From a virus: a stretch of DNA of 64,000 nt. This document shows positions 1 through 64,000 of this stretch, piece after piece. Position 1 is the first letter of the stretch. Each line of letters begins with the position of its first letter. A program made the position numbers and the translations under genes. The notes under the pieces were generated by a model. The model was not told where the DNA came from and made no database searches. It worked only from the letters and a program-made list of their open reading frames with translations. The stretch lies in IMG/VR virus record IMGVR_UViG_3300025782_000011, positions 2,214-66,213 of that record. One strand, given 5' to 3'.

Positions 1-58
1 TAATCAATTCACTGGCGCCGTAACATCGGTCTAACTAATTAACGAAAGGAATCTCTAG

Positions 59-976
59 ATGGCAACCCCAATGAGAAGTACGGACTTTCGTGCGGTAGTC
101 GAACCGATTATCAACGAAGTCTTTGATGGCGTTTATGAACAACGCGATGACGAATGGAAAGGCTTTGTAGAACAAATACAAGGTATTCCAAGAAACTACC
201 ATGAAGAAGTAATGCTCTTCGGTATGAACGCAGCTCCTGCTATGCCTGACGGCACACCAGTTAGCTACGATCAAGGCGGTACATTATATATCACACGTTT
301 TATCTACCAAATCTATGGTTTAGCATATGCTTTAACTAAAGTTTTGATGGAAGACGGTGATCATATCCGTATCGGTTCTACATTTGCTAAACACTTAGCT
401 CAATCTATGATTGAAACTAAAGAAACATTATGCGCTAACTTACTTAACTTCGCTTTCACAAGCGGTTACGTAGGTGGTGATGGTGTAACATTAGTTAGCA
501 CAGCTCACCCTATCGCTAACGGTGCTACATACAGCAACCAATTAAGCACAGCTGCTTCTTTATCACAAACATCAGTTGAGCAACTTTTAATTCAAATCCG
601 TTCAGCTGTTGACAACAATGGTAAACGTATCAGATTAAAAGCAGAACAATTAGTTGTTCCACCAGCACTTGAATTCCAAGCTGAAGTTATTCTTAAATCA
701 GTTTTACGTTCAGGTACTGCAGACAACGATTTGAACCCAATCAAGTCAACAGGTATGTTACCTAATGGTGCACACGTTGTGACTCGTTTAAGCTCATCAA
801 AAGCTTGGTGGATTCAAACAGACGCAGAAAACGGTCTCATGTTAGTAATGCGCCGTCCAATGGAGAAATCTATGGAAGGTGACTTCGAAACAGACTCAAT
901 GCGTTACAAAGCTACAGAACGTTACGCCACGGGCTGGCACGATGCTCGTAACATCTACGGTACAGCAGGTCTATAA
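59..976 (+). CDS. major capsid protein
   Basis: 305 aa, RBS AAGGA, followed by a strong terminator. Capsid-type motifs (LVVPPALEF, GDFETDSMRYKATERY). The portal, GroES and scaffold genes at the window end would precede it on a circular map. Confidence 0.85.
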   Translation: MATPMRSTDFRAVVEPIINEVFDGVYEQRDDEWKGFVEQIQGIPRNYHEEVMLFGMNAAPAMPDGTPVSYDQGGTLYITRFIYQIYGLAYALTKVLMEDGDHIRIGSTFAKHLAQSMIETKETLCANLLNFAFTSGYVGGDGVTLVSTAHPIANGATYSNQLSTAASLSQTSVEQLLIQIRSAVDNNGKRIRLKAEQLVVPPALEFQAEVILKSVLRSGTADNDLNPIKSTGMLPNGAHVVTRLSSSKAWWIQTDAENGLMLVMRRPMEKSMEGDFETDSMRYKATERYATGWHDARNIYGTAGL

Positions 977-993
977 TCATTACGATGATTGTG

Positions 994-1022
994 AAAAAGC
1001 CAGTGTAAAAACTGGCTTTTTT
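994..1022 (+). terminator. intrinsic terminator, probably bidirectional
   Basis: AAAAAGCCAGT-gtaaaa-ACTGGCTTTTTT immediately after the capsid gene. Confidence 0.85.
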
Positions 1023-1038
1023 GTTATATAATATCAAT

Positions 1039-1515
1039 ATGAAAATAATTACAAGACAAGAAGCACTTAAACAAAATTTAAAAAAATACTTTACTGGATT
1101 ACCATGTAAAAATAATCATATTGCAGAAAAAAGAACAAACAATAGAACGTGTATTGAATGTTTAAATATCTTAAAAAGAAATTGGTCTAATAAACCAGAT
1201 GTAAAAGCAAGAGGATTAAAAAGATTAAATGCTTATGATAAACAATATCCAGATCGCCACTTAGCTAGAACACGAAAACGTCAATTAGCTAAATTAAATA
1301 GAATTCCAAAATGGTTAACTGAATCTGATTGGTTAAACATTAAATGTAAATACTCAGTGGCCAATATGCTATCTCGAGAAAGTGGTAAAAAGTATCATGT
1401 CGACCACATTATCCCCTTACAGGGCAAACTGGTTTCTGGTTTGCATGTACCATCCAATATACGAGTCATTCCAGCGACGGAAAACGTCAAAAAATCAAAC
1501 AAGCACCTATTTTAG
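1039..1515 (+). CDS. HNH homing endonuclease
   Basis: HVDHIIPLQGKLVSGLHVPSNIRVIPATENVKKSN HNH motif and N-terminal CxxxH...CxxC. ATG 1039 is preferred over TTG 1021 because TATAAT lies at 1027-1032. Confidence 0.85.
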   Translation: MKIITRQEALKQNLKKYFTGLPCKNNHIAEKRTNNRTCIECLNILKRNWSNKPDVKARGLKRLNAYDKQYPDRHLARTRKRQLAKLNRIPKWLTESDWLNIKCKYSVANMLSRESGKKYHVDHIIPLQGKLVSGLHVPSNIRVIPATENVKKSNKHLF

Positions 1516-1545
1516 GGCGAAAACTATTAAAAATATGCATTAGTA
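1515..1545 (+). promoter_or_regulatory. phage promoter motif GGGCG-N16-TGCATTAGTA
   Basis: Exact copy of a motif recurring in intergenic positions upstream of genes. Confidence 0.75.
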
Positions 1546-1642
1546 GTGATAGGAAGATTTGCCTCCAACAGGGGCCCGTTACTTCCCGGGTCTACGATCT
1601 AGCGACTGAGTGAGGCTATAAACTCTAGATAGGAAAATTCAA

Positions 1643-2215
1643 ATGTCAGTAACATTTAACCAACCAATTCGCGTTTACAAGTACAATAATCCAACAAACA
1701 ATGGAACAATTGCACCTGATAATAGCGGTGCAGTATCAGCAACACAACAAAGCTATATTCTTAATCCAATTACAACTACAACAGCAAATACAACAGTATT
1801 TACAACAGCTGATGTAGGTCAAACAACAGCTACACCATTCGTATTACCAGCTGGTTCAATTATTAGTAATGTTCGTTTATTCCAAACAACAGCAGCAGCT
1901 AACTTAGCTGGTGGCGTTATCACTGTTGCAATTATTCAAACTAACCCAACAACAGGTGCTAATACAACAACCACAATCGGTACAATTACTCCAACAGCAG
2001 CTGGTGGCGTTATTCCAATCACATTTACATCTACTGCAGCAGTAGCAGCAATTTTAAATAACATTGGTACATTAGACGCTACATTAACATTTACAGCGGC
2101 TGCAGTATCTGTATTATCAAGTGGATCATTATCAGGTACATTTGATGTTAGCTATACAGCTCGTAACTATGATGGTTCTATCCTTAACGTAGGTCAAGGT
2201 TACACCAATTCTTAA
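1643..2215 (+). CDS. virion structural protein
   Basis: 190 aa, Thr/Ala-rich beta-type protein downstream of the capsid gene. Confidence 0.55.
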   Translation: MSVTFNQPIRVYKYNNPTNNGTIAPDNSGAVSATQQSYILNPITTTTANTTVFTTADVGQTTATPFVLPAGSIISNVRLFQTTAAANLAGGVITVAIIQTNPTTGANTTTTIGTITPTAAGGVIPITFTSTAAVAAILNNIGTLDATLTFTAAAVSVLSSGSLSGTFDVSYTARNYDGSILNVGQGYTNS

Positions 2216-2228
2216 TTAGGAGTAAACC

Positions 2229-2540
2229 ATGCGTGAAGTAGTCGTAACAGCAGACAGCTCTGGAAATACTCCAGCGGTTGTTTTAGATCAATATCTAACA
2301 CCTAATCATGTGACTTATGTAAGTAGCAACGGAAGTGCTACAGTACAAGTAACTGTGACAGATCCATACCCAGTCAACGCAAAGACTGGAGTATTTTCAA
2401 CTCCAACATTTACTTGGACAACAGCAGGAACCACTTATCCTAATGCAGCAGGCTTCTTAGGTCAGCCATATCGTGCAATTAGATTAACTGGTGGTGCTGC
2501 AGGTGACACATTAACGGTAATCCAAGCTGGCGTTAGATAA
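2229..2540 (+). CDS. putative virion protein
   Basis: RBS AGGAG, position in structural operon. Confidence 0.5.
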   Translation: MREVVVTADSSGNTPAVVLDQYLTPNHVTYVSSNGSATVQVTVTDPYPVNAKTGVFSTPTFTWTTAGTTYPNAAGFLGQPYRAIRLTGGAAGDTLTVIQAGVR

Positions 2541-2542
2541 TA

Positions 2543-3178
2543 ATGCCGGTTTATATCGACACACGAGGCAATTCCGTCTTATCAGTCGGCGTTTGCGATC
2601 GATGCAGTCGAAAATTTCCTTACGTAGACCTCATGCCAGACCCCAATTTTCCTGGCATGAGAGTTTGCAAGGATGACTTAGATAATTTTGACCCATGGCG
2701 TTTACCCGCCATACAAACAGAAAATATAGCGTTACGTTTTCCACGTCCTGATGTTAATATTGCACTCCCAGCGAGTCAAGTGTGGACAGAAAATGATAAT
2801 GCAATGTTTTTGGAAGGTATTCCACCATATTCTGGTGCTCAAGGTGATTTAGCAACTGGATCAAGTGCCGTATCAGGTAACTTACAACATCCTCCAGTGC
2901 CACAACCACCCGCAGTACCTGGTAATCCACCAATTGTACTTGGTGTATTGCCAAATAGTGGATCACATTTAGGAAATACAGCAGTTGTATTGCAAGGTTT
3001 ATATTTAACAGGCGTAACAGCCATTAATTTTGGTGGTACTAATGTGACAAGTTTCACAATAACCAATCAAAATAACATATCATTTAATACTCCAGCGGGA
3101 ACCGTTGGATCAATTACAATCACCGTAACTGGCCCTTATGGCACAGGACAAGGTGTAAACATATTCAGTTATACTTAA
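2543..3178 (+). CDS. phage protein with N-terminal CxxC domain and C-terminal IPT/TIG-like domain
   Basis: CDRCSRKF...VCKDD. The C-terminal part (PNSGSHLGNTAVVLQG...VTAINFGG...TPAGTVG...VTGPYG) has the IPT/TIG pattern. Confidence 0.6.
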   Translation: MPVYIDTRGNSVLSVGVCDRCSRKFPYVDLMPDPNFPGMRVCKDDLDNFDPWRLPAIQTENIALRFPRPDVNIALPASQVWTENDNAMFLEGIPPYSGAQGDLATGSSAVSGNLQHPPVPQPPAVPGNPPIVLGVLPNSGSHLGNTAVVLQGLYLTGVTAINFGGTNVTSFTITNQNNISFNTPAGTVGSITITVTGPYGTGQGVNIFSYT

Positions 3179-3194
3179 TTTAAGAGAATAGCAC

Positions 3195-6100
3195 ATGGAT
3201 CAACCGATATCGCAACTACCAGTCGCCTCCAGTATTACAGGATCGGAACTCACGGTAGTTGTTCAACAAGGCGTTACAAAACAAGCATCTGTATCACAGA
3301 TTGCTAACGCGGTATCTCCTGGTAAACTTATTACCAATGCAAATATTTTATCAAGTGGTGATTTATTCTTCAATTATAGCGATGGATCAACACAAGATGT
3401 AGGTCGTGTTGCTGCAAATGTAACCGTTGGCACCACAACAACATTAACACCAGGTGCTAATGCTACAGTTACCAATTCTGGTAATTCATCAAACGTTGTT
3501 TTAAATTTTGGTATTCCAACAGGTAACGCAGGCCCATCTGGTAATGCTGCAACTATTTCTGTCGGCACAACATCAACACTTTCACCAGGATCAAATGCCA
3601 CTGTAACAAATAGTGGTAATTCATCCGCAGCAGTATTTAACTTTGGTATTCCTCAAGGCGCGACTGGTAACACAGGCCCACAGGGTAATGCTGCAGCAGT
3701 TTATGTTAACTCAACCACTACATTATCTCCAGGCACACCAGCAAACGTTACCAACTCCGGTAACTCATCCGTAGCTCTCCTTAATTTCTTTGTTCCTGGT
3801 AGCCCAACCGTTAATGTTGGAACAACAACTACATTATCTCCAGGATCTAATGCATCAGTTACCAATAGTGGTAACGCATATGCTACCGTTTTAAATTTCA
3901 GTATTCCACAAGGCGCTACAGGTAATATTGGACCACAAGGTAATGCTGCAACCATTACCGTTGGTACTACAACAACACTTTCACCAGGATCAAATGCCAC
4001 TGTAACAAATAGTGGTAATTCATCCGCAGCAGTATTTAACTTCGGTATTCCTCAAGGTATAATAGGACCACAAGGTAATGCAGCCACTATAACAGTAGGT
4101 ACAACAACAACCGGCGTTGCAAATTCAAATGCATCTGTTACTAATAGTGGTAATTCATCAGCAGCCGTATTAAACTTCACTATTCCTGCAGGCCCATATA
4201 CCAATGTAACAGTTGGGAATACAACTACATTATCATATGGTTCAAATGCAACCGTAAATAATAGTGGTAATTCAACGACAGCAGTGTTTAATTTTGGTAT
4301 TCCGCAAGGTGCTCCAGGTACAGGTTTAGGATATTCAGGCACATGGAATGCATCAACAAATACACCAACACTTACATCAAGCGTAGGTACTCAAGGTAAC
4401 TACTATGTTGTATCTGTAGCAGGTACAACAAACTTAAATGGTGTTAATTTATGGTCAGTGGGTGACTGGGCATTATTTAATGGAACTGTTTGGGAAAAAT
4501 TATTAGGATCTCCTTCAGAAGCATTTAATACTATTACTGTAACAGGCCTCACAGGTTATATGTATGCAAACAATACATCAGCAGTTACCGCATCAACTAC
4601 TATTCCTACAACAGCATTAAGTGGCACTATCACCAATGCTCAATTAGCAAACAGTTCTATTACAGTAAATGGTACATCTATCAGTTTAGGTGGTAGTGGT
4701 ACCATTACAGCAAACACGACTAGTACATTAACCATTGGTACAGGACTCAGTGGCACAAGTTTCAATGGCTCATCTCCAGTTACAATTGCTTTAGCTAATA
4801 CTGCAGTTACGGCCGGATCATACACAAATGCAAACTTAACGGTTGATGCACAAGGTCGAATCACTGCTGCATCTAATGGATCTGCAGGTGGTGTAACATC
4901 ATTTCAAACAAGTTTAAGTGGATTATCACCAAGTACTTCAACCACTGGTGCTATTACTTTATCAGGTACTTTGGGTGTATCAAGTGGAGGAACAGGAGTT
5001 ACAACATCAAGTGGCGCTAACTCTGTCGTATTGAGAGATGCAAATGGAAACATTACCACAAACTGTTTATTTGAAGGATATGTTAACCAAGCTGCTTCAG
5101 GAACAACGATTGTATTAACTGCAAGCACAGTACAAAATTATGCTATTACTGGATCAGGTGGTCAAACTATTAAATTACCTGATGCAACCACATTACCTAA
5201 TGGCGCAACATTTACATTTAATAACAATCAATCATCAGGCACGATTGTTATTCAAAATAATTCATCTACAACAATTGCAACTATTCAATCAGGGTCTTAT
5301 ATTACTCTAGTTTTATTAAGCAATTCAAATGCAGCAGGTTCATGGGATTATCATAATTCACCACCATCTAACGCAAGCTGGTCTACAAACACACTATCAT
5401 GGGCTGGCAGTTACACAAACGGCACATGGAATGGCAATGTGATTGGATTAAATTATGGTGGCACTGGCGCTGCATTGACAGCCACAGCGGGAGGCATTGC
5501 ATACTCCAATGCGTCAGCTATTACATTATTAGCAGCAGGCACAAGTGGTCAGGTACTCACATCAGGAGGTACTGGTGCACCAGTCTGGGTAAACGCTAAC
5601 ACCGTTGGTGGCGTTACATCATTTAGTGCAGGATCAACTGGATTAACTCCAAACACAGCAACCACAGGCGCAATTACTTTAGGTGGAACACTTGGTACAG
5701 GCTACGGCGGTACTGGACTTACAACATTTACTGCAGCAAATAATGCAATCTATTCAACATCATCATCTGCACTCACTGCTGGTACATTACCAGTTGCAGC
5801 GGGTGGTACTGGATTAACATCATTAACTGCTAACTACATACCTTATGGTAATGGTACATCAGCACTTAGTTCAAGTGCTAATTTAACATACAATGGTACA
5901 ACATTTAGTTTAGGTGGTACGGGTACAAGTGCAAGATTTACTGGAGATTTTAGTAATGCTACAATTAGTACTAGACTTGCATTTGTAACAAACACAGTAA
6001 ATAGTGCAACAGGTATTTATGCATTACCTAACGGCACAGTATCAGGACAACAAGCATCGTGGCAAGCTGCAAATGCTGCTGATCCTACCAATGCATCTAA

Positions 6101-6479
6101 GATTTTAATTGCGGCAACAAGCACTGATGTTCAATTAGTATCAGGTATCAATGGTACAGGTACATATTTACCATTAAGTTTTTACACCAATAATACCCAA
6201 CAAAAACAAATTACCACAACAGGTGCATGGGTATTAGGTACAGGCACAACCAACTACGGTACCTCTGGCCAAGTATTAACATCATCTGGTAATGGTGTAC
6301 CAACATGGTCTAATGTAAATGCTTCTACAATAGTATCAACTGCAGGATCTGGAGCTACAAATTATATTATCTACGCATCATCAGCAACAGGAAACATAGC
6401 ACTTAACACAACCACGTCATTTACTTACAATGCCACAAACGGAACTATCACTGGCGGTATTAAAGGTGGAACATTTTAA
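3195..6479 (+). CDS. tail fibre protein
   Basis: 1094 aa. About seven VGTTTTLSPGSNATVTNSGNSSAAVFNFGIPQG repeats with short collagen-like GPQG linkers, GGTG repeats, ends GGTF. Confidence 0.8.
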   Translation: MDQPISQLPVASSITGSELTVVVQQGVTKQASVSQIANAVSPGKLITNANILSSGDLFFNYSDGSTQDVGRVAANVTVGTTTTLTPGANATVTNSGNSSNVVLNFGIPTGNAGPSGNAATISVGTTSTLSPGSNATVTNSGNSSAAVFNFGIPQGATGNTGPQGNAAAVYVNSTTTLSPGTPANVTNSGNSSVALLNFFVPGSPTVNVGTTTTLSPGSNASVTNSGNAYATVLNFSIPQGATGNIGPQGNAATITVGTTTTLSPGSNATVTNSGNSSAAVFNFGIPQGIIGPQGNAATITVGTTTTGVANSNASVTNSGNSSAAVLNFTIPAGPYTNVTVGNTTTLSYGSNATVNNSGNSTTAVFNFGIPQGAPGTGLGYSGTWNASTNTPTLTSSVGTQGNYYVVSVAGTTNLNGVNLWSVGDWALFNGTVWEKLLGSPSEAFNTITVTGLTGYMYANNTSAVTASTTIPTTALSGTITNAQLANSSITVNGTSISLGGSGTITANTTSTLTIGTGLSGTSFNGSSPVTIALANTAVTAGSYTNANLTVDAQGRITAASNGSAGGVTSFQTSLSGLSPSTSTTGAITLSGTLGVSSGGTGVTTSSGANSVVLRDANGNITTNCLFEGYVNQAASGTTIVLTASTVQNYAITGSGGQTIKLPDATTLPNGATFTFNNNQSSGTIVIQNNSSTTIATIQSGSYITLVLLSNSNAAGSWDYHNSPPSNASWSTNTLSWAGSYTNGTWNGNVIGLNYGGTGAALTATAGGIAYSNASAITLLAAGTSGQVLTSGGTGAPVWVNANTVGGVTSFSAGSTGLTPNTATTGAITLGGTLGTGYGGTGLTTFTAANNAIYSTSSSALTAGTLPVAAGGTGLTSLTANYIPYGNGTSALSSSANLTYNGTTFSLGGTGTSARFTGDFSNATISTRLAFVTNTVNSATGIYALPNGTVSGQQASWQAANAADPTNASKILIAATSTDVQLVSGINGTGTYLPLSFYTNNTQQKQITTTGAWVLGTGTTNYGTSGQVLTSSGNGVPTWSNVNASTIVSTAGSGATNYIIYASSATGNIALNTTTSFTYNATNGTITGGIKGGTF

Positions 6480-6486
6480 AAATATG

Positions 6487-6515
6487 TTGACAATTTTTAA
6501 TTTTTTAAATAAAAT
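6487..6515 (+). promoter_or_regulatory. sigma70-type promoter
   Basis: TTGACA-17 nt-TAAAAT upstream of the 6537 gene. Confidence 0.6.
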
Positions 6516-6536
6516 CGTAATTTAAAGGAAATATTT

Positions 6537-7301
6537 ATGGCACAATCAGGCTATACACCCATTGTACTTTACTACAGCACAACTTCTGGTAATGTTCCCA
6601 CATCGGCGAATTTAACCACAGGTGAACTCGCGCTTAATGTGCCCGATGGTAAACTATTTTTTAATCAATCTGGTACCATTGTAACACTCGCAACTGCAAA
6701 TAGTGTAACATCATTTAGTGCTGGAACAACAGGCTTAACACCAAGTTCAGCTACATCCGGAGCCATAACACTTGCAGGCACTTTGGCAATTGCCAATGGA
6801 GGAACAGGCGCTACTACTTTAGCAGGCGCTAATATTGCTGTAACATCTGCTGCAAGCACATTTACTGCTACACAAACATTTAGTGGTTCTACAAGCGTTC
6901 TTGCACAAGTAGTGACAAATGCCGCCGAAGTAACAACAGTATCAGCAACCGCTGCTACAGGCACAATTAACTACGACATATCAACACAATCAGTGTTGTA
7001 CTACACAACATCAGCATCAGCAAACTGGACAGTAAACTTTAGATTCAGTTCAGGCACATCATTAAATACTGCAATGTCTACAGGTCAATCAGTGACTGTT
7101 GTGTTTTTAGTATCGCAAGGCGCTACAGCTTACTACAACAATGCAATTACGATTGATGGCAATTCAGTCACACCTAAATATCAAGGTGGTACAGCATGGT
7201 CAAGTGGTAACGCATCAGGTGTTGATGCTTACTCATACACCATTGTTAAAACAGGTTCAGCCGCATTTACAGTATTTGCGTCACAAACACAATTCAAATA
7301 G
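6537..7301 (+). CDS. tail fibre / receptor-binding accessory protein
   Basis: N-terminal VPTSANLTTGELALNVPDGKLFF typical of fibre N-termini, GGTG repeat. Confidence 0.65.
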   Translation: MAQSGYTPIVLYYSTTSGNVPTSANLTTGELALNVPDGKLFFNQSGTIVTLATANSVTSFSAGTTGLTPSSATSGAITLAGTLAIANGGTGATTLAGANIAVTSAASTFTATQTFSGSTSVLAQVVTNAAEVTTVSATAATGTINYDISTQSVLYYTTSASANWTVNFRFSSGTSLNTAMSTGQSVTVVFLVSQGATAYYNNAITIDGNSVTPKYQGGTAWSSGNASGVDAYSYTIVKTGSAAFTVFASQTQFK

Positions 7302-7310
7302 GAATAGTTA

Positions 7311-10300
7311 ATGTCATTACTATCACGATTAGCGGTAGAAGCATCTAGAGCTTATGGATTCTTATCGTCTAACAAAAATAATGTATCTGCAAACTTTTTA
7401 GTTGTAGCTGGCGGTGGCGGTGGCGGTTCAGGCTATGATGCTGGCGGTGGTGGTGCTGGTGGGTATCAAACTTCATCTACAACATTATCCACACTTGTTA
7501 CATATACAGTTACAGTTGGTAGTGGTGGCGCAGCAGTATCAAATACAACAGGTGCAAATGGTTCAAATTCAGTTATATCAGGCACAGGATTAACAACAGT
7601 TACTTCCATAGGAGGCGGTGGTGGAGGAGGTTCTACTACAGGATCAACAGGAATTGGCTCTAATGGTGGTTCAGGCGGAGGCGGTGGATTTACAACTAGC
7701 GGAGCAGGCCTTGCAGGTGGAACAGGGACAAGTGGTCAAGGTAACAATGGTGGTCAAGGATTTACTACAGTAAGTGTTAGTGCTGCTGGTGGTGGTGGAG
7801 GTGGTGCTAGTGCTGTAGGAGCAAATGCAACATCTTCAGCTGCAGGTAACGGAGGAGCAGGCTCTTCTTCATCTATTAGTGGCTCATCCGTAACATACGC
7901 TGGTGGTGGTGGCGGTGGCGCTGATACTAGAGGAACAACTGCTGGAACAGGTGGTTCTGGCGGTGGAGGAAATGGTTCAACAGCAACAGGTGTAGCAGGA
8001 ACAACAAATCTTGGCGGTGGTGGCGGTGGTGGTGGCTATAATGGAGCAGCTAATAGTGGTGGTGCAGGCGGTTCAGGCATAGTCATCATATCTTACGCAT
8101 CTGCTACACCTAAATTCGTAGGTGGCACTCTTACTACTTCAGGTGGTAACCAAATTCACACATTCACATCTTCAGGCACATTAAGCCCTCTTACACCTGT
8201 AACAGCTAGTTATTTAGTCGTAGCTGGTGGTGGTGGTGGTGGATTTAATCAGGCTGGCGGTGGAGGTGCTGGTGGTCTTTTAACATCATCTACAACTTTA
8301 TATTCAGGTGCTACTTATGTAGTAACTGTAGGTGCAGGTGGAACAGGCGGAACAAGTGCAGGTGTTTCTGGTTCTGCTGGAGGAAATTCAGTTATATCAG
8401 GCACAGGTCTAACTACGCTTACTTCAACAGGTGGCGGTGGTGGAGGCGCATATAATACAGCTGCTACATCTGGTGGTTCAGGAGGTGGCGGTGGTGGTGG
8501 TAATAGCAACAATACAGGTGGTTCAGGAACTAGCGGTCAAGGATATGCAGGTGCAACATCAACAAATAATCAATCAGGTGGTGGTGGTGGTGCAGGTGGC
8601 GCAGGAGCTATAGGTGTAAGTTTGTCTGGAGGTGCTGGAGGAACAGGAGTAGCATCTTCAATAACTGGAGTATCTGTAAACTATGCAGGTGGAGGTGGTG
8701 GTGGTAATGCACAAAATTCAGGCTCTGGTGGAACTGCTACTTATGGTGGTGGTAACGGAGGAACTAATGCTAATGGAGTTTCAGGCACAACTAATTTAGG
8801 TGGTGGTGGTGGTGGTGGCGGTAATAATGCTTCTGTTGGTTTTGCTGGTGGCTCAGGCGGATCAGGTATTGTTATCATCTCATACGCTGGCTCACAAGTA
8901 TTTAACGGTGGTCTAGTCACATCATCAGGTGGTAATACTATCCACACATTTACAGCTACAGGTGCTTTAACACCACTTACTAATAACCTAAACAATTCTT
9001 TAAGGTTTAGATTAAGTGCATCTGCATATTTAAATAGAACTCCATCTCAAGCATCTAACAGAACTACTTATACTTGGAGTGCATGGGTTAAACGAGGTTC
9101 TTTAGGTAATTATTTTACTTTATTTGGTGCAGGAACAACAGCACCTACTTATGATGTTATTCGTTTTAATTCATCAGATCAATTAGAGTTTTTTACTGCA
9201 GGTGCAGCATCTGTTGATGTAGTTACATCTCAAGTATTTCGTGATCCTTCAGCTTGGTATCATATAGTTGTTGCTGTTGATACTACACAAGCAACTGCAG
9301 CTAATCGTGTTATGTTTTACATTAATGGTAATCAAGTAACTTCATTTGCCGCAGCAACTTATCCAACACAAAATTCTGTAAATTCAATTAATAATACAGT
9401 TCCTCATGCTGTAGGTGCTACTGCTGTTAATTCTACATTTAATACATATTTTGATGGATACATGGCTGACATTAACTTCATTGATGGCCAAGCCTTAGCA
9501 CCATATTACTTCGGTAACAATGACGCTAATCAAGTATGGAAACCAATTAAATACACAGGCACATACGGAACTAACGGTTTCTACTTAACATTTGGTAACA
9601 CAATATCTACCACAACATTAGGCTACGATAGTTCACCTAACGGTAATAATTGGACAACTAACAACATTAGCTTAACAGCAGGCACAACTTATGATGCTAT
9701 GACTGATGTTCCTACGCTAACAAGTGCGACTGTGGGTAATTACTGCACACTTAATCCTTTAGATAAATATTCAACTGTAACTACTTTAGCCGCTAATTTA
9801 CAATCAACAAGTGGAACTGCGTCAACTTGGACTGCTATTGCTGGATCATTTGCTGTGTCTAGTGGCAAATGGTATTGGGAATATACTGTTAATGCAACAG
9901 GAGTAGCAGATTATATGAATGGCATTATTTCCACTTCAGATAATATTTCTAATGCTTTGTTTCCTGGTCAAACATCTACATCTTATGGATATTATAGTGT
10001 TAATGGTCAAAAATATAACAATAACACAGGAACGTCTTATGGTGCAACTTATCAAACTGCTGGTGATATTGTTGGTGTTGCATTAGATTTAGATGGAGGA
10101 ACACTAACATTTTATAAAAATGGCACAAGTCAAGGAACTGCATTTACAGGAATATCAGGAACATTTAAACCAGCGTATTCATCTACTGCAACATCCACAG
10201 TAAATATTATTAACTTTGGACAAAGACCATTTTCTTACACACCTCCTACAGGCTATGTAGCACTAAACACATATAACCTACCTACCCCTACTATATTACA

Positions 10301-11309
10301 GGGTAATAAGTATATGGATGCAACGCTATATACAGGTAATGGCTCTACACAATCTATTACTAATACCGCAGGATTTAAACCTGATTTAGTATGGGTAAAA
10401 TCAAGAAGTGCAGCTACAGATCATAAATTAACTGACTCTGTTAGAGGTGTTACAAAAGCACTTATATCTGATACTACAGGTGCAGAAACAACAGATACCA
10501 ATGGTTTAACAGCATTTAATAGCAATGGTTGGTCATTAGGAACAGACACTAATTATAATAACAATACTGCCACTTATGTAGGCTGGCAATGGCAAGCTGG
10601 ACAAGGTTCAACATCATCTAATACTTCAGGCTCTATTACATCTACTGTATCTGTAAACACAACTGCTGGGTTTAGTGTAGTGACTTATACAGGAACAGGT
10701 GCTAATGCTACAGTAGGACATGGGCTTGGTGTTGCGCCAAGCATGATATTCTTTAAACAAAGAAGTGGTGGAACTGCAAGAGCTTGGCAAGTTTATCATG
10801 TGTCTATGGGCAATGGTGGTGGTATGTATTTAAACCAAACTAATGCTTATACAGCAGACTCTACAGCATTTAATAATACATCTCCTACATCATCTGTATT
10901 TTCTTTAGGTTCTAGTGTATATCCAAATCAAAGTGCTAGTCCTATAGTAGCCTATTGCTGGGCAGCTATTCCAGGCTTCTCCGCTTTTGGAAGTTACACA
11001 GCAAATGCTTCTACTGATGGTCCATTTATATATTGTGGATTTAGACCAAAATATATATTAATTAAAGGAAGTGTTGCTGGTAATAATTGGGTAGTATTAG
11101 ACACTTCTAGAAGTCCTTACAATGTTGCTAATTTATATTTACTTCCTAATTCTACAAATGTAGAAGGTAGTGGAGGTGATTTAATTGATATTGTAAGCAA
11201 TGGATTTAAAATTAGAGATTCTGGTAGTGATGTAAACTATTCATCAGGAGCAACATACATTTACGCAGCATTTGCAGAAAATCCTACAAAAATTTCTAAT
11301 GCAAGGTGA
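7311..11309 (+). CDS. large glycine-rich tail protein with LamG/ConA-like and SPRY-like domains
   Basis: Two VVAGGGGGG glycine-rich modules, TWSAWVKR...WYHIVVAVD (LamG-like), GKWYWE...GVALDLDGGTLTFYKNG (SPRY-like), and C-terminal PDLVWVKSR/GHGLG repeats. Confidence 0.75.
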   Translation: MSLLSRLAVEASRAYGFLSSNKNNVSANFLVVAGGGGGGSGYDAGGGGAGGYQTSSTTLSTLVTYTVTVGSGGAAVSNTTGANGSNSVISGTGLTTVTSIGGGGGGGSTTGSTGIGSNGGSGGGGGFTTSGAGLAGGTGTSGQGNNGGQGFTTVSVSAAGGGGGGASAVGANATSSAAGNGGAGSSSSISGSSVTYAGGGGGGADTRGTTAGTGGSGGGGNGSTATGVAGTTNLGGGGGGGGYNGAANSGGAGGSGIVIISYASATPKFVGGTLTTSGGNQIHTFTSSGTLSPLTPVTASYLVVAGGGGGGFNQAGGGGAGGLLTSSTTLYSGATYVVTVGAGGTGGTSAGVSGSAGGNSVISGTGLTTLTSTGGGGGGAYNTAATSGGSGGGGGGGNSNNTGGSGTSGQGYAGATSTNNQSGGGGGAGGAGAIGVSLSGGAGGTGVASSITGVSVNYAGGGGGGNAQNSGSGGTATYGGGNGGTNANGVSGTTNLGGGGGGGGNNASVGFAGGSGGSGIVIISYAGSQVFNGGLVTSSGGNTIHTFTATGALTPLTNNLNNSLRFRLSASAYLNRTPSQASNRTTYTWSAWVKRGSLGNYFTLFGAGTTAPTYDVIRFNSSDQLEFFTAGAASVDVVTSQVFRDPSAWYHIVVAVDTTQATAANRVMFYINGNQVTSFAAATYPTQNSVNSINNTVPHAVGATAVNSTFNTYFDGYMADINFIDGQALAPYYFGNNDANQVWKPIKYTGTYGTNGFYLTFGNTISTTTLGYDSSPNGNNWTTNNISLTAGTTYDAMTDVPTLTSATVGNYCTLNPLDKYSTVTTLAANLQSTSGTASTWTAIAGSFAVSSGKWYWEYTVNATGVADYMNGIISTSDNISNALFPGQTSTSYGYYSVNGQKYNNNTGTSYGATYQTAGDIVGVALDLDGGTLTFYKNGTSQGTAFTGISGTFKPAYSSTATSTVNIINFGQRPFSYTPPTGYVALNTYNLPTPTILQGNKYMDATLYTGNGSTQSITNTAGFKPDLVWVKSRSAATDHKLTDSVRGVTKALISDTTGAETTDTNGLTAFNSNGWSLGTDTNYNNNTATYVGWQWQAGQGSTSSNTSGSITSTVSVNTTAGFSVVTYTGTGANATVGHGLGVAPSMIFFKQRSGGTARAWQVYHVSMGNGGGMYLNQTNAYTADSTAFNNTSPTSSVFSLGSSVYPNQSASPIVAYCWAAIPGFSAFGSYTANASTDGPFIYCGFRPKYILIKGSVAGNNWVVLDTSRSPYNVANLYLLPNSTNVEGSGGDLIDIVSNGFKIRDSGSDVNYSSGATYIYAAFAENPTKISNAR

Positions 11310-11312
11310 TAT

Positions 11313-11774
11313 ATGGCTAGATCAAAGACAAATAGTTTAATAAGATTTTGGAGTAAAATAGATAAACGTTTAGATAATGAATGTTGGAACTATATTGCTG
11401 GAATAGACAAAGATGGTTATGGTCAATTTTGGGATAGTGATAATAATAAACAAACTAAAGCGCATAGATATTCTGCTGAAATACATTTAGGAAAACAAGA
11501 TGGAATGTGTGTATGTCATACTTGTGATAATCGATTATGTGTGAATCCTAAACATTTATTTTATGGAACTCATCAAGATAATATAAAAGATAAAATAAAT
11601 AAAAATAGACAAGCTAAAGGTGAAATGCAAGGTCATCATAAATTAACTAATGACCAAATAGTTTCTATAAAAAATAGAATGAATGAAAGTTATAAAAAAT
11701 TATGCCAAGAATTTAATGTAGTTCCATCTACAATCTATCGTATTTGGCGTAGCAATACCTGGAAACATATTTAA
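11313..11774 (+). CDS. HNH homing endonuclease
   Basis: RFWSKI...ECW...AHR...[24 protein letters not shown], plus a C-terminal HTH. Confidence 0.9.
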
Positions 11775-11788
11775 TAAAGGAGTAATAG

Positions 11789-12160
11789 ATGGCGCACTTT
11801 TGTCAGATTAACGAAGAAAACATAGTAACTCAAGTAATTGTAGTTGCTAACCAAGACACGGCCGATAAAGACGGTGTAGAGAATGAAGCAATTGGTGCTG
11901 CGTTCTGTAATAACCTTCTTGGCGGCACTTGGAAACAAACATCATACAACGCTAAAATCCGCAAGAATTACGCAGGTATTGGCTATAAATATGATGCAAC
12001 ACTAGACGCATTTATCCCACCACAACCTTTTGCTTCATGGGTTTTAGACGAAGCTACTGCTCAATGGAAAGCACCTGTAGACTATCCAACAGACGGTAAA
12101 GTTTACTCATGGGATGAAGCTACAACATCATGGGTAGAAGTAACTCAACCATCTTCTTAA
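11789..12160 (+). CDS. conserved tail-associated phage protein
   Basis: MAHF...WKQTSYN...RKNYAGIGY.YD...DAFIPPQPF.SW type, which commonly follows glycine-rich tail genes. Confidence 0.65.
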   Translation: MAHFCQINEENIVTQVIVVANQDTADKDGVENEAIGAAFCNNLLGGTWKQTSYNAKIRKNYAGIGYKYDATLDAFIPPQPFASWVLDEATAQWKAPVDYPTDGKVYSWDEATTSWVEVTQPSS

Positions 12161-12165
12161 TTATT

Positions 12166-12174
12166 TGATATAAT
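12166..12174 (+). promoter_or_regulatory. extended -10 promoter, probably giving a leaderless mRNA
   Basis: TGATATAAT ends 6 nt before ATG 12181, and there is no RBS. Confidence 0.5.
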
Positions 12175-12180
12175 AATCGT

Positions 12181-12726
12181 ATGATTATTGAAAAGCTGTT
12201 ACCTCAATCTTTAGAAGATGAGGTACATAAACTTATGACGTCCACTGGGTTTCCATGGTACTGGAACTCAGAAAATATTGTCCCAATGAAACCGGACAAA
12301 GACATATTCCAAATGACCCACGTATTTTTCTTAAACAAAAAAGTGTGGTCGGCACACTACAATTTAGTCAATATGATAATCGGCTACTTTGTAGAACGCA
12401 CAGGCATTAAAGTAAAGCGTGTAGTAAGAATTAAAGGTAACTTAATACCCAACATAGCACACACACCTGAGTCGCTAGATAATTTAATCCATACTGATAT
12501 GGATATCACAAACCCAGGCAACTTTGTAAGCTTTGTGTATTACGTCACGGATTCCGATGGTGATACGACAGTTTACGATGATGATAAAAAGACAGTTCTT
12601 TTTACATCATCACCTAAAAAGGGTAACTGTGTCGTGATTAATTCAAAGCAAACGCACAGATCATCTGTGCCAACGCAGCACAAAAGACGCGTAGTGATTA
12701 ATTTTATATTGGAGCTTGACGTATGA
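12181..12726 (+). CDS. 2OG-Fe(II) oxygenase-like protein
   Basis: HTD...YYVTDSDGDT...H...RRVVINF double-stranded beta-helix motif. Confidence 0.7.
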   Translation: MIIEKLLPQSLEDEVHKLMTSTGFPWYWNSENIVPMKPDKDIFQMTHVFFLNKKVWSAHYNLVNMIIGYFVERTGIKVKRVVRIKGNLIPNIAHTPESLDNLIHTDMDITNPGNFVSFVYYVTDSDGDTTVYDDDKKTVLFTSSPKKGNCVVINSKQTHRSSVPTQHKRRVVINFILELDV

Positions 12727-13601
12727 CAAGACTCCTGATTACAACAGAAGAGCATGATTTCGTAGTATTTGACCTTAATTCAAACACGATCACGCACCGT
12801 CATTCAAAAACAAAAGAATTAGATTCACCCAATCTACAAGGCAAAGGAAGGCCCACATACCGCCCCTTTGGTGTAGATGTAGACGATCAGTATATCTACA
12901 TTGCGTCTAATGATAAACTGGGTAAGTTTGATAAAACTTCCTATGAATTTAAGGGTCTTATCTCCATACCTATGGTGATTAATACCCACCAGATTGTAAA
13001 AGATCAAGATACATTTTACGTATGTCATACTGCCATAGATACTATTGGCATTCATGATGTAAAAAATAAAATTAACAAATATATAAACGTTAATCTTCTG
13101 AACCGTGTAGATATTCATCTGCAGCCCCTTAACGCGGATCAGTTAGATTCAAGGCACCTTAACTCGTTGTTTGATGCAGGCGATAAAATTTATTTCTGTC
13201 GTCATAATAAAAATTTTGTCGAGTCTGATTTTGGATACTTTGACAAGGTCAACACATTCGACATCAAGTTAGTGGCAAGAGCTGGCAAGTGTTGCCATGG
13301 GATTAGAGTAGTGGATAACTATTTGTACACCCTATCAACAGGCACCGGCGAAATACTAATGATTGACTTAAATACTAATGTATCAAAACCATTTAAGTTA
13401 GTTGATAGTTCAAGTACTTTTTTAAGAGGATTGGACGTCTATGATGACAAAATTATTATAGGTTGTTCAGTTAATTTTAAAACCAATACCAAAGATCAAA
13501 GTTGTTACATTATTGTAGTAGATATTAAAAATAATATAACATCAAAATATTTAATTGACGGTATTAAGTTTATAAATGACTTAAAAGTAGTATTAGATTA
13601 A
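12723..13601 (+). CDS. beta-propeller-like protein
   Basis: Repeating blade-like segments (RPFGV, NTHQI, HLNSL, CHGI, FLRGL). Confidence 0.5.
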   Translation: MTRLLITTEEHDFVVFDLNSNTITHRHSKTKELDSPNLQGKGRPTYRPFGVDVDDQYIYIASNDKLGKFDKTSYEFKGLISIPMVINTHQIVKDQDTFYVCHTAIDTIGIHDVKNKINKYINVNLLNRVDIHLQPLNADQLDSRHLNSLFDAGDKIYFCRHNKNFVESDFGYFDKVNTFDIKLVARAGKCCHGIRVVDNYLYTLSTGTGEILMIDLNTNVSKPFKLVDSSSTFLRGLDVYDDKIIIGCSVNFKTNTKDQSCYIIVVDIKNNITSKYLIDGIKFINDLKVVLD

Positions 13602-13618
13602 CAATAAAGGAGATTTAA

Positions 13619-13849
13619 ATGCAATTAATTAAAGACTTATGGAATGTAGTTAAAGCTTTACTCGCAGTAGTTAAAACATTAGTAAGCTATGTAAGAATTG
13701 TTATTCACGGTGTAGAAAACCTTATCGGTAAATTAGCACACAAGAAAGCAGCACCTGCTCCAGCACCTGTAGTTGAAGAAGCTGCTGTTCCAGCTGAAGC
13801 TCCAGCAATTTCACAACCATCTAGCTTATCACCAAATCAAGGACAATAA
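13619..13849 (+). CDS. hypothetical protein
   Basis: RBS AAGGAG, amphipathic N-terminus, Pro/Ala-rich tail. Confidence 0.55.
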   Translation: MQLIKDLWNVVKALLAVVKTLVSYVRIVIHGVENLIGKLAHKKAAPAPAPVVEEAAVPAEAPAISQPSSLSPNQGQ

Positions 13850-13851
13850 TC

Positions 13852-14031
13852 ATGGCAGAAAAGTGGATTCAAAAAGCAATTAAAAAACCTGGCGCACTTA
13901 AAGAGTCTCTTGGTGTTAAAAAAAGTGAAAAGATCCCCGCTGGTAAATTAGCATCCGCTGCTAAAAAATCTGGCGTGACTGGTCAACGTGCAAGATTGGC
14001 TCAAACGCTGAAAGGTTTAAAGAAAAAATAA
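13852..14031 (+). CDS. small basic phage protein, 59 aa, not in ORF track
   Basis: Translated by hand: MAEKWIQKAIKKPGALKESLGVKKSEKIPAGKLASAAKKSGVTGQRARLAQTLKGLKKK. Its TAA overlaps the next ATG. Confidence 0.75.
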   Translation: MAEKWIQKAIKKPGALKESLGVKKSEKIPAGKLASAAKKSGVTGQRARLAQTLKGLKKK

Positions 14032-14252
14032 TGGATACCCAAACCCTTATTAATATTGCCTTAGGACTTATTGGTTTCTTTGGCGCTTGGGTATTGAATA
14101 GTATGTCAAGATCTATCTTACGTCTTGAAGATAAAATAGCAGAGATGCCACTTTCATACGTAACTAAAGATGATTATCGTCGCGACATTGACGAAATCAA
14201 AAACATGCTAGACCGTATTTTTGAAAAATTAGATGACAAGGCAGACAAATAA
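14031..14252 (+). CDS. small membrane protein, holin/antiholin-like
   Basis: One N-terminal transmembrane segment plus a coiled coil (YVTKDDY...KLDDKADK). Confidence 0.5.
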   Translation: MDTQTLINIALGLIGFFGAWVLNSMSRSILRLEDKIAEMPLSYVTKDDYRRDIDEIKNMLDRIFEKLDDKADK

Positions 14253-14708
14253 ATGAAACGTATTTTAGGTACGATTCTTTGTTTATGGTTTGGGATAGCT
14301 TATGCAGATACTACTGTTATTCAAAACAAAGGCATGCCTGTATCTAGTGCCATGGCTCCCTCTATGTCTGCTTTTAGCCAAGATGTTTGCGCAGTACCCG
14401 TCTCTGGGGCTGGGAACATTGGCGTACTATCTCTCTCTGGCGGTACTGTACTTCTTGATGATAATTGCGTAAAAATCAAACTAGCTAAAACACTCAATGA
14501 CTTAGGTCTTAAAGTGGCGGCAGTTTCAGTGCTCTGTCAAGATCCAAAAGTATGGGACGCGATGGAGATGTCAGGCAGTCCATGTCCATTAGGCGGAGCA
14601 GTCGGTGATGCAGCAAAGAAAGCTTGGTTTAAACGTTACCCTGAAAGATTTAAAAAGCTCTATGGCGAGGACTATAATATTCCTGCTATTCCTCCTCTCA
14701 AGGAGTAG
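14253..14708 (+). CDS. exported Cys-containing protein
   Basis: Signal peptide (MKRILG...AYA/DT), four Cys in the mature part. Confidence 0.55.
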   Translation: MKRILGTILCLWFGIAYADTTVIQNKGMPVSSAMAPSMSAFSQDVCAVPVSGAGNIGVLSLSGGTVLLDDNCVKIKLAKTLNDLGLKVAAVSVLCQDPKVWDAMEMSGSPCPLGGAVGDAAKKAWFKRYPERFKKLYGEDYNIPAIPPLKE

Positions 14709-15795
14709 TGCGAGTGCTGATGGATTTACGGACTGGTGTAATCAACTGGCTCAATTTTACGGCCATCCCGTTTGTTATATACCACCGCCATGCACATCAT
14801 CAGTTGAATTTCAAACACTTCAATGTGGTGCGCATCAAACTGGTGCTATCAATCAAAGTAGGACTTACTTCTGTTCGACGCAAACTTGGAGCCCATGGCA
14901 AACAACTTCGAACAACTGCACGCCGCTTCCACCGAGCTGTCAGACAAGCGTTTCAGCAAGGAGTCTAAGTTGTCCGACCCATTTTTCAGGACAGATAACC
15001 CAACAAACAACAACGAGTTGTCCAGATCCCTATGGTCAACCCGTCCCGGGAGCGTGGATCACTACAACCAATTCATGCACACCGGATCCAGCAACATGCA
15101 AACCATCAACTCAGACACAGACATTATCGTGTCAATCTGGGTATATTGGAAGCATACTACAAAACAGATCATCGACTTGTTCGGATCCATATTCCACGCC
15201 AATATGGTCGGATTGGGTTACGACTTCGAATACATGCGTCATGTCGGTCACGAATCTAAACAATCCGACAAGCCCAGTGTCACCGATCAGCCCGACGAAT
15301 CCAAACTCGGTGATCAGCAAACAAATGAATTCGACAACACAGATTGCCCCACCTGTGGATGTTCAACAAAACCCTGTTATTGCGAATACCCCATTGGTAG
15401 ACACAACGACAACAACAACAAGCCAAAGTGGGACTACACAAAAGTCAGACGTCACCTCTGGGACAGCATCGAGCAATACGAGCAACTCTACAGGAAGCTC
15501 GGAAACCAACAAGACAGAGGCGAAAACTAGCATACCCAAAGGTAAAGAAATCGTTCCAGGTTTCGGTGTAGTCATGAGTATGCAATTACTAAATGCTGGC
15601 TACAATATGCAGCAACAACAAATTCAAGAATATATCAACTTAACACAGGAACAAGCATATGGCAGAGAACAAGACATTCTCCTTAACTTTATCACCTCAG
15701 ATGATATTGGGATTAATTTTAACAGCATTGCCAATTATAGGTGGCGGAGCCTACTTGGCGATAACCCGCTACAACGAAGCGGTTTCGGCGATTGA
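14662..15795 (+). CDS. exported Cys-rich repeat protein
   Basis: Start 14662 gives the signal peptide MARTIIFLLFLL...ASA/D. Three C-x9-C...G.I.Q...C...W.TT.N.C repeats, then a Ser/Thr linker. Confidence 0.6.
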   Translation: MARTIIFLLFLLSRSSASADGFTDWCNQLAQFYGHPVCYIPPPCTSSVEFQTLQCGAHQTGAINQSRTYFCSTQTWSPWQTTSNNCTPLPPSCQTSVSARSLSCPTHFSGQITQQTTTSCPDPYGQPVPGAWITTTNSCTPDPATCKPSTQTQTLSCQSGYIGSILQNRSSTCSDPYSTPIWSDWVTTSNTCVMSVTNLNNPTSPVSPISPTNPNSVISKQMNSTTQIAPPVDVQQNPVIANTPLVDTTTTTTSQSGTTQKSDVTSGTASSNTSNSTGSSETNKTEAKTSIPKGKEIVPGFGVVMSMQLLNAGYNMQQQQIQEYINLTQEQAYGREQDILLNFITSDDIGINFNSIANYRWRSLLGDNPLQRSGFGD

Positions 15796-16054
15796 GGAAG
15801 TTAAAGGTATTGGTGATATGAAATCTCAAATCACAACTTTAGAGCTTCAAGTAAAAACGCAACAAGATAGAATTGCAGCACTACAAGATGCATCTATCCG
15901 TATGCAAGAAAAATCATCAGATGCACTAGCTTCATCACGTGAAGCGCAAGCGTTAGCTAAAGGTAATACATTGGAAATCAATTCAGCGATTACCTCTATG
16001 CAAGAGCAAATGAAAGCCCTTCGAAAAGCTACAACAAACCCGTTGGGTTCATAG
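15659..16054 (+). CDS. membrane-anchored coiled-coil protein
   Basis: N-terminal transmembrane segment then a long coiled coil, located in the lysis region. Confidence 0.55.
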   Translation: MAENKTFSLTLSPQMILGLILTALPIIGGGAYLAITRYNEAVSAIEEVKGIGDMKSQITTLELQVKTQQDRIAALQDASIRMQEKSSDALASSREAQALAKGNTLEINSAITSMQEQMKALRKATTNPLGS

Positions 16055-16062
16055 GAGATATT

Positions 16063-16545
16063 ATGTTTAGTATGTTATCAGGAATACTTGGATTTGCTAC
16101 CTCTGGTTTGCCATCCATCTTACAATTCTTTCAACAAAAGTCAGATCAAAAACATGAGCTAGAAATGGCTCAGCTACAAATGCAACAACAGTTAGCTATG
16201 GCTCAACAAAACCTTCAAGCTCAAGAACGCATTGAAGCAATCAACTTGCAAGAGAACTTAGTGCAAGCTGATGCACAAGAAGCTTCTGCATTGTATGCAT
16301 TTGCTGCTAAAGAACAAGAAGGTGCAGCACAATGGATTGTTAATCTACGTGCTTCTGTACGTCCAGTCATTGCTTATGTGTTTGTTGGCTTATTAGTATT
16401 CACTGACGTATCTGGCATGATCTGGGCTATCTGGACAGGTGTTGACTTTAAAGAAGCACTTGACTTAGTATTCTCAGACCAAGAGATGGCGATTGTTGCC
16501 TCAATTATTGGCTTCTACTTTGGTTCACGTCACTGGAAAAACTAA
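16063..16545 (+). CDS. holin, GTA 3TM-type
   Basis: LRASVRPVIAY...IIGFYFGSR signature, directly upstream of a lysozyme. Confidence 0.7.
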   Translation: MFSMLSGILGFATSGLPSILQFFQQKSDQKHELEMAQLQMQQQLAMAQQNLQAQERIEAINLQENLVQADAQEASALYAFAAKEQEGAAQWIVNLRASVRPVIAYVFVGLLVFTDVSGMIWAIWTGVDFKEALDLVFSDQEMAIVASIIGFYFGSRHWKN

Positions 16546-16991
16546 TGCAGATATCTGACAAAGGTATAGCATTAATTAAACATCACGAAGGTGTACGCTT
16601 GAAACCGTACCAAGATTGTGTTAAACTTTGGACTGTTGGCGTAGGACACCTTATTGGTGATGGTAAATCCCTACCGCCAGAATGGAATAAAGTTTTCACT
16701 ATGGAGGAAGTAGATGGGATTCTTCGAAAAGATTTGGCTCGATTTGAGCAGGGAGTGTCAAAGTTCTGTCCTGTGCAACTTACACAAGGCGAATTTGATG
16801 CTCTTATTAGTTTTAGCTTCAATCTTGGTCTTGGGGTACTACAGCGATCAACCCTCCGTCAAAAGATCCTTAGAAATGATAAAAAGGGCGCTGCGGAGGA
16901 ATTCACGAAGTACGTCAGGGCTGGTGGTAAAATCATCAAGGGTCTCGTCACCCGTCGAAATGACGAAAAACAACTGTTCTTAGGAGGTTAA
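16545..16991 (+). CDS. endolysin, GH24 lysozyme
   Basis: IKHHEG...PYQD...WTVGVGH catalytic E-x8-D-x5-T pattern, GLVTRRNDE. Confidence 0.9.
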   Translation: MQISDKGIALIKHHEGVRLKPYQDCVKLWTVGVGHLIGDGKSLPPEWNKVFTMEEVDGILRKDLARFEQGVSKFCPVQLTQGEFDALISFSFNLGLGVLQRSTLRQKILRNDKKGAAEEFTKYVRAGGKIIKGLVTRRNDEKQLFLGG

Positions 16992-17099
16992 ATATGAACA
17001 ATTCTCTCTTCTTATTCTGGGCTTTTCTAGCTTAGTTTTCCCAAAAATCTAACATAGAATCATTAATTTGCGGTAACATACGCAGAGAAAGGATTAATC

Positions 17100-17642
17100 A
17101 TGAACAAAGTATTTATACTTGCAGGATTGCTCACACTTTTTTCGATCACGTGCAATACGGAGCAAGTGAACCATACCAAGTTGGAAATGGATCTTTCAAA
17201 GGTAGCCAATCAGGTTATTCTATTATCAAAAGAGGAAGGCTTTAGAAATGAAGCCTACCGAGACAGTCAGGGTAAATTAACCATTGGTATTGGTCACCTC
17301 ATTAAAAAAGATGAAGATCACCTTAAACATAAGACGCTCACGGATGCTGAGGTATTACAGCTTTTTAGGCAGGATATAAAGTCCTGTAGCACTGCAGTGG
17401 AGGAGACGTCACCCTACGAATTAACTACATACCAATACGAGGCACTCTTAAGTTTTTGCTTTAATATTGGCGTTGACAACTTTAAAAAATCAACGGTTAT
17501 TAGAAACATCAGAAACCACAATTTCCATGGTGCGGCTGATGCCATGTTACTTTGGAATAAGCCTGCCATACTAGAAGCTAGACGTTACAGGGAACGCGAA
17601 TTATTCCTCCATGGGGCGAAAAAAGTGGCTTTTGTGCATTAG
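17100..17642 (+). CDS. second GH24 lysozyme with N-terminal signal or anchor
   Basis: EEGFRNEAYRDSQGKLTIGIGH, FCFNIG, RRYRERELF, hydrophobic N-terminus. Confidence 0.85.
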   Translation: MNKVFILAGLLTLFSITCNTEQVNHTKLEMDLSKVANQVILLSKEEGFRNEAYRDSQGKLTIGIGHLIKKDEDHLKHKTLTDAEVLQLFRQDIKSCSTAVEETSPYELTTYQYEALLSFCFNIGVDNFKKSTVIRNIRNHNFHGAADAMLLWNKPAILEARRYRERELFLHGAKKVAFVH

Positions 17643-17644
17643 TA
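17614..17644 (+). promoter_or_regulatory. phage promoter motif GGGCG-N16-TGCATTAGTA
   Basis: Exact motif upstream of the 17698 gene. Confidence 0.75.
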
Positions 17645-17697
17645 GAGCTAAGGACTGATCATCCTAATTTTATCAATTTTAACCTATAGGAACCAAA

Positions 17698-18738
17698 ATG
17701 GACGGATTCAAAAGTAATACAAAAATGAAATCTGACATGCCATGCTACAAAGAGGGCGGTCACATCAATATCATGAAAAAGGGCGGCAAAGCTAAACATC
17801 ACAAAGAAGGTGGTGACATTGCCCAAGATAAAGCTCTAATCAAAAAAGCATTCAAACAACACGACGAAGCTGAACACAAAAAAGAGCCAACAGAAATCAA
17901 GCTCAAAAAAGGTGGCCGTGATAAGAAAAAAGAAGGCACAGTTAAAAAATACAAAGCTGGCGGTGCAATCGAGATGCACAAAAAATCTGGCGATTTAGAT
18001 GAAATCAAAAAAATTAAAGCTACTGGTACCAAGAAAGCTGACGCTAAATCTGCTGCTATGAAAAAAGGCGGCAAGGCAATGTGCAGCGGTGGTAAATATA
18101 AAAAAGGTGGTAAAGTAGAACACGTAGAACCATCAACAGAACCATCCACAGAAAAGAAAGTAGAAGCTAAAAAAGGCGGCAAGATTGGTAAATACTCAGC
18201 AGGTTCTGATGTAGAATTTGAAGGTTCAAAACCAGCTGGTGATGAAGACAAGATTGTTAAAGTTCCACCAACAGGCGATAAAAAAGCTGATGCAGAATCT
18301 GCAGGTGCTAAAGCTAAAGCTTCTGACTACTTTAAAAAAGGTGGCCACGCATCAAAAAAAGCTAAAGCCGGCGGACATATTAAGCACATGGCCGACGGCT
18401 CATCAACTGGAAATTTAATTAGTCCAGCGCTTCCTCCATCAATTCAGCAAGCGATTATTAATCAATCTAAAACTGATCCAGCTGGAGCATTGCAATTAAA
18501 AAATCAGTACATGCAACAAATACAAAAGATGCAAAATCAATATACTCAACCTGTATATAGAGGACAGCCTCCTATTTATGATAACAGAAATCCAAATACT
18601 GCGACGATGAATAATCCGCAAAGTTATCAAAACATGCAGACTAACACTCCTGCAACTAGCCCATATACAAAAGAGCAAATTGATGCAACTATTGCAAACA
18701 TGACTAAACGTGGCATGTTTTCACACACTGGAGACTAA
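17698..18738 (+). CDS. Lys-rich protein with repeated KxGG motifs, putative internal head protein
   Basis: About 11 KKGG/KEGG/KAGG-type motifs. Confidence 0.6.
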   Translation: MDGFKSNTKMKSDMPCYKEGGHINIMKKGGKAKHHKEGGDIAQDKALIKKAFKQHDEAEHKKEPTEIKLKKGGRDKKKEGTVKKYKAGGAIEMHKKSGDLDEIKKIKATGTKKADAKSAAMKKGGKAMCSGGKYKKGGKVEHVEPSTEPSTEKKVEAKKGGKIGKYSAGSDVEFEGSKPAGDEDKIVKVPPTGDKKADAESAGAKAKASDYFKKGGHASKKAKAGGHIKHMADGSSTGNLISPALPPSIQQAIINQSKTDPAGALQLKNQYMQQIQKMQNQYTQPVYRGQPPIYDNRNPNTATMNNPQSYQNMQTNTPATSPYTKEQIDATIANMTKRGMFSHTGD

Positions 18739-18740
18739 GA

Positions 18741-18914
18741 ATGCCAAGTAAATCAAAAGCACAACATAATCTCATGGAGGGTGTAGCACACTCTCCAGTT
18801 TTTGCAAAAAAAGTAGGGATTCCACAAAAAGTAGGTAAGGAGTTTGCCAAGGCTGATAAAGGTCGATCCTTTGCTAGTAAGCCTATGCGTAAAGCTGCTG
18901 GTCGCGGGAGATAA
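18741..18914 (+). CDS. small basic phage protein, 57 aa, not in ORF track
   Basis: Translated by hand: MPSKSKAQHNLMEGVAHSPVFAKKVGIPQKVGKEFAKADKGRSFASKPMRKAAGRGR. It fills the gap exactly. Confidence 0.7.
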   Translation: MPSKSKAQHNLMEGVAHSPVFAKKVGIPQKVGKEFAKADKGRSFASKPMRKAAGRGR

Positions 18915-18916
18915 TC

Positions 18917-19996
18917 TTGGCGTACTCAGGTACCTATGATCAAACTAAGATAACAGTTGACCAACTGATATCTTACGCTTATCGTGATGCTGGCAAACAG
19001 GCAGAAGAAATGACGCCTGAATATGTCAACGCTGGTAAACAGGCGTTATTTTACATCCTACAAAACTCTGTTAACCGTGGTGTTAACATTTGGTTGCAAC
19101 AGATTGTTGTTCTTGGTGCACAAACCAATCAACAATATTTAAACATGCCAAAAAATTGCGTCGATGTACTCGAGGCAAATTGGATCTACATTGTTAATCC
19201 AACCATCTCTCAGGCACTTCCTTCTGATAATACAGGAGCACCTAGTTTATTTGATCAAAATGGTAATGCAAGTTTAAGTCAACATGCAACATCCACACTA
19301 TCAGAAAACTGGTTTGGTGCCGCTTACTCAAACCAAACACGTGTTTTCTATGCAGGATTTAATGCCTATTCTCCTAATGGTCCAACAACTTATGATTTAG
19401 ATTTCCAAGTAAGTAATGACGGCGTTAATTGGGAAACTTGGCAATCATTTCCAGAAGTCACACTAAACGATTATGAGTGGTCTTACATTACTATTAATGC
19501 AACACAACAGTTCTATTACTATCGTTTAAAGAATCGTAATACAAGTTCTACATTCTCACTTCGTGCTATTCAGTTTGCACAATCACAACAAGTCATTCCA
19601 TTGGCTCGTTTAAATAGAACTGACTATTTTGATTTACCTAATAAACAATTCCCAAGCCAAAGATCATTACAATTCTGGTTTAACCGTCAGGTTGATCCAC
19701 AAATGTATCTATGGCCAGTGCCTAACAATAACTACCAAGCATTCCAAATGATTTTGGAAATGCAACCTCAAGACGTAGGTAGTTTAACTAATCAACTTTA
19801 TTTACCTGATCGTTGGGTACCTTATATTCAAGCTGAATTATCACATAAATTAGCTTTACAATTACCTGGTATTGATATGAATCGCGTAGCTTACTTGAAA
19901 AAAGAAGCTCTCCAATTACGTCAAGAAGCTGAAGAAGAAGACCGTGATAAGTCTCCAATTTATTTCCAACCTAACATAAGTTACTATACTAAATAA
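18917..19996 (+). CDS. head-tail adaptor with inserted discoidin-like domain
   Basis: NRGVNIW...LPNK...LWPVP adaptor pattern, insert FQVSNDGVNW...YYYRL. Confidence 0.6.
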   Translation: MAYSGTYDQTKITVDQLISYAYRDAGKQAEEMTPEYVNAGKQALFYILQNSVNRGVNIWLQQIVVLGAQTNQQYLNMPKNCVDVLEANWIYIVNPTISQALPSDNTGAPSLFDQNGNASLSQHATSTLSENWFGAAYSNQTRVFYAGFNAYSPNGPTTYDLDFQVSNDGVNWETWQSFPEVTLNDYEWSYITINATQQFYYYRLKNRNTSSTFSLRAIQFAQSQQVIPLARLNRTDYFDLPNKQFPSQRSLQFWFNRQVDPQMYLWPVPNNNYQAFQMILEMQPQDVGSLTNQLYLPDRWVPYIQAELSHKLALQLPGIDMNRVAYLKKEALQLRQEAEEEDRDKSPIYFQPNISYYTK

Positions 19997-20616
19997 TGAC
20001 CGGCGCATACGTACAAACCTATGACAATTTAGTTGCTGATGTAATTAATTACATGGAGCGTGACGATGCACAATTCGTAGCGCAAATTCCTAACTTAATT
20101 GGATTAGCAGAATCTGCAATCGCTGCAGAACTTAAAACATTCTTGCAACTTGTTGTTGTTGAAACAAATTTAGCTACAAATCAAGTGGTGCTTAATAAAC
20201 CAGCAAGATGGCGTAAAACGATTTCAATGAAAGTTAATGGCCAACCTATCTTACTGCGCTCACAAGATTATGTAGCTCAATATCAAAATGAATCTTCTAG
20301 TGGTCAACCTATTTATTACGCTGATTATGATTATAATAATTGGGCTTTTGCACCATATCCAGATCAATCCTATCCAGTTGAAATTACTTATTATAGTTTA
20401 ATTCAACCATTAGATTCATCTAATCAGCAAAATTTATTTACTCGCGAGTGTCCTCAAGCGATGTTATTTGGTACTTTATTGCAAGCGCAAGGTTATTTGA
20501 AAGCACTTGATAAATTACCTATTTGGAAACAATATTATGACGACTCATTAGCTGCGCTTAAGAAAGAAGATAATGCACGTCGTATTGATCGTAACACATC
20601 TATTCAAGAGCCTTAA
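19996..20616 (+). CDS. head-tail adaptor / tail tubular protein A-like
   Basis: TYDNLVADVINYMER...IPNLIGLAE...APYPD. Confidence 0.6.
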   Translation: MTGAYVQTYDNLVADVINYMERDDAQFVAQIPNLIGLAESAIAAELKTFLQLVVVETNLATNQVVLNKPARWRKTISMKVNGQPILLRSQDYVAQYQNESSSGQPIYYADYDYNNWAFAPYPDQSYPVEITYYSLIQPLDSSNQQNLFTRECPQAMLFGTLLQAQGYLKALDKLPIWKQYYDDSLAALKKEDNARRIDRNTSIQEP

Positions 20617-20618
20617 AC

Positions 20619-21917
20619 ATGACCACACCTATCTATACCTCACCATTTACTGGAACCGTTGTTCAACCAACAGACGTTTCATACGAAGCGCTAAGTTTTT
20701 CAGTTAATACTCCACTCTATTGGCCATCGATTGCTAATGCCGAATTAGGTGAAACTGCAATTGCGCGTATTATGGATTGTTCTGCTAATGCTAGTTCTTT
20801 ATCATTAGCTCTCCCAGAAGCAGATCAAGGTACAGTTGGAACTGATGTACTTATTCGTAATACTGGTAATGTTGCATTTACTGTTACTAATTTTGGTGGT
20901 GGTAATTCAACAACAGTTAATGCTGGTATATCACAATATTTCTATTTAACAGATAACTCATCAGCAAACGGTGTTTGGGGTACAATCACGTTTGGTGCTG
21001 GTATGTCTGCAGCAAGTGCTTCTAGTTTAGCTGGCTTTGGATTATCTACAACAGTTAATGGATTACTTACAACATCAGATAATATTGTTCAAGTATCCAT
21101 TAATACCACACTTACTAATAATAGCCGTGCATCAACTTATGTTTGGACTGCAGGCGCTGGTACATTTACACTACCTTCTTACGCATCAATCACACCAGGA
21201 TGGTATGCTAATTTTAGAAACAATGGTACAGGATCTCTTACCATTTTACCAAATAGTCCATCTACCATTAATGGCGTATCAAACATAGTGACCAATCCAG
21301 GTGATTCTGGAATGATTATATTTGATGCTAACTCAAATAACTTCTTTACTGTAGGTTGGACATCTCCTACAAACATTACCTTATCTGCTGCATCTTATGA
21401 CGTAGATAGTATTAGTGGTAATGCATATAGTTTAGTTGCTAGTGCTCCAATGATTCAAACGTATGTTAATTTGGCTAACACAAGAACAAGCACATTAACA
21501 ATCACATTACCAAACATTACACAGTTCTATGTATTGATTAATGATACAACAACAACATCTTATAATCTTAAATTTGCAATATCTGGAAGTTCATCGCCAA
21601 ACATTACATTGACTCCAGGGCAAGTTGTATCTTTAGTTACTGATGGTGGTGTATTCTTTATCATTACACAATCCACGGTATCTTCTCTTTTCGCACCTAA
21701 TGGATCCGCAGCTGTCCCATCATTTTCATTTATTAATGATACGACAACAGGTCTTTATTTAGCAGGAACCAGTATTTTAGGTGTTACTGCAAATGGTAAT
21801 GAAATTATGTTATTTAATAATACTAATACATTATCTCCTCAAATTAGCACACCAGCCTCAGTAACAGCTACTGGAACATTAACAGCAGTAGGCGGAATTA
21901 CTGGCGGAGTATTCTAA
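20619..21917 (+). CDS. tail protein
   Basis: Beta-rich, NGSAAVPSFSFINDTTTGLY motif, ends GGVF. Confidence 0.6.
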   Translation: MTTPIYTSPFTGTVVQPTDVSYEALSFSVNTPLYWPSIANAELGETAIARIMDCSANASSLSLALPEADQGTVGTDVLIRNTGNVAFTVTNFGGGNSTTVNAGISQYFYLTDNSSANGVWGTITFGAGMSAASASSLAGFGLSTTVNGLLTTSDNIVQVSINTTLTNNSRASTYVWTAGAGTFTLPSYASITPGWYANFRNNGTGSLTILPNSPSTINGVSNIVTNPGDSGMIIFDANSNNFFTVGWTSPTNITLSAASYDVDSISGNAYSLVASAPMIQTYVNLANTRTSTLTITLPNITQFYVLINDTTTTSYNLKFAISGSSSPNITLTPGQVVSLVTDGGVFFIITQSTVSSLFAPNGSAAVPSFSFINDTTTGLYLAGTSILGVTANGNEIMLFNNTNTLSPQISTPASVTATGTLTAVGGITGGVF

Positions 21918-24089
21918 GTGGCTGATCAACAGCAACAACAAGCTCAGGCACCTCAACAGTATAGTCAAGTTTATACATTAGTTGTTGATCCGGGTGTCAA
22001 ACGAGACGGTACTATATTTGAATCTAAAGAATGTACTGATGGCGTTTGGAATAGATTCCAACGTGGCCGCCCTAAAAAAATAGGTGGTTATACTCAGCTT
22101 TTTGCTACATTTAATGGTGTGCCTCGTGGCATGGTAATGAACTCCTATAATGGAGTTAACTATGTTTTTGCAGGAAACCAAAATGGTTTAGATGTTTTTG
22201 CAACAGGACAAAACTTTGGATCTGGTGCGGGTCCGTTTAATGCATTATTAGAGGCAGGGTATTCAAAATTTACTGTTGCAAATAATACCTCAAATACATT
22301 TACCATATCTTATACAGCTTCCAATGGTAATGCTCAAAGTTTAACTTCTGTATTTAATACTGGTGCTACAGTTATTTTTAATCAAAATACTAATCCAGTC
22401 ACATACAGTGTTTCTACAAGCTCTTACAATAACGTATCTAATACAACTACAGTCACGCTAACAACGCCTATTGCGGGAGGCGCAAATTCTGTCTCAAATG
22501 TGTGGTTAGATAACGTTAGTTTTGCGCCAAGCGCAAATTTATTGTGGCAATTTGACTATCAATATAGTGTACAAGGTGGCACATTAAATCTATTAGCCCA
22601 CCCCGGTCTTAACTTAGCTAACATTGATAACGGTACTCCATCACCAGTCTATGTTGGATCCACTGTACCTAATTCATCTAATCAATGGACATTTACTGTT
22701 CTTGCTGATACAAGCGGAACATCCCCTACATTTCAACCTATTTCAGTAAATGGTGGAGTTTGTGTGCTTCACCCATTTATATTTGTTTATGGCGAGAACG
22801 GATACATTGCTAATAACCATGTAAGTTCTGTCTATAATAATCAAGTACTCACAGACTGGAATGGCCCACTTGCCAATCAGGTCAACTTAGCCGCTGGTAA
22901 AATAGTAAAAGGTATGCCAGTTCGTGGCGGTACAGTAGCTCCTTCAGGATTATTCTGGGCGACTGATAGTTTGATTCGTGTGTCATTTGTTAATAATCCA
23001 CCTACATATTGGCAGTACGACATTGTGTCAAGTGAGATATCCATTATGTCATCCAGCGCCGTAGTTGAAATGGATGGCGCTTATTACTGGATGGGTGTTG
23101 ACCGATTCTATGTATACAATGGTGTTGTTCAAGTATTACCAAATGATAAGAATGTAAACTGGCTATTTAATAATTTAAATTATACTCAACGCCAAAAAGT
23201 ATGGGCTACAAAAGTACCAAGATACAATGAGATCTGGTTCTTCTATCCACGTGGCACAAATACAGAATGTACTGATGCTATTATCTACAATACAAAAGAT
23301 AAGATTTGGTATGATGCTGGTCAGGCAGAGGGTGCTCAAAGATCATCTGGATATACTACAGAAGTTTTCCCAACACCTATTTGGGGTGATTGGAATTACA
23401 ATGTAATCTATAGCCGAGGATATACAGTAAGTGCTACTCCATCAGGCCAATCAGCTCCTACAACATCTCAATTTTATACATTAGGTGATGTAACTACAAC
23501 ATTCATGCCAGGTAGTTATGTAACTTTTAGTAACTCAAATACAGCCGCTGCTAAGTATCAAATTAATACTAGCATACATATTTTTAATACAACATTAGAA
23601 GCAACCGGCGGTGTTACACTTATTACTGTAAATGGTCCTATCACTGGTGGATCACCTGCAGCCAATACAGTATTTTATTCTATTAGTGGTGGATATGCAA
23701 TTTGGCAACATGAGGTTGGTTTAAATAAGGTATCATTTACTACGGAATCAGCAATTCCAGCAAGTTTTACGACATGCGATTTAAGCTGGGTTGGTGGATC
23801 ACCATCAGGTCAAGGTACGCCAGGTATTAATAGAAGAATGCATTTAAGACGTATTGAACCAGACTTTGTGCAAGGTGGTAATTTAACCATGAACATTATT
23901 GGTAAGCCTTTTGCCAATGGTCCTATATCTAATTCAGGTCCTTATACTATTACAACAAGTACAGATAAGATTGACTTACGTGTAGAGAATCGTGAAAATA
24001 GACTTCAATTTGCTTCTAATGAAGTTGATGGTAATTATGAAATGGGTCGATTATTAGTGACTGCTGAATTTGGTGATGAAAGGCCATAA
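21918..24089 (+). CDS. tail nozzle / stabilisation protein, tubular protein B-like
   Basis: PGVKRDGT...RFQRGRPKKIGG N-terminus, YWMG..RFYVYNG, NEIWFFYP, RIEPDF. Confidence 0.7.
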   Translation: MADQQQQQAQAPQQYSQVYTLVVDPGVKRDGTIFESKECTDGVWNRFQRGRPKKIGGYTQLFATFNGVPRGMVMNSYNGVNYVFAGNQNGLDVFATGQNFGSGAGPFNALLEAGYSKFTVANNTSNTFTISYTASNGNAQSLTSVFNTGATVIFNQNTNPVTYSVSTSSYNNVSNTTTVTLTTPIAGGANSVSNVWLDNVSFAPSANLLWQFDYQYSVQGGTLNLLAHPGLNLANIDNGTPSPVYVGSTVPNSSNQWTFTVLADTSGTSPTFQPISVNGGVCVLHPFIFVYGENGYIANNHVSSVYNNQVLTDWNGPLANQVNLAAGKIVKGMPVRGGTVAPSGLFWATDSLIRVSFVNNPPTYWQYDIVSSEISIMSSSAVVEMDGAYYWMGVDRFYVYNGVVQVLPNDKNVNWLFNNLNYTQRQKVWATKVPRYNEIWFFYPRGTNTECTDAIIYNTKDKIWYDAGQAEGAQRSSGYTTEVFPTPIWGDWNYNVIYSRGYTVSATPSGQSAPTTSQFYTLGDVTTTFMPGSYVTFSNSNTAAAKYQINTSIHIFNTTLEATGGVTLITVNGPITGGSPAANTVFYSISGGYAIWQHEVGLNKVSFTTESAIPASFTTCDLSWVGGSPSGQGTPGINRRMHLRRIEPDFVQGGNLTMNIIGKPFANGPISNSGPYTITTSTDKIDLRVENRENRLQFASNEVDGNYEMGRLLVTAEFGDERP

Positions 24090-24364
24090 TGGCTAATAGC
24101 GCTTCAGTTACGCGATTTAATCAGTATTTTCCATATATTCCAGCATATTCAACATGGAATGATTTTAATGGGAATATTATTTTGTTTTATAGTGGTCAAC
24201 CCATACCACATACGGATGAAGCTAATTGGAAGCATACAGCAAATAATATGGCTCAACTACCAGTATTTTCCAGTTACCCACTCCCCAACCCGGAATTATT
24301 TGATAATTGGCAAGATTGGGCACACCAATTTAGTTTAATTGTGAATGGTAGACAGCGTCAATAG
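24089..24364 (+). CDS. hypothetical virion protein
   Basis: Translationally coupled to the nozzle gene. Confidence 0.5.
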   Translation: MANSASVTRFNQYFPYIPAYSTWNDFNGNIILFYSGQPIPHTDEANWKHTANNMAQLPVFSSYPLPNPELFDNWQDWAHQFSLIVNGRQRQ

Positions 24365-24394
24365 GGCGTATAATAGGCCTTTTTTGCATTAGTA
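24364..24394 (+). promoter_or_regulatory. phage promoter motif GGGCG-N16-TGCATTAGTA
   Basis: Exact motif ending 7 nt before ATG 24402, consistent with a leaderless start. Confidence 0.75.
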
Positions 24395-24401
24395 TACCTA
24401 G

Positions 24402-24857
24402 ATGATATCATACCAAAAAGAAACCGTTTCATCATTTTTAAAAGACGCATATCCTTTATTTGATGAACACCATAAAGAAGTTTCTGAACGCCAAGATGTA
24501 ATTAACCATAATCTAAATGTTGATCAATTTAGACTTATGGAAAATAAAAATATGTTAGAAATTCTAACTATTCGAGATGATGGTAAATTAATTGGATATC
24601 ATACTTGGATTTTATTTAAAGCATTACACTTTAAATCAGTTTTAACAGCATCATCAGATTTATTATTTATTTTGCCAGAGTATCGTAAAGGATTATTTGG
24701 CTACAAGTTCCTTAAATGGAGCTTATCTGTAATTAAAAAACGTAAACCGCAAAGAGTTTTGATTGGTATTAAGCCAAAAAATGATTTTAGTAAGATACTA
24801 AAAAGACTCGGTGCAAATCATTTTGAAACAACTTATTCGATAGTATTGGAGCAGTAA
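24402..24857 (+). CDS. GNAT-fold acetyltransferase-like protein
   Basis: RDDGKLIGY...DLLFILPEYRKGLFG acetyl-CoA binding pattern. Confidence 0.65.
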   Translation: MISYQKETVSSFLKDAYPLFDEHHKEVSERQDVINHNLNVDQFRLMENKNMLEILTIRDDGKLIGYHTWILFKALHFKSVLTASSDLLFILPEYRKGLFGYKFLKWSLSVIKKRKPQRVLIGIKPKNDFSKILKRLGANHFETTYSIVLEQ

Positions 24858-25960
24858 TGGCTGATAGTTTTATACCAGGTGGCGATTTTGTACCAGGAAG
24901 CGATTTTGTTCCTGGTATAACAGATGTATTGGGTATTGATCCATCTCAAGGTTCAGTAGGTCAAACAGGAACTGCAGATACTACAACAACTCCAACCGAT
25001 ACAACAGGCAGTCCTTATGGTAGTGGTACAACTACTGATACTACTGGTGGTCCTAACATGGGGCAAATTAATACCACAGGTCAAGTAGAACCATCGGGTG
25101 GTGGCTATGATCCATCTCAAGGTTCAGTAGGTCAAACAGGAACTGCAGAAACTACAACAACACCAACTGATACAACAGGTAGCCCTTATGGTAGTGGTAC
25201 AACTACGAATACTACTGGAGGTCCTACAGATATTGGAGCTCCATCTACTGGCACTCCTACAGAACCTGGTGGTGGTGGTTGGACTCCTCCAACAGGAGTA
25301 GATCAAATTAGCGTTACAGCTAGACAACTTGCTAATACTGCTGGAAATTCTGCAGCTCAAAGTTTTCTTAATAGTATGTTAGGGAATACTGCAAACACAA
25401 TCGGACATATTCTTACTGGTGCTACAGGAACAACAGGTAAAGTTGCTAATACAACAGGTGTTGGTGCTCAATCTCAAACACCTAATAATACATCAAGTAA
25501 TCGAATCAATTTAACTCCGGGTTTAACACAAGCAACTTCAATTCCTGCAAGTGAATTAGGTGGCGTATTTAGTGCAATTCCTTCTATCATGGGATCAGCT
25601 CCAGTTAGTTTTGGCGCTTATGCTGAAGGTCATCGCGTTGAAGAAGATCATCAATCTTCAGAAAACCATATCCCACAATTCTACAGTGAAGGTGGTTTAA
25701 AACATAGATACGTTCAGGGAGATGGTGATGGTACTTCTGATAGCGTACCGGCTATGTTGGCTAATGGTGAATTTGTTATTCCTGCGGACGTGGTCTCGTC
25801 TTTAGGTAACGGTAGTAATGATAGTGGTTCAAAAGTATTAGATGAATTCTTGAAAACAATTCGCGAACATAAAGCTAAACATGACGTAAATCAATTACCT
25901 CCGGACAGTAAAGGTCCATTAACTTATTTAGAAATATCAAAAACTAAGGTAGAAAAATAA
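24857..25960 (+). CDS. internal virion (ejection) protein
   Basis: C-terminal GDGDGTSDSVPAMLANGEFVIPADVVS domain, internal 57-aa duplication. Confidence 0.6.
   Translation: MADSFIPGGDFVPGSDFVPGITDVLGIDPSQGSVGQTGTADTTTTPTDTTGSPYGSGTTTDTTGGPNMGQINTTGQVEPSGGGYDPSQGSVGQTGTAETTTTPTDTTGSPYGSGTTTNTTGGPTDIGAPSTGTPTEPGGGGWTPPTGVDQISVTARQLANTAGNSAAQSFLNSMLGNTANTIGHILTGATGTTGKVANTTGVGAQSQTPNNTSSNRINLTPGLTQATSIPASELGGVFSAIPSIMGSAPVSFGAYAEGHRVEEDHQSSENHIPQFYSEGGLKHRYVQGDGDGTSDSVPAMLANGEFVIPADVVSSLGNGSNDSGSKVLDEFLKTIREHKAKHDVNQLPPDSKGPLTYLEISKTKVEK
24938..25226 (+). repeat. intragenic direct repeat with 171-bp offset
   Basis: GATCCATCTCAAGGTTCAGTAGGTCAAACAGGAACTGCAGA at 24938 and 25109. Confidence 0.85.
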
Positions 25961-27042
25961 TGTCTGGAATTAATAGCTTAATCTCTGATACCACCGCACA
26001 GACCACCACGATGCCAGCTTGGTTTGACCAAGCTCAACAAAATAATGTTAATCAAGCTCTTTCTGCTGCAGGTCAAGTACCTTCATTCCAAAATACAGCG
26101 GGTGGTGTTGCTGTTAGTAATTTAACAGGAGCATCTAATCCATTTACACAAGCCCAAAATACTTTAGGTTCAATTGCTCAAACTGCAGCAACAAGTCCAT
26201 GGATTACTAATCCGACAACAGGTCAAGTTACTCCTAATACTGCAACTCCATTAGGCGGTTTATTTCAAGCTAATGAACAACAACTTCAACAACTTATTCC
26301 TCAAACAGTAGCCCCATCTGATGCAACATCTATTTCAGGTGGTCAATTTGGTAGCCTTCGTAATCAAACAGCTGCTGACACAGCAATTGCTAATGCTCAA
26401 GCTCAAATGTTGCCTGGCGAATATCAAGCTTTTTTAGCTAATCAACAAACTGGTATTAATGCAGCTACAGGATTAAGTGGTGCTGGTGCTCAAGGAACTG
26501 CAGCAGAAACTACTTTAGGTCAAGCACAACAAAATGCTCCATTAGCAGGAGTTAAAAACTTAGCTCAAGTTTTAGGTTCTACACAAGTTCCTACAACAAC
26601 AACTCAATCAGCCTCATTATCACCTTTATCACAACTTCAATCATTAGGTAATTATCTTGGCATGACTCCAGGTCAAATGGTAGGTGCGGCAGGTAATGCT
26701 GTTACTGGCATTTTGGGATCTTTATTTGGAAATACTTCACCATCAACTGGAGCAGTATCCTCTATTCCAAATACTTCAACTGAAGGTCAACCAGGATATG
26801 GTTGGCAATACTTCTCTGATGGTACATCTATTTCACCAACGGGTCAATATTACCAAGGTGGCACACTTATTTATGATCCAAGTAATCCATCAGGTGCAGC
26901 TTCTACTAATCCGGATATGAGTCAAATTAATACAACAGGTCAAACAGATTCATCTGGAGGCGAATATGATCCAAATGCTCTCCCAACAACGGACTCAACA
27001 CAAACGTTTGATCCAAATGCACCAGGAATAATAGTTAATTAG
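25960..27042 (+). CDS. internal virion (ejection) protein
   Basis: Gln/Ala/Gly-rich, GGQFGSLR motif, position after the nozzle gene. Confidence 0.55.
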   Translation: MSGINSLISDTTAQTTTMPAWFDQAQQNNVNQALSAAGQVPSFQNTAGGVAVSNLTGASNPFTQAQNTLGSIAQTAATSPWITNPTTGQVTPNTATPLGGLFQANEQQLQQLIPQTVAPSDATSISGGQFGSLRNQTAADTAIANAQAQMLPGEYQAFLANQQTGINAATGLSGAGAQGTAAETTLGQAQQNAPLAGVKNLAQVLGSTQVPTTTTQSASLSPLSQLQSLGNYLGMTPGQMVGAAGNAVTGILGSLFGNTSPSTGAVSSIPNTSTEGQPGYGWQYFSDGTSISPTGQYYQGGTLIYDPSNPSGAASTNPDMSQINTTGQTDSSGGEYDPNALPTTDSTQTFDPNAPGIIVN

Positions 27043-27053
27043 GAAAATATATT

Positions 27054-28817
27054 ATGGGATTAGATTTTTTATCAGGACTATCGGGTATCAGTACTTTAAT
27101 GGGTTTAGAAAACTTAGCAAAGAAACCTACTGAATCTGCTACTCCAACTTCTGATTCACCTACATCGTCGTCCTCAACTCCATCTGGAGGCCTTACTACA
27201 ATCACAGGCCCTGGCGGTAAAAAAATTGTAGTAGATCAATCATCATCAGATCAAATTTATAAAAATTTACAAGATCAGTACAATTTACGTAATAATGAAT
27301 TTACTGATTGGCAAAATAGAATGCAAGCAGCACGTGCTGCAGCTATTCCTAATTTACATGGTGAATCCTCTAATGCCCAACTTGCATTAAGACAACAACA
27401 AGAAACAGAACGTAAAGATCGTCTTGCTATGCTTGTTGATATGATGGCCATGAAAGGTTCTCAAGCGCAACAAACTCAATTAAGAACTGCATTAGAAAAA
27501 TCAATGCTTCCTGATACAAGTACAGGTGCTGGCGCTACTGGTGCTACAGGCGCTGGTGCAGGAACTTCACAAACTGGATATGTTATTCCAGGGTATATTC
27601 AAAAACAAATTTTAGATTTAGCTAATGCTGGTGACGTTGATGCTGCTATTAAGTTGCGTGACGAATATCAAAAACCAGCTGAAAAAGCTAGAGCTGAAAA
27701 TATTTATAGCATCGAACGTCAAAAACCTGTTCTTCTTGGTATTGGTGGACATAATAGAATGATGACTTTAGAAGAAGCTCAACCATATTTAAGAGGTGAG
27801 CGTGGTACTGAAGTTACAATTACTGATCCTCAAACAGGTCAACAATTAGATGCAAATGGTAAACCAAAAGTTTCACCATCACGTAAACCAGCGGCTCCAA
27901 AATATGAACCTGATCCATCATTAATTCCTAAAGCAAGATCATCATATAAAGATGGTGGTGCTGTTCAAAATTTTGCAGATGGTAACAGTGTGTTTTCAAA
28001 TACAGATCCTATCTTAGTAGCAGATGCTTCAACTCCGATTGTTCCTGTAACTGCAAAACGTATTCCTAGACCAGAAAATTATCCAGTGGCCCCAGAAGAA
28101 GTACAAAAACTCAATGACATTAAAAATGCTATTGAGACAACTGGTGGTAATGAACGTGAAAAAGAAGATGCTTTAGATATTAAAGATCTAGAAGCTCGCG
28201 AAAAACAAGCTATCAATACGCTCACTGACGTAACTAGATACAAAAATTACTTAGATACAAAACCTCATATATTTGGCCCTGTTAAAGGAAATCCAATTTT
28301 AAATAAAATTGTACCTGTATTAGAAGGTGTTCCAGGTATTAAAAATCCAGACAATGAAAAAAGCCATGGATTAGATTTAAGAGCAATGCTTACAAATGCA
28401 GTTATTCCTTCTGAAGATGTAGGTGATAGACTTAATGCTGATGCATTAGCTACTCAACTTGGTATTGCTTATGCTAAATTAAACTTCCCCGGTCGTATGA
28501 CTAATATGGAATTAGGTCAACAACAACGTGCTAAAGGTTTAAGTGTTGATGATCCGACACAATCAAATCAACATGCAATTAATCTTATTGAACATGAAGC
28601 AAATAAAACATTAGGTTTAGCTGATGCATGGAAACGATTTAAGATCCAAGAAGAAAAAATGAATCCTTCACATAGACCTACATGGTCAAATTTCCAATTA
28701 ACTGATGCTTATGACCATTGGAAAAAATTAGAACCGCCAAAAGAAAATATAGGAATATTAAAAAATAATTCATTTGTTACTGATAAAAATCACGTTGTAA
28801 CAAAGGTAGGAGACTAA
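27054..28817 (+). CDS. internal virion protein
   Basis: 587 aa, helical, YKDGG and FADG motifs. Confidence 0.5.
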   Translation: MGLDFLSGLSGISTLMGLENLAKKPTESATPTSDSPTSSSSTPSGGLTTITGPGGKKIVVDQSSSDQIYKNLQDQYNLRNNEFTDWQNRMQAARAAAIPNLHGESSNAQLALRQQQETERKDRLAMLVDMMAMKGSQAQQTQLRTALEKSMLPDTSTGAGATGATGAGAGTSQTGYVIPGYIQKQILDLANAGDVDAAIKLRDEYQKPAEKARAENIYSIERQKPVLLGIGGHNRMMTLEEAQPYLRGERGTEVTITDPQTGQQLDANGKPKVSPSRKPAAPKYEPDPSLIPKARSSYKDGGAVQNFADGNSVFSNTDPILVADASTPIVPVTAKRIPRPENYPVAPEEVQKLNDIKNAIETTGGNEREKEDALDIKDLEAREKQAINTLTDVTRYKNYLDTKPHIFGPVKGNPILNKIVPVLEGVPGIKNPDNEKSHGLDLRAMLTNAVIPSEDVGDRLNADALATQLGIAYAKLNFPGRMTNMELGQQQRAKGLSVDDPTQSNQHAINLIEHEANKTLGLADAWKRFKIQEEKMNPSHRPTWSNFQLTDAYDHWKKLEPPKENIGILKNNSFVTDKNHVVTKVGD

Positions 28818-28818
28818 T

Positions 28819-29718
28819 ATGCCGTTATATAACATTAATGGAAAAGAAGTTAATCTTCCTGCCCATTTTGAAAATAAAACACCTCAAGATCAAAAAGCGT
28901 ATATTGATAATTTAGTATCACAACATACAGATCAAAGTGGTAATTTTAATCCACCAGCTAATTTAGATGTTAAACCAGGACATCACTTACAAGGTGCTGA
29001 ACTAGGTATATTAACTCAAGCTGTTCAAGATATTGGTGGTGGGGTATCTCATAAAGCTTTAAATATTATTAATAACTGGGCATCAAAGCAAGGTAATAAT
29101 GTTCCTGGTGAAGCTGCTATAAAAGATCAACTTGGTGGTACTCCAAATTGGGGAGCATCTAGAGCAGATATCCATAATTTGGAACAACAAATGAAAATAA
29201 TTGCAGATCAACATAAAGCTATGCCTCCGGAAGAAGCAGCTAAATGGGAAATCTCTATTGAAAAACCAGAATTAGTACCTAAAGGTTCTAATGCTAAAAT
29301 TATCGCTGATAGAGCTGCAGCTAAAGCTGCTGAAGAATCAGCTAAAGCAGAAGCACGACGAAAAGCTTCTCAATCAGTAATGGGTAAAATAGCAGAAAGT
29401 GTGCCTCTTGCAGCTAAAGCAGCACCATATCTTGGTCGAGCATTATCGGGCGCGCAACTTCTTGAAGGTGCCGAAAGATTATCGCAACCTGGTTTAAGAA
29501 ATAAAATATCTGGTGGTATGAATGTTCTTGGTGGCGCATTACCAATTGCTGCTGAATTTTTCCCACCATTAGAAGGTGCAGCAATTCCTTTAAGTATGGC
29601 ATTAGGTGCGGGTTCTGAATTTGTAGCTCCAAGTCCTGATGAAAGAGCACCAAATGTATCCGTAGGTAAACCAGTTATCTCTCAAAAAGCTGGCGGTTTA
29701 ACTCATTTAAAAAAGTAG
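28819..29718 (+). CDS. internal virion protein, N-terminal part of a predicted frameshift fusion
   Basis: 299 aa, ends on a slippery site (TTA AAA AAG TAG). Confidence 0.55.
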   Translation: MPLYNINGKEVNLPAHFENKTPQDQKAYIDNLVSQHTDQSGNFNPPANLDVKPGHHLQGAELGILTQAVQDIGGGVSHKALNIINNWASKQGNNVPGEAAIKDQLGGTPNWGASRADIHNLEQQMKIIADQHKAMPPEEAAKWEISIEKPELVPKGSNAKIIADRAAAKAAEESAKAEARRKASQSVMGKIAESVPLAAKAAPYLGRALSGAQLLEGAERLSQPGLRNKISGGMNVLGGALPIAAEFFPPLEGAAIPLSMALGAGSEFVAPSPDERAPNVSVGKPVISQKAGGLTHLKK

Positions 29719-29741
29719 TCCCCGCCTTTGAAGGGGGCGGA
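29706..29741 (+). other. -1 programmed ribosomal frameshift signal
   Basis: A AAA AAG at 29709-29715 (overlapping T TTA AAA) followed by the GC-rich hairpin CCGCCTTT-GAA-GGGGGCGG. The -1 frame is open into ORF 29838. Confidence 0.75.
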
Positions 29742-31559
29742 GATGTAAATACAGGAGCTACTACTTTTGTAGATCCGTCATCTCCACTATCTGTTGCGTT
29801 TGATGAATGGCTTAAAGGTGATGCTCCTGCAGCTCGTATGATGCGAGGAGAATCCATAAGTGGTCAAGATATTGCTAATCAATTTGCTACATCCGCACAA
29901 CAAGGTATTAAAAACCCTTTAAATTTTCTTGGTATTATTAAAGACCCTGGCGGTATGATGGTTGGTGGTGAAAGAGAATTGACCAATCAGTTGCGTGGTA
30001 TTAAAAAAAGTCAGGAAACTTACAATAGACCTCCGTATCAAAATGCATTAGGTCATACTATTTTAGAAAATCCTCAAGCTGATCCTCATGCAATAGCAAT
30101 TAATGGTTGGATTGATACAAAACTTAAAAAATATTTACGTAATCAGTTAGGTTCAAAAGATGATCCTATCTTAAAAGCAATTGATGAGGGTGTTCCATAT
30201 AATCACGGAGAAGTTTCTCGAGATGCAAAAGATTACGCAGAACGAGAAAGAATGAAAGCTGGCAAACCATTAGAAGGTATTGCAAAAACTGAAGCAGGTA
30301 AAGCTTGGGAAGATAAAGTTGACTCTCAATTTAATATAGTTAAATCCCAAGAAATTAAAGATATTTTAAATAAAAATATGCCTGATTATAATCCAGGTTA
30401 TAAGGATGCTGCTGATAAATACAAAATGTCAATGTTGCGTATGACTCACGATCTTCCTATTAACAATAGTCAAGATTTAGAAGCATTATCATTAATTAAC
30501 CATATACCCGATGAAACAGTTCATAGCGTATACATGGATTTACCAAACAGATTAGGTCTCGACCATGTATCTGATGTTCTTTATGAAGACTTACAAAATG
30601 ATCGATTAAGACCTGAACAACTTAATCAGATGTCTATAGAAAAAGCTATTAGACGTACTGCAGAATATGATGCAGAAAAAGCCAAAATAGCTGAAAAAGC
30701 AGAAGCTGATAGAATTAAAGGATTACCTGTTCATAAAGATTATAATAATGGGTTTAAATGGATAGAATTAAAACATCCGACCAATGATGCTATTACCAAA
30801 GAGGCTTTAGAATCAGAAAGCAATCAAATGGGGCATTGTGTTGGCACCAATGATACATATTATAATGCGGTTATAAATGGGGATTCAAAAATTCTTTCAT
30901 TACGAGATGCTAATAATAAACCTCACGTAACTTTAGAACTTAATCGTAAACCTTTAACTTATTCAGATGTTGCTAATGTTATCGGTCAAAATCAAACATC
31001 AGCATTACTTGATCACGTACATGCTTCCGGTGGGACTACTAAAGATTTTGCTAATGTTGCAAGACAAATGTATCCTGAATTAGAAACTTACGATATTAAT
31101 CAAGTTAAGGGTAAAGAGAATACAAGACCTGTAGATAAATATCAACATTATATATCTGATTTTATAAAAAATCCAACAGTACCTGGCGGATATGGTGACG
31201 TACATGAATTATATAATACGGATTTAATTAGCGCTAATAAAGTAAAATCAAATGGAATATATGATTACGATCATGGAAATAAATTTTCAGATTTAGTGTT
31301 TAGTGATCCTTATTTTAAAAAAGCTGTAAAATTAGCTTATCCTGAACATGAAAAAACTTGGAAAAGCACAAACACAGTTCCAGAGATTAATGCTTGGGCT
31401 AAACAAGATTCAAGTAATAAAGAAGATATGATTAATAATATAGTATCTGAAATGCAAAATAAAAATATGAAATATTTTACAGTTAATGATTTAATTGATC
31501 ATATTAAAGAAAACCGTTTACCTAAACCATTATCGAAAGATTATAATTATGGCAACTAA
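29715..31559 (+). CDS. PcfJ-like domain protein, probably translated as a -1 frameshift extension
   Basis: ESNQMGHCVG...ILSLRD...PHVTLEL...INQVKGKEN is the PcfJ-like pattern. The frame is open for 41 codons upstream of ATG 29838 with no start codon. Confidence 0.6.
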   Translation, partial: VVPAFEGGGDVNTGATTFVDPSSPLSVAFDEWLKGDAPAARMMRGESISGQDIANQFATSAQQGIKNPLNFLGIIKDPGGMMVGGERELTNQLRGIKKSQETYNRPPYQNALGHTILENPQADPHAIAINGWIDTKLKKYLRNQLGSKDDPILKAIDEGVPYNHGEVSRDAKDYAERERMKAGKPLEGIAKTEAGKAWEDKVDSQFNIVKSQEIKDILNKNMPDYNPGYKDAADKYKMSMLRMTHDLPINNSQDLEALSLINHIPDETVHSVYMDLPNRLGLDHVSDVLYEDLQNDRLRPEQLNQMSIEKAIRRTAEYDAEKAKIAEKAEADRIKGLPVHKDYNNGFKWIELKHPTNDAITKEALESESNQMGHCVGTNDTYYNAVINGDSKILSLRDANNKPHVTLELNRKPLTYSDVANVIGQNQTSALLDHVHASGGTTKDFANVARQMYPELETYDINQVKGKENTRPVDKYQHYISDFIKNPTVPGGYGDVHELYNTDLISANKVKSNGIYDYDHGNKFSDLVFSDPYFKKAVKLAYPEHEKTWKSTNTVPEINAWAKQDSSNKEDMINNIVSEMQNKNMKYFTVNDLIDHIKENRLPKPLSKDYNYGN

Positions 31560-31950
31560 ACCTGGATTATATGCAAACATTCACGCAAAACAAAAACGCA
31601 TAGCCGCTGGTAGCGGTGAGCGTATGCGTAAACCTGGATCTAAAGGCGCACCTACTGCGCAAGCTTTTAAAGAATCAGCAAAGACTGCCAAGCCTATGAA
31701 AAAAGGTGGACCATCTTTAGCCGTAGGTCGTGGTGAAAAATTACCAGTATCTAAAGGTGCAGGACTCACTGCTAAAGGTCGTGCAAAATATAACAGAGAA
31801 ACAGGTAGTCATTTAAAAGCACCACAACCAGAGGGTGGCGCTCGTAAAAGATCTTTCTGTGCAAGAATGTCTGGCATGCCAGGACCCATGAAAGATGAGA
31901 ACGGCAAGCCTACAAGAAAAGCAGCATCGTTAAGACGCTGGAAGTGCTAA
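31549..31950 (+). CDS. basic phage protein, DUF6321-like C-terminus
   Basis: MATKPGLYANIHAK... joined through MKKGG to GLTAKGRAKYN...RSFCARMSG...RRWKC. Confidence 0.6.
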   Translation: MATKPGLYANIHAKQKRIAAGSGERMRKPGSKGAPTAQAFKESAKTAKPMKKGGPSLAVGRGEKLPVSKGAGLTAKGRAKYNRETGSHLKAPQPEGGARKRSFCARMSGMPGPMKDENGKPTRKAASLRRWKC

Positions 31951-31954
31951 CTTT

Positions 31955-32818
31955 ATGGATTTACCATCACTAGCTGAAATTCAAGCATATTTGCAAAATG
32001 CTAAAAACCAGTATATGCAAAGTGATGTTCCTGCTGCGCGCATGATGCGTGGTGAGCCAGCTAACTATGGTGAGGCATTAGGTAACGCCCTTCAAGCAAG
32101 TAGTCAAGACCCAATGGCTTTTGTTGGATCAATTTCAGATGCAACTCCAATGATTCGTAGTAGTCTTTCCGAATTATATAAATCTGTATTAGAACGTAGG
32201 GGAGAAGATGCTGCTAAACGCGTACAACAAGCTGCAGATTTAGTTCCGAATTTAGAAAAACAATATAGTAATGAAGCATTACAAGATGCTTTTAATAAAA
32301 CTAATGTTCTTGGAAAACAAAATGCATTTACTGTAATTAATCCAAAAGAATTTTTAGAATATAGTAGACCATTACCCAATGAACCATTTAAATCACCATA
32401 TTGGAATCATTATAGTGAAATGGAAAATAATGATGTATTACCAACAAATCAATATTTAGAACATTTAATAAATGTAGCAAATCAAAAAGGATTTAATGAA
32501 GTTCCTAATTTACAATTAGGATTTAATAAAATGGGTAATTTAAGAATAATGGGACACGAAGGCAGACATAGAACTGCAGCATTAGGTCAACGTGGTGATC
32601 CTAGTACATTAGTAGAAATAAAACCCCAATCAAATTTAGTTAATAAATACGAAAATCAAGAAAATCCTTGGGATTATAATTCAACTGATTTTATTAAACG
32701 TTTATATGCTGGCGAAGGATCTAATCCTAGAGTAATTCCAGAACGAGTTGATTTTCATGAATATGATTTGCCGTTGCCTAATTTATTTGCACACGGCGGT
32801 TTAGTTTATTTGCGGTAA
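31955..32818 (+). CDS. ParB/Srx-like domain protein, putative virion cargo
   Basis: IMGHEGRHRTAAL. N-terminal DVPAARMMRGE is shared with the frameshifted ORF, C-terminal FAHGGLV. Confidence 0.5.
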   Translation: MDLPSLAEIQAYLQNAKNQYMQSDVPAARMMRGEPANYGEALGNALQASSQDPMAFVGSISDATPMIRSSLSELYKSVLERRGEDAAKRVQQAADLVPNLEKQYSNEALQDAFNKTNVLGKQNAFTVINPKEFLEYSRPLPNEPFKSPYWNHYSEMENNDVLPTNQYLEHLINVANQKGFNEVPNLQLGFNKMGNLRIMGHEGRHRTAALGQRGDPSTLVEIKPQSNLVNKYENQENPWDYNSTDFIKRLYAGEGSNPRVIPERVDFHEYDLPLPNLFAHGGLVYLR

Positions 32819-34755
32819 CGCTTACTAACCCACCCTTCGGCAGCGAGAGGAAAATCGGGCGCCCATTGTGGCGGAGTGGTCATAATTTTAATGACCTCAT
32901 CTAATGCAGTATCTTGGTTTAACTCGTCAACTAATAATAGGACTTCGTCATGGATACTATTACACACATTGTAACCAGCATTCTCAAGGTTGAGCATAGC
33001 CATGGCAAGGAAATCCCTTGCGGTTCCTTGGACGGCACTTTGGAATATCGAACTCCCGATCAAAGTATTACGACTCCAACTACGGGTAAAAGTATTTTGA
33101 CTATGGACAGTTACAGCTAACTTCTTCTCACCCCACGGCGTCATTACTTCTTCTACCATCGGCTTCTGCCAACAAATCAATCTGCCACTCGGTAATTTCA
33201 TCCATAAAGCATTCTTATCACACTTCATTGTAATCTTATTATTTGGCGCAAATGGACTACCAGGATTTTGAGTAGCCTCAATCGCAGCATTTTCGCATGC
33301 ATACCATAACTCTCGTACTTTTGGATATGATGCCCGATAGTTAGATACTGCAATATTAGATTGATCTAGATTAAGTAATACTCCCATGCCTTTAGCATAG
33401 GCGACTAGGCCTTTAGCTCCTTGTCCAAACATGCAACCTAATACGGCTGATTTGGAGACTTGTCTTTGATCTTTGGTGACTTCTTCGTACGGGACTCTGA
33501 AGAGCGACTGCGACGCAAAGACTTTGTATTCGTCAAGTCCTTGTCGGAAGAGTTCAACTTTGTCTTTTTGATTGGCAATCCAAGAGGCCACTCTATTTTC
33601 GATTGACGAAAAATCGACGTCCACGAAGGTCTGACCATTTGGCGCGATAATAGCAGAACGTACCAGGCTGGATAATTCATCCATCGTACCAATACCTTGC
33701 CCAAAAACTTTAGGTATCGCAGATGCAATCTGTCGATCCTCCAAAGTAGGCCTTGCAATATTCTGAAGATTAAGTCCACCACGAGAAGCCCACCGACCAG
33801 TACTCGCACCGTGATATACCAAAGTATTTCTAATACGTCCATTATTCTGTATCTCCAACATTTTAGCGTACTTAGCCACGCTAGTTTGACTTCCTTCTTG
33901 TCTTAACTCTAATACTCTTTTAACTCCACTGTAAACATTAGACTGCAACATTTGATCTACAGTCTCCGCAGTTAAATCTTTTAATGGTGCGTGTGGTATT
34001 CTTAAATTAATCCAATTAAGTAATTTAGCTCGTTCAGATGGTTTACATCCAGTTAGTTCTAAACACTCTTCATCAATCTTGGTTTGTGCATTTTCTACAG
34101 CCTTAACTGCATTTTGCAACTCCATAGGATCGACGGGAACGCCCCTAACATTAATTCTTTGGGTCAACTCCCATATCTTTTGTTCAATTGGATCTAGACC
34201 CCTTAGCGTGCGTCCAAGAGCTATTTCTGTTTTAACGTCTTGTTTACAGTAATCAAACAGCATTTTTAGCAGTTCTGGGTCGTTATTAAACGCGCCTTTG
34301 TGTGGTTTACATAACTTTTGAATAAGTTTCTTGCCAATGGTATCTTTCTTATGTTCTGAATCCATAAACAAAGATGCATCTTCCAAACTTTGGGGAATAT
34401 TATTTGCGGCGGCGACAGCCATCGTATCGATGCACTGCTCAAGTTTTAGCGTAGGCCATCCGTATTTTGGAACGCAGACACAATTCCAAATGGCGTATTC
34501 AAACAAAGCATTCCATGCTGATATCTTGCCACCGTTGTTTACGTGGTCTAATAGTTTGGATAAGAAATGCCCGTAGTGTGGGTTATTAACTTGGTCAGTT
34601 ACTAACACATCGTTAGGTTCGGTGCCGAACGCAATACACAACACTTCTGTTGAGGGATCGTTGGCGTATACATCCAGCCCTCTATCTTTCAGATCAATCG
34701 CTGATCTAGTTTCAAAGTCAATACTAAAAATTTTTGCGTTTGTCGTCGTATTCAT
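32806..34755 (-). CDS. polA: DNA polymerase, family A
   Basis: Exonuclease DFETRS, motif A DFSSIENR, motif B RQVSKSAVLGCMFG, motif C IHDE. Confidence 0.93.
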   Translation of the reverse strand: MNTTTNAKIFSIDFETRSAIDLKDRGLDVYANDPSTEVLCIAFGTEPNDVLVTDQVNNPHYGHFLSKLLDHVNNGGKISAWNALFEYAIWNCVCVPKYGWPTLKLEQCIDTMAVAAANNIPQSLEDASLFMDSEHKKDTIGKKLIQKLCKPHKGAFNNDPELLKMLFDYCKQDVKTEIALGRTLRGLDPIEQKIWELTQRINVRGVPVDPMELQNAVKAVENAQTKIDEECLELTGCKPSERAKLLNWINLRIPHAPLKDLTAETVDQMLQSNVYSGVKRVLELRQEGSQTSVAKYAKMLEIQNNGRIRNTLVYHGASTGRWASRGGLNLQNIARPTLEDRQIASAIPKVFGQGIGTMDELSSLVRSAIIAPNGQTFVDVDFSSIENRVASWIANQKDKVELFRQGLDEYKVFASQSLFRVPYEEVTKDQRQVSKSAVLGCMFGQGAKGLVAYAKGMGVLLNLDQSNIAVSNYRASYPKVRELWYACENAAIEATQNPGSPFAPNNKITMKCDKNALWMKLPSGRLICWQKPMVEEVMTPWGEKKLAVTVHSQNTFTRSWSRNTLIGSSIFQSAVQGTARDFLAMAMLNLENAGYNVCNSIHDEVLLLVDELNQDTALDEVIKIMTTPPQWAPDFPLAAEGWVSKRYRK

Positions 34756-34978
34756 CGTTGGTGGTTACCGTATCTAAACTATCAGAATCATAGTGTATAC
34801 CATCATTACCATTTTGTCCAATAATATCGATACGTGTTGTTTTTTGGTTTAAGATTGCATCTCTGAATGCTGACATATCTTCCTTTTTACCGAAGATGCG
34901 TTCGAAACCCTCTTCAAACTTTTGTAAGTCTGTGGGTCTTTGTTTAGATCCTTTGCCAGCTTCTGAATGATTACTCAA
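34724..34978 (-). CDS. hypothetical protein
   Basis: GKGSKQRP...FEEGFERIFG small phage protein pattern. Confidence 0.5.
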   Translation of the reverse strand: MSNHSEAGKGSKQRPTDLQKFEEGFERIFGKKEDMSAFRDAILNQKTTRIDIIGQNGNDGIHYDSDSLDTVTTNDEYDDKRKNF

Positions 34979-35156
34979 TCGGTGTTCTCCTTGCTATTTC
35001 TTTAGCAATCTTAGCACGCTTTTTACCAGCTTCTTTAACTTTATCTAACATCTCATAAAGTTTTTTCATGCTTAATGCTTTAAGTTTATCTTTACCCGTT
35101 TTAGTTTTAAACGGATCACGATGTCTTTTACTTGGGTGTACTTTTTGTTCTGCCAT
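34971..35156 (-). CDS. small basic hypothetical protein
   Basis: RBS AAGGA, coupled to the next gene. Confidence 0.55.
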   Translation of the reverse strand: MAEQKVHPSKRHRDPFKTKTGKDKLKALSMKKLYEMLDKVKEAGKKRAKIAKEIARRTPIE

Positions 35157-35171
35157 GATTTTTCCTTAAAT

Positions 35172-35202
35172 AAAAAAGAGGAGCCCGTACAGCAGCCCCT
35201 CC
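35172..35202 (-). terminator. intrinsic terminator after RNR
   Basis: Minus strand GAGGGGCT...GGCTCCTC followed by a T tract. Confidence 0.6.
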
Positions 35203-35225
35203 TACTTCACCACCACGTGAAAGTT

Positions 35226-37100
35226 CTATATTTCACAAACACCGCTCACGCATGCAAGCATTTGTGCGCCTTCTACATTGTCAGTTATTTCTTGGAACTT
35301 AGTCCAATCAATGACAGGCATTTTTGCTTTTAGTTCTTTATATTCTGCTTCTGTGCACTCTTCATATGGTGCTTGTCTATATGTACCACCATCATATGGT
35401 AAATATGACACACCACTAATCTGATCAAAATGATCCCATGTCCATGCACCTACACTCGGCCAATCTTTTTCTTCAACCGATATTGTAACAGAAGGTTTGT
35501 GTTCACACCACTCTCTTTGATAAGTTAACCATAATTCTAAGTGGTTAATTGGAGTGACATCTGAACGTGTTAATCCATCTGGCGCTTTTTGAGGGAAGCT
35601 GAATACTGTCGTTTGCGTCGGTTTATATACGCAGTCTTCGCTAGGAACGCCTTGTTCCACAAGGAAGGTTGTAAGTGGATCTTTTTTGTCGCCACGTACT
35701 CTTCTGATATAGAATTTAGAATGTCTTGGATGGATTCCTGACGCAGAGTCAACAAGTTGAGAGACTGTTCCACTTGGCTTGACGCAGGTAATTGCTGCAC
35801 TGGTTGGGATGCCAAGTTTTTCTGCCCAGATTTTGTTCGTAGCTCTCGCCACATCTCTAAGTTCGTTAAGAATTCCATTTAGTTTATCTCCTTGGGTGGT
35901 CATTAAAGTATTATCAAATATACCAGTTAGTGATACACCAAGCAAGCGTTCTTCTTCAGTATTCTTTTGCCATACTTTTCTTAAGTACGGGAATTTTGTG
36001 AACGTTGACTGTATAGTACCCAAAATAGTCGCCAAGATAACTTTGCGTTCAAGTGATTTTTTGGTATCGTCGTGGCGTATAACAACTTCCGTGAGGTTAC
36101 AAAATTGATACGGACGAAGAATGATTTCGGAACACGGGTTTGTACCGAATTCGAAATTTGGATCTCGATGTCCGAATTTTGATACCGTTTTCTTAGCAGC
36201 CTCTCGATTGAAAATACCGCGCTCCCCCGAGTGACTGTTGTAGAGTGAGAGCCATTCCTCCATGAACTTACCAACTGTAGGCGTCTCGTTATATACGGCG
36301 GAATTATTCGCAAGCGCGCGATGCGGCGCTGTGTCCCACCAAGGTCCCGCTTTTGCATGTCTAATCCTTTCATCATCTAAGTCTGATAGTGAGATCATAG
36401 CAGATCGACGTACGCCACCTACTACAACTACTTCACCAATCTTACACATAATGTCGTGGCACTCTAATGAATTGAGTTTACGACCTTTGGCATGTTTGAA
36501 TGTTGCTACTACAAAATTAAATAAATCAATTAATGGATCTGGACCAGACGCCCTACCACCAAATGTTTTTAATCGAGCTCCTGCTGGGCGGATTTTTGAC
36601 ATGTCCCATTTTGGGATTTCACCTGCCCATAGATGAGCCAATAATAATCTTAATGCTTTTGCCCAACCTTCTTTTGAATCATGAACGGCGATGGTGTGCT
36701 CGGAATCAAATAAAGTGTCCGGCACTTCGGGCAGTTTGTTAATATTACTTGATTCGACAGAGAAACCAACTCCTGTTCCACATAACAAAATAAACATGGC
36801 CTCATCAAATGACTTAGGATCATCGACTGGAAGGTACGAACAATTATATACACAGGTGTTATCACGATCAGCGCTCTTTCCTGCCGTCATCATAGCACGC
36901 ATGGACGGCATTACTTCATGGTTGTAAATAGCAAATGTTATTTCTTTTCTTAATTCTTCATTGTCTTTAATCGCATCCGTGCGACTAAAAATATAATCTA
37001 CAAATCTTTTGGTTGTTTCTTCCCACGTTTCACGTCTATTCTTTTCATCGATAAAACGTGCGTATCGACTCGCGGCAATGTATTCTCTATATTGATCCAT
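35226..37100 (-). CDS. nrdJ: class II (B12-dependent) ribonucleotide reductase
   Basis: GTNPCSEI, TCVKPSGTVSQL, C-terminal CVSGVCEI, and no beta-subunit gene. Confidence 0.9.
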   Translation of the reverse strand: MDQYREYIAASRYARFIDEKNRRETWEETTKRFVDYIFSRTDAIKDNEELRKEITFAIYNHEVMPSMRAMMTAGKSADRDNTCVYNCSYLPVDDPKSFDEAMFILLCGTGVGFSVESSNINKLPEVPDTLFDSEHTIAVHDSKEGWAKALRLLLAHLWAGEIPKWDMSKIRPAGARLKTFGGRASGPDPLIDLFNFVVATFKHAKGRKLNSLECHDIMCKIGEVVVVGGVRRSAMISLSDLDDERIRHAKAGPWWDTAPHRALANNSAVYNETPTVGKFMEEWLSLYNSHSGERGIFNREAAKKTVSKFGHRDPNFEFGTNPCSEIILRPYQFCNLTEVVIRHDDTKKSLERKVILATILGTIQSTFTKFPYLRKVWQKNTEEERLLGVSLTGIFDNTLMTTQGDKLNGILNELRDVARATNKIWAEKLGIPTSAAITCVKPSGTVSQLVDSASGIHPRHSKFYIRRVRGDKKDPLTTFLVEQGVPSEDCVYKPTQTTVFSFPQKAPDGLTRSDVTPINHLELWLTYQREWCEHKPSVTISVEEKDWPSVGAWTWDHFDQISGVSYLPYDGGTYRQAPYEECTEAEYKELKAKMPVIDWTKFQEITDNVEGAQMLACVSGVCEI

Positions 37101-37515
37101 TTAGTATCTTTCCAATAATTATTGCAGCATGTTTTGCTGCATCTTTTTCTGTTATTTTAAAATCGTATTTGCTAGGTGGTGTAAATATTTTGTTAGTGTC
37201 TTCGTAACGTCCTTCCTTGATGGTGTCCATCCATACAGTTATTTGTGGCTCAAACAGTGCATACATAAGTTTTGTCGGACAAACAAAATCGCATATGACA
37301 TAATTTTCGTTGGATTGTTTTGCTAGGTAATACATTCTAGCGGATTGTCGTAATCGACCATTATCAGAAAAGTCCCAGTCATTGAAGTCTTCCCGAACTC
37401 GATCCGCATTAAACCATTTAACAGATTTGTTATGTTGTTTTAATTGCTTCATCAAAGCGCGGGCCATTGTTGTTTTGCCCGCGCCAGGAAGACCCATGAC
37501 TAAGATTTTTTGCAT
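37087..37515 (-). CDS. adenylylsulfate kinase-like P-loop protein
   Basis: GLPGAGKTT, NADRVR...DWDFSDNGRLRQ. Confidence 0.7.
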   Translation of the reverse strand: MQKILVMGLPGAGKTTMARALMKQLKQHNKSVKWFNADRVREDFNDWDFSDNGRLRQSARMYYLAKQSNENYVICDFVCPTKLMYALFEPQITVWMDTIKEGRYEDTNKIFTPPSKYDFKITEKDAAKHAAIIIGKILNGSI

Positions 37516-38033
37516 TAGACTGCGAAGTCAGCTGCAGCAGAAGTGCCACCGCCTAATTGATCTCCGTCTTCTAACTTTTGTACGTTATTTAAACCGCACG
37601 CAATACCTTTGTTACCTGATGCATTATATGGATACATGGTGACTGAAGCACGACCATAGCAACCACTATAGAACTCTGAAGGATCAATGATCGCATTCAT
37701 ATTAGCATCAACAACGCCTGGTTTTTGTGCTGAGTTTGCATTGATGAAATATGAGTTAGCATATGCTGGATCATCTTTCTCTGCATCACCATCACGTAAA
37801 CCGCCTTTTAAATTCTTTGGAACTGCACCGCCAAAGAATGCTGCGTTTGTATTTGCTGCATCTTCAAAAGCTTTTTGAAATTTAGCTACAGTTTCTGTAT
37901 CAGACTTTGGAATAATCAAAGATACTGAATACTTTGGTGTACCACCTTCAACTGCTGCACTTGGTTGAAACACGTGCGCATATGAAAAACGTACTTTACC
38001 TGTAACAATTTTAATTTTATTTGTTGCTGCCAT
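37515..38033 (-). CDS. ssDNA-binding protein, DUF2815 type
   Basis: VRFSYAHVF...KYSVSLIIPK...LRDGD...YSGCYGR...GIACGLNNVQKL. Confidence 0.88.
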   Translation of the reverse strand: MAATNKIKIVTGKVRFSYAHVFQPSAAVEGGTPKYSVSLIIPKSDTETVAKFQKAFEDAANTNAAFFGGAVPKNLKGGLRDGDAEKDDPAYANSYFINANSAQKPGVVDANMNAIIDPSEFYSGCYGRASVTMYPYNASGNKGIACGLNNVQKLEDGDQLGGGTSAAADFAV

Positions 38034-38193
38034 ACTATTTCTCCTTAACGTAAGAACTAAACTTCAATAGGGGTTAGTTCGTCTACCCTTTCTTTTACAG
38101 TATAGTTTATATTCTACACTGATAACTGCTATTATAAACATCAATAATAAACAAAGCAACGGTATTATTAAAAAACACCACATTATAATATTA

Positions 38194-38454
38194 TTAAGCG
38201 TCATACATTATCCCATTATTTTCCATTGCTTTTTTAATCGCAAGGGAGTTGACGAAATCCTTCATATATGTTAGGTCATCTAACATATCAGGATCCATCT
38301 GAACTAATAGCATAACCTCATAGACGCCATTACGCAACTCATTTATTGCCTCCCACTGACCGCTGTTTGGTAGTGAATCAAAGTCTTTTGTAAATTTGTT
38401 GACAAGGCTGTCGGGTACATCAATTAATCTACCAAAGCATTTATATTTCATCAC
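38194..38454 (-). CDS. hypothetical protein
   Basis: Coupled to the exonuclease gene. Confidence 0.55.
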   Translation of the reverse strand: MMKYKCFGRLIDVPDSLVNKFTKDFDSLPNSGQWEAINELRNGVYEVMLLVQMDPDMLDDLTYMKDFVNSLAIKKAMENNGIMYDA

Positions 38455-39584
38455 TTAAAGTCATCCGCCGCGTTGGCTGAGTCGCGGACTAATTTAGGCT
38501 GACCCTCAGGACGTTGTACTAATTCACCTAACCACGAAACAATCTGACCTTTCGGTGCTAGTTTTTCTAACGTAGCAATTGACTTTAATTTGACAGGCTC
38601 AAAAATGGCTGTTTGATCTAAACCTTTTTCTAAGAGTACTTTAGCAGCCAATGTTTGATCTGTGATCTTTCTGTGTGTCACTGAGGTAGATAATTTAAAT
38701 CCAACAGGTATTTTGTTTTCATGGACTGCACGATTCAATGCAAAATCTTCCACGTCATTTACCCAAGTCTTTAAGTCTTGTGCTTTGAGTAGTACATTGT
38801 TAAGTTCGTCTTCACTTAATAATGGAGGATCTCTGAAATCTTGGTTAGCAAGCTCTGTATTGTAATCAGAACGTGCTCGACATTGAACCTTAGCTTTACA
38901 CCATTGGCACCATTCACCTGGTACAAATTCACCAGCACCCACCCAGGCTTTTTTAGCTTTAGGGCGCACGAAATAAGAAGCCCAATCAACAAGCTTCATC
39001 ACTGTGGTGCTATCTGATGTAATGCTATCTAATCTTGGTTGATGGATTGTATACTTAACTTCTTTGACGTTTGGATAATCCTCTTTGAATTTATTCCAAG
39101 CACCTAATGCGTATAAGCGTAATTGTGGGTTGTCAATCGCAGAAACAGGAACGCCTCGACCAAACTTTAAATCGATAACATGAATTGACTGCTCAGATAA
39201 TATTACAACGTCGGCGGTACCGAAACCATCTGGAGCCCAATCGCTGTAGTCTACTTTTTGTTCAAATAGTGGCTTGTCGTTGTCACCAATTTGTGATCTG
39301 ACATATAGAACGTACTGATCTACGTACGCTTCAAATTCTTCATTGTAGTATTGAGATAGTTTAATGATCTCATACTCACGTTTATATTCTTCACTGTCTA
39401 TTTGATTGTAGTGATGTCTAAGTTTAATCTCAGCCAATGCATGAGCCATAGTGCCTTCTGCACTAAAATCAAATGCATTTAATCCTTTTGGGGGATCTGG
39501 TAGAGTGGCTTCGAGTTTAACTGAGGGAGTACAGGCTAACCAGCGTTTTGAACTGGATGCGGAGAGTAATGCATGAGCTGTCAT
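38451..39584 (-). CDS. Cas4-like PD-(D/E)xK exonuclease, DUF2800 type
   Basis: HALLSASSSKRWLAC, FGTAD, IDLKFG, QLRLYALG, WCQWCKAKVQC. Confidence 0.88.
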   Translation of the reverse strand: MTAHALLSASSSKRWLACTPSVKLEATLPDPPKGLNAFDFSAEGTMAHALAEIKLRHHYNQIDSEEYKREYEIIKLSQYYNEEFEAYVDQYVLYVRSQIGDNDKPLFEQKVDYSDWAPDGFGTADVVILSEQSIHVIDLKFGRGVPVSAIDNPQLRLYALGAWNKFKEDYPNVKEVKYTIHQPRLDSITSDSTTVMKLVDWASYFVRPKAKKAWVGAGEFVPGEWCQWCKAKVQCRARSDYNTELANQDFRDPPLLSEDELNNVLLKAQDLKTWVNDVEDFALNRAVHENKIPVGFKLSTSVTHRKITDQTLAAKVLLEKGLDQTAIFEPVKLKSIATLEKLAPKGQIVSWLGELVQRPEGQPKLVRDSANAADDFK

Positions 39585-39616
39585 ATGTATTCTTTCAATT
39601 CGTAAAAGTGTACATA

Positions 39617-39647
39617 TACTAATGCAAAAAAATAGGCCCTTTCGGGC
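39617..39647 (-). promoter_or_regulatory. phage promoter variant GCCCG-N16-TGCATTAGTA overlapping a terminator-like hairpin
   Basis: Minus strand TAGGCCC-GAAA-GGGCCTA-T7-GCATTAGTA upstream of the exonuclease operon. Confidence 0.65.
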
Positions 39648-39676
39648 CTAATTATTTTTATTTATTTTGGGCAAAA

Positions 39677-40066
39677 CTATTGCTTTAATGCTGAAATTAG
39701 GTTAGCAATTTCCTTGTTAAAATCAACTACAACTTCTGCTTTGAGATCAATCTTTTGCTCTCTATCATTTTTGTAGTCTTCGGGGTATTGTCCTCGAAGT
39801 GCAATCTCTGCAACGCGTGAATTAAATGCCTTGTTTTCTATGTTGGCCAACATCATCATTTCCCAGTATGACTGACCATAAGTTGTAGCAAGATCCATAG
39901 TCTCTGCAAAGAATGGATCTTCTTTCTTTAATTTTAATGCAGTAGTTTTACTGATACCAATAGCAGCATACATCGATTTTTGAGATGCACCTTGCTTGCC
40001 TAAATCAACAATGATTTTGGCGTGGTCTTCTGTAAACTTAAATTTTTTTGTGGTAGGTTGTGCCAT
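39677..40066 (-). CDS. putative terminase small subunit (HTH)
   Basis: GASQKSMYAAIGISKTT...PFFAETM...YWE resembles TerS-type HTH proteins. Confidence 0.5.
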   Translation of the reverse strand: MAQPTTKKFKFTEDHAKIIVDLGKQGASQKSMYAAIGISKTTALKLKKEDPFFAETMDLATTYGQSYWEMMMLANIENKAFNSRVAEIALRGQYPEDYKNDREQKIDLKAEVVVDFNKEIANLISALKQ

Positions 40067-40208
40067 TCTTTATTCTTTCAATGACTGCTTGTTTTTTCTT
40101 TTCAGATAAATTGTACCACTCGACAATTTCGTCAACGTGGCGTTTGCATCCTACGCAATACTCTTTATCTAAACGGCAAACACCTTTGCAAGGGCTAAGA
40201 GTAGACAT
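40038..40208 (-). CDS. DUF1289-like small Cys protein, 56 aa, not in ORF track
   Basis: Translated by hand: MSTLSPCKGVCRLDKEYCVGCKRHVDEIVEWYNLSEKKKQAVIERIKNGTTYHKKI. Confidence 0.75.
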   Translation of the reverse strand: MSTLSPCKGVCRLDKEYCVGCKRHVDEIVEWYNLSEKKKQAVIERIKNGTTYHKKI

Positions 40209-40223
40209 AGGTTGTCCTATATC

Positions 40224-40254
40224 TACTAATGCACAAATTACTCTGTTTTCGCCC
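40224..40254 (-). promoter_or_regulatory. phage promoter motif GGGCG-N16-TGCATTAGTA
   Basis: Exact motif on the minus strand upstream of the DUF1289-like and TerS-like genes. Confidence 0.75.
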
Positions 40255-40435
40255 CATTGTCGGTCTTAACTGACATGCGCTCAATCTCGGCTTTACGAGC
40301 ACGCATCTCAGCCATAGCCTCATTGATAACGACGCGGGTTACGGCTGCGGCTAATTCTTGGCGCTTTTTCTCAATGTTCTCAGCGTTAGAAAAGCCGCCC
40401 TTTTCCATCATCTTATTTAATAGATCGGATGCCAT
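40238..40435 (-). CDS. hypothetical protein
   Basis: Coupled ORF in the operon. Confidence 0.5.
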   Translation of the reverse strand: MASDLLNKMMEKGGFSNAENIEKKRQELAAAVTRVVINEAMAEMRARKAEIERMSVKTDNGAKTE

Positions 40436-40686
40436 TATGCTGCTGGTGTTTCTTCTGCTGGAGCTGATGTAGTTGAAGCATCTGCTGTTGTAATGATGTC
40501 ACCATCTACCGGTGTTGCTTCACATGCTGCAAGTAATTCTTTAACTTGTGGATTACCTTGCGCTTGGATTTGTGAAATTAAGTCAGCTGATTTTGTGTAA
40601 GCTGTTTCACCTAAGATAGTTAATAATCTATTTACGTCGCTAACCTTTAAAGTTAGTGTTAAGTTTGAATTGCTAATATCGCTCAT
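40435..40686 (-). CDS. hypothetical protein
   Basis: RBS AGGAG, coupled ORF. Confidence 0.55.
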   Translation of the reverse strand: MSDISNSNLTLTLKVSDVNRLLTILGETAYTKSADLISQIQAQGNPQVKELLAACEATPVDGDIITTADASTTSAPAEETPAA

Positions 40687-40892
40687 TTAGTTCTCCTTTT
40701 ATCTAGTTCTCGTTGAATATACCATATTGCCTTTTCTAAGTCTTCAATGGCATCGTGTTTTAGATCTGCACGCCAGATGTATTTCACCGCATTCCCAAGA
40801 CAGAAGTTCATGTGTTCTGTAATTTGAATGCACTCTATACCGCTTTGATGTCCTGTATAATGTTTAGGATGGTTGACTGGATCATGTTTCAT
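40683..40892 (-). CDS. DUF3310 family protein
   Basis: DPVNHPKHY...IECI...FCLGNAVKYIWRA...EDLEKAIWY. Confidence 0.85.
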   Translation of the reverse strand: MKHDPVNHPKHYTGHQSGIECIQITEHMNFCLGNAVKYIWRADLKHDAIEDLEKAIWYIQRELDKRRTK

Positions 40893-41215
40893 ACGCTTAG
40901 CTCCTTCTTTATTTTCTCTAATCCTTTTTGGAAATGGTACCGCCAATATTTCTCAGTTACCGAAATATCATTATACGTGAGTCCATCCAAAAATGCTTCA
41001 AAAATAAACTGTTCTTTAGGATCTAGAATATTATCAATGATTTTTCTAACGTCATTGATATCTTCTGAATTCCATGGAAGCCAGCCCTCGGATGCCGGGA
41101 ATGCATAATGCGCCTCTTTTGAATCATCGCGCTCCATAATATCTGGATCTTCGTCTGATAGCCGAGGCAACATAGCATTAACCACATGCTTAGTTTCATT
41201 AGTAGTAGTTTTCAT
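40889..41215 (-). CDS. stand-alone sigma70 region-4-like protein
   Basis: IIDNILDPKEQFIF...GLTYNDI-SVTEKYWRYHFQKGLEKIKKEL aligns by eye with sigma region 4, with a ~4-residue deletion in the first HTH helix. Confidence 0.55.
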   Translation of the reverse strand: MKTTTNETKHVVNAMLPRLSDEDPDIMERDDSKEAHYAFPASEGWLPWNSEDINDVRKIIDNILDPKEQFIFEAFLDGLTYNDISVTEKYWRYHFQKGLEKIKKELSV

Positions 41216-41219
41216 CGTA

Positions 41220-42554
41220 CTATACTAATGCAAATTTTAAGGCATTTAGGACGGCATTTTGTAAATTTATTTTGCCCTCTAGCACTCCTATAACTTGGTT
41301 ATCGATACTATTTTCTATAGCTAAATGGTGGATAATGACGGGTTTTGTTTGACCTTGGCGGTGTATCCGAGCGTTGGCTTGAATATAGTTCTCGCTTGAC
41401 CATGGTAGGTCGTACCATACAATCTGTGCCGTCTCGCCTACGTTACACTGTAGGTTGATACCAATCCCTCCTGATTGGGGATGACAAAGTAACATAGGCA
41501 CCTTGCCATCACGCCAATCTTGATGGTTAATTTCGTCCAACATTTTTGCCTGTGGAAATCGTTCTTTGAGTTTTTGCAGGGAAGCCTTGAAGTGATAGAA
41601 GACCAACGTCGGCGCGTTCTCATCTAGCATGTCTTCCATAAAATCTATCTTGGCTGTGTGGATACACGTCCATGATCCGTCTTCTTTATATATTGATCCG
41701 GAAGTAAACTGCAGTAGTTTATTTGATAGAGTCGCGGCGGTTGGTGCTGTGATCGTCTCATCGCCAATTTCTAACACCATGTCATTGAGTAGCTTTTTAT
41801 ACTGCGCCTTTGAGTCTAGCCCTAAATAAATATTGTGGTAGATTTTAGTGATCTCTGGTAGCTTTAGATAGTCCTCAGCTTTTAGTGAGAAGCAAATGTC
41901 CTTGATCTTATCTTGGATGATAGTCTCTTGACCCTCACGTATGCCCCACTTATACACGACGCCAGTGTGCCAGTTCTTGTCAGTGGGCTCCATGTATTTT
42001 TGTCTAAAGCGTGTGATCGATGTCTCTAACCTTGCACCTAAATCTAATATGCCGACTTGACTCCACAAGTCGCCATATCCTTGAGGTGTAGGTGTGCCTG
42101 TGAGAATAACACGGCGCTTAAATGTTTTGAGTAGTGGTTTGAGTGCCTTGAATCTTTTAGTTGACGGATCTTTGAAGCGTGACGATTCATCGATGACTAA
42201 GTTGTCGAATGGTATTTTTAATTCTGTGAGCCAGACTACATTTTCCAAGTTAGTGATGTAGATGTCTGAGTCGCGCTGCAATGAAGCTGCCCGCTCTTTT
42301 GGATTGCCTAACACTTTGGATATGCGCAAATGTTTTAGGTGATCCCATTTTGATATCTCTTCAGTCCACACAGACTCTGCCACCTTCTTTGGTGCAATGA
42401 TCAGTGTGCGTCCTTTGAATTGTTCCGCGATGATAGTGAGCGTGGTTGTTGTCTTGCCCAGTCCAGGGGGTAAAAATAGTCCCAAATTGGGAATAGCTTT
42501 CGCTTTCTCAATAATATCTTTTTGGTATTGATGTAAGTTATTTCTGTTGAGCAT
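41220..42554 (-). CDS. SNF2-family helicase
   Basis: PPGLGKT, VIDESS, LTGTP, QANARIHRQGQ. Confidence 0.9.
   Translation of the reverse strand: MLNRNNLHQYQKDIIEKAKAIPNLGLFLPPGLGKTTTTLTIIAEQFKGRTLIIAPKKVAESVWTEEISKWDHLKHLRISKVLGNPKERAASLQRDSDIYITNLENVVWLTELKIPFDNLVIDESSRFKDPSTKRFKALKPLLKTFKRRVILTGTPTPQGYGDLWSQVGILDLGARLETSITRFRQKYMEPTDKNWHTGVVYKWGIREGQETIIQDKIKDICFSLKAEDYLKLPEITKIYHNIYLGLDSKAQYKKLLNDMVLEIGDETITAPTAATLSNKLLQFTSGSIYKEDGSWTCIHTAKIDFMEDMLDENAPTLVFYHFKASLQKLKERFPQAKMLDEINHQDWRDGKVPMLLCHPQSGGIGINLQCNVGETAQIVWYDLPWSSENYIQANARIHRQGQTKPVIIHHLAIENSIDNQVIGVLEGKINLQNAVLNALKFALV
41223..41232 (-). promoter_or_regulatory. TGCATTAGTA element without GGGCG
   Basis: Ends 7 nt before ATG 41215, the same spacing as at 24402. 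Confidence 0.6.
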
Positions 42555-42906
42555 GTAAGTGTTCCCAAATCCAGTCTGCTATTTTATACATTTCTTCCAT
42601 CGATGCGTTATCTTTTATTCTATTGGCGCGTTCTGATATAAATGCCACGTTACCTACCACGTATCCTTTATGTGGCAGTATACGATCTAGTGTTGGGGCA
42701 GTTTGTTTTTGTTTACCTTTACCTAAACCCGATTGACCCCACTCAAATGGAATTTTAAATATTGGACACTCATCGGTTGCGATAGATTCCAAATATTCTT
42801 TGGTTAAATTAAAGGGAAGGTTTTTTCTCTTTGCTCTACTTCTAGCATTGAAATAAAATCTATTTCTTATCTGTTTTTGTTTCGCTGTTAATTTTGATAA
42901 ACGCAT
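42538..42906 (-). CDS. HNH-like homing endonuclease
   Basis: ARSRAKRKNLPFNL...CPIF...PTLDRILPHKGYVVGNVAFISERANRIK. Confidence 0.75.
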   Translation of the reverse strand: MRLSKLTAKQKQIRNRFYFNARSRAKRKNLPFNLTKEYLESIATDECPIFKIPFEWGQSGLGKGKQKQTAPTLDRILPHKGYVVGNVAFISERANRIKDNASMEEMYKIADWIWEHLHAQQK

Positions 42907-43150
42907 CTATTTCTTCTTCACTAAACAGAACCGTTACCGTGAACCCCTGCTTTTCGAGTAGGCGGAATACGACTGACTGTCTTGGAGAGAGTCGGCCTGA
43001 CTTTGCCTTTAGTTCCACCAAGTGCACTTTTTTGTTTAGGAACGCTATCCTGTCTGGTACTCCCGTCACTGTGCTTATCCACTTGAACGTCAGACCCCCC
43101 GCTTTCTCCACTGAGTTTTTGAAGTATTTTTCTATGTGTTTTTCCAGCAT
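42860..43150 (-). CDS. VRR-NUC nuclease
   Basis: MLEKHIE...GVPDRI...VELKAKSGRLSPRQ. Confidence 0.85.
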   Translation of the reverse strand: MLEKHIEKYFKNSVEKAGGLTFKWISTVTGVPDRIAFLNKKVHLVELKAKSGRLSPRQSVVFRLLEKQGFTVTVLFSEEEIDAFIKINSETKTDKK

Positions 43151-43544
43151 TTTTTTCCTTTTCCATAACGCAAGCTTTGAATAGTTGACGGACAATTGAC
43201 TCTGATAAGTACGCACGTGTTTCCTCTGTAAATATTTCCTCTTCACCGATGTAGTCACTGATGCGTTCTATAATATGCACTGTCTCATGGGCAATCGTTG
43301 CCACCATCTCATCAACGCTGTCATGCATATCATCTAAATTAAATACGACGACAATGATGCCTTTCTTGCCAGTGTCAAAATAGTGTGTCTCGGCTACACC
43401 TGTCTGGAGTGCCGTGATGTTTTGATCTGTGATGTTTTGATCGCGTAAGATATCTTGGAATTGCGTGTCATTAAAACACAACTTAACGCAACGTGGAAAG
43501 AATCCTATGTCTACATTGTAGTAACTATACTCTTTTGGTTTCAT
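42921..43544 (-). CDS. HExxH-containing hypothetical protein
   Basis: IAHETVH...EETRAY. The C-terminal tail overlaps VRR-NUC in another frame. Confidence 0.55.
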   Translation of the reverse strand: MKPKEYSYYNVDIGFFPRCVKLCFNDTQFQDILRDQNITDQNITALQTGVAETHYFDTGKKGIIVVVFNLDDMHDSVDEMVATIAHETVHIIERISDYIGEEEIFTEETRAYLSESIVRQLFKACVMEKEKNAGKTHRKILQKLSGESGGSDVQVDKHSDGSTRQDSVPKQKSALGGTKGKVRPTLSKTVSRIPPTRKAGVHGNGSV

Positions 43545-43800
43545 GCTTTAGGATCTCCTTTAGATCACGTTTAGCTGTATCATCAATCGTGGACGATGGC
43601 AGAATAGGATTTAAAAACCGTTCAATCGCGGCGGTGATTGGGTAACTGATTTCATACCATTCTCGATCGAGTGTTTCGTTTAGTATTTTTTCTCGGTGCG
43701 TTGGTGTCCACCCTGTCACGATGGTTGTCCACTTGCTTCCTCTTTGTACTTCGACCGCTACGTTCCTGTGGTAGTTCATCAGCACTCTGGCCATTTTCAT
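43525..43800 (-). CDS. hypothetical protein
   Basis: Coupled ORF in the replication operon. Confidence 0.5.
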   Translation of the reverse strand: MKMARVLMNYHRNVAVEVQRGSKWTTIVTGWTPTHREKILNETLDREWYEISYPITAAIERFLNPILPSSTIDDTAKRDLKEILKHETKRV

Positions 43801-44014
43801 ACTCCGTCGTTATGTTTATCCAAATACCATCGCGTAGGTGTTGCAGTACGCGCTCTCCGTTTGATCTAACAACCCATCTAAGCTCCATCGTCTTCACCAT
43901 ATTTGTAATTGATGTCTTGAATGGTCTCAATTAAAAAGACTAATATGTAACCAATCCACCACAAATAACTTGCATGGTAGTTGTAAAGCAAAAACGCTGT
44001 CATTAATTCAACCA

Positions 44015-46333
44015 TTAAAAATCTCCCTCATCAAATGACACAATGCTGTTGACGTATCGTTGAGCACTGTCTGTTAATTTAATGCCACGATACACGTGAC
44101 TGCGTACACCATTTTGTCTTTCGACACCGACTTCAATATTGTACTCTTGTGTTGCTGCCAAGAAGCGTCGTTTAAATGCAAGCTCACTGCCGGGTGGAAT
44201 CTTACGTTTGATCGCCCAACGTGAGTAACATGCAAACACATCATCTTTTGACACCGCGGCGTCTGCCTCAAATACAAGCGCGTCTTCTACGAATGTACCG
44301 ATTGGGTTTCCTAATTCGGTCATAAGTTCTAGGTAGGCGCTACCTGATTTAGGTTGTACAAAATAACCACCACGCTCTAATCGACGACGTAATCCTTCCA
44401 TCGCCCAGTTAAAGATGCCACTGAGTTCTTTGGATAACTTATACGCAAGCTCTGTATCCTCTTTGTTGTAGAATGTTTTGGTCATCTTCAACACGATCAT
44501 TCGTCCTGTGAGGGCGTTTGAGTTTTCGGTAAGTTGGAGGACTTCGTTTGAATAAATAACAATTCGCGTAGGGAGGTATCCGTTCCAAGCTTCTTTATTC
44601 TTACGATTAACAGTAACGGTATCGCCACCAACAATACGAAGCAGCTGAGAAACAACGGCATTGCGATTTCGTTCGGGAGCACGTGCGTCAGTGAAACTAG
44701 CAAGCAACTTGTTAAGCCAAGGCTGTAAGCCAAAAGTATCGCATAGCTCACCCAACTCAGGAGCGACGGTATTGTGCTGACCCAAGAGTGATACCAGCAC
44801 TTTATTAATAGTGCCTTTTCCAGATCTACGTGGCCCGATGATGTTGAAGAATTTCTGTTGACGCGTGTCGCCCGATAAAATGTATCCAAACATCTCTTGC
44901 AAGGTTTCGATTGAGTCATTGTCATTTTCCCATACTGATTTTAAAAAGTTTATCCACACTGGACACTCTGCATTTTGATCGTACTGGAATGCTAAAGAGT
45001 TCTGTGTAAAGAATCCCAATGAGTGCGGAATCAATACGCGATCCTCAACATGGAACAATCCATTTTGGAGTGATATCAATTTGGATGCATCTGGTTTATC
45101 TTTCTTATACTTATCAAACCAAATCGGTGGTCTTGTGTTTGCATGGTTAGGTAAGTGCACGATTGATTTAAGTGCATCCATCGCAGCACTCACTGACGCT
45201 GGTGTTGGGTTGAATGGTTGTATCTCTTGCTTACGTCCTATTTTTTTGCAGTGATCTAAGAATTTATAAATGTCTGATCTCACTGTGAGTTCTTCAATTG
45301 GTTCGTAGTGTGTCTTGTCGTGAATATAAAAGTCCTCTGCGTAGTGAACTAATCGATAGCCTTCCTCTGAGTTGTAGAAGTTATCTAGAAACTTACGTGC
45401 ATGTGACATGACATTATTATCGAGGATCGTCTCACCTCGATCTAATGCCTCTTGCAACTTTTTTTGATTGACCTCAAATATCAAAGAGCGGAGAGTGGCG
45501 CCCGAACCCTTAAACGTGCGCCACTTGCTCTCACAACTGTTGAGGCCAGTTGTTTGGTACTTATGCGATTGGCTTGACCATCGATCCCACAACTCACACC
45601 ACTCAATGTCACCCTGACCTTGATGGTGGAGTATGGCACCGATTTTCAACCATTCTGCGTATCCCGTATCGGGAGAATAATTTGGTAAGATCTCTGCCTC
45701 TACCTTAGCGATGTCGTAATTTTCTACAGGCGGTGTGTAGTCATTAAACGCGTCGCCTGTTTTACTAATCTGTCTTTGTGGCACGATGGCGGTCACGTCT
45801 TGTTCTGTTGCTGGAATCGTGCCTGAGATATGGTGACCTGTTACGGTAAAGTATCGTGCGTGCGGATATACTTCTAAACCGATCGAATGATCCACGTGCG
45901 CATTTTGTATTGAGGCGCGTGTGAATATCTTGACACCCGTGCCTGATGGTGAGACTTCCATATACCCGTTGAGTCGCGACGCAATGTCCTGGGATGGCGG
46001 GGAAGTGAATTGATGTGTGGTTGGATCGAGGCAGTCGTCTAGGTCTATGCCAACGAGGTTATCTTCTGTGGAGAAGACAAAGCCCACGCCGTCAAACTTG
46101 CCGGGGTTTGACTCGTAGGCATGTTGGACAGTCACGAAGGATGACCACTGATCTTGGTTTGTAGATGACGCTGACTGACCATTGGGCTGCATTGGCAACT
46201 TAGACCAGCGCTTGGTTGTCTCATCGCCAACTTGGACGAGACGCCAGAGTACCCACCTGTCTATTTGTTTGAGTTCGATGGGTATATTATTAAATTGCAC
46301 AGGTAACGTCTGTGGCTTGGTGGTGTCGTTCAT
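44015..46333 (-). CDS. primase-polymerase / D5-type SF3 helicase
   Basis: GIDLDDC...EVSPSGTGVK prim-pol, PriCT-2-like YAEWLKIGAILH...WDRWS, Walker A GPRRSGKGT. Confidence 0.9.
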   Translation of the reverse strand: MNDTTKPQTLPVQFNNIPIELKQIDRWVLWRLVQVGDETTKRWSKLPMQPNGQSASSTNQDQWSSFVTVQHAYESNPGKFDGVGFVFSTEDNLVGIDLDDCLDPTTHQFTSPPSQDIASRLNGYMEVSPSGTGVKIFTRASIQNAHVDHSIGLEVYPHARYFTVTGHHISGTIPATEQDVTAIVPQRQISKTGDAFNDYTPPVENYDIAKVEAEILPNYSPDTGYAEWLKIGAILHHQGQGDIEWCELWDRWSSQSHKYQTTGLNSCESKWRTFKGSGATLRSLIFEVNQKKLQEALDRGETILDNNVMSHARKFLDNFYNSEEGYRLVHYAEDFYIHDKTHYEPIEELTVRSDIYKFLDHCKKIGRKQEIQPFNPTPASVSAAMDALKSIVHLPNHANTRPPIWFDKYKKDKPDASKLISLQNGLFHVEDRVLIPHSLGFFTQNSLAFQYDQNAECPVWINFLKSVWENDNDSIETLQEMFGYILSGDTRQQKFFNIIGPRRSGKGTINKVLVSLLGQHNTVAPELGELCDTFGLQPWLNKLLASFTDARAPERNRNAVVSQLLRIVGGDTVTVNRKNKEAWNGYLPTRIVIYSNEVLQLTENSNALTGRMIVLKMTKTFYNKEDTELAYKLSKELSGIFNWAMEGLRRRLERGGYFVQPKSGSAYLELMTELGNPIGTFVEDALVFEADAAVSKDDVFACYSRWAIKRKIPPGSELAFKRRFLAATQEYNIEVGVERQNGVRSHVYRGIKLTDSAQRYVNSIVSFDEGDF

Positions 46334-46354
46334 AAGGGTTTCTTTCTGTTGTTG

Positions 46355-46843
46355 TTATTCTTCTAGTTTAATTTTGCCTATGTAACTAAATCCATCAATG
46401 TGTGAATCATTTAATCCAAAAACAATATCACCTTTTTTTGTGCCCACTTCCAATAAAAAAGCATACAAATATTGAGGCTCTTTATTTTCTCTTTTTAATA
46501 TAGTAAAGGTTTCAATAGGGATATCTTTTCTTTTATAGGCGTTGTCACGACCTAATTTATATCCTGCTATCCATGCCTGCCACATTTTTTCATCATCATA
46601 TTTAAGTTCACACATGCTAGGACTTTGTAAAAATACTCTTTCATACCACCATGTAAACTCTTCATTTGGTTCTGGGTTCATTTCTTTAGGTTGTGGTTTA
46701 ATGCGGTATTCCCAATGAGTTGCATCCCAAATTGGAGTTTCAACATATTGCCATTCTTCATTTTCATCAGATAACCATTTAGCTTCAATCTTTTTACCTT
46801 CAGCCCATGCTTTTATTTCTTTATGCCATTTATGTTGTTTCAT
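46355..46843 (-). CDS. hypothetical protein
   Basis: HKWHKEIKAWAEG...PIW...EYRIKP phage pattern. Confidence 0.6.
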   Translation of the reverse strand: MKQHKWHKEIKAWAEGKKIEAKWLSDENEEWQYVETPIWDATHWEYRIKPQPKEMNPEPNEEFTWWYERVFLQSPSMCELKYDDEKMWQAWIAGYKLGRDNAYKRKDIPIETFTILKRENKEPQYLYAFLLEVGTKKGDIVFGLNDSHIDGFSYIGKIKLEE

Positions 46844-47076
46844 AACATGCTCCTTACCTTTTTAAATACTTCTCGTCTATCACTAAATTTAACTTTGCCT
46901 TGTATTTCAACAGGACTAAAAAATGCAGTCCATCCATGATCAGCATGAAATGTTCCTGTAACCTTTTTACCGTTAATAGTATCAAAATAAATCCAAGGAT
47001 AATTGGCAGCAAAGGTTACATCTATACCTAATTTATTGAGTCTATGCACAAATGTTTTTATTCGATATTCATTCAT
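46840..47076 (-). CDS. hypothetical protein
   Basis: RLNKLGIDV...NYPWIY. Confidence 0.55.
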   Translation of the reverse strand: MNEYRIKTFVHRLNKLGIDVTFAANYPWIYFDTINGKKVTGTFHADHGWTAFFSPVEIQGKVKFSDRREVFKKVRSML

Positions 47077-47097
47077 TTATCTTCCCCCTTATGCCAT

Positions 47098-47313
47098 TTA
47101 TGTTGTTTTATTTTGTTTCTCCACTTTTGCTATTTTCTTTTTGAGCCAAAGATAATCAGCCATTGCGTCACCTTTACCCTTGTCATACCAATTTAAAGCT
47201 TGTTTGCTAAATAACTTTCTAATAATCCAAGGCAAGCTTGCATGGAATTGCAACATACTTAATTCAAGCTTTCCTTCTATTAGATTCATTTTTTGTTTTC
47301 TAGTAAGTTTCAT
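47098..47313 (-). CDS. hypothetical protein
   Basis: RBS AAGG, same strand as the operon. Confidence 0.5.
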   Translation of the reverse strand: MKLTRKQKMNLIEGKLELSMLQFHASLPWIIRKLFSKQALNWYDKGKGDAMADYLWLKKKIAKVEKQNKTT

Positions 47314-47479
47314 TTATATTTACCTTTTAAATTGCGCATTTTGTCATATATTCTCTTATTTTTGTCAGACGTACGCTTTTTTATATGTCTGCCATTAAAC
47401 AGGAGTCTACCACACAATTTTCTAATTTGGTACACAATCATTTTGCATTTGCCTATTTTTTAATCAGATGTTAAGCCAA

Positions 47480-47707
47480 AAAGACACAGAAGACATAGAA
47501 GACAGGGTACGTGTTTTGTCGCTTTTTGGATAGTTTTCCAATTTCTCATTTTCCAAGTGATTGATTAATAACATCTTATTTTTTACCGAGCCATAGAAGA
47601 CACAGAAGACACCCTTTATTCCAGTTTTTTAGTTTTTTTAATAAAATAAAAAATAAAAGATACGGATAAAGTGCGTTTATACTGTGTCTTCTATGTCTTC
47701 TGTGTCT
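47480..47707. repeat. iteron-like element A, putative replication origin
   Basis: Three clusters of tandem 9-mers AGAAGACAY (two direct, one inverted) around an AT tract. Confidence 0.75.
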
Positions 47708-47812
47708 CCAAATTCATTATAGTAACATTCAATGTAGGGGAATATGATCCTACAAGCAAAATATACCGACAAAATGATGACATACCATTTAGCGACCTGC
47801 CACCATGTCTTT

Positions 47813-48064
47813 TCATCGTCTAACTTCATAGCCTTTGTCCCCCATTAAATTATATGCCCACTTCTTAAACGCTTCATTGTTCTCGTCGTTATGTTCATCC
47901 CTGTCATCCCATAATGCCTGAATGATAAATTCACCCTTTTCATCATGAAATTCTATTTTGAGTAGGTGTTTTGTAACTGGGTCAAATATATCTGTGGGAA
48001 TCGCCACACCTTTCGGTGCGGTTAATTCCTCAATGATGTCTGCTGTTAATCTTTGCTCTGTCAT
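47813..48064 (-). CDS. hypothetical protein
   Basis: Follows the glycosyltransferase gene. Confidence 0.55.
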   Translation of the reverse strand: MTEQRLTADIIEELTAPKGVAIPTDIFDPVTKHLLKIEFHDEKGEFIIQALWDDRDEHNDENNEAFKKWAYNLMGDKGYEVRR

Positions 48065-48065
48065 A

Positions 48066-48812
48066 TTAATTGCTCACTATTGAACCACTGAACGTATACG
48101 TGCCAGTGTGTGTTAAAGATACCCAAGGTGCTGCCCAAACTTTATAGCCATGCTTCCTTGCCAATTTACAGAAGTGATAATCTTCTGATAGTAGTTTATT
48201 ATCATCAGGATCAATCGATGTGTCAAAGAATTGATGAATGATCTTTGGTTTGCGTTCTGTATCAATCGCAGCGTACATATCTGATGTGTATGTCGGTACA
48301 TGCTTCATCAGTCCTTCAAATACTTTACGCTTGATTAACATGTAGCCCGTACCACCGCTTACGATTTCTAATGGTTCGTTAATTTTACCTGTTGCTGATT
48401 TGTTATCAACTAACAACACAACAAATTCGCCTGTGTGTTTGTGCAAGTCTGCAAAAGGTACACCATCCTTGACTGCCTTCTCAACTTTGATCCAGTTAAT
48501 CTCTTTCTTTGGATACAAACCGCACACAATGTCTTTGTCTGCTGAAATCATATCAGGAATATGTTTTGGATCGAATCCAATATCTGCGTCGATGAATAAT
48601 AAGTGTGAGCAGTCGCTCTTGATAAAGTCGTGCGCTAAACTATCACGCGCTCTTGTAATGAGTGATTCGTTCATCATGAATGAATAATGCATCTTGATAC
48701 CTTGCGTCATCATCATGTGAACCAGATTGGCTAAACCAATAGCATGCGTGCCAGTACACATACCACCATACATGGGCGTTGCTACAAATATCTTGGCGTC
48801 TTGCGGTTTCAT
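48066..48812 (-). CDS. GT-A fold glycosyltransferase-like protein
   Basis: VATPMYGG, ESLITRARD, LFIDADI, LSEDYHFC. Confidence 0.75.
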   Translation of the reverse strand: MKPQDAKIFVATPMYGGMCTGTHAIGLANLVHMMMTQGIKMHYSFMMNESLITRARDSLAHDFIKSDCSHLLFIDADIGFDPKHIPDMISADKDIVCGLYPKKEINWIKVEKAVKDGVPFADLHKHTGEFVVLLVDNKSATGKINEPLEIVSGGTGYMLIKRKVFEGLMKHVPTYTSDMYAAIDTERKPKIIHQFFDTSIDPDDNKLLSEDYHFCKLARKHGYKVWAAPWVSLTHTGTYTFSGSIVSN

Positions 48813-49405
48813 ATTTTTCTTACTCCTAGTTGATAATTATTAATAATGATTTCATACTGCTTTGCAAATACTTTTAAGAAGGCATCGACGCCAATCTTTG
48901 GTTGGTTTAATTCGCCTGGGATGTCAGTCCAAAGGTAATCATCAAACAACATGATACCGCCTTTGTTTAATAATGGCCATGCCATGCATGCATCGGTGAG
49001 TGTATCGTAGCCAGTATGTGATCCATCGATGTAGATAAAATCAAACTTGGCATCTTGTTTAATAAGATCTGTTAATCCATGGTATGACATCTTTGGTATG
49101 GCTATGTATTTTTGACCTACACCAATCACTTCAGACACATTACCTACGAATGTTTGATAGAGGTGAGTTAGATTCATATGCTCATGTTCTACACTGCCTT
49201 CAAATGTATCGATGCAGGTGATGCTCGAACCATATGGTTCTAATCCATTTTGAATGAGCCACGTTGTAGCTCTACCTTCAAAACATCCTATCTCCAAAAA
49301 TCTTGTTTTATTGTTTAATGTTTTCATGCAAAGTTCCATGTTTGGAATATTGAATGAAAACCAGTCTGTTGTAAAATTCATTTTGTTGTCCTTAATTGAG
49401 TCCAT
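48809..49405 (-). CDS. class I SAM-dependent methyltransferase, Methyltransf_24 type
   Basis: LEIGCFEG, CIDTFEG, FDFIYIDGSH, FDDY. Confidence 0.85.
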   Translation of the reverse strand: MDSIKDNKMNFTTDWFSFNIPNMELCMKTLNNKTRFLEIGCFEGRATTWLIQNGLEPYGSSITCIDTFEGSVEHEHMNLTHLYQTFVGNVSEVIGVGQKYIAIPKMSYHGLTDLIKQDAKFDFIYIDGSHTGYDTLTDACMAWPLLNKGGIMLFDDYLWTDIPGELNQPKIGVDAFLKVFAKQYEIIINNYQLGVRKI

Positions 49406-50082
49406 GGATAATTACCATTATACCTATCCAATGTCACTTTGTTATTTTTTGTGATAACTTTAAGTAACCTATCACGCATTCTATAATTGACAGAATATTC
49501 ACCATTGCATTCATAGTCTGGTAAATTGGTTGCGATACCTTCAAAGAAATCTCTATCTGCATAATATGAATTCGTATAGAAGTGATGTGCGAATCGTGCT
49601 AAGTATTTACGCTTGAAGCAATAGCAATTGGTATCGACATATCTTTTAGCAACAGAATCCACCGGTGGCCATTTGCCCAGGCTATCACAATTATCATCTG
49701 CAATATAATTACCATCGGTGTCTACAATTTTACGAAGGCTATAACACCAAGTAAGATCGTGTTCTTTGATAAAGTTGATCATCTTTTCTACATGGTCAGG
49801 TTCAAACCAATTATCTTCATCCAAAAATAATATGTAGTCTGCATTGGATAGAAGCGGCATCGTTGCATATATTCTGTGACCATTCCACCCATTGGCTCCG
49901 GTGTTCTCAGGCAACATGACCATCTTTGCATTTGGATAAAGTTTAAGTTCTGCATTGAATCCACCATCTGCCACAATGATGTGTTCTGTTTTGATTGTTT
50001 GGTTGTAGACACTATCAATGGCTTGTTGTAAATACTGAGTGCCAATCGTAGGTGTGATGACTTGTATTCTTGGATTATTCAT
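49378..50082 (-). CDS. glycosyltransferase family 2
   Basis: VITPT...AIDSVYNQT...IVADG...FLDEDNW. Confidence 0.8.
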   Translation of the reverse strand: MNNPRIQVITPTIGTQYLQQAIDSVYNQTIKTEHIIVADGGFNAELKLYPNAKMVMLPENTGANGWNGHRIYATMPLLSNADYILFLDEDNWFEPDHVEKMINFIKEHDLTWCYSLRKIVDTDGNYIADDNCDSLGKWPPVDSVAKRYVDTNCYCFKRKYLARFAHHFYTNSYYADRDFFEGIATNLPDYECNGEYSVNYRMRDRLLKVITKNNKVTLDRYNGNYPWTQLRTTK

Positions 50083-50647
50083 CGTGATCTTCCACTGTGT
50101 TTGTTTCATTGATACTATCCAATGACACAGGCTCATAGGTTAAATAGTTTTGGAGTTGTCTTACTTTATCGACTTCAACACCCATCATCGTAGCTATCTC
50201 GTTAAGCTTTGGTTTGCGACCAAGTACTTGTGAGAGTGCTCGCTCGTTGTAATTCATTTTCTTGATCGCTTCCATAATGTTTACTGGCATGCGTATCACA
50301 TTGGCAGTGTTGTCCATGTCTCGTCTAACTCCTTTTAATATAAATGATCTAGCATAGGTTGCGAACCTTGCATTATTTTTTGGTACCCATCTTTTGGCAG
50401 CAATCACTAAATGTTCGTTACCCATGCTAATAAGATCCTCAACAGGCATCTTGCCATAAGTCCATGCCGTTGTACTTCTTAAAATATAAACCACGAAACG
50501 TAGATTATGCTTAACAAGTTTATCTAATGCTGCCTTGTTGCCTTTCTGAATCTGTTCAGATAATTTGTGTTCTTCTTCGGTGGGTAGTGGCTCTATGCCA
50601 AATAGGGATTGTAGGTAATCGGTTAGTAAGTCTGTTGGTTCACTCAA
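50075..50647 (-). CDS. sigma70-family factor lacking region 4
   Basis: Region 1.2 (YLQSL...PLPTEEE), region 2 (LVKHNLRFVV...DLISMGN...RFATYA), region 3 (IRMP...LGRKP...EIA...PVSLD), then stop. Confidence 0.85.
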   Translation of the reverse strand: MSEPTDLLTDYLQSLFGIEPLPTEEEHKLSEQIQKGNKAALDKLVKHNLRFVVYILRSTTAWTYGKMPVEDLISMGNEHLVIAAKRWVPKNNARFATYARSFILKGVRRDMDNTANVIRMPVNIMEAIKKMNYNERALSQVLGRKPKLNEIATMMGVEVDKVRQLQNYLTYEPVSLDSINETNTVEDHDE

Positions 50648-50826
50648 AATAATGCTTCCCCCAAAGTTGATAATGCAATCTCATAATCACTTGGTGGTTT
50701 TGGTAAATTGAGTTTAGTTATGGTATAGCCTTCACATAAAAACTTTTGTGCCATTTCCATAGAATAAAACCGGCGTAGTGCAGTGCCGGTTTCATCTTTT
50801 AGTTCAAACTTTGGTTGGTATTTCAT
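50644..50826 (-). CDS. hypothetical protein
   Basis: Coupled ORF. Confidence 0.5.
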   Translation of the reverse strand: MKYQPKFELKDETGTALRRFYSMEMAQKFLCEGYTITKLNLPKPPSDYEIALSTLGEALF

Positions 50827-51104
50827 GCCGTCAATGATAATGGTTTTACAACGACAGCATTCACAGTTTTAACTTCTGTGACAGAAGATACAAAAGCTTC
50901 ATCTGCTAATTCACGAACAAGATTAGGATTGATTGATGCTCTGTCAAATTGCTGAACATTCACTTGGAACAAGTTGCCATCATATTTGCCAGCACCTCTA
51001 GCAATCAACGCATCTTTTAATTTACGCGCTGTAGCTTCAAGGTCTTTAATTTGTTTATCAATAACTCCTAATGAATCGATTGTTTTAATTAAATCATTAT
51101 CCAT
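50823..51104 (-). CDS. hypothetical early protein
   Basis: RBS AAGGAG before ATG 51104. Confidence 0.6.
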   Translation of the reverse strand: MDNDLIKTIDSLGVIDKQIKDLEATARKLKDALIARGAGKYDGNLFQVNVQQFDRASINPNLVRELADEAFVSSVTEVKTVNAVVVKPLSLTA

Positions 51105-51138
51105 ATTGCTCTCCTTGGTGGTTAAGTTGTATGGTCTA

Positions 51139-51408
51139 TTATAGACCATTTTCTGCATCGGTCAATCTTTTGGCATCATATTTCTTAACTTTTTTTGCAA
51201 AAGAATGCATGTAAGTTTTGAAATCTTTTTCAGTCATTGAGTCTTGTAAAATGGCTTTGTATGCCTCAATCGTTTCATCGATCAAAGGCTCATCAGGCCA
51301 TTTAATTTTGTCCTGAACTAATAACTCATAGCGTTCTTTAGCAATGTGTACAAAGATTGCATCTGATTGATCTGCATCGATCGTTAATTCCAATTTCATG
51401 GCTGTCAT
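51139..51408 (-). CDS. hypothetical early protein
   Basis: Coupled ORF. Confidence 0.5.
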   Translation of the reverse strand: MTAMKLELTIDADQSDAIFVHIAKERYELLVQDKIKWPDEPLIDETIEAYKAILQDSMTEKDFKTYMHSFAKKVKKYDAKRLTDAENGL

Positions 51409-51548
51409 TTAAATACTCCAAAATATAAAAAGATTAATGAAACAATAATGATGGCAATCCAAATAGGTATATCTATTGGATCATGGTCATGATGATTGAC
51501 ATCATAATCAAAGTGGAAGTCATCATACTCTTTGGCTTTTTTTCTCAT
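51405..51548 (-). CDS. small membrane protein, 47 aa, not in ORF track
   Basis: MRKKAKEYDD...IPIWIAIIIVSLIFLYFGVFK, with ATGA overlaps on both sides. Confidence 0.55.
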   Translation of the reverse strand: MRKKAKEYDDFHFDYDVNHHDHDPIDIPIWIAIIIVSLIFLYFGVFK

Positions 51549-51691
51549 GGCATCACCTTAAATAAATGGTGCATGAAAATTGCCATTGCTACAGTGAATC
51601 CAATTACAAAAGATGCTGATGTGTATAAGATCATATCAGTTCTATGTTTTCGCTTTAATTGTTCACGCGTTAAGTATGTATCTGGAATCAT
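51545..51691 (-). CDS. small membrane protein, 48 aa, not in ORF track
   Basis: MIPDTYLTREQLKRKHRTDMILYTSASFVIGFTVAMAIFMHHLFKVMP, with ATGA overlaps. Confidence 0.55.
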   Translation of the reverse strand: MIPDTYLTREQLKRKHRTDMILYTSASFVIGFTVAMAIFMHHLFKVMP

Positions 51692-52017
51692 TCTGCATCT
51701 CCTTCAAAAGTTAATGGCATTGCATCGGTTGCTAAGACATGCAAAACATGCTCAACAGCGATAGGTTTAAATCCACCGATATGCCAATCATGGTTTTTAA
51801 TTGGATCGATGTCTATTTTGTAATCATAAATTGTAGCGACTGTGCCATCATCAAACTCGATAGCCCATTCTGCCCTGGTCTTATCACCATCACCTTCGTA
51901 TGGCTTACCGAATGATCTTACGATCTGATCGTATGGACAATCTACGCGACCACGATATGATGTGCCCGCGATGTTTATATTTTGTTGCTTGTGTGTAATA
52001 AAGTCTAATTGTTGCAT
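51688..52017 (-). CDS. conserved phage early protein
   Basis: GTSYRG...FGKP...DKTRAEW...ATIYDYK...WHIGG, RBS AAGGAG before ATG 52017. Confidence 0.65.
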   Translation of the reverse strand: MQQLDFITHKQQNINIAGTSYRGRVDCPYDQIVRSFGKPYEGDGDKTRAEWAIEFDDGTVATIYDYKIDIDPIKNHDWHIGGFKPIAVEHVLHVLATDAMPLTFEGDAE

Positions 52018-52054
52018 GTGTTTCTCCTTTGTGGTAGTTAAGTGTTGCTTCTGT

Positions 52055-52083
52055 ATTGTCTTCCTATTTATTACAGATGTCAA
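52055..52083 (-). promoter_or_regulatory. sigma70-type early promoter
   Basis: Minus strand TTGACA-17 nt-GACAAT upstream of ATG 52017. Confidence 0.6.
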
Positions 52084-52094
52084 TTAAAATTTAT

Positions 52095-52257
52095 CCAAGT
52101 GACATTGGGTTCTAAAAAAGCCCAAGTGACATTCGTATTTATCCAAGTGACATTGAGATTGAGTGCAGCCCAAGTGACATTCGTATTTATCCAAGTGACA
52201 TTGGGTTTTCCGTTTATCCAAGTGACATTGGGGTTTCTCTTTTATCCAAGTGACATT
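52095..52257. repeat. array of seven CCAAGTGACATT 12-mers
   Basis: Copies at 52095, 52122, 52143, 52170, 52191, 52218, 52246. Confidence 0.92.
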
Positions 52258-52697
52258 GACATATAACCACAATCGCATTATGGTTATTAATAACCACAAT
52301 GGCAAAAGGGTTAATGAATGAGAATGATTATCATTATCACAATGCCCCTCGAATTTTAGAAAATGCCCCGATCGCCCCGAAATCATGGCTCGAGCCCTAA
52401 AATGCTTAAAAAATAGAGTGCAATTCATCGCACAATCGCTCTATACGCGATTCTTTTTATCTATCCTATACTTACCCCCTTTCAAAAAATGATCGTGATT
52501 CAATGGCTTTAAAAAGCCCCTTTTTAATATATGGCTCTCACAATCGCATTTTAAGCGATTATTTTTTGGCACTTGATGTCATATCATTAAGCCAAATATC
52601 GCCTTGCTCAATGGTTATAAAATGCCCCTCAAAATCGATTCAATTCGATCGAATCGATCGCTGATTTAATACTTATTTAATCGCTCGAATAGCATCC

Positions 52698-52725
52698 AAA
52701 AAAAAGCCCCGAATAGATCGGGGCT
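52698..52725 (-). terminator. intrinsic terminator after the peptidase gene
   Basis: A8-GCCCCGA-ataga-TCGGGGCT on the plus strand, giving hairpin plus T tract on the minus strand. Confidence 0.8.
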
Positions 52726-52751
52726 CGAATGATTAAATAAAAATTAAATCT

Positions 52752-53888
52752 TCACCCCGAATAAGAGCCCTCAAGCTCATCATTCTCAAGATCGAGTGAA
52801 AGCTCTGATTGAATTGGTGCTTTTAGAAGAGAGGGGCGATCGCAATCATCATTAAAAGAATGATAATCAGCATAATCATCTGAATAATATTGATCTCGAG
52901 CGATCATCGCATCTTCGAGCTCAAATACATGGTTTAAAAGATCGCTCATCATGTCAGCAATTTTCTCGGGCTTATTCTTTTTTATGAATTGAGCCAATTC
53001 TTTTCGATCAAGGTACATAATCTCATCGAGCTCGGGGTTATCGTATATTGAGCTAAAAGAATCATATTGAGAGCCATAATAAGAGCCATAAGAAAAGCCC
53101 TCATAATCATCATATTTTGGCTCACGATCGATTGGCAATTCAAGAGAGCCCCATTCAATCGAGGTGATCTTATCTTTTAATTTCATAAGATAATCAAGAT
53201 CGAGTATTTCACGCGATGAATGCTCGTGATCGTACCCGATCGAGAAATTAAAGCACTCGGGTATTAATCCAAAGTATTCTCTCGTGTCAGTATAAGTACC
53301 CGTATCATCGAGCTCGTGATTCATACCGAAAAGATCAATGATGAATTGAGCACATTTATCCGATGCCCCTCGATTCATGCCTTGATGTGTGATAACCGAT
53401 CTCGCACCTCTTCGATCGAAAGCGATCGCATGGGTGAAAGTTTTGAGCCAATCAGCATAAATAGAGCTCATCGCCCGAGAGCCAATGCCCCCTTTCTCTT
53501 CGCCCCGATGAAATAAAAAGCACCCGTGCACATCTCGCTCGATCATCTCGAGCAATAAATAAACCCCAGCCCCATCATCAGCACCGAGGCAATCATCGCT
53601 CGAATTGATAAATACTTGATTGGTGAGAGAATCCACGAATACTTCTTGAAATACTCGCTCGGGCTCTTTTCGGTGCATCGTGTCAATATGGCAAGAGAAA
53701 AGCACTCGAGAGCGATCTTCGGGGTGAGTGTTATCGAATCGATAAGCGATCACCTCATTATTAAGATCATACAATGGCTCACAATGGCTCAAGAATTTAA
53801 GAGCGAATGAGAGCTCACCCGTAGAATTGTGCTCTCTTCTATGAGAGAGAATTGATAAGAGCTTATCCATGAATTGCCTCGCTTTCAT
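52752..53888 (-). CDS. M28/M20-type zinc peptidase-like protein
   Basis: CHIDTMH, LGADDGAG, RGEEKG, AFDRRG, GYDHEH metal-ligand motifs. Confidence 0.8.
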   Translation of the reverse strand: MKARQFMDKLLSILSHRREHNSTGELSFALKFLSHCEPLYDLNNEVIAYRFDNTHPEDRSRVLFSCHIDTMHRKEPERVFQEVFVDSLTNQVFINSSDDCLGADDGAGVYLLLEMIERDVHGCFLFHRGEEKGGIGSRAMSSIYADWLKTFTHAIAFDRRGARSVITHQGMNRGASDKCAQFIIDLFGMNHELDDTGTYTDTREYFGLIPECFNFSIGYDHEHSSREILDLDYLMKLKDKITSIEWGSLELPIDREPKYDDYEGFSYGSYYGSQYDSFSSIYDNPELDEIMYLDRKELAQFIKKNKPEKIADMMSDLLNHVFELEDAMIARDQYYSDDYADYHSFNDDCDRPSLLKAPIQSELSLDLENDELEGSYSG

Positions 53889-55764
53889 TAAGTTTAAATT
53901 TTATTAAATCGGGATTAAATTCAAATCCCATATAATCATTTTCAAGATCATCGGTGAGAATCGCGTACTCATTGGCGATCAACCCGAAACTTGTGAGTGT
54001 CATCGCATCTCTCGGATAGAATTTACCCGAATAAACACAAGGGCGAAGATCAAAGCCCTTAATTGATAAATAGTGATCGAATAATAAATTGGCATCATTG
54101 AGCACATTTTTAATATCATTCGCGAACCATTCACAATAGGGATAGATCACCCCTTGCACCTTATCGGTAAAAGAATTTAATCGATCGATCATTTGATTAT
54201 ATTGATCCTGATGCACCACATCACCACAAGGCAAATAACGGGCATCAAGATAATGAATATACATTTGATCGATTATGAGGCTTCGAGATAAATCTCTATA
54301 AGGCACAATCACCTCGAGCACATCTTCTCTCAAATAAAATACATTTGAGCGTACTTCGATTAATTCATTTTTGAAATAATAATCACAAGAATTTTCATCT
54401 TGAGCGATGCCATATTGATCGAGCGAATCTTGATGATAATACTCATCATCGCTCTGACAATAGATCACATCATCTTGATGAAAGACACTTCGATCATCGC
54501 CATCGCCATCATAAGCCCAAATATAATATTCATTCTCGCAACCCTCGCAAATTCTCAATCCAATCGAATCATAATAGCTCGTTTCATCTTCGGGGTGATA
54601 ATCACCACAAGATTCACAATAAACATCATCGCTTTCATCTTCACGATCTCGCCCATTGGTATAGTGTAAATAATAATCACCATTCTCATGGATTCTAAAA
54701 TAGAGCTTATTATCTATTCTTTCGAGATTGGCTTTTTGAGAGCCATTGTTGCCTCGATCAATATAAGGGGCTTTATAACCCCCCTCATCATGCTCAAAAG
54801 TTTTGATTAAGCACCCGTTAAGATTGCCCCATGAATACCCTTGATCGTGTAAAAGAGAAGATAACCATTTACCCCTGGAATCAGAATCGCTCGGGGGGTA
54901 AATTCGCACATATTCTTTTTTATCTTCTCGCACAATTGATCGAGCGATTACATTATCATCATCATCGCGAAGCACAGCCAATCTCAAAACACTCAAGGGG
55001 TGAGCATAATACTTCACCGAATCACAATCGCTCATACATGAGCTCACATTCGATTCATCTTGATAAGCATCAAGCCAATCTTGAGGGCTATCGGATTCGA
55101 TAAAATGTAATCGCCAATTATTCTGAGCTTGTAAGATCGCATTGTAAGAATCAACATAATTTTTGATCTTCGATTCATCGATGCCAATTTCATTTTTTAC
55201 ATTGGATAAGAATTTACCAAATCTCAATTTTACTTCTCGCCCTCTTCTCATATGATCGAGTGAGGGATAATAAGCCACGAGAGAGGGCTCACTTATCGAG
55301 AAGTGAAGTTGATAGATCATGTTATATCGATCAAATTTTGGTAAGTGATCGCCCGAGATAACCTTGCTTATCGTGCGAAGATCGATCGATTGCCATTCGG
55401 TGCTCATCATCTCTCGAGCTTTTATGAATGAGGGCTCGAATTGCCTCGCTTGAATTGTGCTCATTTGCATAATGAGCCATAAATACTCGTAAGCATTTTC
55501 AATATCTTTCGGATTCTTTCGCACCGATGCGATCGCCTTTGATAATCGATGCCCCCTTAATTTTCGATCGATTACATGAGAGGGGCTCTCAATCGAATAA
55601 TCGCGAAAAGGTGATCGCAAGTGATTCGAGATAAAAGCTCTTATGCTATCCTGAAGAGCCATTTTTTGAGTGAGTGCATCTTCGAGAGAATAAAAAGCTC
55701 GAGTGAGCTCTGATATTCTCGCGAGAGGTGCGAGAGCTTGTGGTGATGAAATAGCTAGATTCAT
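53863..55764 (-). CDS. large early protein with Zn-ribbon motifs
   Basis: 633 aa, SSCMS, ARSIV...RIY, CESC...CEGC, RBS AAGG. Confidence 0.65.
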   Translation of the reverse strand: MNLAISSPQALAPLARISELTRAFYSLEDALTQKMALQDSIRAFISNHLRSPFRDYSIESPSHVIDRKLRGHRLSKAIASVRKNPKDIENAYEYLWLIMQMSTIQARQFEPSFIKAREMMSTEWQSIDLRTISKVISGDHLPKFDRYNMIYQLHFSISEPSLVAYYPSLDHMRRGREVKLRFGKFLSNVKNEIGIDESKIKNYVDSYNAILQAQNNWRLHFIESDSPQDWLDAYQDESNVSSCMSDCDSVKYYAHPLSVLRLAVLRDDDDNVIARSIVREDKKEYVRIYPPSDSDSRGKWLSSLLHDQGYSWGNLNGCLIKTFEHDEGGYKAPYIDRGNNGSQKANLERIDNKLYFRIHENGDYYLHYTNGRDREDESDDVYCESCGDYHPEDETSYYDSIGLRICEGCENEYYIWAYDGDGDDRSVFHQDDVIYCQSDDEYYHQDSLDQYGIAQDENSCDYYFKNELIEVRSNVFYLREDVLEVIVPYRDLSRSLIIDQMYIHYLDARYLPCGDVVHQDQYNQMIDRLNSFTDKVQGVIYPYCEWFANDIKNVLNDANLLFDHYLSIKGFDLRPCVYSGKFYPRDAMTLTSFGLIANEYAILTDDLENDYMGFEFNPDLIKFKLNESEAIHG

Positions 55765-55950
55765 ATCGTACCTTTCTTATTAATATATACATGAGCGAAA
55801 GTGCTCACCCCCGATTATATGCGATCTAAAAAATAAAAGATCATTATTATTGGATTCTTTTTGATTTTGATTTCAAATCGGGTGCTCACCTCTGATAAGT
55901 TTTGATTATCATGGTCACTCGCCCCCCGAGCTTTCGCGTACGCGTATTCT

Positions 55951-56236
55951 CGCCCCCTCGATGCCTCGCCCCCTCGATGCCTCGCCCCCTCGATGCCTCT
56001 CACCCTTATTGGCTCGATCGCGATGCACTCACCCTCATTGGCATCATGCCTCGATGCCTTGCTGATTGCCCCGATCACCCTCGCTCACATCATGCCTCGA
56101 TGCCTCAATGCCTCGCGATCGAGCGAAGCATTGAGCTTCGATGCGATGCGATCGAGCGAAGCATTGAGCTTCGCAATCAATCAGGCATAGTGCATCATGC
56201 CTCGCAATCATAGCAATAGATTGCGAGGCATGATGC
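55951..56236. repeat. short-repeat region near the putative genome end
   Basis: 3x CGCCCCCTCGATGCCT (55951-55998), 2x 26-mer (56115, 56148), and a perfect 18-bp inverted repeat (56192-56209 / 56219-56236). Confidence 0.85.
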
Positions 56237-56497
56237 CTTAAAACCCTTGCTAGACTAGCGAATCAAATAACCCTCCTTGCTGTAGGGGTATTTCGATCGA
56301 GGCGATACCCCAATTTGGGTCCCCTACCTGAGGGGGGCGGCGGGGGCCCCACAAAAAGCAAGTTTTTATAATTTGCCGTATTTTTAAAAAAAGTCGATTT
56401 CTAAAAATTTTTTTTTAAAAAATCTGGACATTTTCTATATGAATCAAATACTTATGATAATTAACAGGACAAATAAATGTATAATATACTATACATA

Positions 56498-56716
56498 AAA
56501 GACATAGAAGACATAGAAGACACAGTATAAACACAGTTTGTCTCTATCTTTTATTTTTTATTTTTTAAAAATAATAAAAATATGGAATAAAGGGTGTCTT
56601 CTGTGTCTTCTGTGTCTTTTAGAAAAATATTATTAATTAAATCAATGGGTTAAAAAATTAGTGTTGCAAAAAAACAACAAAAACCGTACCCTGTCTTCTG
56701 TGTCTTCTATGTCTTT
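56498..56716. repeat. iteron-like element B, inverted copy of element A
   Basis: Same three AGAAGACAY clusters with the same flanks (CAGTATAAAC, CCCTTTATTCCA, GGGTACG) in reverse-complement order. Confidence 0.75.
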
Positions 56717-56798
56717 TTTAATACTTTGGTTTAATCTAAATCTGTAAGTCATTGATTTAATTATATGTAAAAATAATAGGTAGGAAATAGTTAAAATT

Positions 56799-56866
56799 TG
56801 CATTAGTATACTTACCTTGGATTCATGGAAATCCGTAGCCATATGTTTATAAAACTCGCATTAGTA
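56799..56866 (+). promoter_or_regulatory. two (T/C)GCATTAGTA elements upstream of pqqA
   Basis: TGCATTAGTA at 56799 and CGCATTAGTA at 56857, neither with a clean GGGCG. Confidence 0.5.
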
Positions 56867-56910
56867 AACATGTACACAATGACGTGTACTTATTTTTAGG
56901 AGATTTAAAC

Positions 56911-56982
56911 ATGTGGACTAAACCAGCAGCTACTGAAATGCGTTTTGGCTTTGAAGTAACAATGTACGTAATGAATAAGTAA
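56911..56982 (+). CDS. pqqA: PQQ precursor peptide, 23 aa, not in ORF track
   Basis: MWTKPAATEMRFGFEVTMYVMNK with the ExxxY motif, RBS AGGAG, own terminator. Confidence 0.95.
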   Translation: MWTKPAATEMRFGFEVTMYVMNK

Positions 56983-57012
56983 TCAAAAAGTTGCATTTAA
57001 TGTAACTTTCTG

Positions 57013-57041
57013 GAAGGGGCTTAAAACGTCCCTTCTTTTTT
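57013..57041 (+). terminator. intrinsic terminator after pqqA
   Basis: GAAGGGGC-ttaaaac-GTCCCTTC-TTTTTT. Confidence 0.75.
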
Positions 57042-57065
57042 ATACAAACTTAGGATTAAGTTTAG

Positions 57066-58058
57066 ATGGCAATAACAGCAATCCAACAAGTGCTAACACT
57101 TGACTATTGGAAAAGAGCAGACAAAGTAAAGATTGGCGATTATGTTTTTAACAAGGACGGCGAGATTGTCCAAGTTAAACTCGTCCAGCATTATTATGCC
57201 AATGAATGTTATGAAGTGACTTTTGATGACCATCTCACTATTCGTGGAGATAAACATCTAGGATTTTTAATCCAAGATAGAAATCATCGAAAGCAATTAG
57301 ATGCTTATAAAAACATCAGGCCATTTAAACGACAGTTGAAGTTTACTAAATTGGAAAACTTAATCGATCTGTCATTGAAAGATAAAAGAGGTCGCACTAA
57401 GTATTCAATACCTACGACGAAACCCATAGCGTTTCCTCATCAGGAATTAAGCATACCACCTTTTGTGTTTGGTTATTGGCTTTATAACAAAAACAAAAAA
57501 CATCAGATGGTCACAATCCCAGGCTACCAAGATTTCATTTATGAAAAGTTTAGAAGCCATGGATACAAAATTATAGAAGGGCCAAAAAGAAAAAACGGCA
57601 AACGCGTATTTATAACAGAGCCAGCTATTCATTTACAATTGGCTCCGAATATACCAAGCAGATTACCTACAAATTATTTGTTTGCATCTGTAGAAGAACG
57701 CATCGAATTATTGACTGGCATCATGCATGCTAAGTCAGCGCAATATGAAAAAAGAAATGACAGGTTTAGATTCTCATCTAGGAATTTAAATGTTGTGGTG
57801 CAGATTCAAAGTTTAGTTGAATCGTTAGGCTCAAAGACATCCATTCTGTTTAACCCAGCTCGAAATACATACACATTGTATTTTAAGTTTAGGATTAAGA
57901 TTATGGATATCCAAAAGTCTCCACCCATCAAAGTGTATCCAAGTAGAAGATACATTAAAGCCATTGAACCCACACAATCCCAAATGTGTGTTCATATAGA
58001 AACAAACGGACCAGACAACTCAATCCTTGTTGGAGAAGGATTTATACAGACATGTTAA
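57066..58058 (+). CDS. free-standing intein-like protein (Hint plus degenerate LAGLIDADG)
   Basis: Hint N-part VLTLDYWKRADKVKIGDYVFNKDG...CYEVTFDD, middle IPPFVFGYWL...YLFASVEERIELLTGIM, Hint C-part RRYIKAIEP...ILVGEGFIQTC-stop. Confidence 0.75.
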   Translation: MAITAIQQVLTLDYWKRADKVKIGDYVFNKDGEIVQVKLVQHYYANECYEVTFDDHLTIRGDKHLGFLIQDRNHRKQLDAYKNIRPFKRQLKFTKLENLIDLSLKDKRGRTKYSIPTTKPIAFPHQELSIPPFVFGYWLYNKNKKHQMVTIPGYQDFIYEKFRSHGYKIIEGPKRKNGKRVFITEPAIHLQLAPNIPSRLPTNYLFASVEERIELLTGIMHAKSAQYEKRNDRFRFSSRNLNVVVQIQSLVESLGSKTSILFNPARNTYTLYFKFRIKIMDIQKSPPIKVYPSRRYIKAIEPTQSQMCVHIETNGPDNSILVGEGFIQTC

Positions 58059-59491
58059 CAGACAAACAAGAAGCCATACTAAAGAAGTTTGCAGAAACTC
58101 ATAAGCACTGGCCAAAGCAGCAACTTGATGCTGCATTGTGGCAAGTCAAGTGGGCGCTTCAAGCACTCCCTCATCAACGCGAACCAGAAGATGGCGAGTT
58201 TGATACCTTCCTTATGTTAGCAGGACGGGGATCAGGAAAGACTCACACAGCCTCTCACTGGATCGGCATCCGTGCGTGGAAATATAACAACACTCGCTGG
58301 TTAGTCACAGCACCAACCTCAAACGATATTCGTGCAACATGTTTTGAAGGTGACTCTGGTCTGCTCAATATTATACCATCATCTTTAATCAAAGACTACA
58401 ACAAATCATTATTTGAAATTACTTTAACCAATGGATCATTGATCCAAGGTATCCCTGGTTCAGAACCAGAACGTTATCGTGGTAAGCAATTTCATGGCGC
58501 ATGGTTTGACGAGTTGTGTGCGTTTGAGTATTTAGATGACGCATACGATGGTGTTCAGTTTACGCTTCGTCTTAAAGATCCAAGAATCCCTCGCGTTCAG
58601 CAGATCATTACCACAACACCAAAACCAAAAGAACTGATCGTTGACTTAAACGAAGGTAAAGTTGGTGGTGATGTGTATGTCGTCAACGCATCATCATACG
58701 ATAACAAACAACACTTATCCGAAACCTTCTTCAAACAGTTAGAAACATACGATGGCACAGACATCGGTCGTCAAGAGATCTATGGTGAGATCCTAGATCC
58801 TGAACAAGCTGGTATTATCAAACGTAAGCAGTTTAGATTATGGCCTGCAAATAAGCCAACACCTAACTTGGAATATGTAATTGCCAGTTACGATCCGGCA
58901 ACATCTGAAAAAACAATGAACGACCCAACGGCATGTACGATATGGGGTGTGTTTGAACAAGAAGATGCAGGCACATCTATAATCTTACTCGATGCTTGGG
59001 ACGGACACTTAGCTTATCCAGAACTTCGTCGCAAAGTCATTGATGACTTCAAAGAAGTTGTCTATGGAGCTGATAACGATTTCGGAAAAGGAAGAAAAGC
59101 CGATCTCGTATTGATGGAAGATAAGTCAGCTGGTATCTCACTCATTCAAGAACTACAAGGTTCAGGCATTGAGGTGCGAGGTTACAATCCCGGTCGTGCT
59201 GATAAAGTTCAGCGTCTTAATATTGTAGCACCTATCATAGCGAAGGGCAAGGTTTATATTCCAGAAGATCCTGAACGACCTGGCGAATATGCAGACTGGG
59301 CAAAACGTTTCTTGCGCCAAGTGTGTTCATTCCCAGAAGCGGGCGGTCATGATGACTATGTAGATTCTTTATCACAAGCGCTACGTGTATTGCGTGACTC
59401 AGGATGGATTCAATTAGATCCATTACCTGCGCGTGATTATTCGTACGCAGATGACCGATCCAAACGATTTGAAAATCCGTATGCGATGTAG
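58052..59491 (+). CDS. terL: terminase large subunit
   Basis: Walker A AGRGSGKT, Walker B WFDE, ITTTP, nuclease YDPA...HDDYVDSLSQ. Start 58052 is coupled to the upstream stop. Confidence 0.92.
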   Translation: MLTDKQEAILKKFAETHKHWPKQQLDAALWQVKWALQALPHQREPEDGEFDTFLMLAGRGSGKTHTASHWIGIRAWKYNNTRWLVTAPTSNDIRATCFEGDSGLLNIIPSSLIKDYNKSLFEITLTNGSLIQGIPGSEPERYRGKQFHGAWFDELCAFEYLDDAYDGVQFTLRLKDPRIPRVQQIITTTPKPKELIVDLNEGKVGGDVYVVNASSYDNKQHLSETFFKQLETYDGTDIGRQEIYGEILDPEQAGIIKRKQFRLWPANKPTPNLEYVIASYDPATSEKTMNDPTACTIWGVFEQEDAGTSIILLDAWDGHLAYPELRRKVIDDFKEVVYGADNDFGKGRKADLVLMEDKSAGISLIQELQGSGIEVRGYNPGRADKVQRLNIVAPIIAKGKVYIPEDPERPGEYADWAKRFLRQVCSFPEAGGHDDYVDSLSQALRVLRDSGWIQLDPLPARDYSYADDRSKRFENPYAM

Positions 59492-59521
59492 GGCGGAAGA
59501 AACTAATAATTTGCATTAGTA
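59491..59521 (+). promoter_or_regulatory. phage promoter motif GGGCG-N16-TGCATTAGTA
   Basis: Exact motif upstream of the portal gene. Confidence 0.75.
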
Positions 59522-59559
59522 GGCTTAGGTACCAATTTATAACTATATACTCATAATTT

Positions 59560-62385
59560 ATGGCAAATCCAAAAATACCTCTTCAGATGGGCACTAACTT
59601 ACCAGAACTAGATTCTAGGGAAGATGATATTCAAGATGCGATTAATCAAGACGCAGAAACAGATGCTATTGCTGAAGCACTTGGTTTAGAAGATGATGAA
59701 GCTGAACAAGAAGTGATTGAACTTGATGATGGTTCAGTAGTTATAAATTTCCAAGAAAAATACGGACCACAAAAAGATCCAGAGTTTTATGAAAACTTAG
59801 CTGAAATATTTGATGAAAATGTTTTAGATGCTTTAGCTAATGAATATTTAGATTTTATTGATGTCGACAAAGAAGCTCGCAAAGAGCGTGACAAACAATA
59901 TGAAGAAGGTTTACGCCGAACTGGTTTAGGCAAGGACGCGCCTGGCGGGGCCACCTTTGACGGCGCGTCTAAAGTCGTCCACCCAGTCATGGCAGAATCA
60001 TGTGTTGACTTTGCAGCATCATCTGCAAAAGAATTATTACCACCTGATGGTATTGTAAAATCAAACATCAAAGGTGAAGCAGATTCAGCTAAAGAAAAAA
60101 CCGCAGAACGCAAAGTTAATTTCTTAAACTGGCAACTTACGGAACAAGTACAAGAGTATCGTGATGAGATGGAACAAATGCTCACACAACTTCCACTTGG
60201 TGGATCTCAATTCTTAAAATGGAGATATGATGCGGAACAAAAACGCCCAATGTGCGAATGGGTTCCAATTGACAACATCTTACTTCCATACTCAACAACC
60301 AATTTCTATACATCACCTCGCGTTACAGAAGTACAAGATATTACAGAAGATACATACCTTCAAAGAATTGAAGCGGGTATCTATCGCGATGTCGATGCAA
60401 GTTATACATCAGACGTTCCATTAAACGAACAAACAAGATCAGAACAAGCTAACGATAAAATCGAAGGTAAAGAAAAACCATCTAAGAATATTGATGGCTT
60501 ACGTCGTGTTTATGAAATTACTTGCTTCATTCGATTAGATGATGATTCAATTTCAGAAGGTAAACGCGCACCGTATATTTTAATGGTTGATGAATCAAGT
60601 TCTAAAGTACTTGGTCTCTATCGAAACTGGGAAGCTAACGATGAAAAACTTGAGAAATTGGACTGGTATGTCGAATTTAAATTTATTCCTTGGCGCGGTG
60701 CTTACGCTATCGGTCTGCCTCACCTTATTGGTGGCTTATCTGCTGCTCTTACCGGTTCACTCCGTGCGTTACTTGATGCGGCACATATCAGCAACAGCCA
60801 AACAATGCTTAAACTTAAAGGCGGTCGTATCGGCGGTCAAAGTGATAGGATTGAACCTACACAAGTAATGGAAATTGAAGGCGCTCCTGGCGTCGATGAC
60901 ATTCGCAAGATTGCTATGCCAATGCCATTCAATCCACCATCAAGCACATTATTTAATTTACTCGGTTGGTTATCTGACGCTGCTAAAGGTGTAGTGACTA
61001 CGGCAGAAGAAAAAATTGGCGAAGCTAATAACAATATGCCTGTGGGTACAGCACAAGCACTTATTGAACAAGGTGCTAAAGTATTCTCAGCGATCCATGC
61101 AAGATTACATAGATCACAAGCTAAATCATTAGCCATCATCTCACGTATCAATCATTGGTACTTGAGTGAGATGGACAACGAATCAGGAGAAGAAATTGAG
61201 GTTAGGGACTTTGCTTACAATAACGATGTACGTCCTGTATCGGATCCTAACATCTTCTCGGAAACGCAAAGACTAGCACAAAACCAAGCCATCTTAGAAA
61301 TGGCAAAATCAGCACCACCTAGCATGTTTGATATTCGTGCAATGTATCGCCGAATCATGAAGCAAATGAAGATACCAAACATTGATGAGATTTTACCAAA
61401 TCCACAAGGTGCTAATGAATCTAATCCAGCATTAGAAAACGTGTCAATGACAATGGGTCGTCCAGCAGCGGCGTATCCAGATCAAGATCATATGGCGCAT
61501 ATTAAGATTCATTTGGAATATGCAAACAATCCTGCATACGGAGGAAACCCAGTCATTGGACCGGCATTTACACCGCATGCATTAGAACATATTAAGCAAC
61601 ACTTAACATTACACTATCTACAATCAATGCGTGCTTATGTAGCAGAAGCTGCAGGTGGCAAAGATACATTTAATCTTAACCAAGAAAAACCATTAGATTT
61701 AGAAGCACAACAAGCTTTAGCAATTGCATCATCTATGGTAAGTGAAGATGCAAATATTACAATGCAAACTTATTTACCGCAAATTAATGCATTGGCACAA
61801 AAAGTACAACAAATGCAACAAGCACAGCAACAACAAGCTGCAAATGCTGATCCAACAGCTCAAGTTATCTTGCAAACACAAATGGCTGAGACTAAACGTA
61901 AATCAGAAGAAGCTCAATCACGTATGCAACTTGATATGCAAAAAGATCAACAAACATATCAACTTGAAGTGGCTAAGTTACAACAACAAATGGCAGATCT
62001 ACAAGCGAAATATCAAACACAATCTACCATTGACTCACAACGTAACGCTACACAAATTGCCATGGCAGATCTTAACAATTCATCTAAAGAACGAATTGCG
62101 GAAATTACCGCTCGTGCTGAATTAACTTCTGATCAATTGTTAATGCAACACGAACAAGATCAAACAGCGCTCATGGCATCTCATGAAGCACAAGCAGATA
62201 TTCGCCAACATGGCATCGAAATTGACCAGCAAAACTTTCTCCATCAAGCACAGATGGCACAGCAAGCTGCTCAACAAGCCGCACAAGCGGATCAAGCAAG
62301 AAAGCAACGCATGAGTGAAATGTTGCAAGCACGTTTGCAAAGTCAAGCTCAACAAAATCAACCACAACAACCATCCGAGGAATAA
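59560..62385 (+). CDS. portal protein
   Basis: Follows terL. HPVMAES, PVGTAQALIEQGAKVFSAIHARLH, VRPVSDPNIFS, long Gln-rich coiled-coil tail. Confidence 0.85.
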   Translation: MANPKIPLQMGTNLPELDSREDDIQDAINQDAETDAIAEALGLEDDEAEQEVIELDDGSVVINFQEKYGPQKDPEFYENLAEIFDENVLDALANEYLDFIDVDKEARKERDKQYEEGLRRTGLGKDAPGGATFDGASKVVHPVMAESCVDFAASSAKELLPPDGIVKSNIKGEADSAKEKTAERKVNFLNWQLTEQVQEYRDEMEQMLTQLPLGGSQFLKWRYDAEQKRPMCEWVPIDNILLPYSTTNFYTSPRVTEVQDITEDTYLQRIEAGIYRDVDASYTSDVPLNEQTRSEQANDKIEGKEKPSKNIDGLRRVYEITCFIRLDDDSISEGKRAPYILMVDESSSKVLGLYRNWEANDEKLEKLDWYVEFKFIPWRGAYAIGLPHLIGGLSAALTGSLRALLDAAHISNSQTMLKLKGGRIGGQSDRIEPTQVMEIEGAPGVDDIRKIAMPMPFNPPSSTLFNLLGWLSDAAKGVVTTAEEKIGEANNNMPVGTAQALIEQGAKVFSAIHARLHRSQAKSLAIISRINHWYLSEMDNESGEEIEVRDFAYNNDVRPVSDPNIFSETQRLAQNQAILEMAKSAPPSMFDIRAMYRRIMKQMKIPNIDEILPNPQGANESNPALENVSMTMGRPAAAYPDQDHMAHIKIHLEYANNPAYGGNPVIGPAFTPHALEHIKQHLTLHYLQSMRAYVAEAAGGKDTFNLNQEKPLDLEAQQALAIASSMVSEDANITMQTYLPQINALAQKVQQMQQAQQQQAANADPTAQVILQTQMAETKRKSEEAQSRMQLDMQKDQQTYQLEVAKLQQQMADLQAKYQTQSTIDSQRNATQIAMADLNNSSKERIAEITARAELTSDQLLMQHEQDQTALMASHEAQADIRQHGIEIDQQNFLHQAQMAQQAAQQAAQADQARKQRMSEMLQARLQSQAQQNQPQQPSEE

Positions 62386-62388
62386 ATC

Positions 62389-62598
62389 ATGGCATTAGAT
62401 AAAAATATAGGTTTTAGAAAAGCCTACCAAATTACAGGTGAACCTGGTTATGCTGGTGACACAGCAAAAACAGAAATTGATCCTGGTAAAGGCGGTTCAC
62501 ACAGAGACAATAATTGGAAAATTAGCGCTGGTCAAGCTAAGTTAAAACTTGCTGGCAAAATTGGTCCAAACGAAAACGTAACAGAATACACAAAATAA
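62389..62598 (+). CDS. hypothetical protein
   Basis: RBS GAGGA. Confidence 0.55.
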   Translation: MALDKNIGFRKAYQITGEPGYAGDTAKTEIDPGKGGSHRDNNWKISAGQAKLKLAGKIGPNENVTEYTK

Positions 62599-62600
62599 TA

Positions 62601-62630
62601 GGGCGGAAATCCTAAATTAATGCATTAGTG
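62601..62630 (+). promoter_or_regulatory. phage promoter variant GGGCG-N15-TGCATTAGTG
   Basis: Near-exact motif upstream of the GroES/scaffold operon. Confidence 0.7.
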
Positions 62631-62666
62631 TTTTTATAACGGTCTGTAAAGACTGGGAAAGGATAT

Positions 62667-62858
62667 ATGAAAGACATTATTACTGAGTTAATCGGCTTAA
62701 TTAAAGCTGAGCAACAAAGAATTGCGGAGTCATTAACCGCAGGTCATGCAATCAACATTGAATCTTATCAGCGTTTAGTTGGTAATTATCAAGGTTTACA
62801 AGCAAGTTTAAACTTACTTGATGGTTTGATGACCGAAGATGACGAACAAGAATCATAA
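62667..62858 (+). CDS. hypothetical protein
   Basis: YQRLVGNYQGL type small protein preceding GroES. Confidence 0.6.
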   Translation: MKDIITELIGLIKAEQQRIAESLTAGHAINIESYQRLVGNYQGLQASLNLLDGLMTEDDEQES

Positions 62859-62885
62859 TTTGTAAAAATTAAAGGAGATTGCCGA

Positions 62886-63329
62886 ATGGCAGCATTTGAT
62901 ATTGTAGCAAACGCAGAACCAGATACACGTTCTGAGTTAGAATGTTTTCCAATTGTAGATCCAGGCCTAGAAGTTGCAGGTGATCGCGTGTTAGTTCAGC
63001 TAAGACGTGAAAAATCTAAATCAAAAGGTGGGATTTTATTGGTAGACGAAACGAGACAAACACTTAAATTTAACGAAACTGTAGCAAAAGTCATACAAGT
63101 AGGACCGCTTGCTTACAAAGATCCGTTTACTCTTGAACTATGGCCTGAAGGTCCGTGGTGTAAAGAAGGCGATTTAGTAAGAACAATCAAATATGGTGGT
63201 GATCGCTTTGTTGTTGACGCTGGTGATGATGGCAGTCCTGTCGTTTTCATCACATTACAGGCTCGCGAAATCATTTCTCGCATCAAAAATTTTGAATTTG
63301 CGCAGAAAATGAAAGCGTTTGTTGATTAA
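62886..63329 (+). CDS. groES: GroES-like co-chaperonin
   Basis: GDRVLVQ...SKGGILL...AKVIQVGP...WCKEGD...KYGG. Confidence 0.8.
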   Translation: MAAFDIVANAEPDTRSELECFPIVDPGLEVAGDRVLVQLRREKSKSKGGILLVDETRQTLKFNETVAKVIQVGPLAYKDPFTLELWPEGPWCKEGDLVRTIKYGGDRFVVDAGDDGSPVVFITLQAREIISRIKNFEFAQKMKAFVD

Positions 63330-63353
63330 TTAACTTTGTAGAAAGCTAAAACA

Positions 63354-64000
63354 ATGGCAGAAGATAAAAAAGAACTAAATATTCCTATTAAGGAACAAGA
63401 CGATGGAAGTGTTCTAGCCAAGGTTGCCGATTTACCAGAAGAATTTGATGATGAGGCGCCAAAAGAACAAAAAGAGGGCGGTGAAGTAGAGCAATCTGCA
63501 GATCCAGCACCAGCAGAAGACGATCATGATGACGAAAATGATCAACATGACGAATCTGACGAAGAACCCGATGAAGATGAGCGTGAAAAAATACGTGAAG
63601 CTCGTCGTGAAGAGCGCAGATTAAAAAAAGAACTCGCAAAACAACGTGAGGCATCTGCAAAACACAAAATTACAGCACTTGAGAGACGAAACGAAGAGTT
63701 AGCTCGACGTTTAGCATCACTTGAGAACACAGCAACATCATTCAGACTTAATCAAATCGATAAAACGATTGAAGATGAAGCAACAAAAGTCGAATATGCA
63801 AAAATGAAGATGTTGCAAGCAGCTCAAGCTAATGATGCCGCAGCTCAAATTGAATATTTGGAACAATTGACTGATTCTAAACAAAAACTTCAGCAATTGC
63901 AACATTTTAAGAAACAACAACTCGAAGCAGCCAAGAAGCCAGCACAAAATGTGCCGACTCCTATGGCACAAGATGTTCAATATAATGCCACAAACTGGCT
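63354..64000 (+). CDS. putative capsid scaffolding protein, truncated by window end
   Basis: Reads MAEDKKELNIPIKEQDDGSV..., acidic N-terminus then coiled coil, open to the window edge. Confidence 0.65.
   Translation, partial: MAEDKKELNIPIKEQDDGSVLAKVADLPEEFDDEAPKEQKEGGEVEQSADPAPAEDDHDDENDQHDESDEEPDEDEREKIREARREERRLKKELAKQREASAKHKITALERRNEELARRLASLENTATSFRLNQIDKTIEDEATKVEYAKMKMLQAAQANDAAAQIEYLEQLTDSKQKLQQLQHFKKQQLEAAKKPAQNVPTPMAQDVQYNATNW

Follow-up and report, generated by a model that had tools for sequence, protein, structure and literature searches.

In E. coli dnaX, the tau/gamma signal consists of the heptamer A_AAA_AAG, an upstream SD-like element, and a downstream stem-loop, and the shifted ribosome stops almost immediately, so that a shorter protein is made. 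The locus described here lies in a 64,000-nucleotide stretch of viral DNA (the window, to which all positions refer). Like dnaX, it has the identical heptamer with a predicted stem-loop a few nucleotides downstream, and a related phage contig, L004, also has an SD-like GGAGGG. Unlike in dnaX, a shifted ribosome would read on for 614 codons, the 0-frame stop comes immediately behind the heptamer, and the upstream element of the window is weak. An A_AAA_AAG-class heptamer and a downstream structure also fuse the overlapping frames of orfA-orfAB in IS3/IS911, according to the accessible text of one survey (PMC4066793). The window shares the heptamer class, a predicted downstream structure, and the proposed joining of two frames, but it has no transposase, inverted repeats, or long frame overlap, and its 0-frame stop directly adjoins the heptamer.

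Among phages, a similar arrangement is the lambda G/GT frameshift, which is conserved in tailed phages (Levin 1993, Xu 2004, both cited in PMC5009743). Both loci involve a late phage gene whose slip site lies close to its 3′ end, a downstream ORF without its own start, and two products (predicted, in the window) with a common N-terminal part, and in both the arrangement is kept while the sequences diverge. However, the site in the window is not between major tail and tape-measure genes: no tape-measure gene comes after it, and it closes the late operon, beside a DNA polymerase gene on the opposite strand. G and GT are both absent from the virion, as stated in the part of PMC5009743 available, and their fixed chaperone domain differs from the large, exchangeable, enzyme-like module of the window phage. 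A tail-assembly-chaperone pair was considered and rejected for this locus, as the downstream ORF has PcfJ and its next neighbours are a DUF6321 gene, ORF4, and the polymerase.

Frameshift extensions of capsid proteins are described for T7/T3 gene 10A/10B, Lactobacillus phage A2, and Listeria A118/A500 in the same partial source (PMC5009743). There, as proposed here, a −1 frameshift puts an extra C-terminal domain on a minority of the copies of a structural protein. Those extensions are short or Ig-like and sit on the major capsid protein, whereas in the window a 614-residue PcfJ-like module would be added to a small non-capsid protein, and this module varies among relatives. Polyvalent proteins consist of several modules, their genes lie among late virion genes, and both packaging and delivery are predicted for them, according to the portion of Iyer et al. 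(2017, PMC5512222) that was accessible; the words 'frameshift' and 'PcfJ' each occur zero times in that text. The window resembles them in its late-gene setting and in modules shuffled between relatives, one of which (P0077) combines PcfJ with ART-PolyVal. One named domain (PcfJ) was recognised in the predicted fusion, and its neighbourhood consists of late genes. Polyvalent proteins are single polypeptides in one frame, whereas in the window the junction between carrier and cargo would be a recoding site. The frameshift mechanism itself is textbook; we did not find in print a conserved frameshift that serves as an attachment point for exchangeable cargo.

Results

A slippery heptamer and a stop codon at the end of ORF1

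In a preliminary description of this DNA, A_AAA_AAG and the hairpin behind it had been read as the signal of a hidden −1 frameshift that joins a PcfJ ORF to a 299-aa ORF. The features concerned are as follows.

28819..29718, + strand: ORF1, the 0-frame product, 299 aa
29709..29715, + strand: slippery heptamer A_AAA_AAG in the register X_XXY_YYZ
29716..29718, + strand: 0-frame stop TAG, abutting the 3′ side of the heptamer (same TAG in L004 and L018/L019)
29718..29744, + strand: predicted stimulatory hairpin, core stem 29722-29740, CCGCCUUU / GGGGGCGG, loop GAA
29715..31559, + strand: −1-frame cargo reading frame, 614 codons plus stop
29715..29837, + strand: start-less −1-frame linker/adaptor, VVPAFEGGGDVNTG + ATTFVDPSSPLSVAFDEWLKGDAPAAR(MMRGE)
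30588..30950, + strand: PcfJ-like domain (PF14284), profile match
31549..31950, + strand: gene for a small, basic DUF6321 protein, outside the fusion, right-hand boundary of the cargo cassette
31955..32818, + strand: ORF4, 287 aa, starting at its own ATG; adaptor motif repeated at the N-terminus, SDVPAARMMRGE
VVPAFEGGGDVNTGATTFVDPSSPLSVAFDEWLK: peptide of the predicted trans-frame product, not in a cargo protein started at Met 29838

As had been noted for the ORF starting at 28819, ORF1 ends in A AAA AAG and TAG, its 3′ end reading ...ACT CAT TTA AAA AAG TAG. A second heptamer, T_TTA_AAA (29706-29712), overlaps A_AAA_AAG. In the −1 frame, no stop interrupts the sequence between the TAA at 29667-29669 and a stop at 31557-31559, and a slip would yield 299 + 614 = 913 aa with the junction ...THLKK|VVPAFEGGG. 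In E. coli, A_AA.A_AA.G is among the most efficient motifs, and the efficient classes include V_VV.A_AA.R, as given in the accessible text of Sharma et al. (2014, PMC4066793).

The heptamer on its own is not above chance. In-frame A_AAA_AAR heptamers numbered eight in a crude set of window ORFs of at least 100 aa. Of these, only the site at 29709 had an immediate stop together with an extended −1 frame, open for 614 codons. At the others, 1-8 codons were open in the −1 frame, except for one with 151; this belongs to a small ORF nested in the gene at 35226-37100, and the open frame is that gene's own. By eye, L004 has a clear SD-like element, GGAGGG, 11 nt upstream of the heptamer; the elements of the window (GGCGGT) and of L018 (GGTGGG) are weak. 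No Rfam frameshift element matched at E ≤ 1 across 29000-30500, and no tRNA genes were found in the window.

An indel in the A-run had also been raised as a possibility. None was present in contigs from three runs: across 29709-29715, the contigs of X10, X12, and X13 had no other letters and no gaps. X10 may be the source sample of the window. One RNA contig aligned, and it ends at 29694, upstream of the slip site.

The predicted downstream hairpin is conserved among three phages

A GC-rich hairpin was said to lie a few nucleotides past the heptamer; its core stem begins 6 nt and its outer stem 3 nt downstream. The predicted fold of the 42 nt from 29709 was −13.1 kcal/mol, with a z-score of −2.2 (5/200 shuffles folded equally well). 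Across the window phage and its two relatives, z-scores were −2.2, −1.9, and −1.25, and 5, 7, and 20 of 200 shuffles, respectively, were as stable. The hairpin is invariant among the three phages and therefore offers no covariation; predicted energies ranged from −10.7 to −13.1 kcal/mol, with the spacing as expected. The block 29708-29740 is invariant at 31 of its 33 positions, in contrast to its divergent flanks.

The hairpin occurs once in the window and is made of rare codons, with shares of their synonymous sets of 0.084 (CCC), 0.093 (GCC), 0.043 (GGG), 0.225 (GGC), and 0.226 (GGA); the product of the synonymous-codon frequencies is ~1.7e-5. At the three junctions, the segments encoding the [YFM][AE][DEG]GG motif had predicted folds of −10.7 to −13.3 kcal/mol, whereas the seven in-frame copies of this motif gave −1.1 to −4.4 kcal/mol in six cases and −9.2 kcal/mol in the seventh. 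The rare codons and the weaker folds at 6/7 in-frame copies suggest, on the basis of these sequence comparisons, RNA-level selection on the hairpin.

The start-less −1 stretch appears to be translated

The −1 frame had been described as lacking a start codon after the TAA at 29667. Between 29670 and 29837, it indeed contains no ATG, GTG, TTG, CTG, or ATH codon, and its earliest ATG is at 29838. The fusion-only N-terminal stretch VVPAFEGGG...FDEWLK precedes this ATG, and a start there would split the conserved adaptor (...DAPAAR|MMRGE). The reported similarity between DAPAARMMRGE in the hidden stretch and DVPAARMMRGE in the ORF at 31955 was reproduced; both sequences were found, the latter near the N-terminus.

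Between the window and L002, the start-less stretch differs at 25 nucleotides, including 17 third positions, corresponding to 16 synonymous and 4 non-synonymous codon changes; against L018, there were 9 synonymous and 5 non-synonymous changes. As judged from these substitutions, the stretch is under purifying selection. It is also 88% identical to residues 145-176 of a continuous 834-aa ORF (P0002), and residues 353-499 of P0007, likewise a continuous ORF, align from exactly the junction (52%, E 1e-47). In all seven distant loci examined, the linker-cargo module lay inside an open frame of 596-1409 aa. The earlier suggestion that the hidden stretch is translated thus gains support from purifying selection and from homologous residues inside continuous ORFs of relatives. 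The linker is predicted to be disordered or flexible (pLDDT < 50 for model residues 1-74).

Relatives keep the signal and carry different cargo

The slippery site and hairpin had been expected to persist in relatives with variable downstream domains, and this was found in L004 and L018/L019. In L004, a 41-kb contig, the ORF1 counterpart is 23% identical and ends CTA AAA AAA TAG, followed by the same hairpin as in the window. Its −1 frame encodes KKIVPAFEGGGDVN, then a different linker, PcfJ, and an extra C-terminal module, and the 137 conserved codons after the junction include no ATG, GTG, TTG, or CTG. In L018/L019, ORF1 is 50% identical and ends ATA AAA AAA TAG, again with the same hairpin, and the −1 frame leads through the adaptor into a domain like that of window ORF4, without PcfJ. 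Both relatives have A_AAA_AAA in the X_XXY_YYZ register, which is thus exact in 3/3 phages; this conservation sample comprises three lineages of one phage group plus the fragment P0085 (ending ...HLKK), and hence few events. The three lineages have uninterrupted cargo frames of 461-806 codons. Variants of ORF1 without cargo also exist; in run X10, a variant ORF1 leads straight into the DUF6321 gene. The existence of such variants indicates that the fusion is dispensable.

ORF1 and its surroundings

The N-terminal domain of ORF1 is small; it is followed by a Lys/Ala-rich helical middle and a Gly/Ala-rich hydrophobic C-terminal part that ends ...QKAGGLTHLKK*. A GG-x-x-x-[LI]-KK ending was present in 4/6 aligned ORF1 members. 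ORF1 had no match in Pfam, PHROG, or NCBIfam, nor by tblastn among 50,697 phage records, and its AlphaFold model was of low confidence (pLDDT 49.8). The family is tiny: 1.84 billion representatives contained four matches, all of at most 296 aa, and no in-frame ORF1-cargo fusion. Since all four are this short and none is fused in-frame, the split is the normal state of the gene. ORF1 lies downstream of virion structural genes and a homologue of a 'phage stabilization protein', and this position suggests that it is an internal virion or ejection-type protein. No full tape-measure gene was identified in the window; weak local matches occurred only in ORF 24857. After the cargo come the DUF6321 gene, ORF4, and, on the opposite strand, the DNA polymerase gene. 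ORF4 is homologous to the domain in the −1 frame of L018/L019 (32-34% identity).

The cargo module contains a PcfJ-like domain

In the 615-aa −1 product, PF14284 scored 32.4 bits over residues 293-413 (E 9.7e-8; Pfam gathering cut-off 25 bits), and it also matched relatives of the cargo. Many of the 80 cargo relatives are 1000-1077 aa long, with the module as the C-terminal part of a continuous protein. The preliminary description had connected PcfJ with polyvalent proteins. P0077, in which PcfJ is joined to ART-PolyVal, supports this; the accessible polyvalent-protein text does not use the name PcfJ. In the cargo model, the folded region (residues 337-514, pLDDT 80.8) is wider than PcfJ. All 50 matches listed from a wide structure search with this region were GNAT-type acetyltransferases (Z ≤ 7.9), a lead that the predicted PcfJ-containing fold may resemble the GNAT fold.

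Discussion

The conserved signal and the selection on the stretch behind it make it likely that a programmed −1 ribosomal frameshift gives rise to 299-aa and 913-aa products, as originally proposed. The site would occupy the final pair of sense codons in a late gene, and the phage is a tailed, uncultured one from fresh water. The majority of ribosomes would read TTA AAA AAG and stop at TAG, producing the 299-aa ORF1. A fraction would pause at the hairpin 6 nt downstream, perhaps also at the adjacent stop codon, and move back one base on A_AAA_AAG into the −1 frame. They would then translate the flexible start-less linker VVPAFEGGG..., the adaptor ...FDEWLKGDAPAARMMRGE, and a 540-residue PcfJ-like module, completing the 913-aa fusion.

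The same 913-aa fusion would result if RNA polymerase added one A in some mRNAs. As the products are identical, the sequence evidence from the cargo does not separate the two mechanisms; L004 and L018/L019 have runs of seven A's, and AAAAAAA may yield mRNA indels (Sharma et al. 2014, PMC4066793, in the accessible text). In the window, however, there are six A's and then a G, a weaker homopolymer and yet the optimal ribosomal motif. Because the G at 29715 limits the A-run to six while the best motif is kept, a ribosomal slip is favoured. Efficient transcriptional slippage in bacteria needs runs of about nine. The exact X_XXY_YYZ register in all three phages and the conserved rare-codon hairpin at the spacing of a ribosomal stimulator also speak against slippage by the polymerase, which we regard as unlikely. 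Still less probable, to the point of being hardly credible, is that a homopolymer error in sequencing or assembly, or a recent inactivating mutation, has split one gene. Homopolymers are error-prone and one added A would join the frames, but the contigs of three runs agree with the window without gaps, the phages with seven A's show the same frame arrangement and adjacent TAG, and none of the four ORF1 relatives is an in-frame ORF1-cargo fusion.

Two further explanations dispense with the fusion, and we consider each very improbable. The cargo might start independently at ATG 29838 or 29841, where gene callers place it (573/572 aa), with the upstream stretch untranslated and conserved for other reasons. 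The 572-aa call is present in the protein collection as P0004, ORF4 has the adaptor motif just behind its own ATG, and P0006, a 58% relative of the cargo known as a protein call only, has its called Met close to where the junction would be, 8 codons past the motif's position. No SD core precedes ATG 29838 at the usual distance (9-16 nt), and the same holds for 12/29 gene starts examined in this phage. On the other hand, this ATG would cut the conserved adaptor, upstream changes are biased to third positions (16 synonymous, 4 non-synonymous), the upstream stretch matches internal residues of continuous ORFs, and L004 has 137 conserved codons between the junction and its first ATG. Neither a promoter-like or terminator-like site on the + strand nor, by eye, a copy of the phage's GGGCG-N17-TGCATTAGTA motif was found at the junction. 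Alternatively, the conserved block might mainly mark a boundary of cargo exchange by recombination, leaving an out-of-frame cargo that is silent or decaying and never fused. The block is nearly identical in nucleotides between phages with strongly different flanks, the cargo to its right differs, and the last position at which the cargo-less X10 variant still follows the window is 29709. Decay would be expected of a silent passenger, however, and this idea is disfavoured because cargo frames of 461-806 codons are intact and under purifying selection in three lineages. A role as a joint is compatible with frameshifting, and the two may coexist.

If a programmed frameshift operates here, the slip would be ribosomal in nature, and the long form would presumably be the minor product. 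If it is an ejection-type virion protein, ORF1 could take the module fused to it into the particle and on into the host, and the xxGG motifs flanking the junction could be sites of processing or docking. Such a slip, if real, would mean that −1 frameshifting serves phages beyond the ratios of chaperone or capsid products, with exchangeable, probably host-directed modules hung substoichiometrically on a small late protein, and it would be a simple route for low-copy effectors into the virion. The signal would be a compact, conserved bacterial frameshift cassette of ~40 nt. Gene callers, which begin the cargo at an internal Met, lose 41 conserved codons in the window and 137 in L004. The uncharacterised PcfJ family would gain a context, as a delivered phage module, and has the lead to a GNAT-like fold.

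More tentatively, and with considerable room for doubt, the heptamer, stop, hairpin, and FEGGG linker might together form a conserved recoding 'socket' in freshwater podovirus-like phages. Start-less cargo, either PcfJ/GNAT-like or resembling ORF4 and in some cases accompanied by a YPNPYGLR module, would be exchanged by recombination at the nearly invariant 33-nt block. A small share of the virion protein's copies would deliver the effector to the particle and the host, the xxGG sites would release the cargo by processing or docking, and cargo-less strains of the same population would represent a socket emptied and refilled.

Slippery site and open −1 frame at the end of ORF1

The source virus record is 66,213 bp long and complete by CheckV, and the window covers nearly all of it. 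GC content was 38.8%, and the stretch is present in contigs from many freshwater metagenome runs. The preliminary description proposed that a −1 ribosomal frameshift fuses ORF1, read there as an internal virion protein, to a start-less ORF with a PcfJ-like domain (hereafter, the cargo). All elements on which it drew were found, namely the heptamer, the stop, the open −1 frame, the hairpin, the PcfJ-like domain and the repeated peptide.

Features around the junction
28819-29718 (+): ORF1, 299 aa, 3′ end ...ACT CAT TTA AAA AAG TAG
29709-29715: slippery heptamer A_AAA_AAG in X_XXY_YYZ register, 0-frame stop immediately 3′
Three bases upstream of A_AAA_AAG and overlapping it: second heptamer, T_TTA_AAA
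29670 to 31559: open −1 frame, no ATG, GTG, TTG, CTG or ATH until ATG 29838
Within the start-less stretch (29715-29837): peptide VVPAFEGGGDVNTGATTFVDPSSPLSVAFDEWLK
Across the ORF1/−1-frame junction: predicted peptide ...GGLTHLKKVVPAFEGG
31549-31950: DUF6321 gene, small basic protein, MATKPGLYANIHAK...
31955-32818: ORF4, own ATG, adaptor motif copy at its start (...SDVPAARMMRGE)

Slippage at the heptamer would join THLKK to VVPAFEGGG and yield a product of 299 + 614 = 913 aa. DAPAARMMRGE, encoded in the start-less stretch, is matched by DVPAARMMRGE close to the N-terminus of ORF4.

Eight in-frame A_AAA_AAR heptamers occur in the window (crude ORF set), and the heptamer by itself is not beyond chance. 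Only the one at 29709-29715 combines an immediate stop with 614 open −1 codons. Six others are followed by 1-8 open −1 codons, and the remaining one by 151; the latter lies in a small ORF nested within gene 35226-37100, whose own frame accounts for the open codons. From the heptamer on, 42 nt are predicted to form a hairpin (−13.1 kcal/mol; modest z-score of −2.2) whose core stem (29722-29740) begins 6 nt past the heptamer. As the heptamer alone is not above chance and the hairpin z-score is modest, the case depends on comparison with relatives.

Conservation of the junction in related phages

The nearest cargo relative (P0005, 76% identity) is encoded by L004, a 41-kb IMG/VR contig whose upstream ORF shares only 23% identity with ORF1 (E 2e-4). 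This upstream ORF ends GTT TAT CTA AAA AAA TAG, followed by TTCCCGCCTTTGAAGGGGGCGGAGATGTAAAT. The −1 frame starts KKIVPAFEGGGDVN and is open for 806 codons, encoding the PcfJ module behind a different linker and in front of an additional C-terminal module. In L018, a 39-kb viral contig identical in sequence to the 65-kb metagenome contig L019 and perhaps from the same sample, the ORF1 homologue (50% identity) ends CAC ATA AAA AAA TAG and is followed by the same hairpin. There the −1 frame encodes KKIVPAFEGGGNV, then an adaptor (...FDDWRKGDAPAARIMRGE) and an ORF4-homologous domain, without PcfJ. All three lineages fall in a single phage group, with upstream genes in common. Aligning the three shows 31 invariant positions out of 33 at 29708-29740, between strongly diverged flanks. 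The slip site and hairpin are kept with variable downstream domains in both L004 and L018/L019, an outcome in favour of the fusion under the check set out in the preliminary description.

Pattern scans recovered further junction copies in viral contigs (L017, which equals L004, and L018) and in metagenome contigs (L019). No others were found in the viral, metagenome and prokaryote-genome collections, with none at all in prokaryote genomes; the device is therefore rare in the scanned collections. Scanning with an ORF1 alignment yielded just one extra contig, L023, which ends within ORF1. Among single proteins, an ORF1 relative that is 83% identical (P0085) ends ...HLKK, and a cargo relative that is 58% identical (P0006) was called from a Met close to the junction position; scanning with P0006 did not bring up the contig that encodes it.

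The hairpin looks to be under RNA-level selection, judging from its codons and from copies of the peptide it encodes. Its codons CCC GCC ... GGG GGC GGA are rare in this phage, with synonymous-set frequencies of 0.084, 0.093, 0.043, 0.225 and 0.226 (product ~1.7e-5). Across the loci, long frames contain ten copies of the peptide motif [YFM][AE][DEG]GG. The 42-nt segments at the three junction copies have folding energies of −10.7 to −13.3 kcal/mol. For the seven in-frame copies, the values are −1.1 to −4.4 kcal/mol in six cases and −9.2 kcal/mol in the seventh, which is located in a GC-richer contig. The stem sequence is invariant across the three phages, hence there is no covariation, and no Rfam family matches the hairpin region.

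In L004, a strong SD-like GGAGGG (5567-5572) precedes the heptamer by 11 nt, a dnaX-like spacing, and codes for the GG of the ADGG motif. Weaker counterparts are GGCGGT in the window and GGTGGG in L018.

Translation of the start-less stretch

The start-less stretch behaves as translated sequence, as had been suggested: changes are biased to third positions, and the stretch aligns inside continuous ORFs. Third positions account for 17 of the 25 nucleotide differences between its 32-codon adaptor and that of L002, a related locus. Counted as codons, 16 changes are synonymous and 4 non-synonymous; against L018 there are 9 and 5, respectively. In L002, an 834-aa ORF that is continuous carries the adaptor peptide at residues 145-176, with 88% identity. 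In L004, the start-less stretch comprises 137 codons without ATG, GTG, TTG or CTG, and from the junction on it aligns with residues 353-499 of a continuous 996-aa protein, P0007 (52% identity, E 1e-47). Longer proteins searched with the 53-aa junction/adaptor peptide yielded nothing at E <= 0.01, a result weakened by the short query and huge database.

Among the 80 cargo relatives found, many are 1000-1077 aa long with the module in the C-terminal part, and in seven of seven further loci examined the linker-cargo module lies within an open frame of 596-1409 aa. Normally, therefore, a longer protein carries this module as its C-terminal part. In the three phages, the reading frames indicate that it could be joined to anything only via a −1 shift.

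Alternative explanations and comparison with known systems

An assembly artefact was ruled against. Assembled contigs of three sequencing runs (X10, possibly the source sample, and X12 and X13, not flagged as such) span the A-run without difference or gap, and the relatives carry A7 instead of A6G, yet keep this frame arrangement and the TAG. A search of 1.84 billion representative proteins found four relatives of ORF1, all of <= 296 aa, so no in-frame ORF1-cargo fusion is on record. RNA polymerase slippage on the A-run would yield a protein identical to that from ribosomal slippage. The contig of the RNA run X18 spans 29517-29694 only, ending before the slip site. We regard transcriptional slippage as improbable: the G at 29715 makes the homopolymer shorter yet yields an efficient ribosomal motif, the heptamer register is exact in all three phages, and the RNA structure lies at the proper downstream distance. 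A_AAA_AAG is among the most efficient motifs in E. coli, according to Sharma et al. (2014; PMC4066793). With the site kept in relatives, coding constraint and no A-run indel in contigs, the core of the original interpretation is supported. A programmed −1 ribosomal frameshift explains the data best and is, in our view, highly probable. As for transcription signals, neither a terminator nor a sigma-70-like promoter was found at the junction on the + strand, and the phage's own GGGCG-N17-TGCATTAGTA promoter type is absent, by eye, after the hairpin GGGCG.

Mechanistically, programmed frameshifting at this site would match the dnaX/IS3 class of bacterial −1 sites, and its usage would be similar to that in lambda G/GT and in the capsid extensions of T7/T3 and A2 (PMC5009743). 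By position, the site does not qualify as a tail-chaperone frameshift, and unlike that system it carries a large and exchangeable extension. The polyvalent-protein paper (PMC5512222) never mentions frameshifting. Judged by title, none of the papers found in literature searches describes a cargo-carrying frameshift on an internal virion or ejection protein; they comprise genome reports, a study of T7 codon deoptimisation and a review on retroviruses.

ORF1 and its genomic context

ORF1 matched nothing in Pfam, PHROGs or NCBIfam, nor any of 50,697 phage records by tblastn, and in the ESM Atlas only unnamed viral clusters with scores < 0.9. A sub-threshold NUFIP2 row was taken as compositional. 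Its AlphaFold model (6-row alignment) had a pLDDT of 49.8. The late operon runs from terL, portal, a head-protein-like gene and tail-fibre-like genes to two genes with the PHROG label 'virion structural protein' and one whose homologue in relatives is annotated 'phage stabilization protein', with ORF1 at its end. When portals are compared, Caulobacter phage RW-like, Roseobacter CRP-901-like and Pelagibacter HTVC027P-like phages come closest among cultured relatives. A transglycosylase gene closes this operon in one uncultured relative; ejection-protein modules often end with such a gene. Judged by position only, at the late-operon end, a virion location of ORF1 is therefore plausible. Virion delivery of the cargo is an inference. 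Disorder is predicted for the C-terminal 26 residues of ORF1 and for residues 1-74 of the −1 product, which would suit a flexible tether.

The fusion is dispensable, given a cargo-less variant and ORF1 relatives (P0084 and P0086) that end without the KK tail. In X10, a 67-nt unitig (depth 22.7) follows window positions 29676-29709, departs exactly after 29709 and leads directly into the beginning of the DUF6321 gene; ORF1 then has the terminus THLYRK*, and nothing of the cargo cassette is present. This unitig represents a co-occurring strain.

The cargo and neighbouring genes

The PcfJ-like domain of the −1 product scored 32.4 bits against PF14284 (cut-off 25). The cargo model was confident (pLDDT 80.8) and had no Foldseek match in the PDB at E <= 0.001. 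Its PcfJ-like region (30720-31253, model residues 337-514), which has nearly invariant residues including an MGHCVG motif, matched GNAT-type acetyltransferase folds in 50 of the 50 matches listed (VIA), with Z <= 7.9, middling by the tool's own grading. This predicted resemblance to a GNAT acetyltransferase fold is a lead only. A distant cargo relative combines PcfJ with ART-PolyVal, and phage DSL-LC04 (OR003939.1, 3150-5627; L021) has an 826-aa gene annotated PcfJ-like between its large terminase and portal genes, a slot where packaged MuF-type proteins are often located. Both would fit a packaged, host-directed module.

The DUF6321 gene is 71-76% identical in DNA to genes of marine T7-like cyanophages, pelagiphages and roseophages, and PHROG profiles show its module also as the C-terminal part of far larger phage proteins. 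ORF4, whose homologue in L018/L019 is the frameshift-attached domain there, has a conserved GHEGRHR motif and ends FAHGGLVYLR*, resembling ORF1-type tails. Neither ORF4 nor the L019 cargo matched Pfam at E <= 0.05 or NCBIfam, and PDB sequences gave only chance-level rows.

A motif [YFMK]-x-[DEG]-G-G (variants YAEGG, MADGG, FADGG, KADGG and FAHGG) is found repeatedly where modules meet and, in late proteins, 5-20 residues ahead of the C-terminus, as seen in window 24857-32818 and loci L002, L004, L005, L011, L018 and L025-L028. The motif, which the preliminary description had also noted, may serve in processing or docking. Elsewhere in the window, 7311-11309 encodes a 1332-aa protein with a glycine-rich domain, SPRY and DUF7483, which has strong PHROG matches to virion structural and tail fibre proteins.

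What the first reader, a model, noticed from the sequence alone, without database searches (positions are those of the whole stretch)
40889..50647. Apparently split sigma factor: regions 1.2-3 and region 4 in separate genes 9 kb apart
Seen: ORF 50075-50647 has sigma70 regions 1.2, 2 and 3 and stops just after PVSLD, overlapping the next gene, so it has no region 4. ORF 40889-41215 resembles an isolated region 4 (LDPKEQFIF...GLTYNDI...VTEKYWRYHFQKGLEKIKK). The region-4 gene is preceded by TGCATTAGTA without GGGCG, whereas structural-gene promoters carry both elements. Established: region 2 reads the -10, region 4 reads the -35, and T4 divides late sigma functions between gp55 and gp33. Inference: a two-part cascade in which the truncated sigma alone fires -10-only promoters, including that of its partner, and the partner then adds GGGCG recognition for late genes.
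Basis: partly seen in the sequence, partly recalled or inferred. Interest (0 to 1): 0.85.

Follow-up and report, generated by a model that had tools for sequence, protein, structure and literature searches.

The report
Phage sigma factor split in two genes
An uncultured freshwater phage and hundreds of its relatives encode a sigma factor without its last domain, plus a separate small protein predicted to have that domain's fold, so promoter reading seems shared by two proteins; this rests on computation only.

Summary
ORF 50075-50647(-) is a sigma-70-family protein with regions 1.2, 2 and 3. It stops 12 residues after EPVSLD, at the start of region 3.2. No Pfam region 4 scores in any of the six frames of the 66-kb genome. 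ORF 40889-41215(-), called p108 here, has no Pfam hit of its own. Its residues 49-108 fold with high confidence into a domain whose best structural matches are almost all sigma region 4.

Both proteins belong to large families that keep these lengths. They occur together on 19 of 20 p108-anchored contigs and 44 of 45 sigma-anchored contigs with enough flank.

The promoter claim also holds. TGCATTAGTA occurs 8 times exactly, always facing a gene, and 5 copies have GGGCG exactly 16 nt upstream. In relatives the GGGCG class precedes structural genes. The class without it precedes p108 and replication genes.

My best reading is a naturally split sigma factor, cut in region 3.2, with unlinked genes. 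The proposed timing cascade fits the data but is untested. Split sigmas are known (T4, SPO1, SigO-RsoA, Tn916), so this is a new variant. Earlier notes of this scan describe similar split sigmas on other DNA (e1-6042830, e1-3435841).

The parts
50075..50647 (-). Truncated sigma-70-family protein (sigma-N, 190 aa): regions 1.2, 2 and 3 plus the first residues of 3.2; no region 4
   Evidence: Pfam r3, r2 and r1_2 and PHROG 351. phmmer to SigA E 1.6e-21, ending at EPVSLD. The AF2 model has helices through residue 170 and a tail 172-190 with pLDDT < 50. The same stop position is found in 15 of 15 relatives.
40889..41215 (-). p108: acidic, disordered N-terminal half with an invariant PRLSDEDxD..E motif, then a sigma-region-4-like helix-turn-helix domain (residues 49-108)
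   Evidence: AF2 pLDDT 88-94 over residues 50-108. Foldseek and VIA-align top hits are sigma region 4. 18 of 38 relatives give weak Sigma70_r4_2 hits. Family alignment A1.
41223..41232 (-). TGCATTAGTA without GGGCG, 7 nt before the p108 ATG, embedded in the last codons of the helicase gene
   Evidence: In 35 of 35 distinct relatives the codons GCA, TTA and TAG are invariant while nearby Ala and Leu codons vary synonymously.
40224..40254 (-). Bipartite promoter-like site (GGGCG, 16 nt, TGCATTAGTA) before the DUF1289 gene and a terminase-small-subunit-like gene
   Evidence: A homologous site with GGGCG is present in G006 and G008.
39617..39650 (-). Terminator-like hairpin followed at once by TGCATTAGTA (GCCCG in place of GGGCG), before the exonuclease / ribonucleotide reductase / DNA polymerase genes
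   Evidence: Homologous sites without GGGCG are present in G006 and G009.
1515..1545 (+). Bipartite promoter-like site before ORF 1643-2215 (structural block)
   Evidence: homologues in G006 and G008.
17614..17644 (+). Bipartite promoter-like site before ORF 17698-18738
   Evidence: homologues in G006, G008 and G009.
24364..24394 (+). Bipartite promoter-like site 7 nt before the ATG of ORF 24402-24857
   Evidence: homologues in G006 and G008, also 7 nt from the ATG.
59491..59521 (+). Bipartite promoter-like site before the portal gene 59560-62385
62601..62630 (+). Variant bipartite site (GGGCG, 15 nt, TGCATTAGTG)
56799..56866 (+). TGCATTAGTA (GGTAG at 15 nt) and CGCATTAGTA, before the 23-aa pqqA gene and the terminase genes

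Best explanation
Proposed mechanism: the phage makes its own sigma factor as two polypeptides.

Sigma-N (190 aa, regions 1.2-3) would dock on the host RNA polymerase core through its domain 2 and domain 3. It would read the downstream element TGCATTAGTA, an extended -10-type element whose most likely register is TG-n-ATTAGT.

p108 would supply the missing C-terminal part. Its acidic, disordered N-terminal half would take the path of the region 3.2 linker. Its region-4-like helix-turn-helix would sit on the beta-flap and read T(A/G)GGGCG(A/G)AA, which ends 16 nt upstream of TGCATTAGTA, a -35-like position.

Promoters with both elements drive structural and packaging genes. Promoters with only the downstream element drive p108 itself and replication genes.

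Shown by computation: the domain content, the fold, the co-occurrence, the two promoter classes and their conservation.

Inferred: binding to polymerase, reading of GGGCG by p108, and any order in time.
For: (1) Sigma-N ends in region 3.2.
- The stop is conserved in 15 of 15 related loci at 60-71% identity.
- All 120 listed homologues are 188-221 aa, and none carries a region-4 Pfam family.
- All 80 sigma-anchored loci have open frames of 187-231 aa.
- Six-frame Pfam searches of the whole genome find no r4_2. The only r4 hit is weak (E 0.014) and lies inside sigma-N's own region 3.

(2) p108 has a region-4-like fold.
- The AF2 model has pLDDT 88-94 for residues 50-108.
- In a search of 48,161 chains that does not depend on Foldseek, 20 of the first 21 rows are named sigma factors, aligned over their region 4. 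Z is 6.2-7.8, with 52-60 residues aligned at rmsd 1.8-3.3 A.
- Foldseek's first four rows are SigB, SigH, SigD4 and SigF, with probability 0.94-0.98.
- 18 of 38 relatives give sub-threshold Sigma70_r4_2 hits. ESM Atlas look-alikes include small Sigma70_r4 clusters.

(3) The two genes co-occur.
- 19 of 20 p108-anchored contigs with at least 7.2 kb upstream carry sigma-N.
- 31 of 35 do in more distant subfamilies.
- 44 of 45 sigma-anchored contigs carry p108 (and contig names).
- The two genes are always on the same strand, sigma first.

(4) The promoter elements are conserved.
- 8 exact TGCATTAGTA copies, all facing genes.
- Four of five related contigs searched have 6-10 exact copies each, against 0-1 for the reversed control; the fifth has none and uses the TGCATTAATA variant.
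- 146 of 150 distinct sites in 80 loci are co-oriented with the genes. 42 have GGGCG, all at exactly 16 nt.
- GGGCG-N16-TGCAT persists in the more distant subfamilies.
- The p108 helix VTEKYWRYH, in the position of the recognition helix, is almost invariant over 236 family members. That matches an invariant DNA target.

(5) Promoter class tracks gene function in four genomes.
Against: - No experiment exists, and no RNA run was listed.
- The window's p108 has no Pfam hit at E<=1.
- A profile of the family finds only 34 short proteins and no full-length sigma in 1.84 billion representatives. It finds nothing in the PDB and gives no significant score against five full-length sigmas.
- Smith-Waterman scores against sigma C-termini do not exceed shuffles. 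Homology to region 3.2-4 therefore rests on fold alone.
- The tool itself warns that Z below 8 can reflect a common helical arrangement.
- The model has three helices, with residues 77-87 not helical. The first helix of the helix-turn-helix is therefore shortened or absent.
- The helix VTEKYWRYH and GGGCG are both invariant, so there is no covariation to link them.
- In SPO1, the small partner Gp33 of a sigma that lacks this domain has recently been described as an inhibitor of host sigma-A, not as a -35 reader (PMC13401047, passages read).
Confidence: 0.6

Rival explanations
1. p108 is an ordinary stand-alone helix-turn-helix activator of the LuxR/GerE or region-4-like type. It binds GGGCG next to a polymerase that carries sigma-N and recruits it, without occupying the beta-flap as a sigma domain would.
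For: The lower part of the structure list holds LuxR/NarL-type regulators (DesR, EsrB, NarL, VpsT; Z 4.8-5.8). No sequence homology to sigma could be shown. The genes are unlinked, 6-10 kb apart.
Against: The best 20 of 21 rows are sigma region 4, and they cover the extra N-terminal helix (residues 49-63) that the LuxR-type matches leave out. The protein has an invariant acidic N-terminal motif that a simple activator would not need. It co-occurs strictly with a sigma that lacks just this domain. GGGCG has a fixed 16-nt spacing at a -35-like position.
Confidence: 0.15
2. p108 mainly shuts off host transcription. It would occupy the beta-flap or bind host sigma region 4, as T4 AsiA or SPO1 Gp33 do, while sigma-N works without any -35 reader. 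GGGCG would then be read by something else or by nothing.
For: SPO1 Gp33, about 101 aa and the partner of the sigma Gp34 that lacks the domain, is reported to inhibit sigma-A-dependent transcription (PMC13401047, passages). T4 Gp33 takes the role of domain 4 (PMC13627669, passage). p108 is very acidic.
Against: p108 is predicted to have a helix-turn-helix with an invariant exposed helix. A conserved element sits where that helix would reach. No other candidate reader of GGGCG was seen in the genome.
Confidence: 0.1
3. The link is only synteny. p108 is a conserved replication-module protein unrelated to transcription, and TGCATTAGTA / GGGCG are read by sigma-N plus host factors.
For: p108 always follows the SNF2-type helicase gene. 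Sequence searches give it no name.
Against: The region-4-type fold. Weak r4_2 hits in 18 of 38 relatives. Some relatives carry a second paralogue directly upstream of the sigma gene.
Confidence: 0.05

Closest known systems
T4 gp55 / gp33 (with the gp45 clamp) late transcription
   Same: A phage sigma-like protein without domain 4, plus a separate small acidic protein that takes the domain-4 position on the polymerase. The genes are unlinked and late genes depend on both (PMC13627669 and bioRxiv 10.64898/2026.10.01.756105, passages read).
   Different: As I recall it (not from a call), gp55 has only a domain-2-like part, T4 late promoters have no -35 element, gp33 does not bind DNA, and activation needs the sliding clamp. 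Here sigma-N keeps regions 1.2-3, p108 is predicted to have a helix-turn-helix, and a -35-like GGGCG is conserved.
SPO1 Gp34 / Gp33
   Same: The sizes are nearly the same. The clone gp33(15-101) shows Gp33 is at least 101 aa, against p108's 108 aa. About 197 aa for Gp34 is recalled, against 190 aa here. Gp34 is said to lack the entire sigma-A domain that Gp33 contacts, and both are middle genes needed for late transcription (PMC13401047, passages; bioRxiv 10.64898/2026.10.01.756105).
   Different: Gp33 is now described as an inhibitor that binds host sigma-A. No sequence match to p108 turned up in 50,697 phage records. I did not compare the structures.
Bacillus subtilis SigO-RsoA and Tn916 Sig7-Sig8
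   Same: Two polypeptides that together provide regions 2 and 4 and read -10 and -35 (bioRxiv 10.64898/2026.10.01.756105, passages).
   Different: Those are group-4-like factors with adjacent genes, cut between or within region 2 and region 4. Here a sigma similar to groups 1 to 3, with regions 1.2, 2 and 3, is cut in region 3.2, and the genes lie 6-10 kb apart.
Francisella MtvS1 / MtvS2
   Same: MtvS1 lacks domain 4, and MtvS2 is predicted to contact the beta-flap (PMC13627669, passage).
   Different: That system is cellular. MtvS2 binds DNA non-specifically, and no bipartite promoter is described in the passage I read.

Membership tests
sigma-70 family (sigma-N, 50075-50647) | Region 2 (core binding and -10 reading) | tested here: met
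   Pfam Sigma70_r2 E 9.5e-5 (22.6 bits, cut-off 24). Many relatives carry PF04542 precomputed. phmmer to SigA covers region 2.
sigma-70 family (sigma-N, 50075-50647) | Region 3 | tested here: met
   Pfam Sigma70_r3 E 3.5e-8, 33.9 bits, cut-off 25.3.
sigma-70 family (sigma-N, 50075-50647) | Region 4 (-35 reading, beta-flap binding) | tested here: not met
   None in the ORF. No hit in six frames of the genome except a weak one inside region 3. The stop is conserved in relatives.
sigma region 4 domain (p108, 40889-41215) | Match to the Pfam region-4 models | tested here: not met
   The window protein has no hit at E<=1. 18 of 38 and 4 of 21 relatives hit Sigma70_r4_2 only below threshold, best E 0.003.
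sigma region 4 domain (p108, 40889-41215) | Region-4 fold: helices 4.1 plus a helix-turn-helix 4.2 | tested here: inconclusive
   20 of the first 21 rows are sigma factors, Z 6.2-7.8, covering residues 49-108; Foldseek probability 0.94-0.98. However, Z is under 8, and the model shows residues 77-87 as non-helical, so the first helix of the helix-turn-helix is short.
two-subunit (split) sigma factor | Two polypeptides that between them carry the -10-reading and -35-reading parts | tested here: met
   By domain content and fold only.
two-subunit (split) sigma factor | Both genes kept together in evolution | tested here: met
   19 of 20, 31 of 35 and 44 of 45 contigs.
two-subunit (split) sigma factor | Both bind RNA polymerase and both are needed at the cognate promoter | not testable with these tools
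   No complex prediction and no expression data were available.
T4 gp33-type co-activator | No DNA binding, and a clamp-binding tail | not tested
   No comparison with gp33 was made. p108 is predicted to have a helix-turn-helix, which argues against this type but does not test it.

The most novel reading that the evidence does not exclude
One sigma core, with -35 readers supplied separately. Sigma-N alone would drive the promoters that have only TGCATTAGTA (replication genes and p108). It would gain -35 reading only when p108 docks, which would switch the polymerase to late promoters. On this reading the phage times its programme by supplying a sigma domain in trans. In some relatives a second p108 paralogue sits next to the sigma gene, with a slightly different helix in the recognition position and a C-terminal extension. 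That would give the same core a further promoter class.
Probability: 0.3. Interest if true: 0.8.

Novelty: new variant of a known kind. Interest (0 to 1): 0.62.

Why it matters
Sigma factors are nearly always single chains, in which the region 3.2 linker ties the -10 reader to the -35 reader. A natural cut at that linker raises two questions. How much of promoter recognition needs the tether? Can a -35 reader be supplied as a separate, separately timed subunit?

This case is well suited to those questions. The family is large: 415 p108-encoding and 221 sigma-encoding contig stretches in IMG/VR. It keeps both halves, and it has two clearly defined promoter classes. The parts are small and the promoters are explicit, so polymerase core, the two proteins and two promoters would settle it in vitro.

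It would also add a documented example to the short list of split sigmas, and it would offer orthogonal parts for synthetic circuits.

Tried and rejected
- **Near-DNA search of the region in 50,697 phage records:** no match. tblastn of p108 there: no match at E<=0.1.
- **Profile A1 against PDB sequences:** only spurious hits.
- **Profile A2 against PDB:** swamped by one chimeric member, P0258, whose C-terminus is an OMP decarboxylase. This told me nothing about p108.
- **Profile A1 against 1.84 billion representatives:** 34 short proteins, no full-length sigma.
- **hmmsearch of A1 against five full-length sigmas taken from phage records:** best E 0.13 in a database of five.
- **Smith-Waterman with 300 shuffles:** z between -1.4 and 0.3. 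The best alignment to two SigA-like proteins is co-linear and length-matched (p108 residues 18-71 against 56 residues running from VSLE into region 4) but is not significant. The idea that PRLSDEDxD is the region 3.2 finger stays an inference.
- **Covariation between the p108 recognition-position helix and the -35 element:** not possible, since both are nearly invariant.
- **Link between the second paralogue (class A) and a second upstream motif (CAYATTGTGRAA):** not supported. G009 has the motif but no class-A gene in its 46 kb, and most loci are too short to tell. The window has no copy.
- **Sigma-70-type promoter scan of 38000-57500:** 67 found against 64 +/- 9 expected, so uninformative.
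- **RNA runs:** no RNA holder was listed.
- **Host:** p108 relatives in genome contigs lie only on MAG contigs (a beta-proteobacterium, Lishizhenia, a Bacteroidetes bin) plus one weak 26-residue match (58% identity, E 3e-4) on an isolate contig of Anaerofustis stercorihominis. This is not reliable for a host.
- **Bacillus phage sigma hits (H17, H19):** these are full-length proteins and not relevant.
- **Literature:** searches for 'split sigma factor'+phage, 'two-subunit sigma factor', SPO1+gp34+gp33+sigma, phage+'sigma factor'+'lacks region 4' (0 papers), and 'phage-encoded sigma factor'/'region 4'/'truncated' found no description of this phage family. Supplements were not seen.

Full report
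**What the window is.** The window is bases 2214-66213 of a 66,213-bp IMG/VR virus record that CheckV rates as complete. It has about 39% G+C and no tRNA. Structural genes lie on the + strand. A long block of early and replication genes lies on the - strand from about 55.8 kb down to 32.8 kb. No close relative exists among 50,697 deposited phage genomes. Relatives abound in freshwater viral contigs.

**The truncated sigma.** ORF 50075-50647(-) is 190 aa.
- It scores on Pfam Sigma70_r3 (3.5e-8), r2 (9.5e-5) and r1_2 (0.025), and on PHROG 351 (1.2e-28). It has no region 4.
- Against PDB sequences it aligns to Thermus SigA 167-319 (E 1.6e-21). The alignment ends at EPVSLD/EPVSLE, where region 3.2 begins, and only 12 more, mostly acidic, residues follow.
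- An AF2 model shows helices up to residue 170 and a low-confidence tail at 172-190.
- The next gene is a family-2 glycosyltransferase, not a displaced region 4.
- Six-frame searches of the whole genome with the two Pfam region-4 models give nothing, apart from a weak hit inside the sigma's own region 3.
- The truncation is not an accident of this record. In 15 of 15 related loci the frame stops at the same place. The 120 best homologues are 188-221 aa, with r1_2, r2 or r3 and never r4. All 80 sigma-anchored loci have open frames of 187-231 aa.

**The 108-aa protein.** p108 (40889-41215, -) has no Pfam hit at E<=1 and only a weak PHROG of unknown function.
- Its family is large and uniform: 198 proteins of about 92-113 aa and 415 IMG/VR stretches.
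- The alignment shows an invariant PRLSDEDxD..E motif, two invariant Trp, and an invariant VTEKYWRYHF near the C-terminus.
- AF2 gives a disordered N-terminal half (pLDDT 47-62). It gives a confident C-terminal domain (pLDDT 88-94) with helices at 50-63, 66-76 and 88-106.
- Foldseek's best PDB rows are SigB, SigH, SigD region 4 and SigF. E is about 0.3 but probability is 0.94-0.98.
- VIA-align against 48,161 representative chains puts named sigma factors in 20 of the first 21 rows. All are aligned over their region 4 and over p108 residues 49-108, with Z 6.2-7.8. The tool warns that Z under 8 is not decisive. What counts here is the uniformity of the list and the full coverage of the domain.
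- 18 of 38 relatives give sub-threshold Sigma70_r4_2 hits. ESM Atlas neighbours include small Sigma70_r4 clusters.

**Evidence against sequence homology.** No sequence method links the family to a full-length sigma. The stretch that should be the first helix of the helix-turn-helix is short and non-helical in the model.

**Co-occurrence.**
- p108 lies directly behind the SNF2-type helicase gene in most of the 80 loci (at least 64 of 80); in about ten another gene lies between them.
- Of 20 loci with at least 7.2 kb upstream, 15 contain the truncated sigma. Four of the other five have it farther up the same contig, and the fifth is a 9.2-kb fragment.
- In more distant subfamilies (30-45% identity) 31 of 35 loci with enough flank have it.
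- Starting from the sigma, 36 of 45 loci with at least 9.8 kb downstream have a p108-like gene 5.8-9.7 kb downstream on the same strand. Eight more have it farther along. The one exception is a contig that ends about 10 kb downstream (contig names).

**Promoters.**
- TGCATTAGTA occurs 8 times exactly, and every copy points at the next gene.
- Five copies have GGGCG exactly 16 nt upstream, in a wider T(A/G)GGGCG(A/G)AA. A sixth bipartite site has one mismatch and a 15-nt spacing.
- Four of five related contigs searched carry 6-10 exact copies, against 0-1 for a reversed control; the fifth has none and uses the TGCATTAATA variant.
- In 80 related loci, 146 of 150 distinct sites are co-oriented. 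42 have GGGCG, all at 16 nt.
- More distant subfamilies keep GGGCG-N16-TGCAT with variants of the downstream element.
- Sites with GGGCG precede homologues of the structural and packaging genes. Sites without it precede p108, the exonuclease, DNA polymerase, primase and a few others. The sorting is not perfect: a few sites without GGGCG lie in the structural block.

**The p108 upstream site.**
- 38 of 53 distinct p108 upstream regions carry the motif 4-11 nt before the ATG. None of the 38 has GGGCG.
- Where the motif overlaps the helicase's last codons, GCA, TTA and TAG are invariant in 35 of 35 sequences, while neighbouring Ala and Leu codons vary synonymously. So the DNA itself is under selection.
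- These short distances fit leaderless or nearly leaderless messages if the -10 is ATTAGT preceded by TG-n. They fit the alternative register TAGTAT less well. This is inference.

**How it most likely works.** I read the pair as one sigma factor cut in region 3.2. Sigma-N reads the downstream element. p108 supplies the linker and domain 4 and reads GGGCG at a -35-like distance.

It is established (recalled, not from a call) that sigma-70 lacking region 4.2 can still use extended -10 promoters. So sigma-N acting alone at sites without GGGCG is reasonable. On that view p108, itself behind such a site, would turn on the late class. I give the split-sigma reading about 0.6 and the cascade about 0.3. 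Fifteen of 53 relatives lack the p108 promoter, and p108 can also be read through from the helicase gene.

**Known systems.** Split sigmas are in print: T4 gp55/gp33, SPO1 Gp34/Gp33, SigO-RsoA, Tn916 Sig7-Sig8 and possibly Francisella MtvS1-2. For these I read passages of bioRxiv 10.64898/2026.10.01.756105 and PMC13627669, and passages of PMC13401047. The present case differs in four ways:
- Sigma-N keeps regions 1.2-3.
- The cut lies in region 3.2.
- The partner is predicted to be a DNA-reading domain 4 with a matching -35-like element.
- The genes are 6-10 kb apart.

The recent SPO1 work, which describes Gp33 as an inhibitor of host sigma-A, keeps an inhibitor role for p108 open.

**Earlier notes of this scan.** One note on this window describes the same promoter motif (e1-6139291), and I confirmed it. 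Notes on other genomes describe a similar sigma(1.2-3) plus sigma(3.2-4)-like pair in freshwater phages (e1-6042830) and a region-4-only protein that shares words with p108 (e1-3435841). I did not test those.

**Verdict.** This is a new variant of a known kind, resting on computation only.

Noticed in passing
window 56911-56982 (+): A 23-aa ORF is a PqqA precursor peptide (Pfam PF08042, E 6.4e-11, 42.4 bits, cut-off 21.1). It lies just after the TGCATTAGTA sites at 56799 and 56857 and before a terminator-like hairpin at 57012-57036. Phage pqqA has been reported in Lake Baikal viruses of methylotrophs (PMC7678222, passage read), which hints at a methylotroph host.
   Followed up: partly
L189:9808-10357, L188:7600-7945, L190:9821-10136, L192:8828-9275: Some relatives carry a second p108 paralogue 0.5-0.9 kb upstream of the sigma gene. 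It has PKLWEE in place of PRLSDE and TEK(K/T/H)WRYH(L) in the helix at the recognition position; two of the four (L188, L189) also have a C-terminal extension. In L188 and L190 it is seen together with the usual copy behind the helicase; in the contig of L189 the usual copy lies in locus L047.
   Followed up: partly
G009:C1:6018 and 17891; L188:10338; L190:12394; L047:14405; G007:C1:21647: In relatives, several sites without GGGCG have a small palindromic element, CAYATTGTGRAA, about 21 nt upstream of TGCATTAGTA, before the primase gene and a homologue of 37515-38033. It is absent from the window and is not tied to the second paralogue.
   Followed up: partly
window 39633-39650 (-); also G006:C1:39223, G009:C1:20999, L047:12217 and 17361: Intrinsic-terminator-like hairpins with a T-run sit directly against TGCATTAGTA, so one unit's terminator and the next unit's promoter are fused. 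In some the GGGCG lies in the stem.
   Followed up: no
window 24385-24404 (+) and 41223-41215 (-): The ATG lies only 7 nt after the motif. In relatives this distance is 4-11 nt for p108 and 7 nt for the 24402 homologues. This suggests leaderless or nearly leaderless messages.
   Followed up: partly
window 50075-50647 (-), residues about 95-106: Where SigA has the paired Trp of region 2.3/2.4 (FSTYATWWIRQ in the aligned Thermus chain), the phage sigma has FATYARSFILK. This fits a non-canonical -10 element.
   Followed up: no
window 55933-56210 and 56586-56726; 52080-52258: The divergent intergenic region is packed with tandem repeats: 16-nt CTCGCCCCCTCGATGC-type units and 9-nt GTCTTCTGT units. 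A 28-nt unit containing CCAAGTGACATTG occurs five times at 52080-52258. These are candidate origin or operator sites.
   Followed up: no
protein P0258 (229 aa): One database protein joins a p108-like N-terminus to an OMP decarboxylase. It is probably an assembly or gene-call chimera, and it spoiled the PDB search made with alignment A2.
   Followed up: no
window 57066-58058 and 57986-59491 (+): Terminase-large-subunit matches are spread over two overlapping ORFs.
   Followed up: no

Follow-up and report, generated by a model that had tools for sequence, protein, structure and literature searches.

A two-gene operon beside the packaging genes

The window (the whole 64,000-nt stretch of phage DNA that was analysed) carries, adjoining the packaging genes and directly upstream of them, a compositional island that holds a self-contained operon. 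The first-pass annotation of this DNA had described one leftward two-gene operon with its terminator, an arrangement that was recovered in full, and the locus comprises the following features.

52080..52258, no strand assigned: CCAAGTGACATT repeat array (families D2 and D4), just outside the inner island edge and not part of the island; its 3-mer score is negative
52313..56348, no strand assigned: compositional island in coding and non-coding DNA alike, from the 3-mer segment and k-mer counts against controls
52704..52726, minus strand (read 52726-52704): strong intrinsic terminator closing the operon, made of a 9-bp stem (6 G-C pairs) and then a T run
52752..53888, minus strand: second operon gene, a 378-aa M28-like metallopeptidase by Pfam and PHROG profile matches
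53863..55764, minus strand: first operon gene, an ORF for a 633-aa acidic protein with a helical N-terminus, a predicted GNAT-like domain and a beta-rich region with a CxxC Zn-ribbon
55952..56236, no strand assigned: repeat-rich 5' leader with direct repeats on TCGATGCC/ATGCCTCG and an 18-bp perfect inverted repeat (families D5 and D6, pair I16)
56230..56434, no strand assigned: conserved non-coding region at the outer island edge, 78-97% identical in 9 relatives
56333..56350, no strand assigned: G-rich 18-mer on the boundary of the island, occurring once in the genome and identical at the loci of 8 relatives

The 633-aa Zn-ribbon protein has no match in Pfam or PHROG and 1916 relatives at E ≤ 0.001 in a representative library, among which C383, C386 and C409 are invariant and C406 is nearly so. 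Its AF2 model (pLDDT 82.3) suggests a GNAT-like domain at about residues 212-314; fold comparison of residues 216-339 gave a best Z of 8.0 (rmsd 3.0, 90 residues aligned), a borderline value, since models that lack a clear match typically score Z 7-8, and Foldseek gave E of about 1e-2. The C-terminal insert of roughly 90 aa is a separate ORF in relatives, and residues 538-633 match a separate region in the related loci L001 and L037. The start of the 378-aa gene overlaps the 3' end of the 633-aa gene. Its product matches Pfam Peptidase_M28 (PF04389; E 5.3e-7, 30 bits against a cut-off of 21.3) over profile positions 11-125 of 193 only, as well as phrog_4191 'peptidase' (E 2.1e-62), and has no sequence match in the PDB.

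The conserved region 56230-56434 is presumably a candidate promoter or leader of the operon: in the 9 relatives that preserve it the neighbouring Zn gene has only about 68% DNA identity, and similarity ends at 56434. A convincing consensus promoter was not found on the minus strand of 55765-56434. The octamers of the repeat-rich leader are oriented. The G-rich 18-mer has one mismatch in L036, the L031 contig begins inside it, and more distant clades contain no counterpart. As for the genome as a whole, TerL is of the Terminase_6 type, and we take its weak relatives to include headful-packaging phages; the contig ends overlap by 637 bp at 97%, so the contig closes like a circle.

Word usage in the island and its continuing constraint

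A maximal-scoring segment analysis under a 3-mer log-likelihood model delimited the island at 52313-56348, with the sign of the score flipping within about 100 bp at either edge; the model was trained on the coordinates of the first-pass annotation, so that only the sharpness of the edges is independent. That annotation had proposed an abrupt change of word usage in coding and non-coding DNA between about 52300 and 56310, and word counts, 4-mer and 6-mer controls and tetranucleotide distance all agree with it. Tetranucleotide distance in 2-kb windows rose to 0.29-0.34 over 52001-56500, the mean for the whole window being 0.154 (SD 0.050). Ten of the 136 canonical 4-mers are absent from the island (200 random pieces of the same size: mean 0.3, maximum 5), which contains 993 distinct canonical 6-mers (97 control pieces: mean 1464, minimum 1220). 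The island signature shows no correlation with that of the remaining window (r = 0.00). A second, weaker and different compositional anomaly lies at about 3000-10000, where the island vocabulary is not shared.

Computed counts in 52300-56310 (4011 bp) bore out those made by hand in the annotation. GATC occurs 58 times (55-60 by hand against about 14 expected), compared with 14.5 expected from base composition and 16.8 at rest-of-window density, and TCGA 69 times (14.5 and 7.7, respectively). CGATCG occurs 16 times against 0.6 expected and only 4 times in the other 60 kb, and GAGCTC and CTCGAG 7 times each (0.6 expected each). The sum of 9 for GAC (3) and GTC (6), matching the earlier figure of about 9, compares with 49.6 and 48.3 expected (about 98), and Asp is almost always GAT, as had been noted (GAT 103 : GAC 3 in both island genes). 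GGCC, CCGG, GCGC, ACGT, GCAG and CTGC, which had been reported as missing, are indeed absent from the segment and occur 55, 37, 109, 166, 240 and 214 times in the remaining window. The three most depleted trimers are GAC, AAC and TCC/GGA. Six-bp palindromes are not depleted as a class (70 in total against 55.1 expected), and 46 of the 64 are absent (controls: mean 35.7, maximum 51).

Such an abrupt change of composition at both edges could be produced by an assembly chimera, with foreign DNA joined into a phage contig. This is extremely improbable, since the same junctions and gene order recur in the independently assembled relatives L001/L038, L037 and L002, and since at least half of the words sampled from 51500-57500 were present in 19 of the 24 freshwater runs listed (6 of the 24 are marked as possible sources).

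The bias belongs to the DNA and is specific to the island rather than genome-wide. Trimers are symmetric on the coding strand (CGA 111/TCG 86, GAC 4/GTC 2, CAG 8/CTG 8, CTC 81/GAG 79), and the bias extends to each of the three codon phases and to the non-coding flank on either side, which together mark it as a property of DNA and not of translation. TCGA reaches 16.6 per kb in the genes and 17.7 and 20.1 in the two non-coding flanks, against 1.9 elsewhere; the corresponding values for GAC/GTC are 2.0, 2.2 and 3.7, against 17.3. The adjoining intergenic DNA at 56400-57000 and all other windows have negative 3-mer scores.

Furthermore, the word restriction is still maintained by selection at the DNA level. 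The 82 synonymous differences between the window phage and L033 lower the total for 18 depleted trimers from 243 to 229, whereas random placement of these base changes at synonymous sites yields 300.0 ± 9.5, none of 1000 placements reaching the observed value; the synonymous differences of L032 and L031 behave in the same way. Taken alone, the synonymous-site pattern is also compatible with context-dependent mutation and cannot separate it from selection. A regional mutation bias without selection, arising from early exposure to a DNA-modifying host defence or from a special replication mode, could moreover let many of the depleted words decay by C-to-T change next to A (AC 0.42x, AT 1.39x). 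We nevertheless consider it very improbable: G+C is higher in the island (0.409 against 0.387 in the rest), the adjacent non-coding DNA is unaffected, and the barred sets differ between sister lineages. In addition, CGA/TCG is enriched 4.8x and CpG 1.9x (CpG observed/expected 1.29 against 0.76 in the rest), so C-to-T decay cannot be the source.

Most of the GATC, TCGA and CGA excess in the genes is a consequence of avoiding the 18 trimers. When both proteins were recoded with uniform codons and the 18 trimers avoided, the result contained 12.8 GATC per kb (observed 15.2), 14.7 TCGA per kb (observed 16.5) and 65.7 CGA/TCG per kb (observed 65.3). Much of the excess thus follows from barring the depleted words and dropping the usual codon preferences of the phage in acidic, Ser- and Arg-rich proteins, and the suggestion that the segment had been loaded with methylatable decoy sites becomes unnecessary. 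In the non-coding DNA of the island, avoidance accounts for only about half of the enrichment.

Conservation of the island and turnover of its word sets

The same gene pair, in the same place, forms the island in related freshwater phages, and its word sets are lineage-specific. The M28 gene follows the Zn gene in all 7 loci examined, and in 4 of them the opposite side is occupied by TerL and portal. Of 13 more distant loci, 12 show a peak of trimer composition over the gene. All 30 loci that have a flank (several of them near-duplicates) carry CGA/TCG at a higher density in the gene than in that flank, and in each of 11 loci compared the island exceeds the flank in CpG observed/expected. The first-pass annotation had anticipated the same bias at the same position despite different gene content; the position was indeed the same, and so was the gene content.

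The vocabulary itself differs between lineages. GCGC, CGCG and ACGT number 0, 6 and 0 in the island of the window phage and 29, 38 and 9 in that of L001, and GAC/GTC occurs at 2 per kb in the window lineage against 17.5 in L001, a relative that shares 90.6% identity with the window phage in TerL, 82.9% in portal, 72.6% in M28 and 52.8% in the Zn protein. The islands of L019/L021 carry GATC 51/45, TCGA 31/26 and GGCC 13/14 times, and the flanks there are almost devoid of all three.

These comparisons bear on the possibility that the block is a horizontally moving cassette that owes its composition to a different gene pool, either a donor replicon or a different host, and that recombination at conserved flanks brings in repeatedly. 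Like morons and genomic islands, it has the sharp edges of inserted DNA and a signature foreign both to the surrounding genome and to presumed host DNA; the gene pair is also found in unrelated phage groups, and the window and L019/L021 clades have similar signatures although their Zn proteins are only about 30% identical. We regard this origin as rather unlikely, for unlike such acquired islands the block is kept at the same place in distant relatives (7 of 7 loci), without drift toward recipient composition, in deep synteny and with divergence in step with the flanks (DNA identity in relatives of 80% for TerL, 77% for M28 and 68% for Zn). Moreover, a match to a donor was looked for and the island signature was found in none of the 30 phage flanks and 80 bacterial loci examined, word sets change between sister lineages, and the synonymous differences of close relatives still avoid the depleted words, unlike a passively carried donor signature. 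Synteny, lineage-specific word sets and synonymous avoidance together argue against one-off horizontal transfer, as they do against an assembly chimera and a genome-wide mutation bias.

Host restriction and the order of genome entry

The PqqA peptide of the phage is identical to PqqA of three Methylophilaceae genomes, and the PqqA gene was matched in 359 of the 361 genomes drawn as the family of one of these three (87-97% among the matches listed). Island composition correlates with Methylophilaceae DNA at r = 0.12-0.46 and the rest of the phage at 0.59-0.78, the latter also reaching r 0.5-0.7 with other proteobacterial loci. The enzymes MmeI (TCCRAC) and MmeII (GATC) are reported from Methylophilus methylotrophus (PMC2582602), and 13 of the 81 genomes sampled from the same family encode a recognition domain of the MmeI type. 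For the 22 MmeI-family sites given in Table 1 of PMC2731913, the island contains 9 occurrences against 35.0 expected, an approximately 4-fold depletion (97 control pieces: minimum 24) that 0.24% of matched random 6-mer sets equalled in a test run after the depleted trimers had already been seen. The annotation's idea of a purge of host restriction words is supported for these sites and not for the MmeII word GATC, which is enriched 3.9-fold; TCGA is enriched 4.7-fold, and presumed host DNA avoids both words (0.47 each). GATC enrichment is ill-suited to a simple purge of restriction words, and no single known restriction specificity is as broad as the trimer-level purge.

The closest known parallel to examine is the pre-early DNA of T5 and BF23, likewise a few-kb block of early genes with a signature unrelated to the remaining genome and a repeat-rich non-coding zone at its inner border. 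In T5, bases 1-10219 (first-step transfer) have a tetranucleotide distance of 0.14-0.16 against a median of 0.088, a CpG observed/expected of 1.34 against 0.75 and r of about 0 with the rest of T5. The T5 block is, however, a proven 10-kb terminal repeat that enters first, whereas the block in the window is known from sequence alone; the T5 block resembles E. coli DNA (r = 0.66, 0.59 and 0.50), a likeness to the host (r = 0.5-0.66) that the island lacks; and the bias in the window is much stronger, with 10 4-mers missing altogether compared with 0 in T5 windows. None of the pre-early genes of T5 (A1, A2, dmp) has a homolog in the island by PHROGs, where the 633-aa protein matched 0 families and the 378-aa protein peptidase families only, in agreement with Pfam. 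Restriction and CRISPR are both described as acting on T5-like phages only via sites in the first-injected part (PMC10644984; 10.1101/866236), and the same is described for restriction of Murciavirus phages (PMC12455610).

In Autographiviridae such as Murciavirus and T7, restriction likewise selects sub-genomically, on first-entering early-gene DNA (PMC12455610), and the early region of such phages contains homologs of the two island genes, M28 homologs occurring in early regions of Autographivirales phages. The effect there concerns single Type I motifs, and no overall change of vocabulary is described. In the T7-like Cronobacter phage Peggy the homologous pair lies 3.4-6.3 kb from the left end and forms no island. 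The leading regions of conjugative plasmids are also first to enter, carry anti-defence genes and are reported to be depleted in restriction targets (cited in the Discussion of PMC12455610), in a different element and by a single-stranded transfer mechanism. Headful packaging has no fixed leading end (Discussion of PMC12455610).

A cis-acting or physical role of the DNA, as a long terminal repeat or a recombination or replication segment by the packaging site, would leave restriction uninvolved. The sharp edges coincide with repeat arrays and the conserved, unique G-rich 18-mer, the block adjoins the packaging genes, and the T5 island is also the terminal repeat of T5. As an example, an end free of primase start sites on both strands could stay single-stranded for concatemer formation: GTC, GTT, CTG and CTA, at which the primases of T7, T4, E. 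coli and S. aureus start synthesis, rank among the most depleted island trimers. These sites were matched after the fact, however, other primase sites (GCT, CCC) are enriched in the island, the phage primase is of the D5/PriCT type, and the terminal redundancy of SPO1 is hardly an island (0.08-0.11 against a median of 0.077). Since word sets differ between close lineages, an arms race fits better than a fixed mechanical need, and we consider a cis role unlikely.

The barred words might instead be targets of an early nuclease of the phage itself that destroys host DNA when the island is the sole phage DNA present, a model argued for T5 A1 (bioRxiv 10.1101/866236). GCGC is missing from the island, and no other 4-bp palindrome is so over-represented in the presumed host (observed/expected 2.88). 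Conversely, the majority of the depleted trimers are scarce rather than common in that host (GAC 0.57, GGA 0.53, CTA 0.70), Pfam, PHROG and fold comparison recognised no nuclease in the two island genes, and the rest of the phage carries the barred words freely and would need separate protection, which makes such a nuclease improbable.

The annotation's reading of the island as a first-injected, restriction-evading leader is a plausible candidate, and its interpretation as a whole is partly supported. We tentatively favour, at somewhat short of an even chance, an early operon under continuing word selection that most likely stems from first exposure to host restriction; here we infer both the order of entry and the restricting agent. 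Counting against this reading are the enrichment of GATC and TCGA, the distribution of words in L019 and L021, the lack of depletion of 6-bp palindromes as a class, the share of the non-coding enrichment that avoidance leaves over, a composition unlike that of Methylophilaceae DNA, the missing island in Peggy, the weak one in SPO1 and the possibility of headful packaging. The block would be a conserved, self-contained early operon consisting of a Zn-ribbon/GNAT-like protein, an M28-like peptidase, its own leader and a terminator. Given its position directly upstream of the packaging genes, it would be the last DNA to be packaged and the first to be released, and host nucleases would reach it at a time when the phage has no counter-defence yet. 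Such early exposure would concentrate selection by restriction systems on the block, as in T5 first-step-transfer DNA, and selection would continue against short words, above all GTH/DAC, CAG/CTG, GGA/TCC and CTA/TAG, and further against GCGC, GGCC, CCGG and ACGT. The relevant Methylophilaceae systems would include the fast-changing MmeI family.

More broadly, and more doubtfully, a family of freshwater Methylophilaceae phages may keep its first-exposed early operon in a private, trimer-restricted vocabulary that is re-tuned in each lineage, a specificity-independent evasion of fast-diversifying restriction enzymes (MmeI-like Type IIL, Type I) and possibly of CRISPR PAMs. If so, evasion would act in the only DNA present before counter-defence is made, staged genome entry would be recognisable in the sequence itself by sharp k-mer islands, of which T5 first-step-transfer DNA offers another case, and the barred words would record which defences a phage lineage has met.

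Vocabulary and layout of the island

Between positions 52313 and 56348 the window contains a compositionally deviant 4-kb block, the island, at both edges of which the vocabulary score reverses within approximately 100 bp. The word counts made by hand for 52300–56310 in the first-pass annotation were all reproduced computationally. In that segment, GATC occurs 58 times (14.5 expected), TCGA 69 times, GAGCTC and CTCGAG seven times each, and CGATCG 16 times, compared with four occurrences across the remaining 60 kb. GAC and GTC together number 9, against about 98 expected, and GGCC, CCGG, GCGC, ACGT, GCAG and CTGC gave zero counts each. Consistent with these figures, the Asp codons of the two island genes are GAT (103) rather than GAC (3). 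The island lacks 10 of the 136 canonical 4-mers (mean 0.3 and maximum 5 in 200 control pieces) and contains 993 distinct 6-mers (mean 1464 and minimum 1220 in 97 controls), a repertoire about 30% smaller than elsewhere in the genome. Enriched trimers are CGA/TCG (4.8-fold), CCC/GGG (3.6-fold) and CTC/GAG (3.3-fold), and depleted ones are GAC/GTC (0.13-fold), CAG/CTG (0.18-fold), AAC/GTT (0.19-fold) and GGA/TCC (0.25-fold); among dinucleotides, AC/GT stands at 0.42-fold and CpG at 1.9-fold. [quoted passage not shown]

The genome is represented by a single contig of 66,213 bp; because of a 637-bp overlap between its ends (97% identity), no physical ends are visible. Structural and packaging functions are encoded on the plus strand, in the part up to 32.8 kb and again beyond 57.07 kb. 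Between 56.1 and 32.8 kb the minus strand carries early genes (sigma factor, methyl- and glycosyltransferases, D5-type primase-helicase, SNF2 helicase), and the island is the first unit of this leftward set.

Features of the island and of other compared regions of the window
3195–6479, 6537–7301 and 7311–11309: ORFs of large structural genes, under a second compositional anomaly
52080–52258: CCAAGTGACATT array, just outside the inner island edge
52726–52704, minus strand: strong terminator closing the island operon
52752–53888, minus strand: gene of a 378-aa M28-like peptidase (Pfam E = 5.3e-7; phrog_4191 E = 2.1e-62), overlapping the 633-aa gene
53863–55764, minus strand: gene of a 633-aa Zn-ribbon protein, without a family in Pfam or PHROG
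Upstream part of the island operon: repeat-rich leader
Just inside the outer island edge: conserved non-coding stretch of 200 bp, carrying a unique G-rich 18-mer (56333–56350)
57066–58058, plus strand: 330-aa ORF ahead of TerL, matching only terminase-large-subunit and helicase-loader profiles of PHROG, over an internal stretch
57986–59491, plus strand: TerL, with the portal gene next

The second anomaly, at about 3000–10000, is weaker and its vocabulary is unlike that of the island (distance up to 0.28, G+C up to 0.50, TCGA almost absent). The internal-only matches of the 330-aa ORF would be compatible with an intein-like remnant. In the early region adjoining the island, 48066–50136 (minus strand) holds genes for two glycosyltransferase-like proteins and a class I methyltransferase (Methyltransf_24), which may modify DNA or the cell surface and could bear on how the remaining genome is protected. 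A ~240-bp element of 9-bp AGAAGACAY repeats occurs in two inverted copies (47471–47720 and 56488–56734), one on either side of the region comprising the island and the following early operon; at the place of the right-hand copy, GTGACAA repeats are found in related contigs. A rightward promoter-like site, TTGACA-17-TATGGT, lies at 52256–52284, and downstream of it, just inside the inner island edge, GAGAATGATTATCATTATC (52318–52340) resembles the Fur-box consensus; words similar to it, GATAATCA, are repeated within the island.

The 633-aa protein has 1916 relatives at E ≤ 0.001. Its AlphaFold model (pLDDT 82.3, built on 80 sequences) consists of a helical N-terminus, a domain with borderline similarity to GNAT (Z up to 8.0, Foldseek E ~1e-2) and a beta-rich part with conserved CxxC pairs. 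Residues ~540–630 (window 53863–54150), a low-confidence part of the model, form an insert missing in most relatives. In two related loci, L001 and L037, its counterpart is a separate region downstream of a ~550-aa gene (a 105-aa ORF in L001), and the gene of the window is therefore either a fusion, or its relatives are split.

Selection on the DNA of the island

Coding-strand trimers and their reverse complements are affected equally in the island, the bias is seen in all three codon phases, and the non-coding parts (52313–52751 and 55765–56348) exhibit the same word densities as the genes. The intergenic neighbour 56400–57000 and all other parts of the window score negatively. Thus, neither codon preference nor a mutation bias acting across the whole genome accounts for the pattern, which belongs to the double-stranded DNA of this block alone. 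Strand symmetry, occurrence in all codon phases and the non-coding DNA likewise ruled out a translational cause. The vocabulary pressure is strong enough to distort protein composition, Thr making up 1.9% of the 633-aa protein, with 109 losses and 41 gains of this residue relative to its relatives.

Three contigs sharing 92% identity with the window (L031–L033) served for a codon-by-codon comparison. Across the 82 synonymous single-base differences from L033, the count of the 18 depleted trimers goes from 243 to 229, whereas the same base changes placed at random synonymous sites gave 300.0 ± 9.5, with none of 1000 trials as low; L032 and L031 behaved in the same way. A mobile cassette, which would carry a donor signature passively, is an unlikely explanation of the island, since this synonymous-site pattern excludes such passive carriage. 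A mutation bias of regional extent we consider very improbable. The synonymous-site pattern, together with the confined double-strand bias, points to selection on the DNA itself.

The first-pass annotation had offered purged words or methylatable decoy sites as the basis of the vocabulary. When the two proteins were rewritten with uniform codon choice and a penalty on the 18 depleted trimers, the recoded genes nearly reproduced the enriched words (GATC 12.8 per kb vs 15.2 observed; TCGA 14.7 vs 16.5; CGA/TCG 65.7 vs 65.3), and depletion is therefore the simpler primary cause compared with enrichment. GATC/TCGA decoys are thus not required: inside genes avoidance alone yields the excess, although the same avoidance explains only about half of the enrichment in the non-coding DNA, a kilobase that also contains repeats, and about half of that excess stays unexplained.

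A cis-acting or terminal-repeat role of the block is unlikely but not negligible. The conserved G-rich 18-mer at the outer edge would suit it. This 18-mer contains GGGCGGCG, the start of the lambda cohesive end, and contig L031 begins inside it. As a cos site, however, it is a lead only: the TerL belongs to another type than that of lambda, and the 18-mer lacks a counterpart in distant clades. The contig ends of the relatives revealed no consistent terminus. RNA or single-strand structure gave a weak signal in a crude shuffle (mean z of -1.06 in the island vs -0.5 in two control regions), and oriented repeats, in a check for Chi-like octamers, were confined to the leader (55958–56224).

The island in related phages

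Thirty viral loci and eight from metagenomes supplied the DNA sequences of relatives. The M28 gene follows the Zn-ribbon gene in all seven loci examined; four of these have TerL and portal at the opposite side, including clades whose TerL is only 31–37% identical. Between the window and L001, protein identity falls from 90.6% (TerL) and 82.9% (portal) to 72.6% (M28) and 52.8% (Zn-ribbon), and DNA identity from 80% (TerL) to 77% (M28) and 68% (Zn-ribbon); the cassette of two genes has therefore diverged together with its phage. An assembly chimera that brought foreign DNA into the contig is barely credible.

Related phages also have an island at this position. The score trained on the window lies exactly over the cassette in L001 and L037, is weaker in L019 and L021 and is absent in six other loci; among 13 more distant loci, 12 have a peak over the gene in a trimer profile built from the locus itself, and the CpG observed/expected of the island exceeds that of the flank in all 11 loci compared. 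The word sets vary by lineage. L001 and L037 contain 29 and 28 GCGC and 38 and 30 CGCG (about 6 expected), and GAC/GTC is not depleted, unlike in the window lineage, where GCGC is absent and GAC/GTC nearly so. Nowhere is the contrast between an island and the words avoided by its own genome sharper than in the IMG/VR contigs L019 and L021: their cassettes contain 51 and 45 GATC, 31 and 26 TCGA, and 13 and 14 GGCC, and their flanks are almost devoid of GATC, TCGA, GGCC, CGCG, GCGC and CCGG.

A similarity search with the island DNA against 50,697 phage records, a single-protein scan of viral contigs and a search for relatives of the Zn-ribbon protein among genome contigs returned nothing. In Caulobacter phage RW and a Manatee Spring phage, relatives by TerL, no peptidase or large hypothetical protein is annotated beside the terminase genes. 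Taken as a whole, the data establish a conserved early operon in a sharply bounded block whose DNA words are under continuing, lineage-specific selection.

Entry order and host defences

The first-pass annotation had put the segment forward as a candidate first-injected, restriction-evading leader. In the corresponding mechanism, the selecting agent would be host nucleases, and the block would be singled out because it is exposed first; we hold this full account tentatively, at somewhat below an even chance. The block sits immediately upstream of the packaging genes. Were packaging to initiate at this site and move on through the terminase genes, as in lambda, the block would be the last DNA to enter the capsid and the first to leave it. 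The operon reads inward from the outer island edge, and the position of the block fits first exposure; if headful packaging is used, this argument from position fails.

Restriction-site avoidance has usually been measured over whole phage genomes and is often weak. According to published experiments, restriction takes effect solely via sites in the first-entering DNA, and in T5 the same holds for CRISPR (PMC10644984; PMC12455610; 10.1101/866236).

The annotated first-step-transfer repeat of T5 (NC_005859, 1–10219) is itself a tetranucleotide island (0.14–0.16 vs a median of 0.088), the distance returning to baseline at ~10 kb, with a CpG observed/expected of 1.34 vs 0.75 and 53 GCGC vs 7.8 expected. 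Like the island of the window (r = 0.00), it is unrelated to its own genome (r ~0). In contrast, the T5 block resembles E. coli K-12 (r = 0.66, 0.59 and 0.50 for k = 2, 3 and 4; rest of T5, -0.04 to 0.14), whereas the window island is unlike Methylophilaceae DNA (r = 0.12–0.46). The terminal redundancy of SPO1, a k-mer control, is only weakly distinct, and the homologous gene pair of Cronobacter phage Peggy (Autographivirales; 3453–6346) shows no island. An island is therefore not a general mark of early DNA, yet T5, the one phage here with proven two-step entry, has one.

The best host clue is a stand-alone pqqA gene (56911–56982, plus strand), a host-derived auxiliary gene whose 23-aa peptide is identical in three Methylophilaceae genomes, G001 among them; its DNA matched 359 of 361 genomes of that family, at 87–97% identity among the matches listed. 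Host mimicry in the manner of T5 was rejected for Methylophilaceae, as the island correlates with 8-kb host loci at r = 0.12–0.46 and the rest of the phage at 0.59–0.78; the host is here assumed from pqqA, and loci of other proteobacteria likewise correlate with the non-island part of the phage. In a CRISPR-spacer look-up of 20 kb of DNA against the 361 genomes, scoring the best two candidates per genome, all 150 matches listed fell on pqqA.

MmeI (TCCRAC) and MmeII (GATC) both originate from Methylophilus methylotrophus (PMC2582602), and in the MmeI family specificity shifts rapidly around a conserved penultimate adenine (PMC2731913). Depletion in the island is strongest for the trimers GAC, AAC and GGA/TCC. 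TCCRAC is absent from the island (3.0 expected), and the 22 MmeI-family sites of Table 1 in PMC2731913 total 9 vs 35.0 expected (control minimum 24), with matched random 6-mer sets equally depleted in 0.24% of trials; 13 of 81 genomes sampled from the family encode a recognition domain of MmeI type. Since this test was chosen after the depleted trimers were known, it is no more than suggestive of MmeI-family sites as the avoided words. Speaking against a simple purge are the enrichment of GATC in the island, the avoidance of GATC and TCGA (0.47 each) by the presumed host DNA itself, and the absence of depletion in 6-bp palindromes as a class. Avoidance of a self-nuclease, which would also bar words from the block, is quite improbable beside host nucleases as the selecting agent. 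GTA, GTC and GTT are depleted and GTG is not, which fits GTH, the type I-D CRISPR PAM. Cas10d (TIGR03174) was found in none of 41 sampled family genomes and none of the three pqqA-identical ones, a result uninformative either way, as the control was also matchless.

It is already known that restriction pressure is concentrated on leading DNA. The literature listings covered gave no account of an island involving a whole vocabulary in the leading region of a phage. Nor did they show an entire private vocabulary; the one described here is maintained at synonymous sites, persists as an island in relatives throughout a phage family and is retuned from one lineage to the next. If the first-exposure account is true, no natural example of the first-entering-DNA principle would be more extreme than this island, given its fewer 6-mers, trimers nearly removed, Thr at 1.9% and word sets differing between sister lineages. 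Its two genes, one of them from a large uncharacterised family, would then be candidates for the first counter-defence functions, staged entry would be predictable from k-mer islands in uncultured phage genomes, and host defences could be deduced from the barred words. If the link to entry order is false, a 4-kb private vocabulary under synonymous-site selection still calls for explanation.
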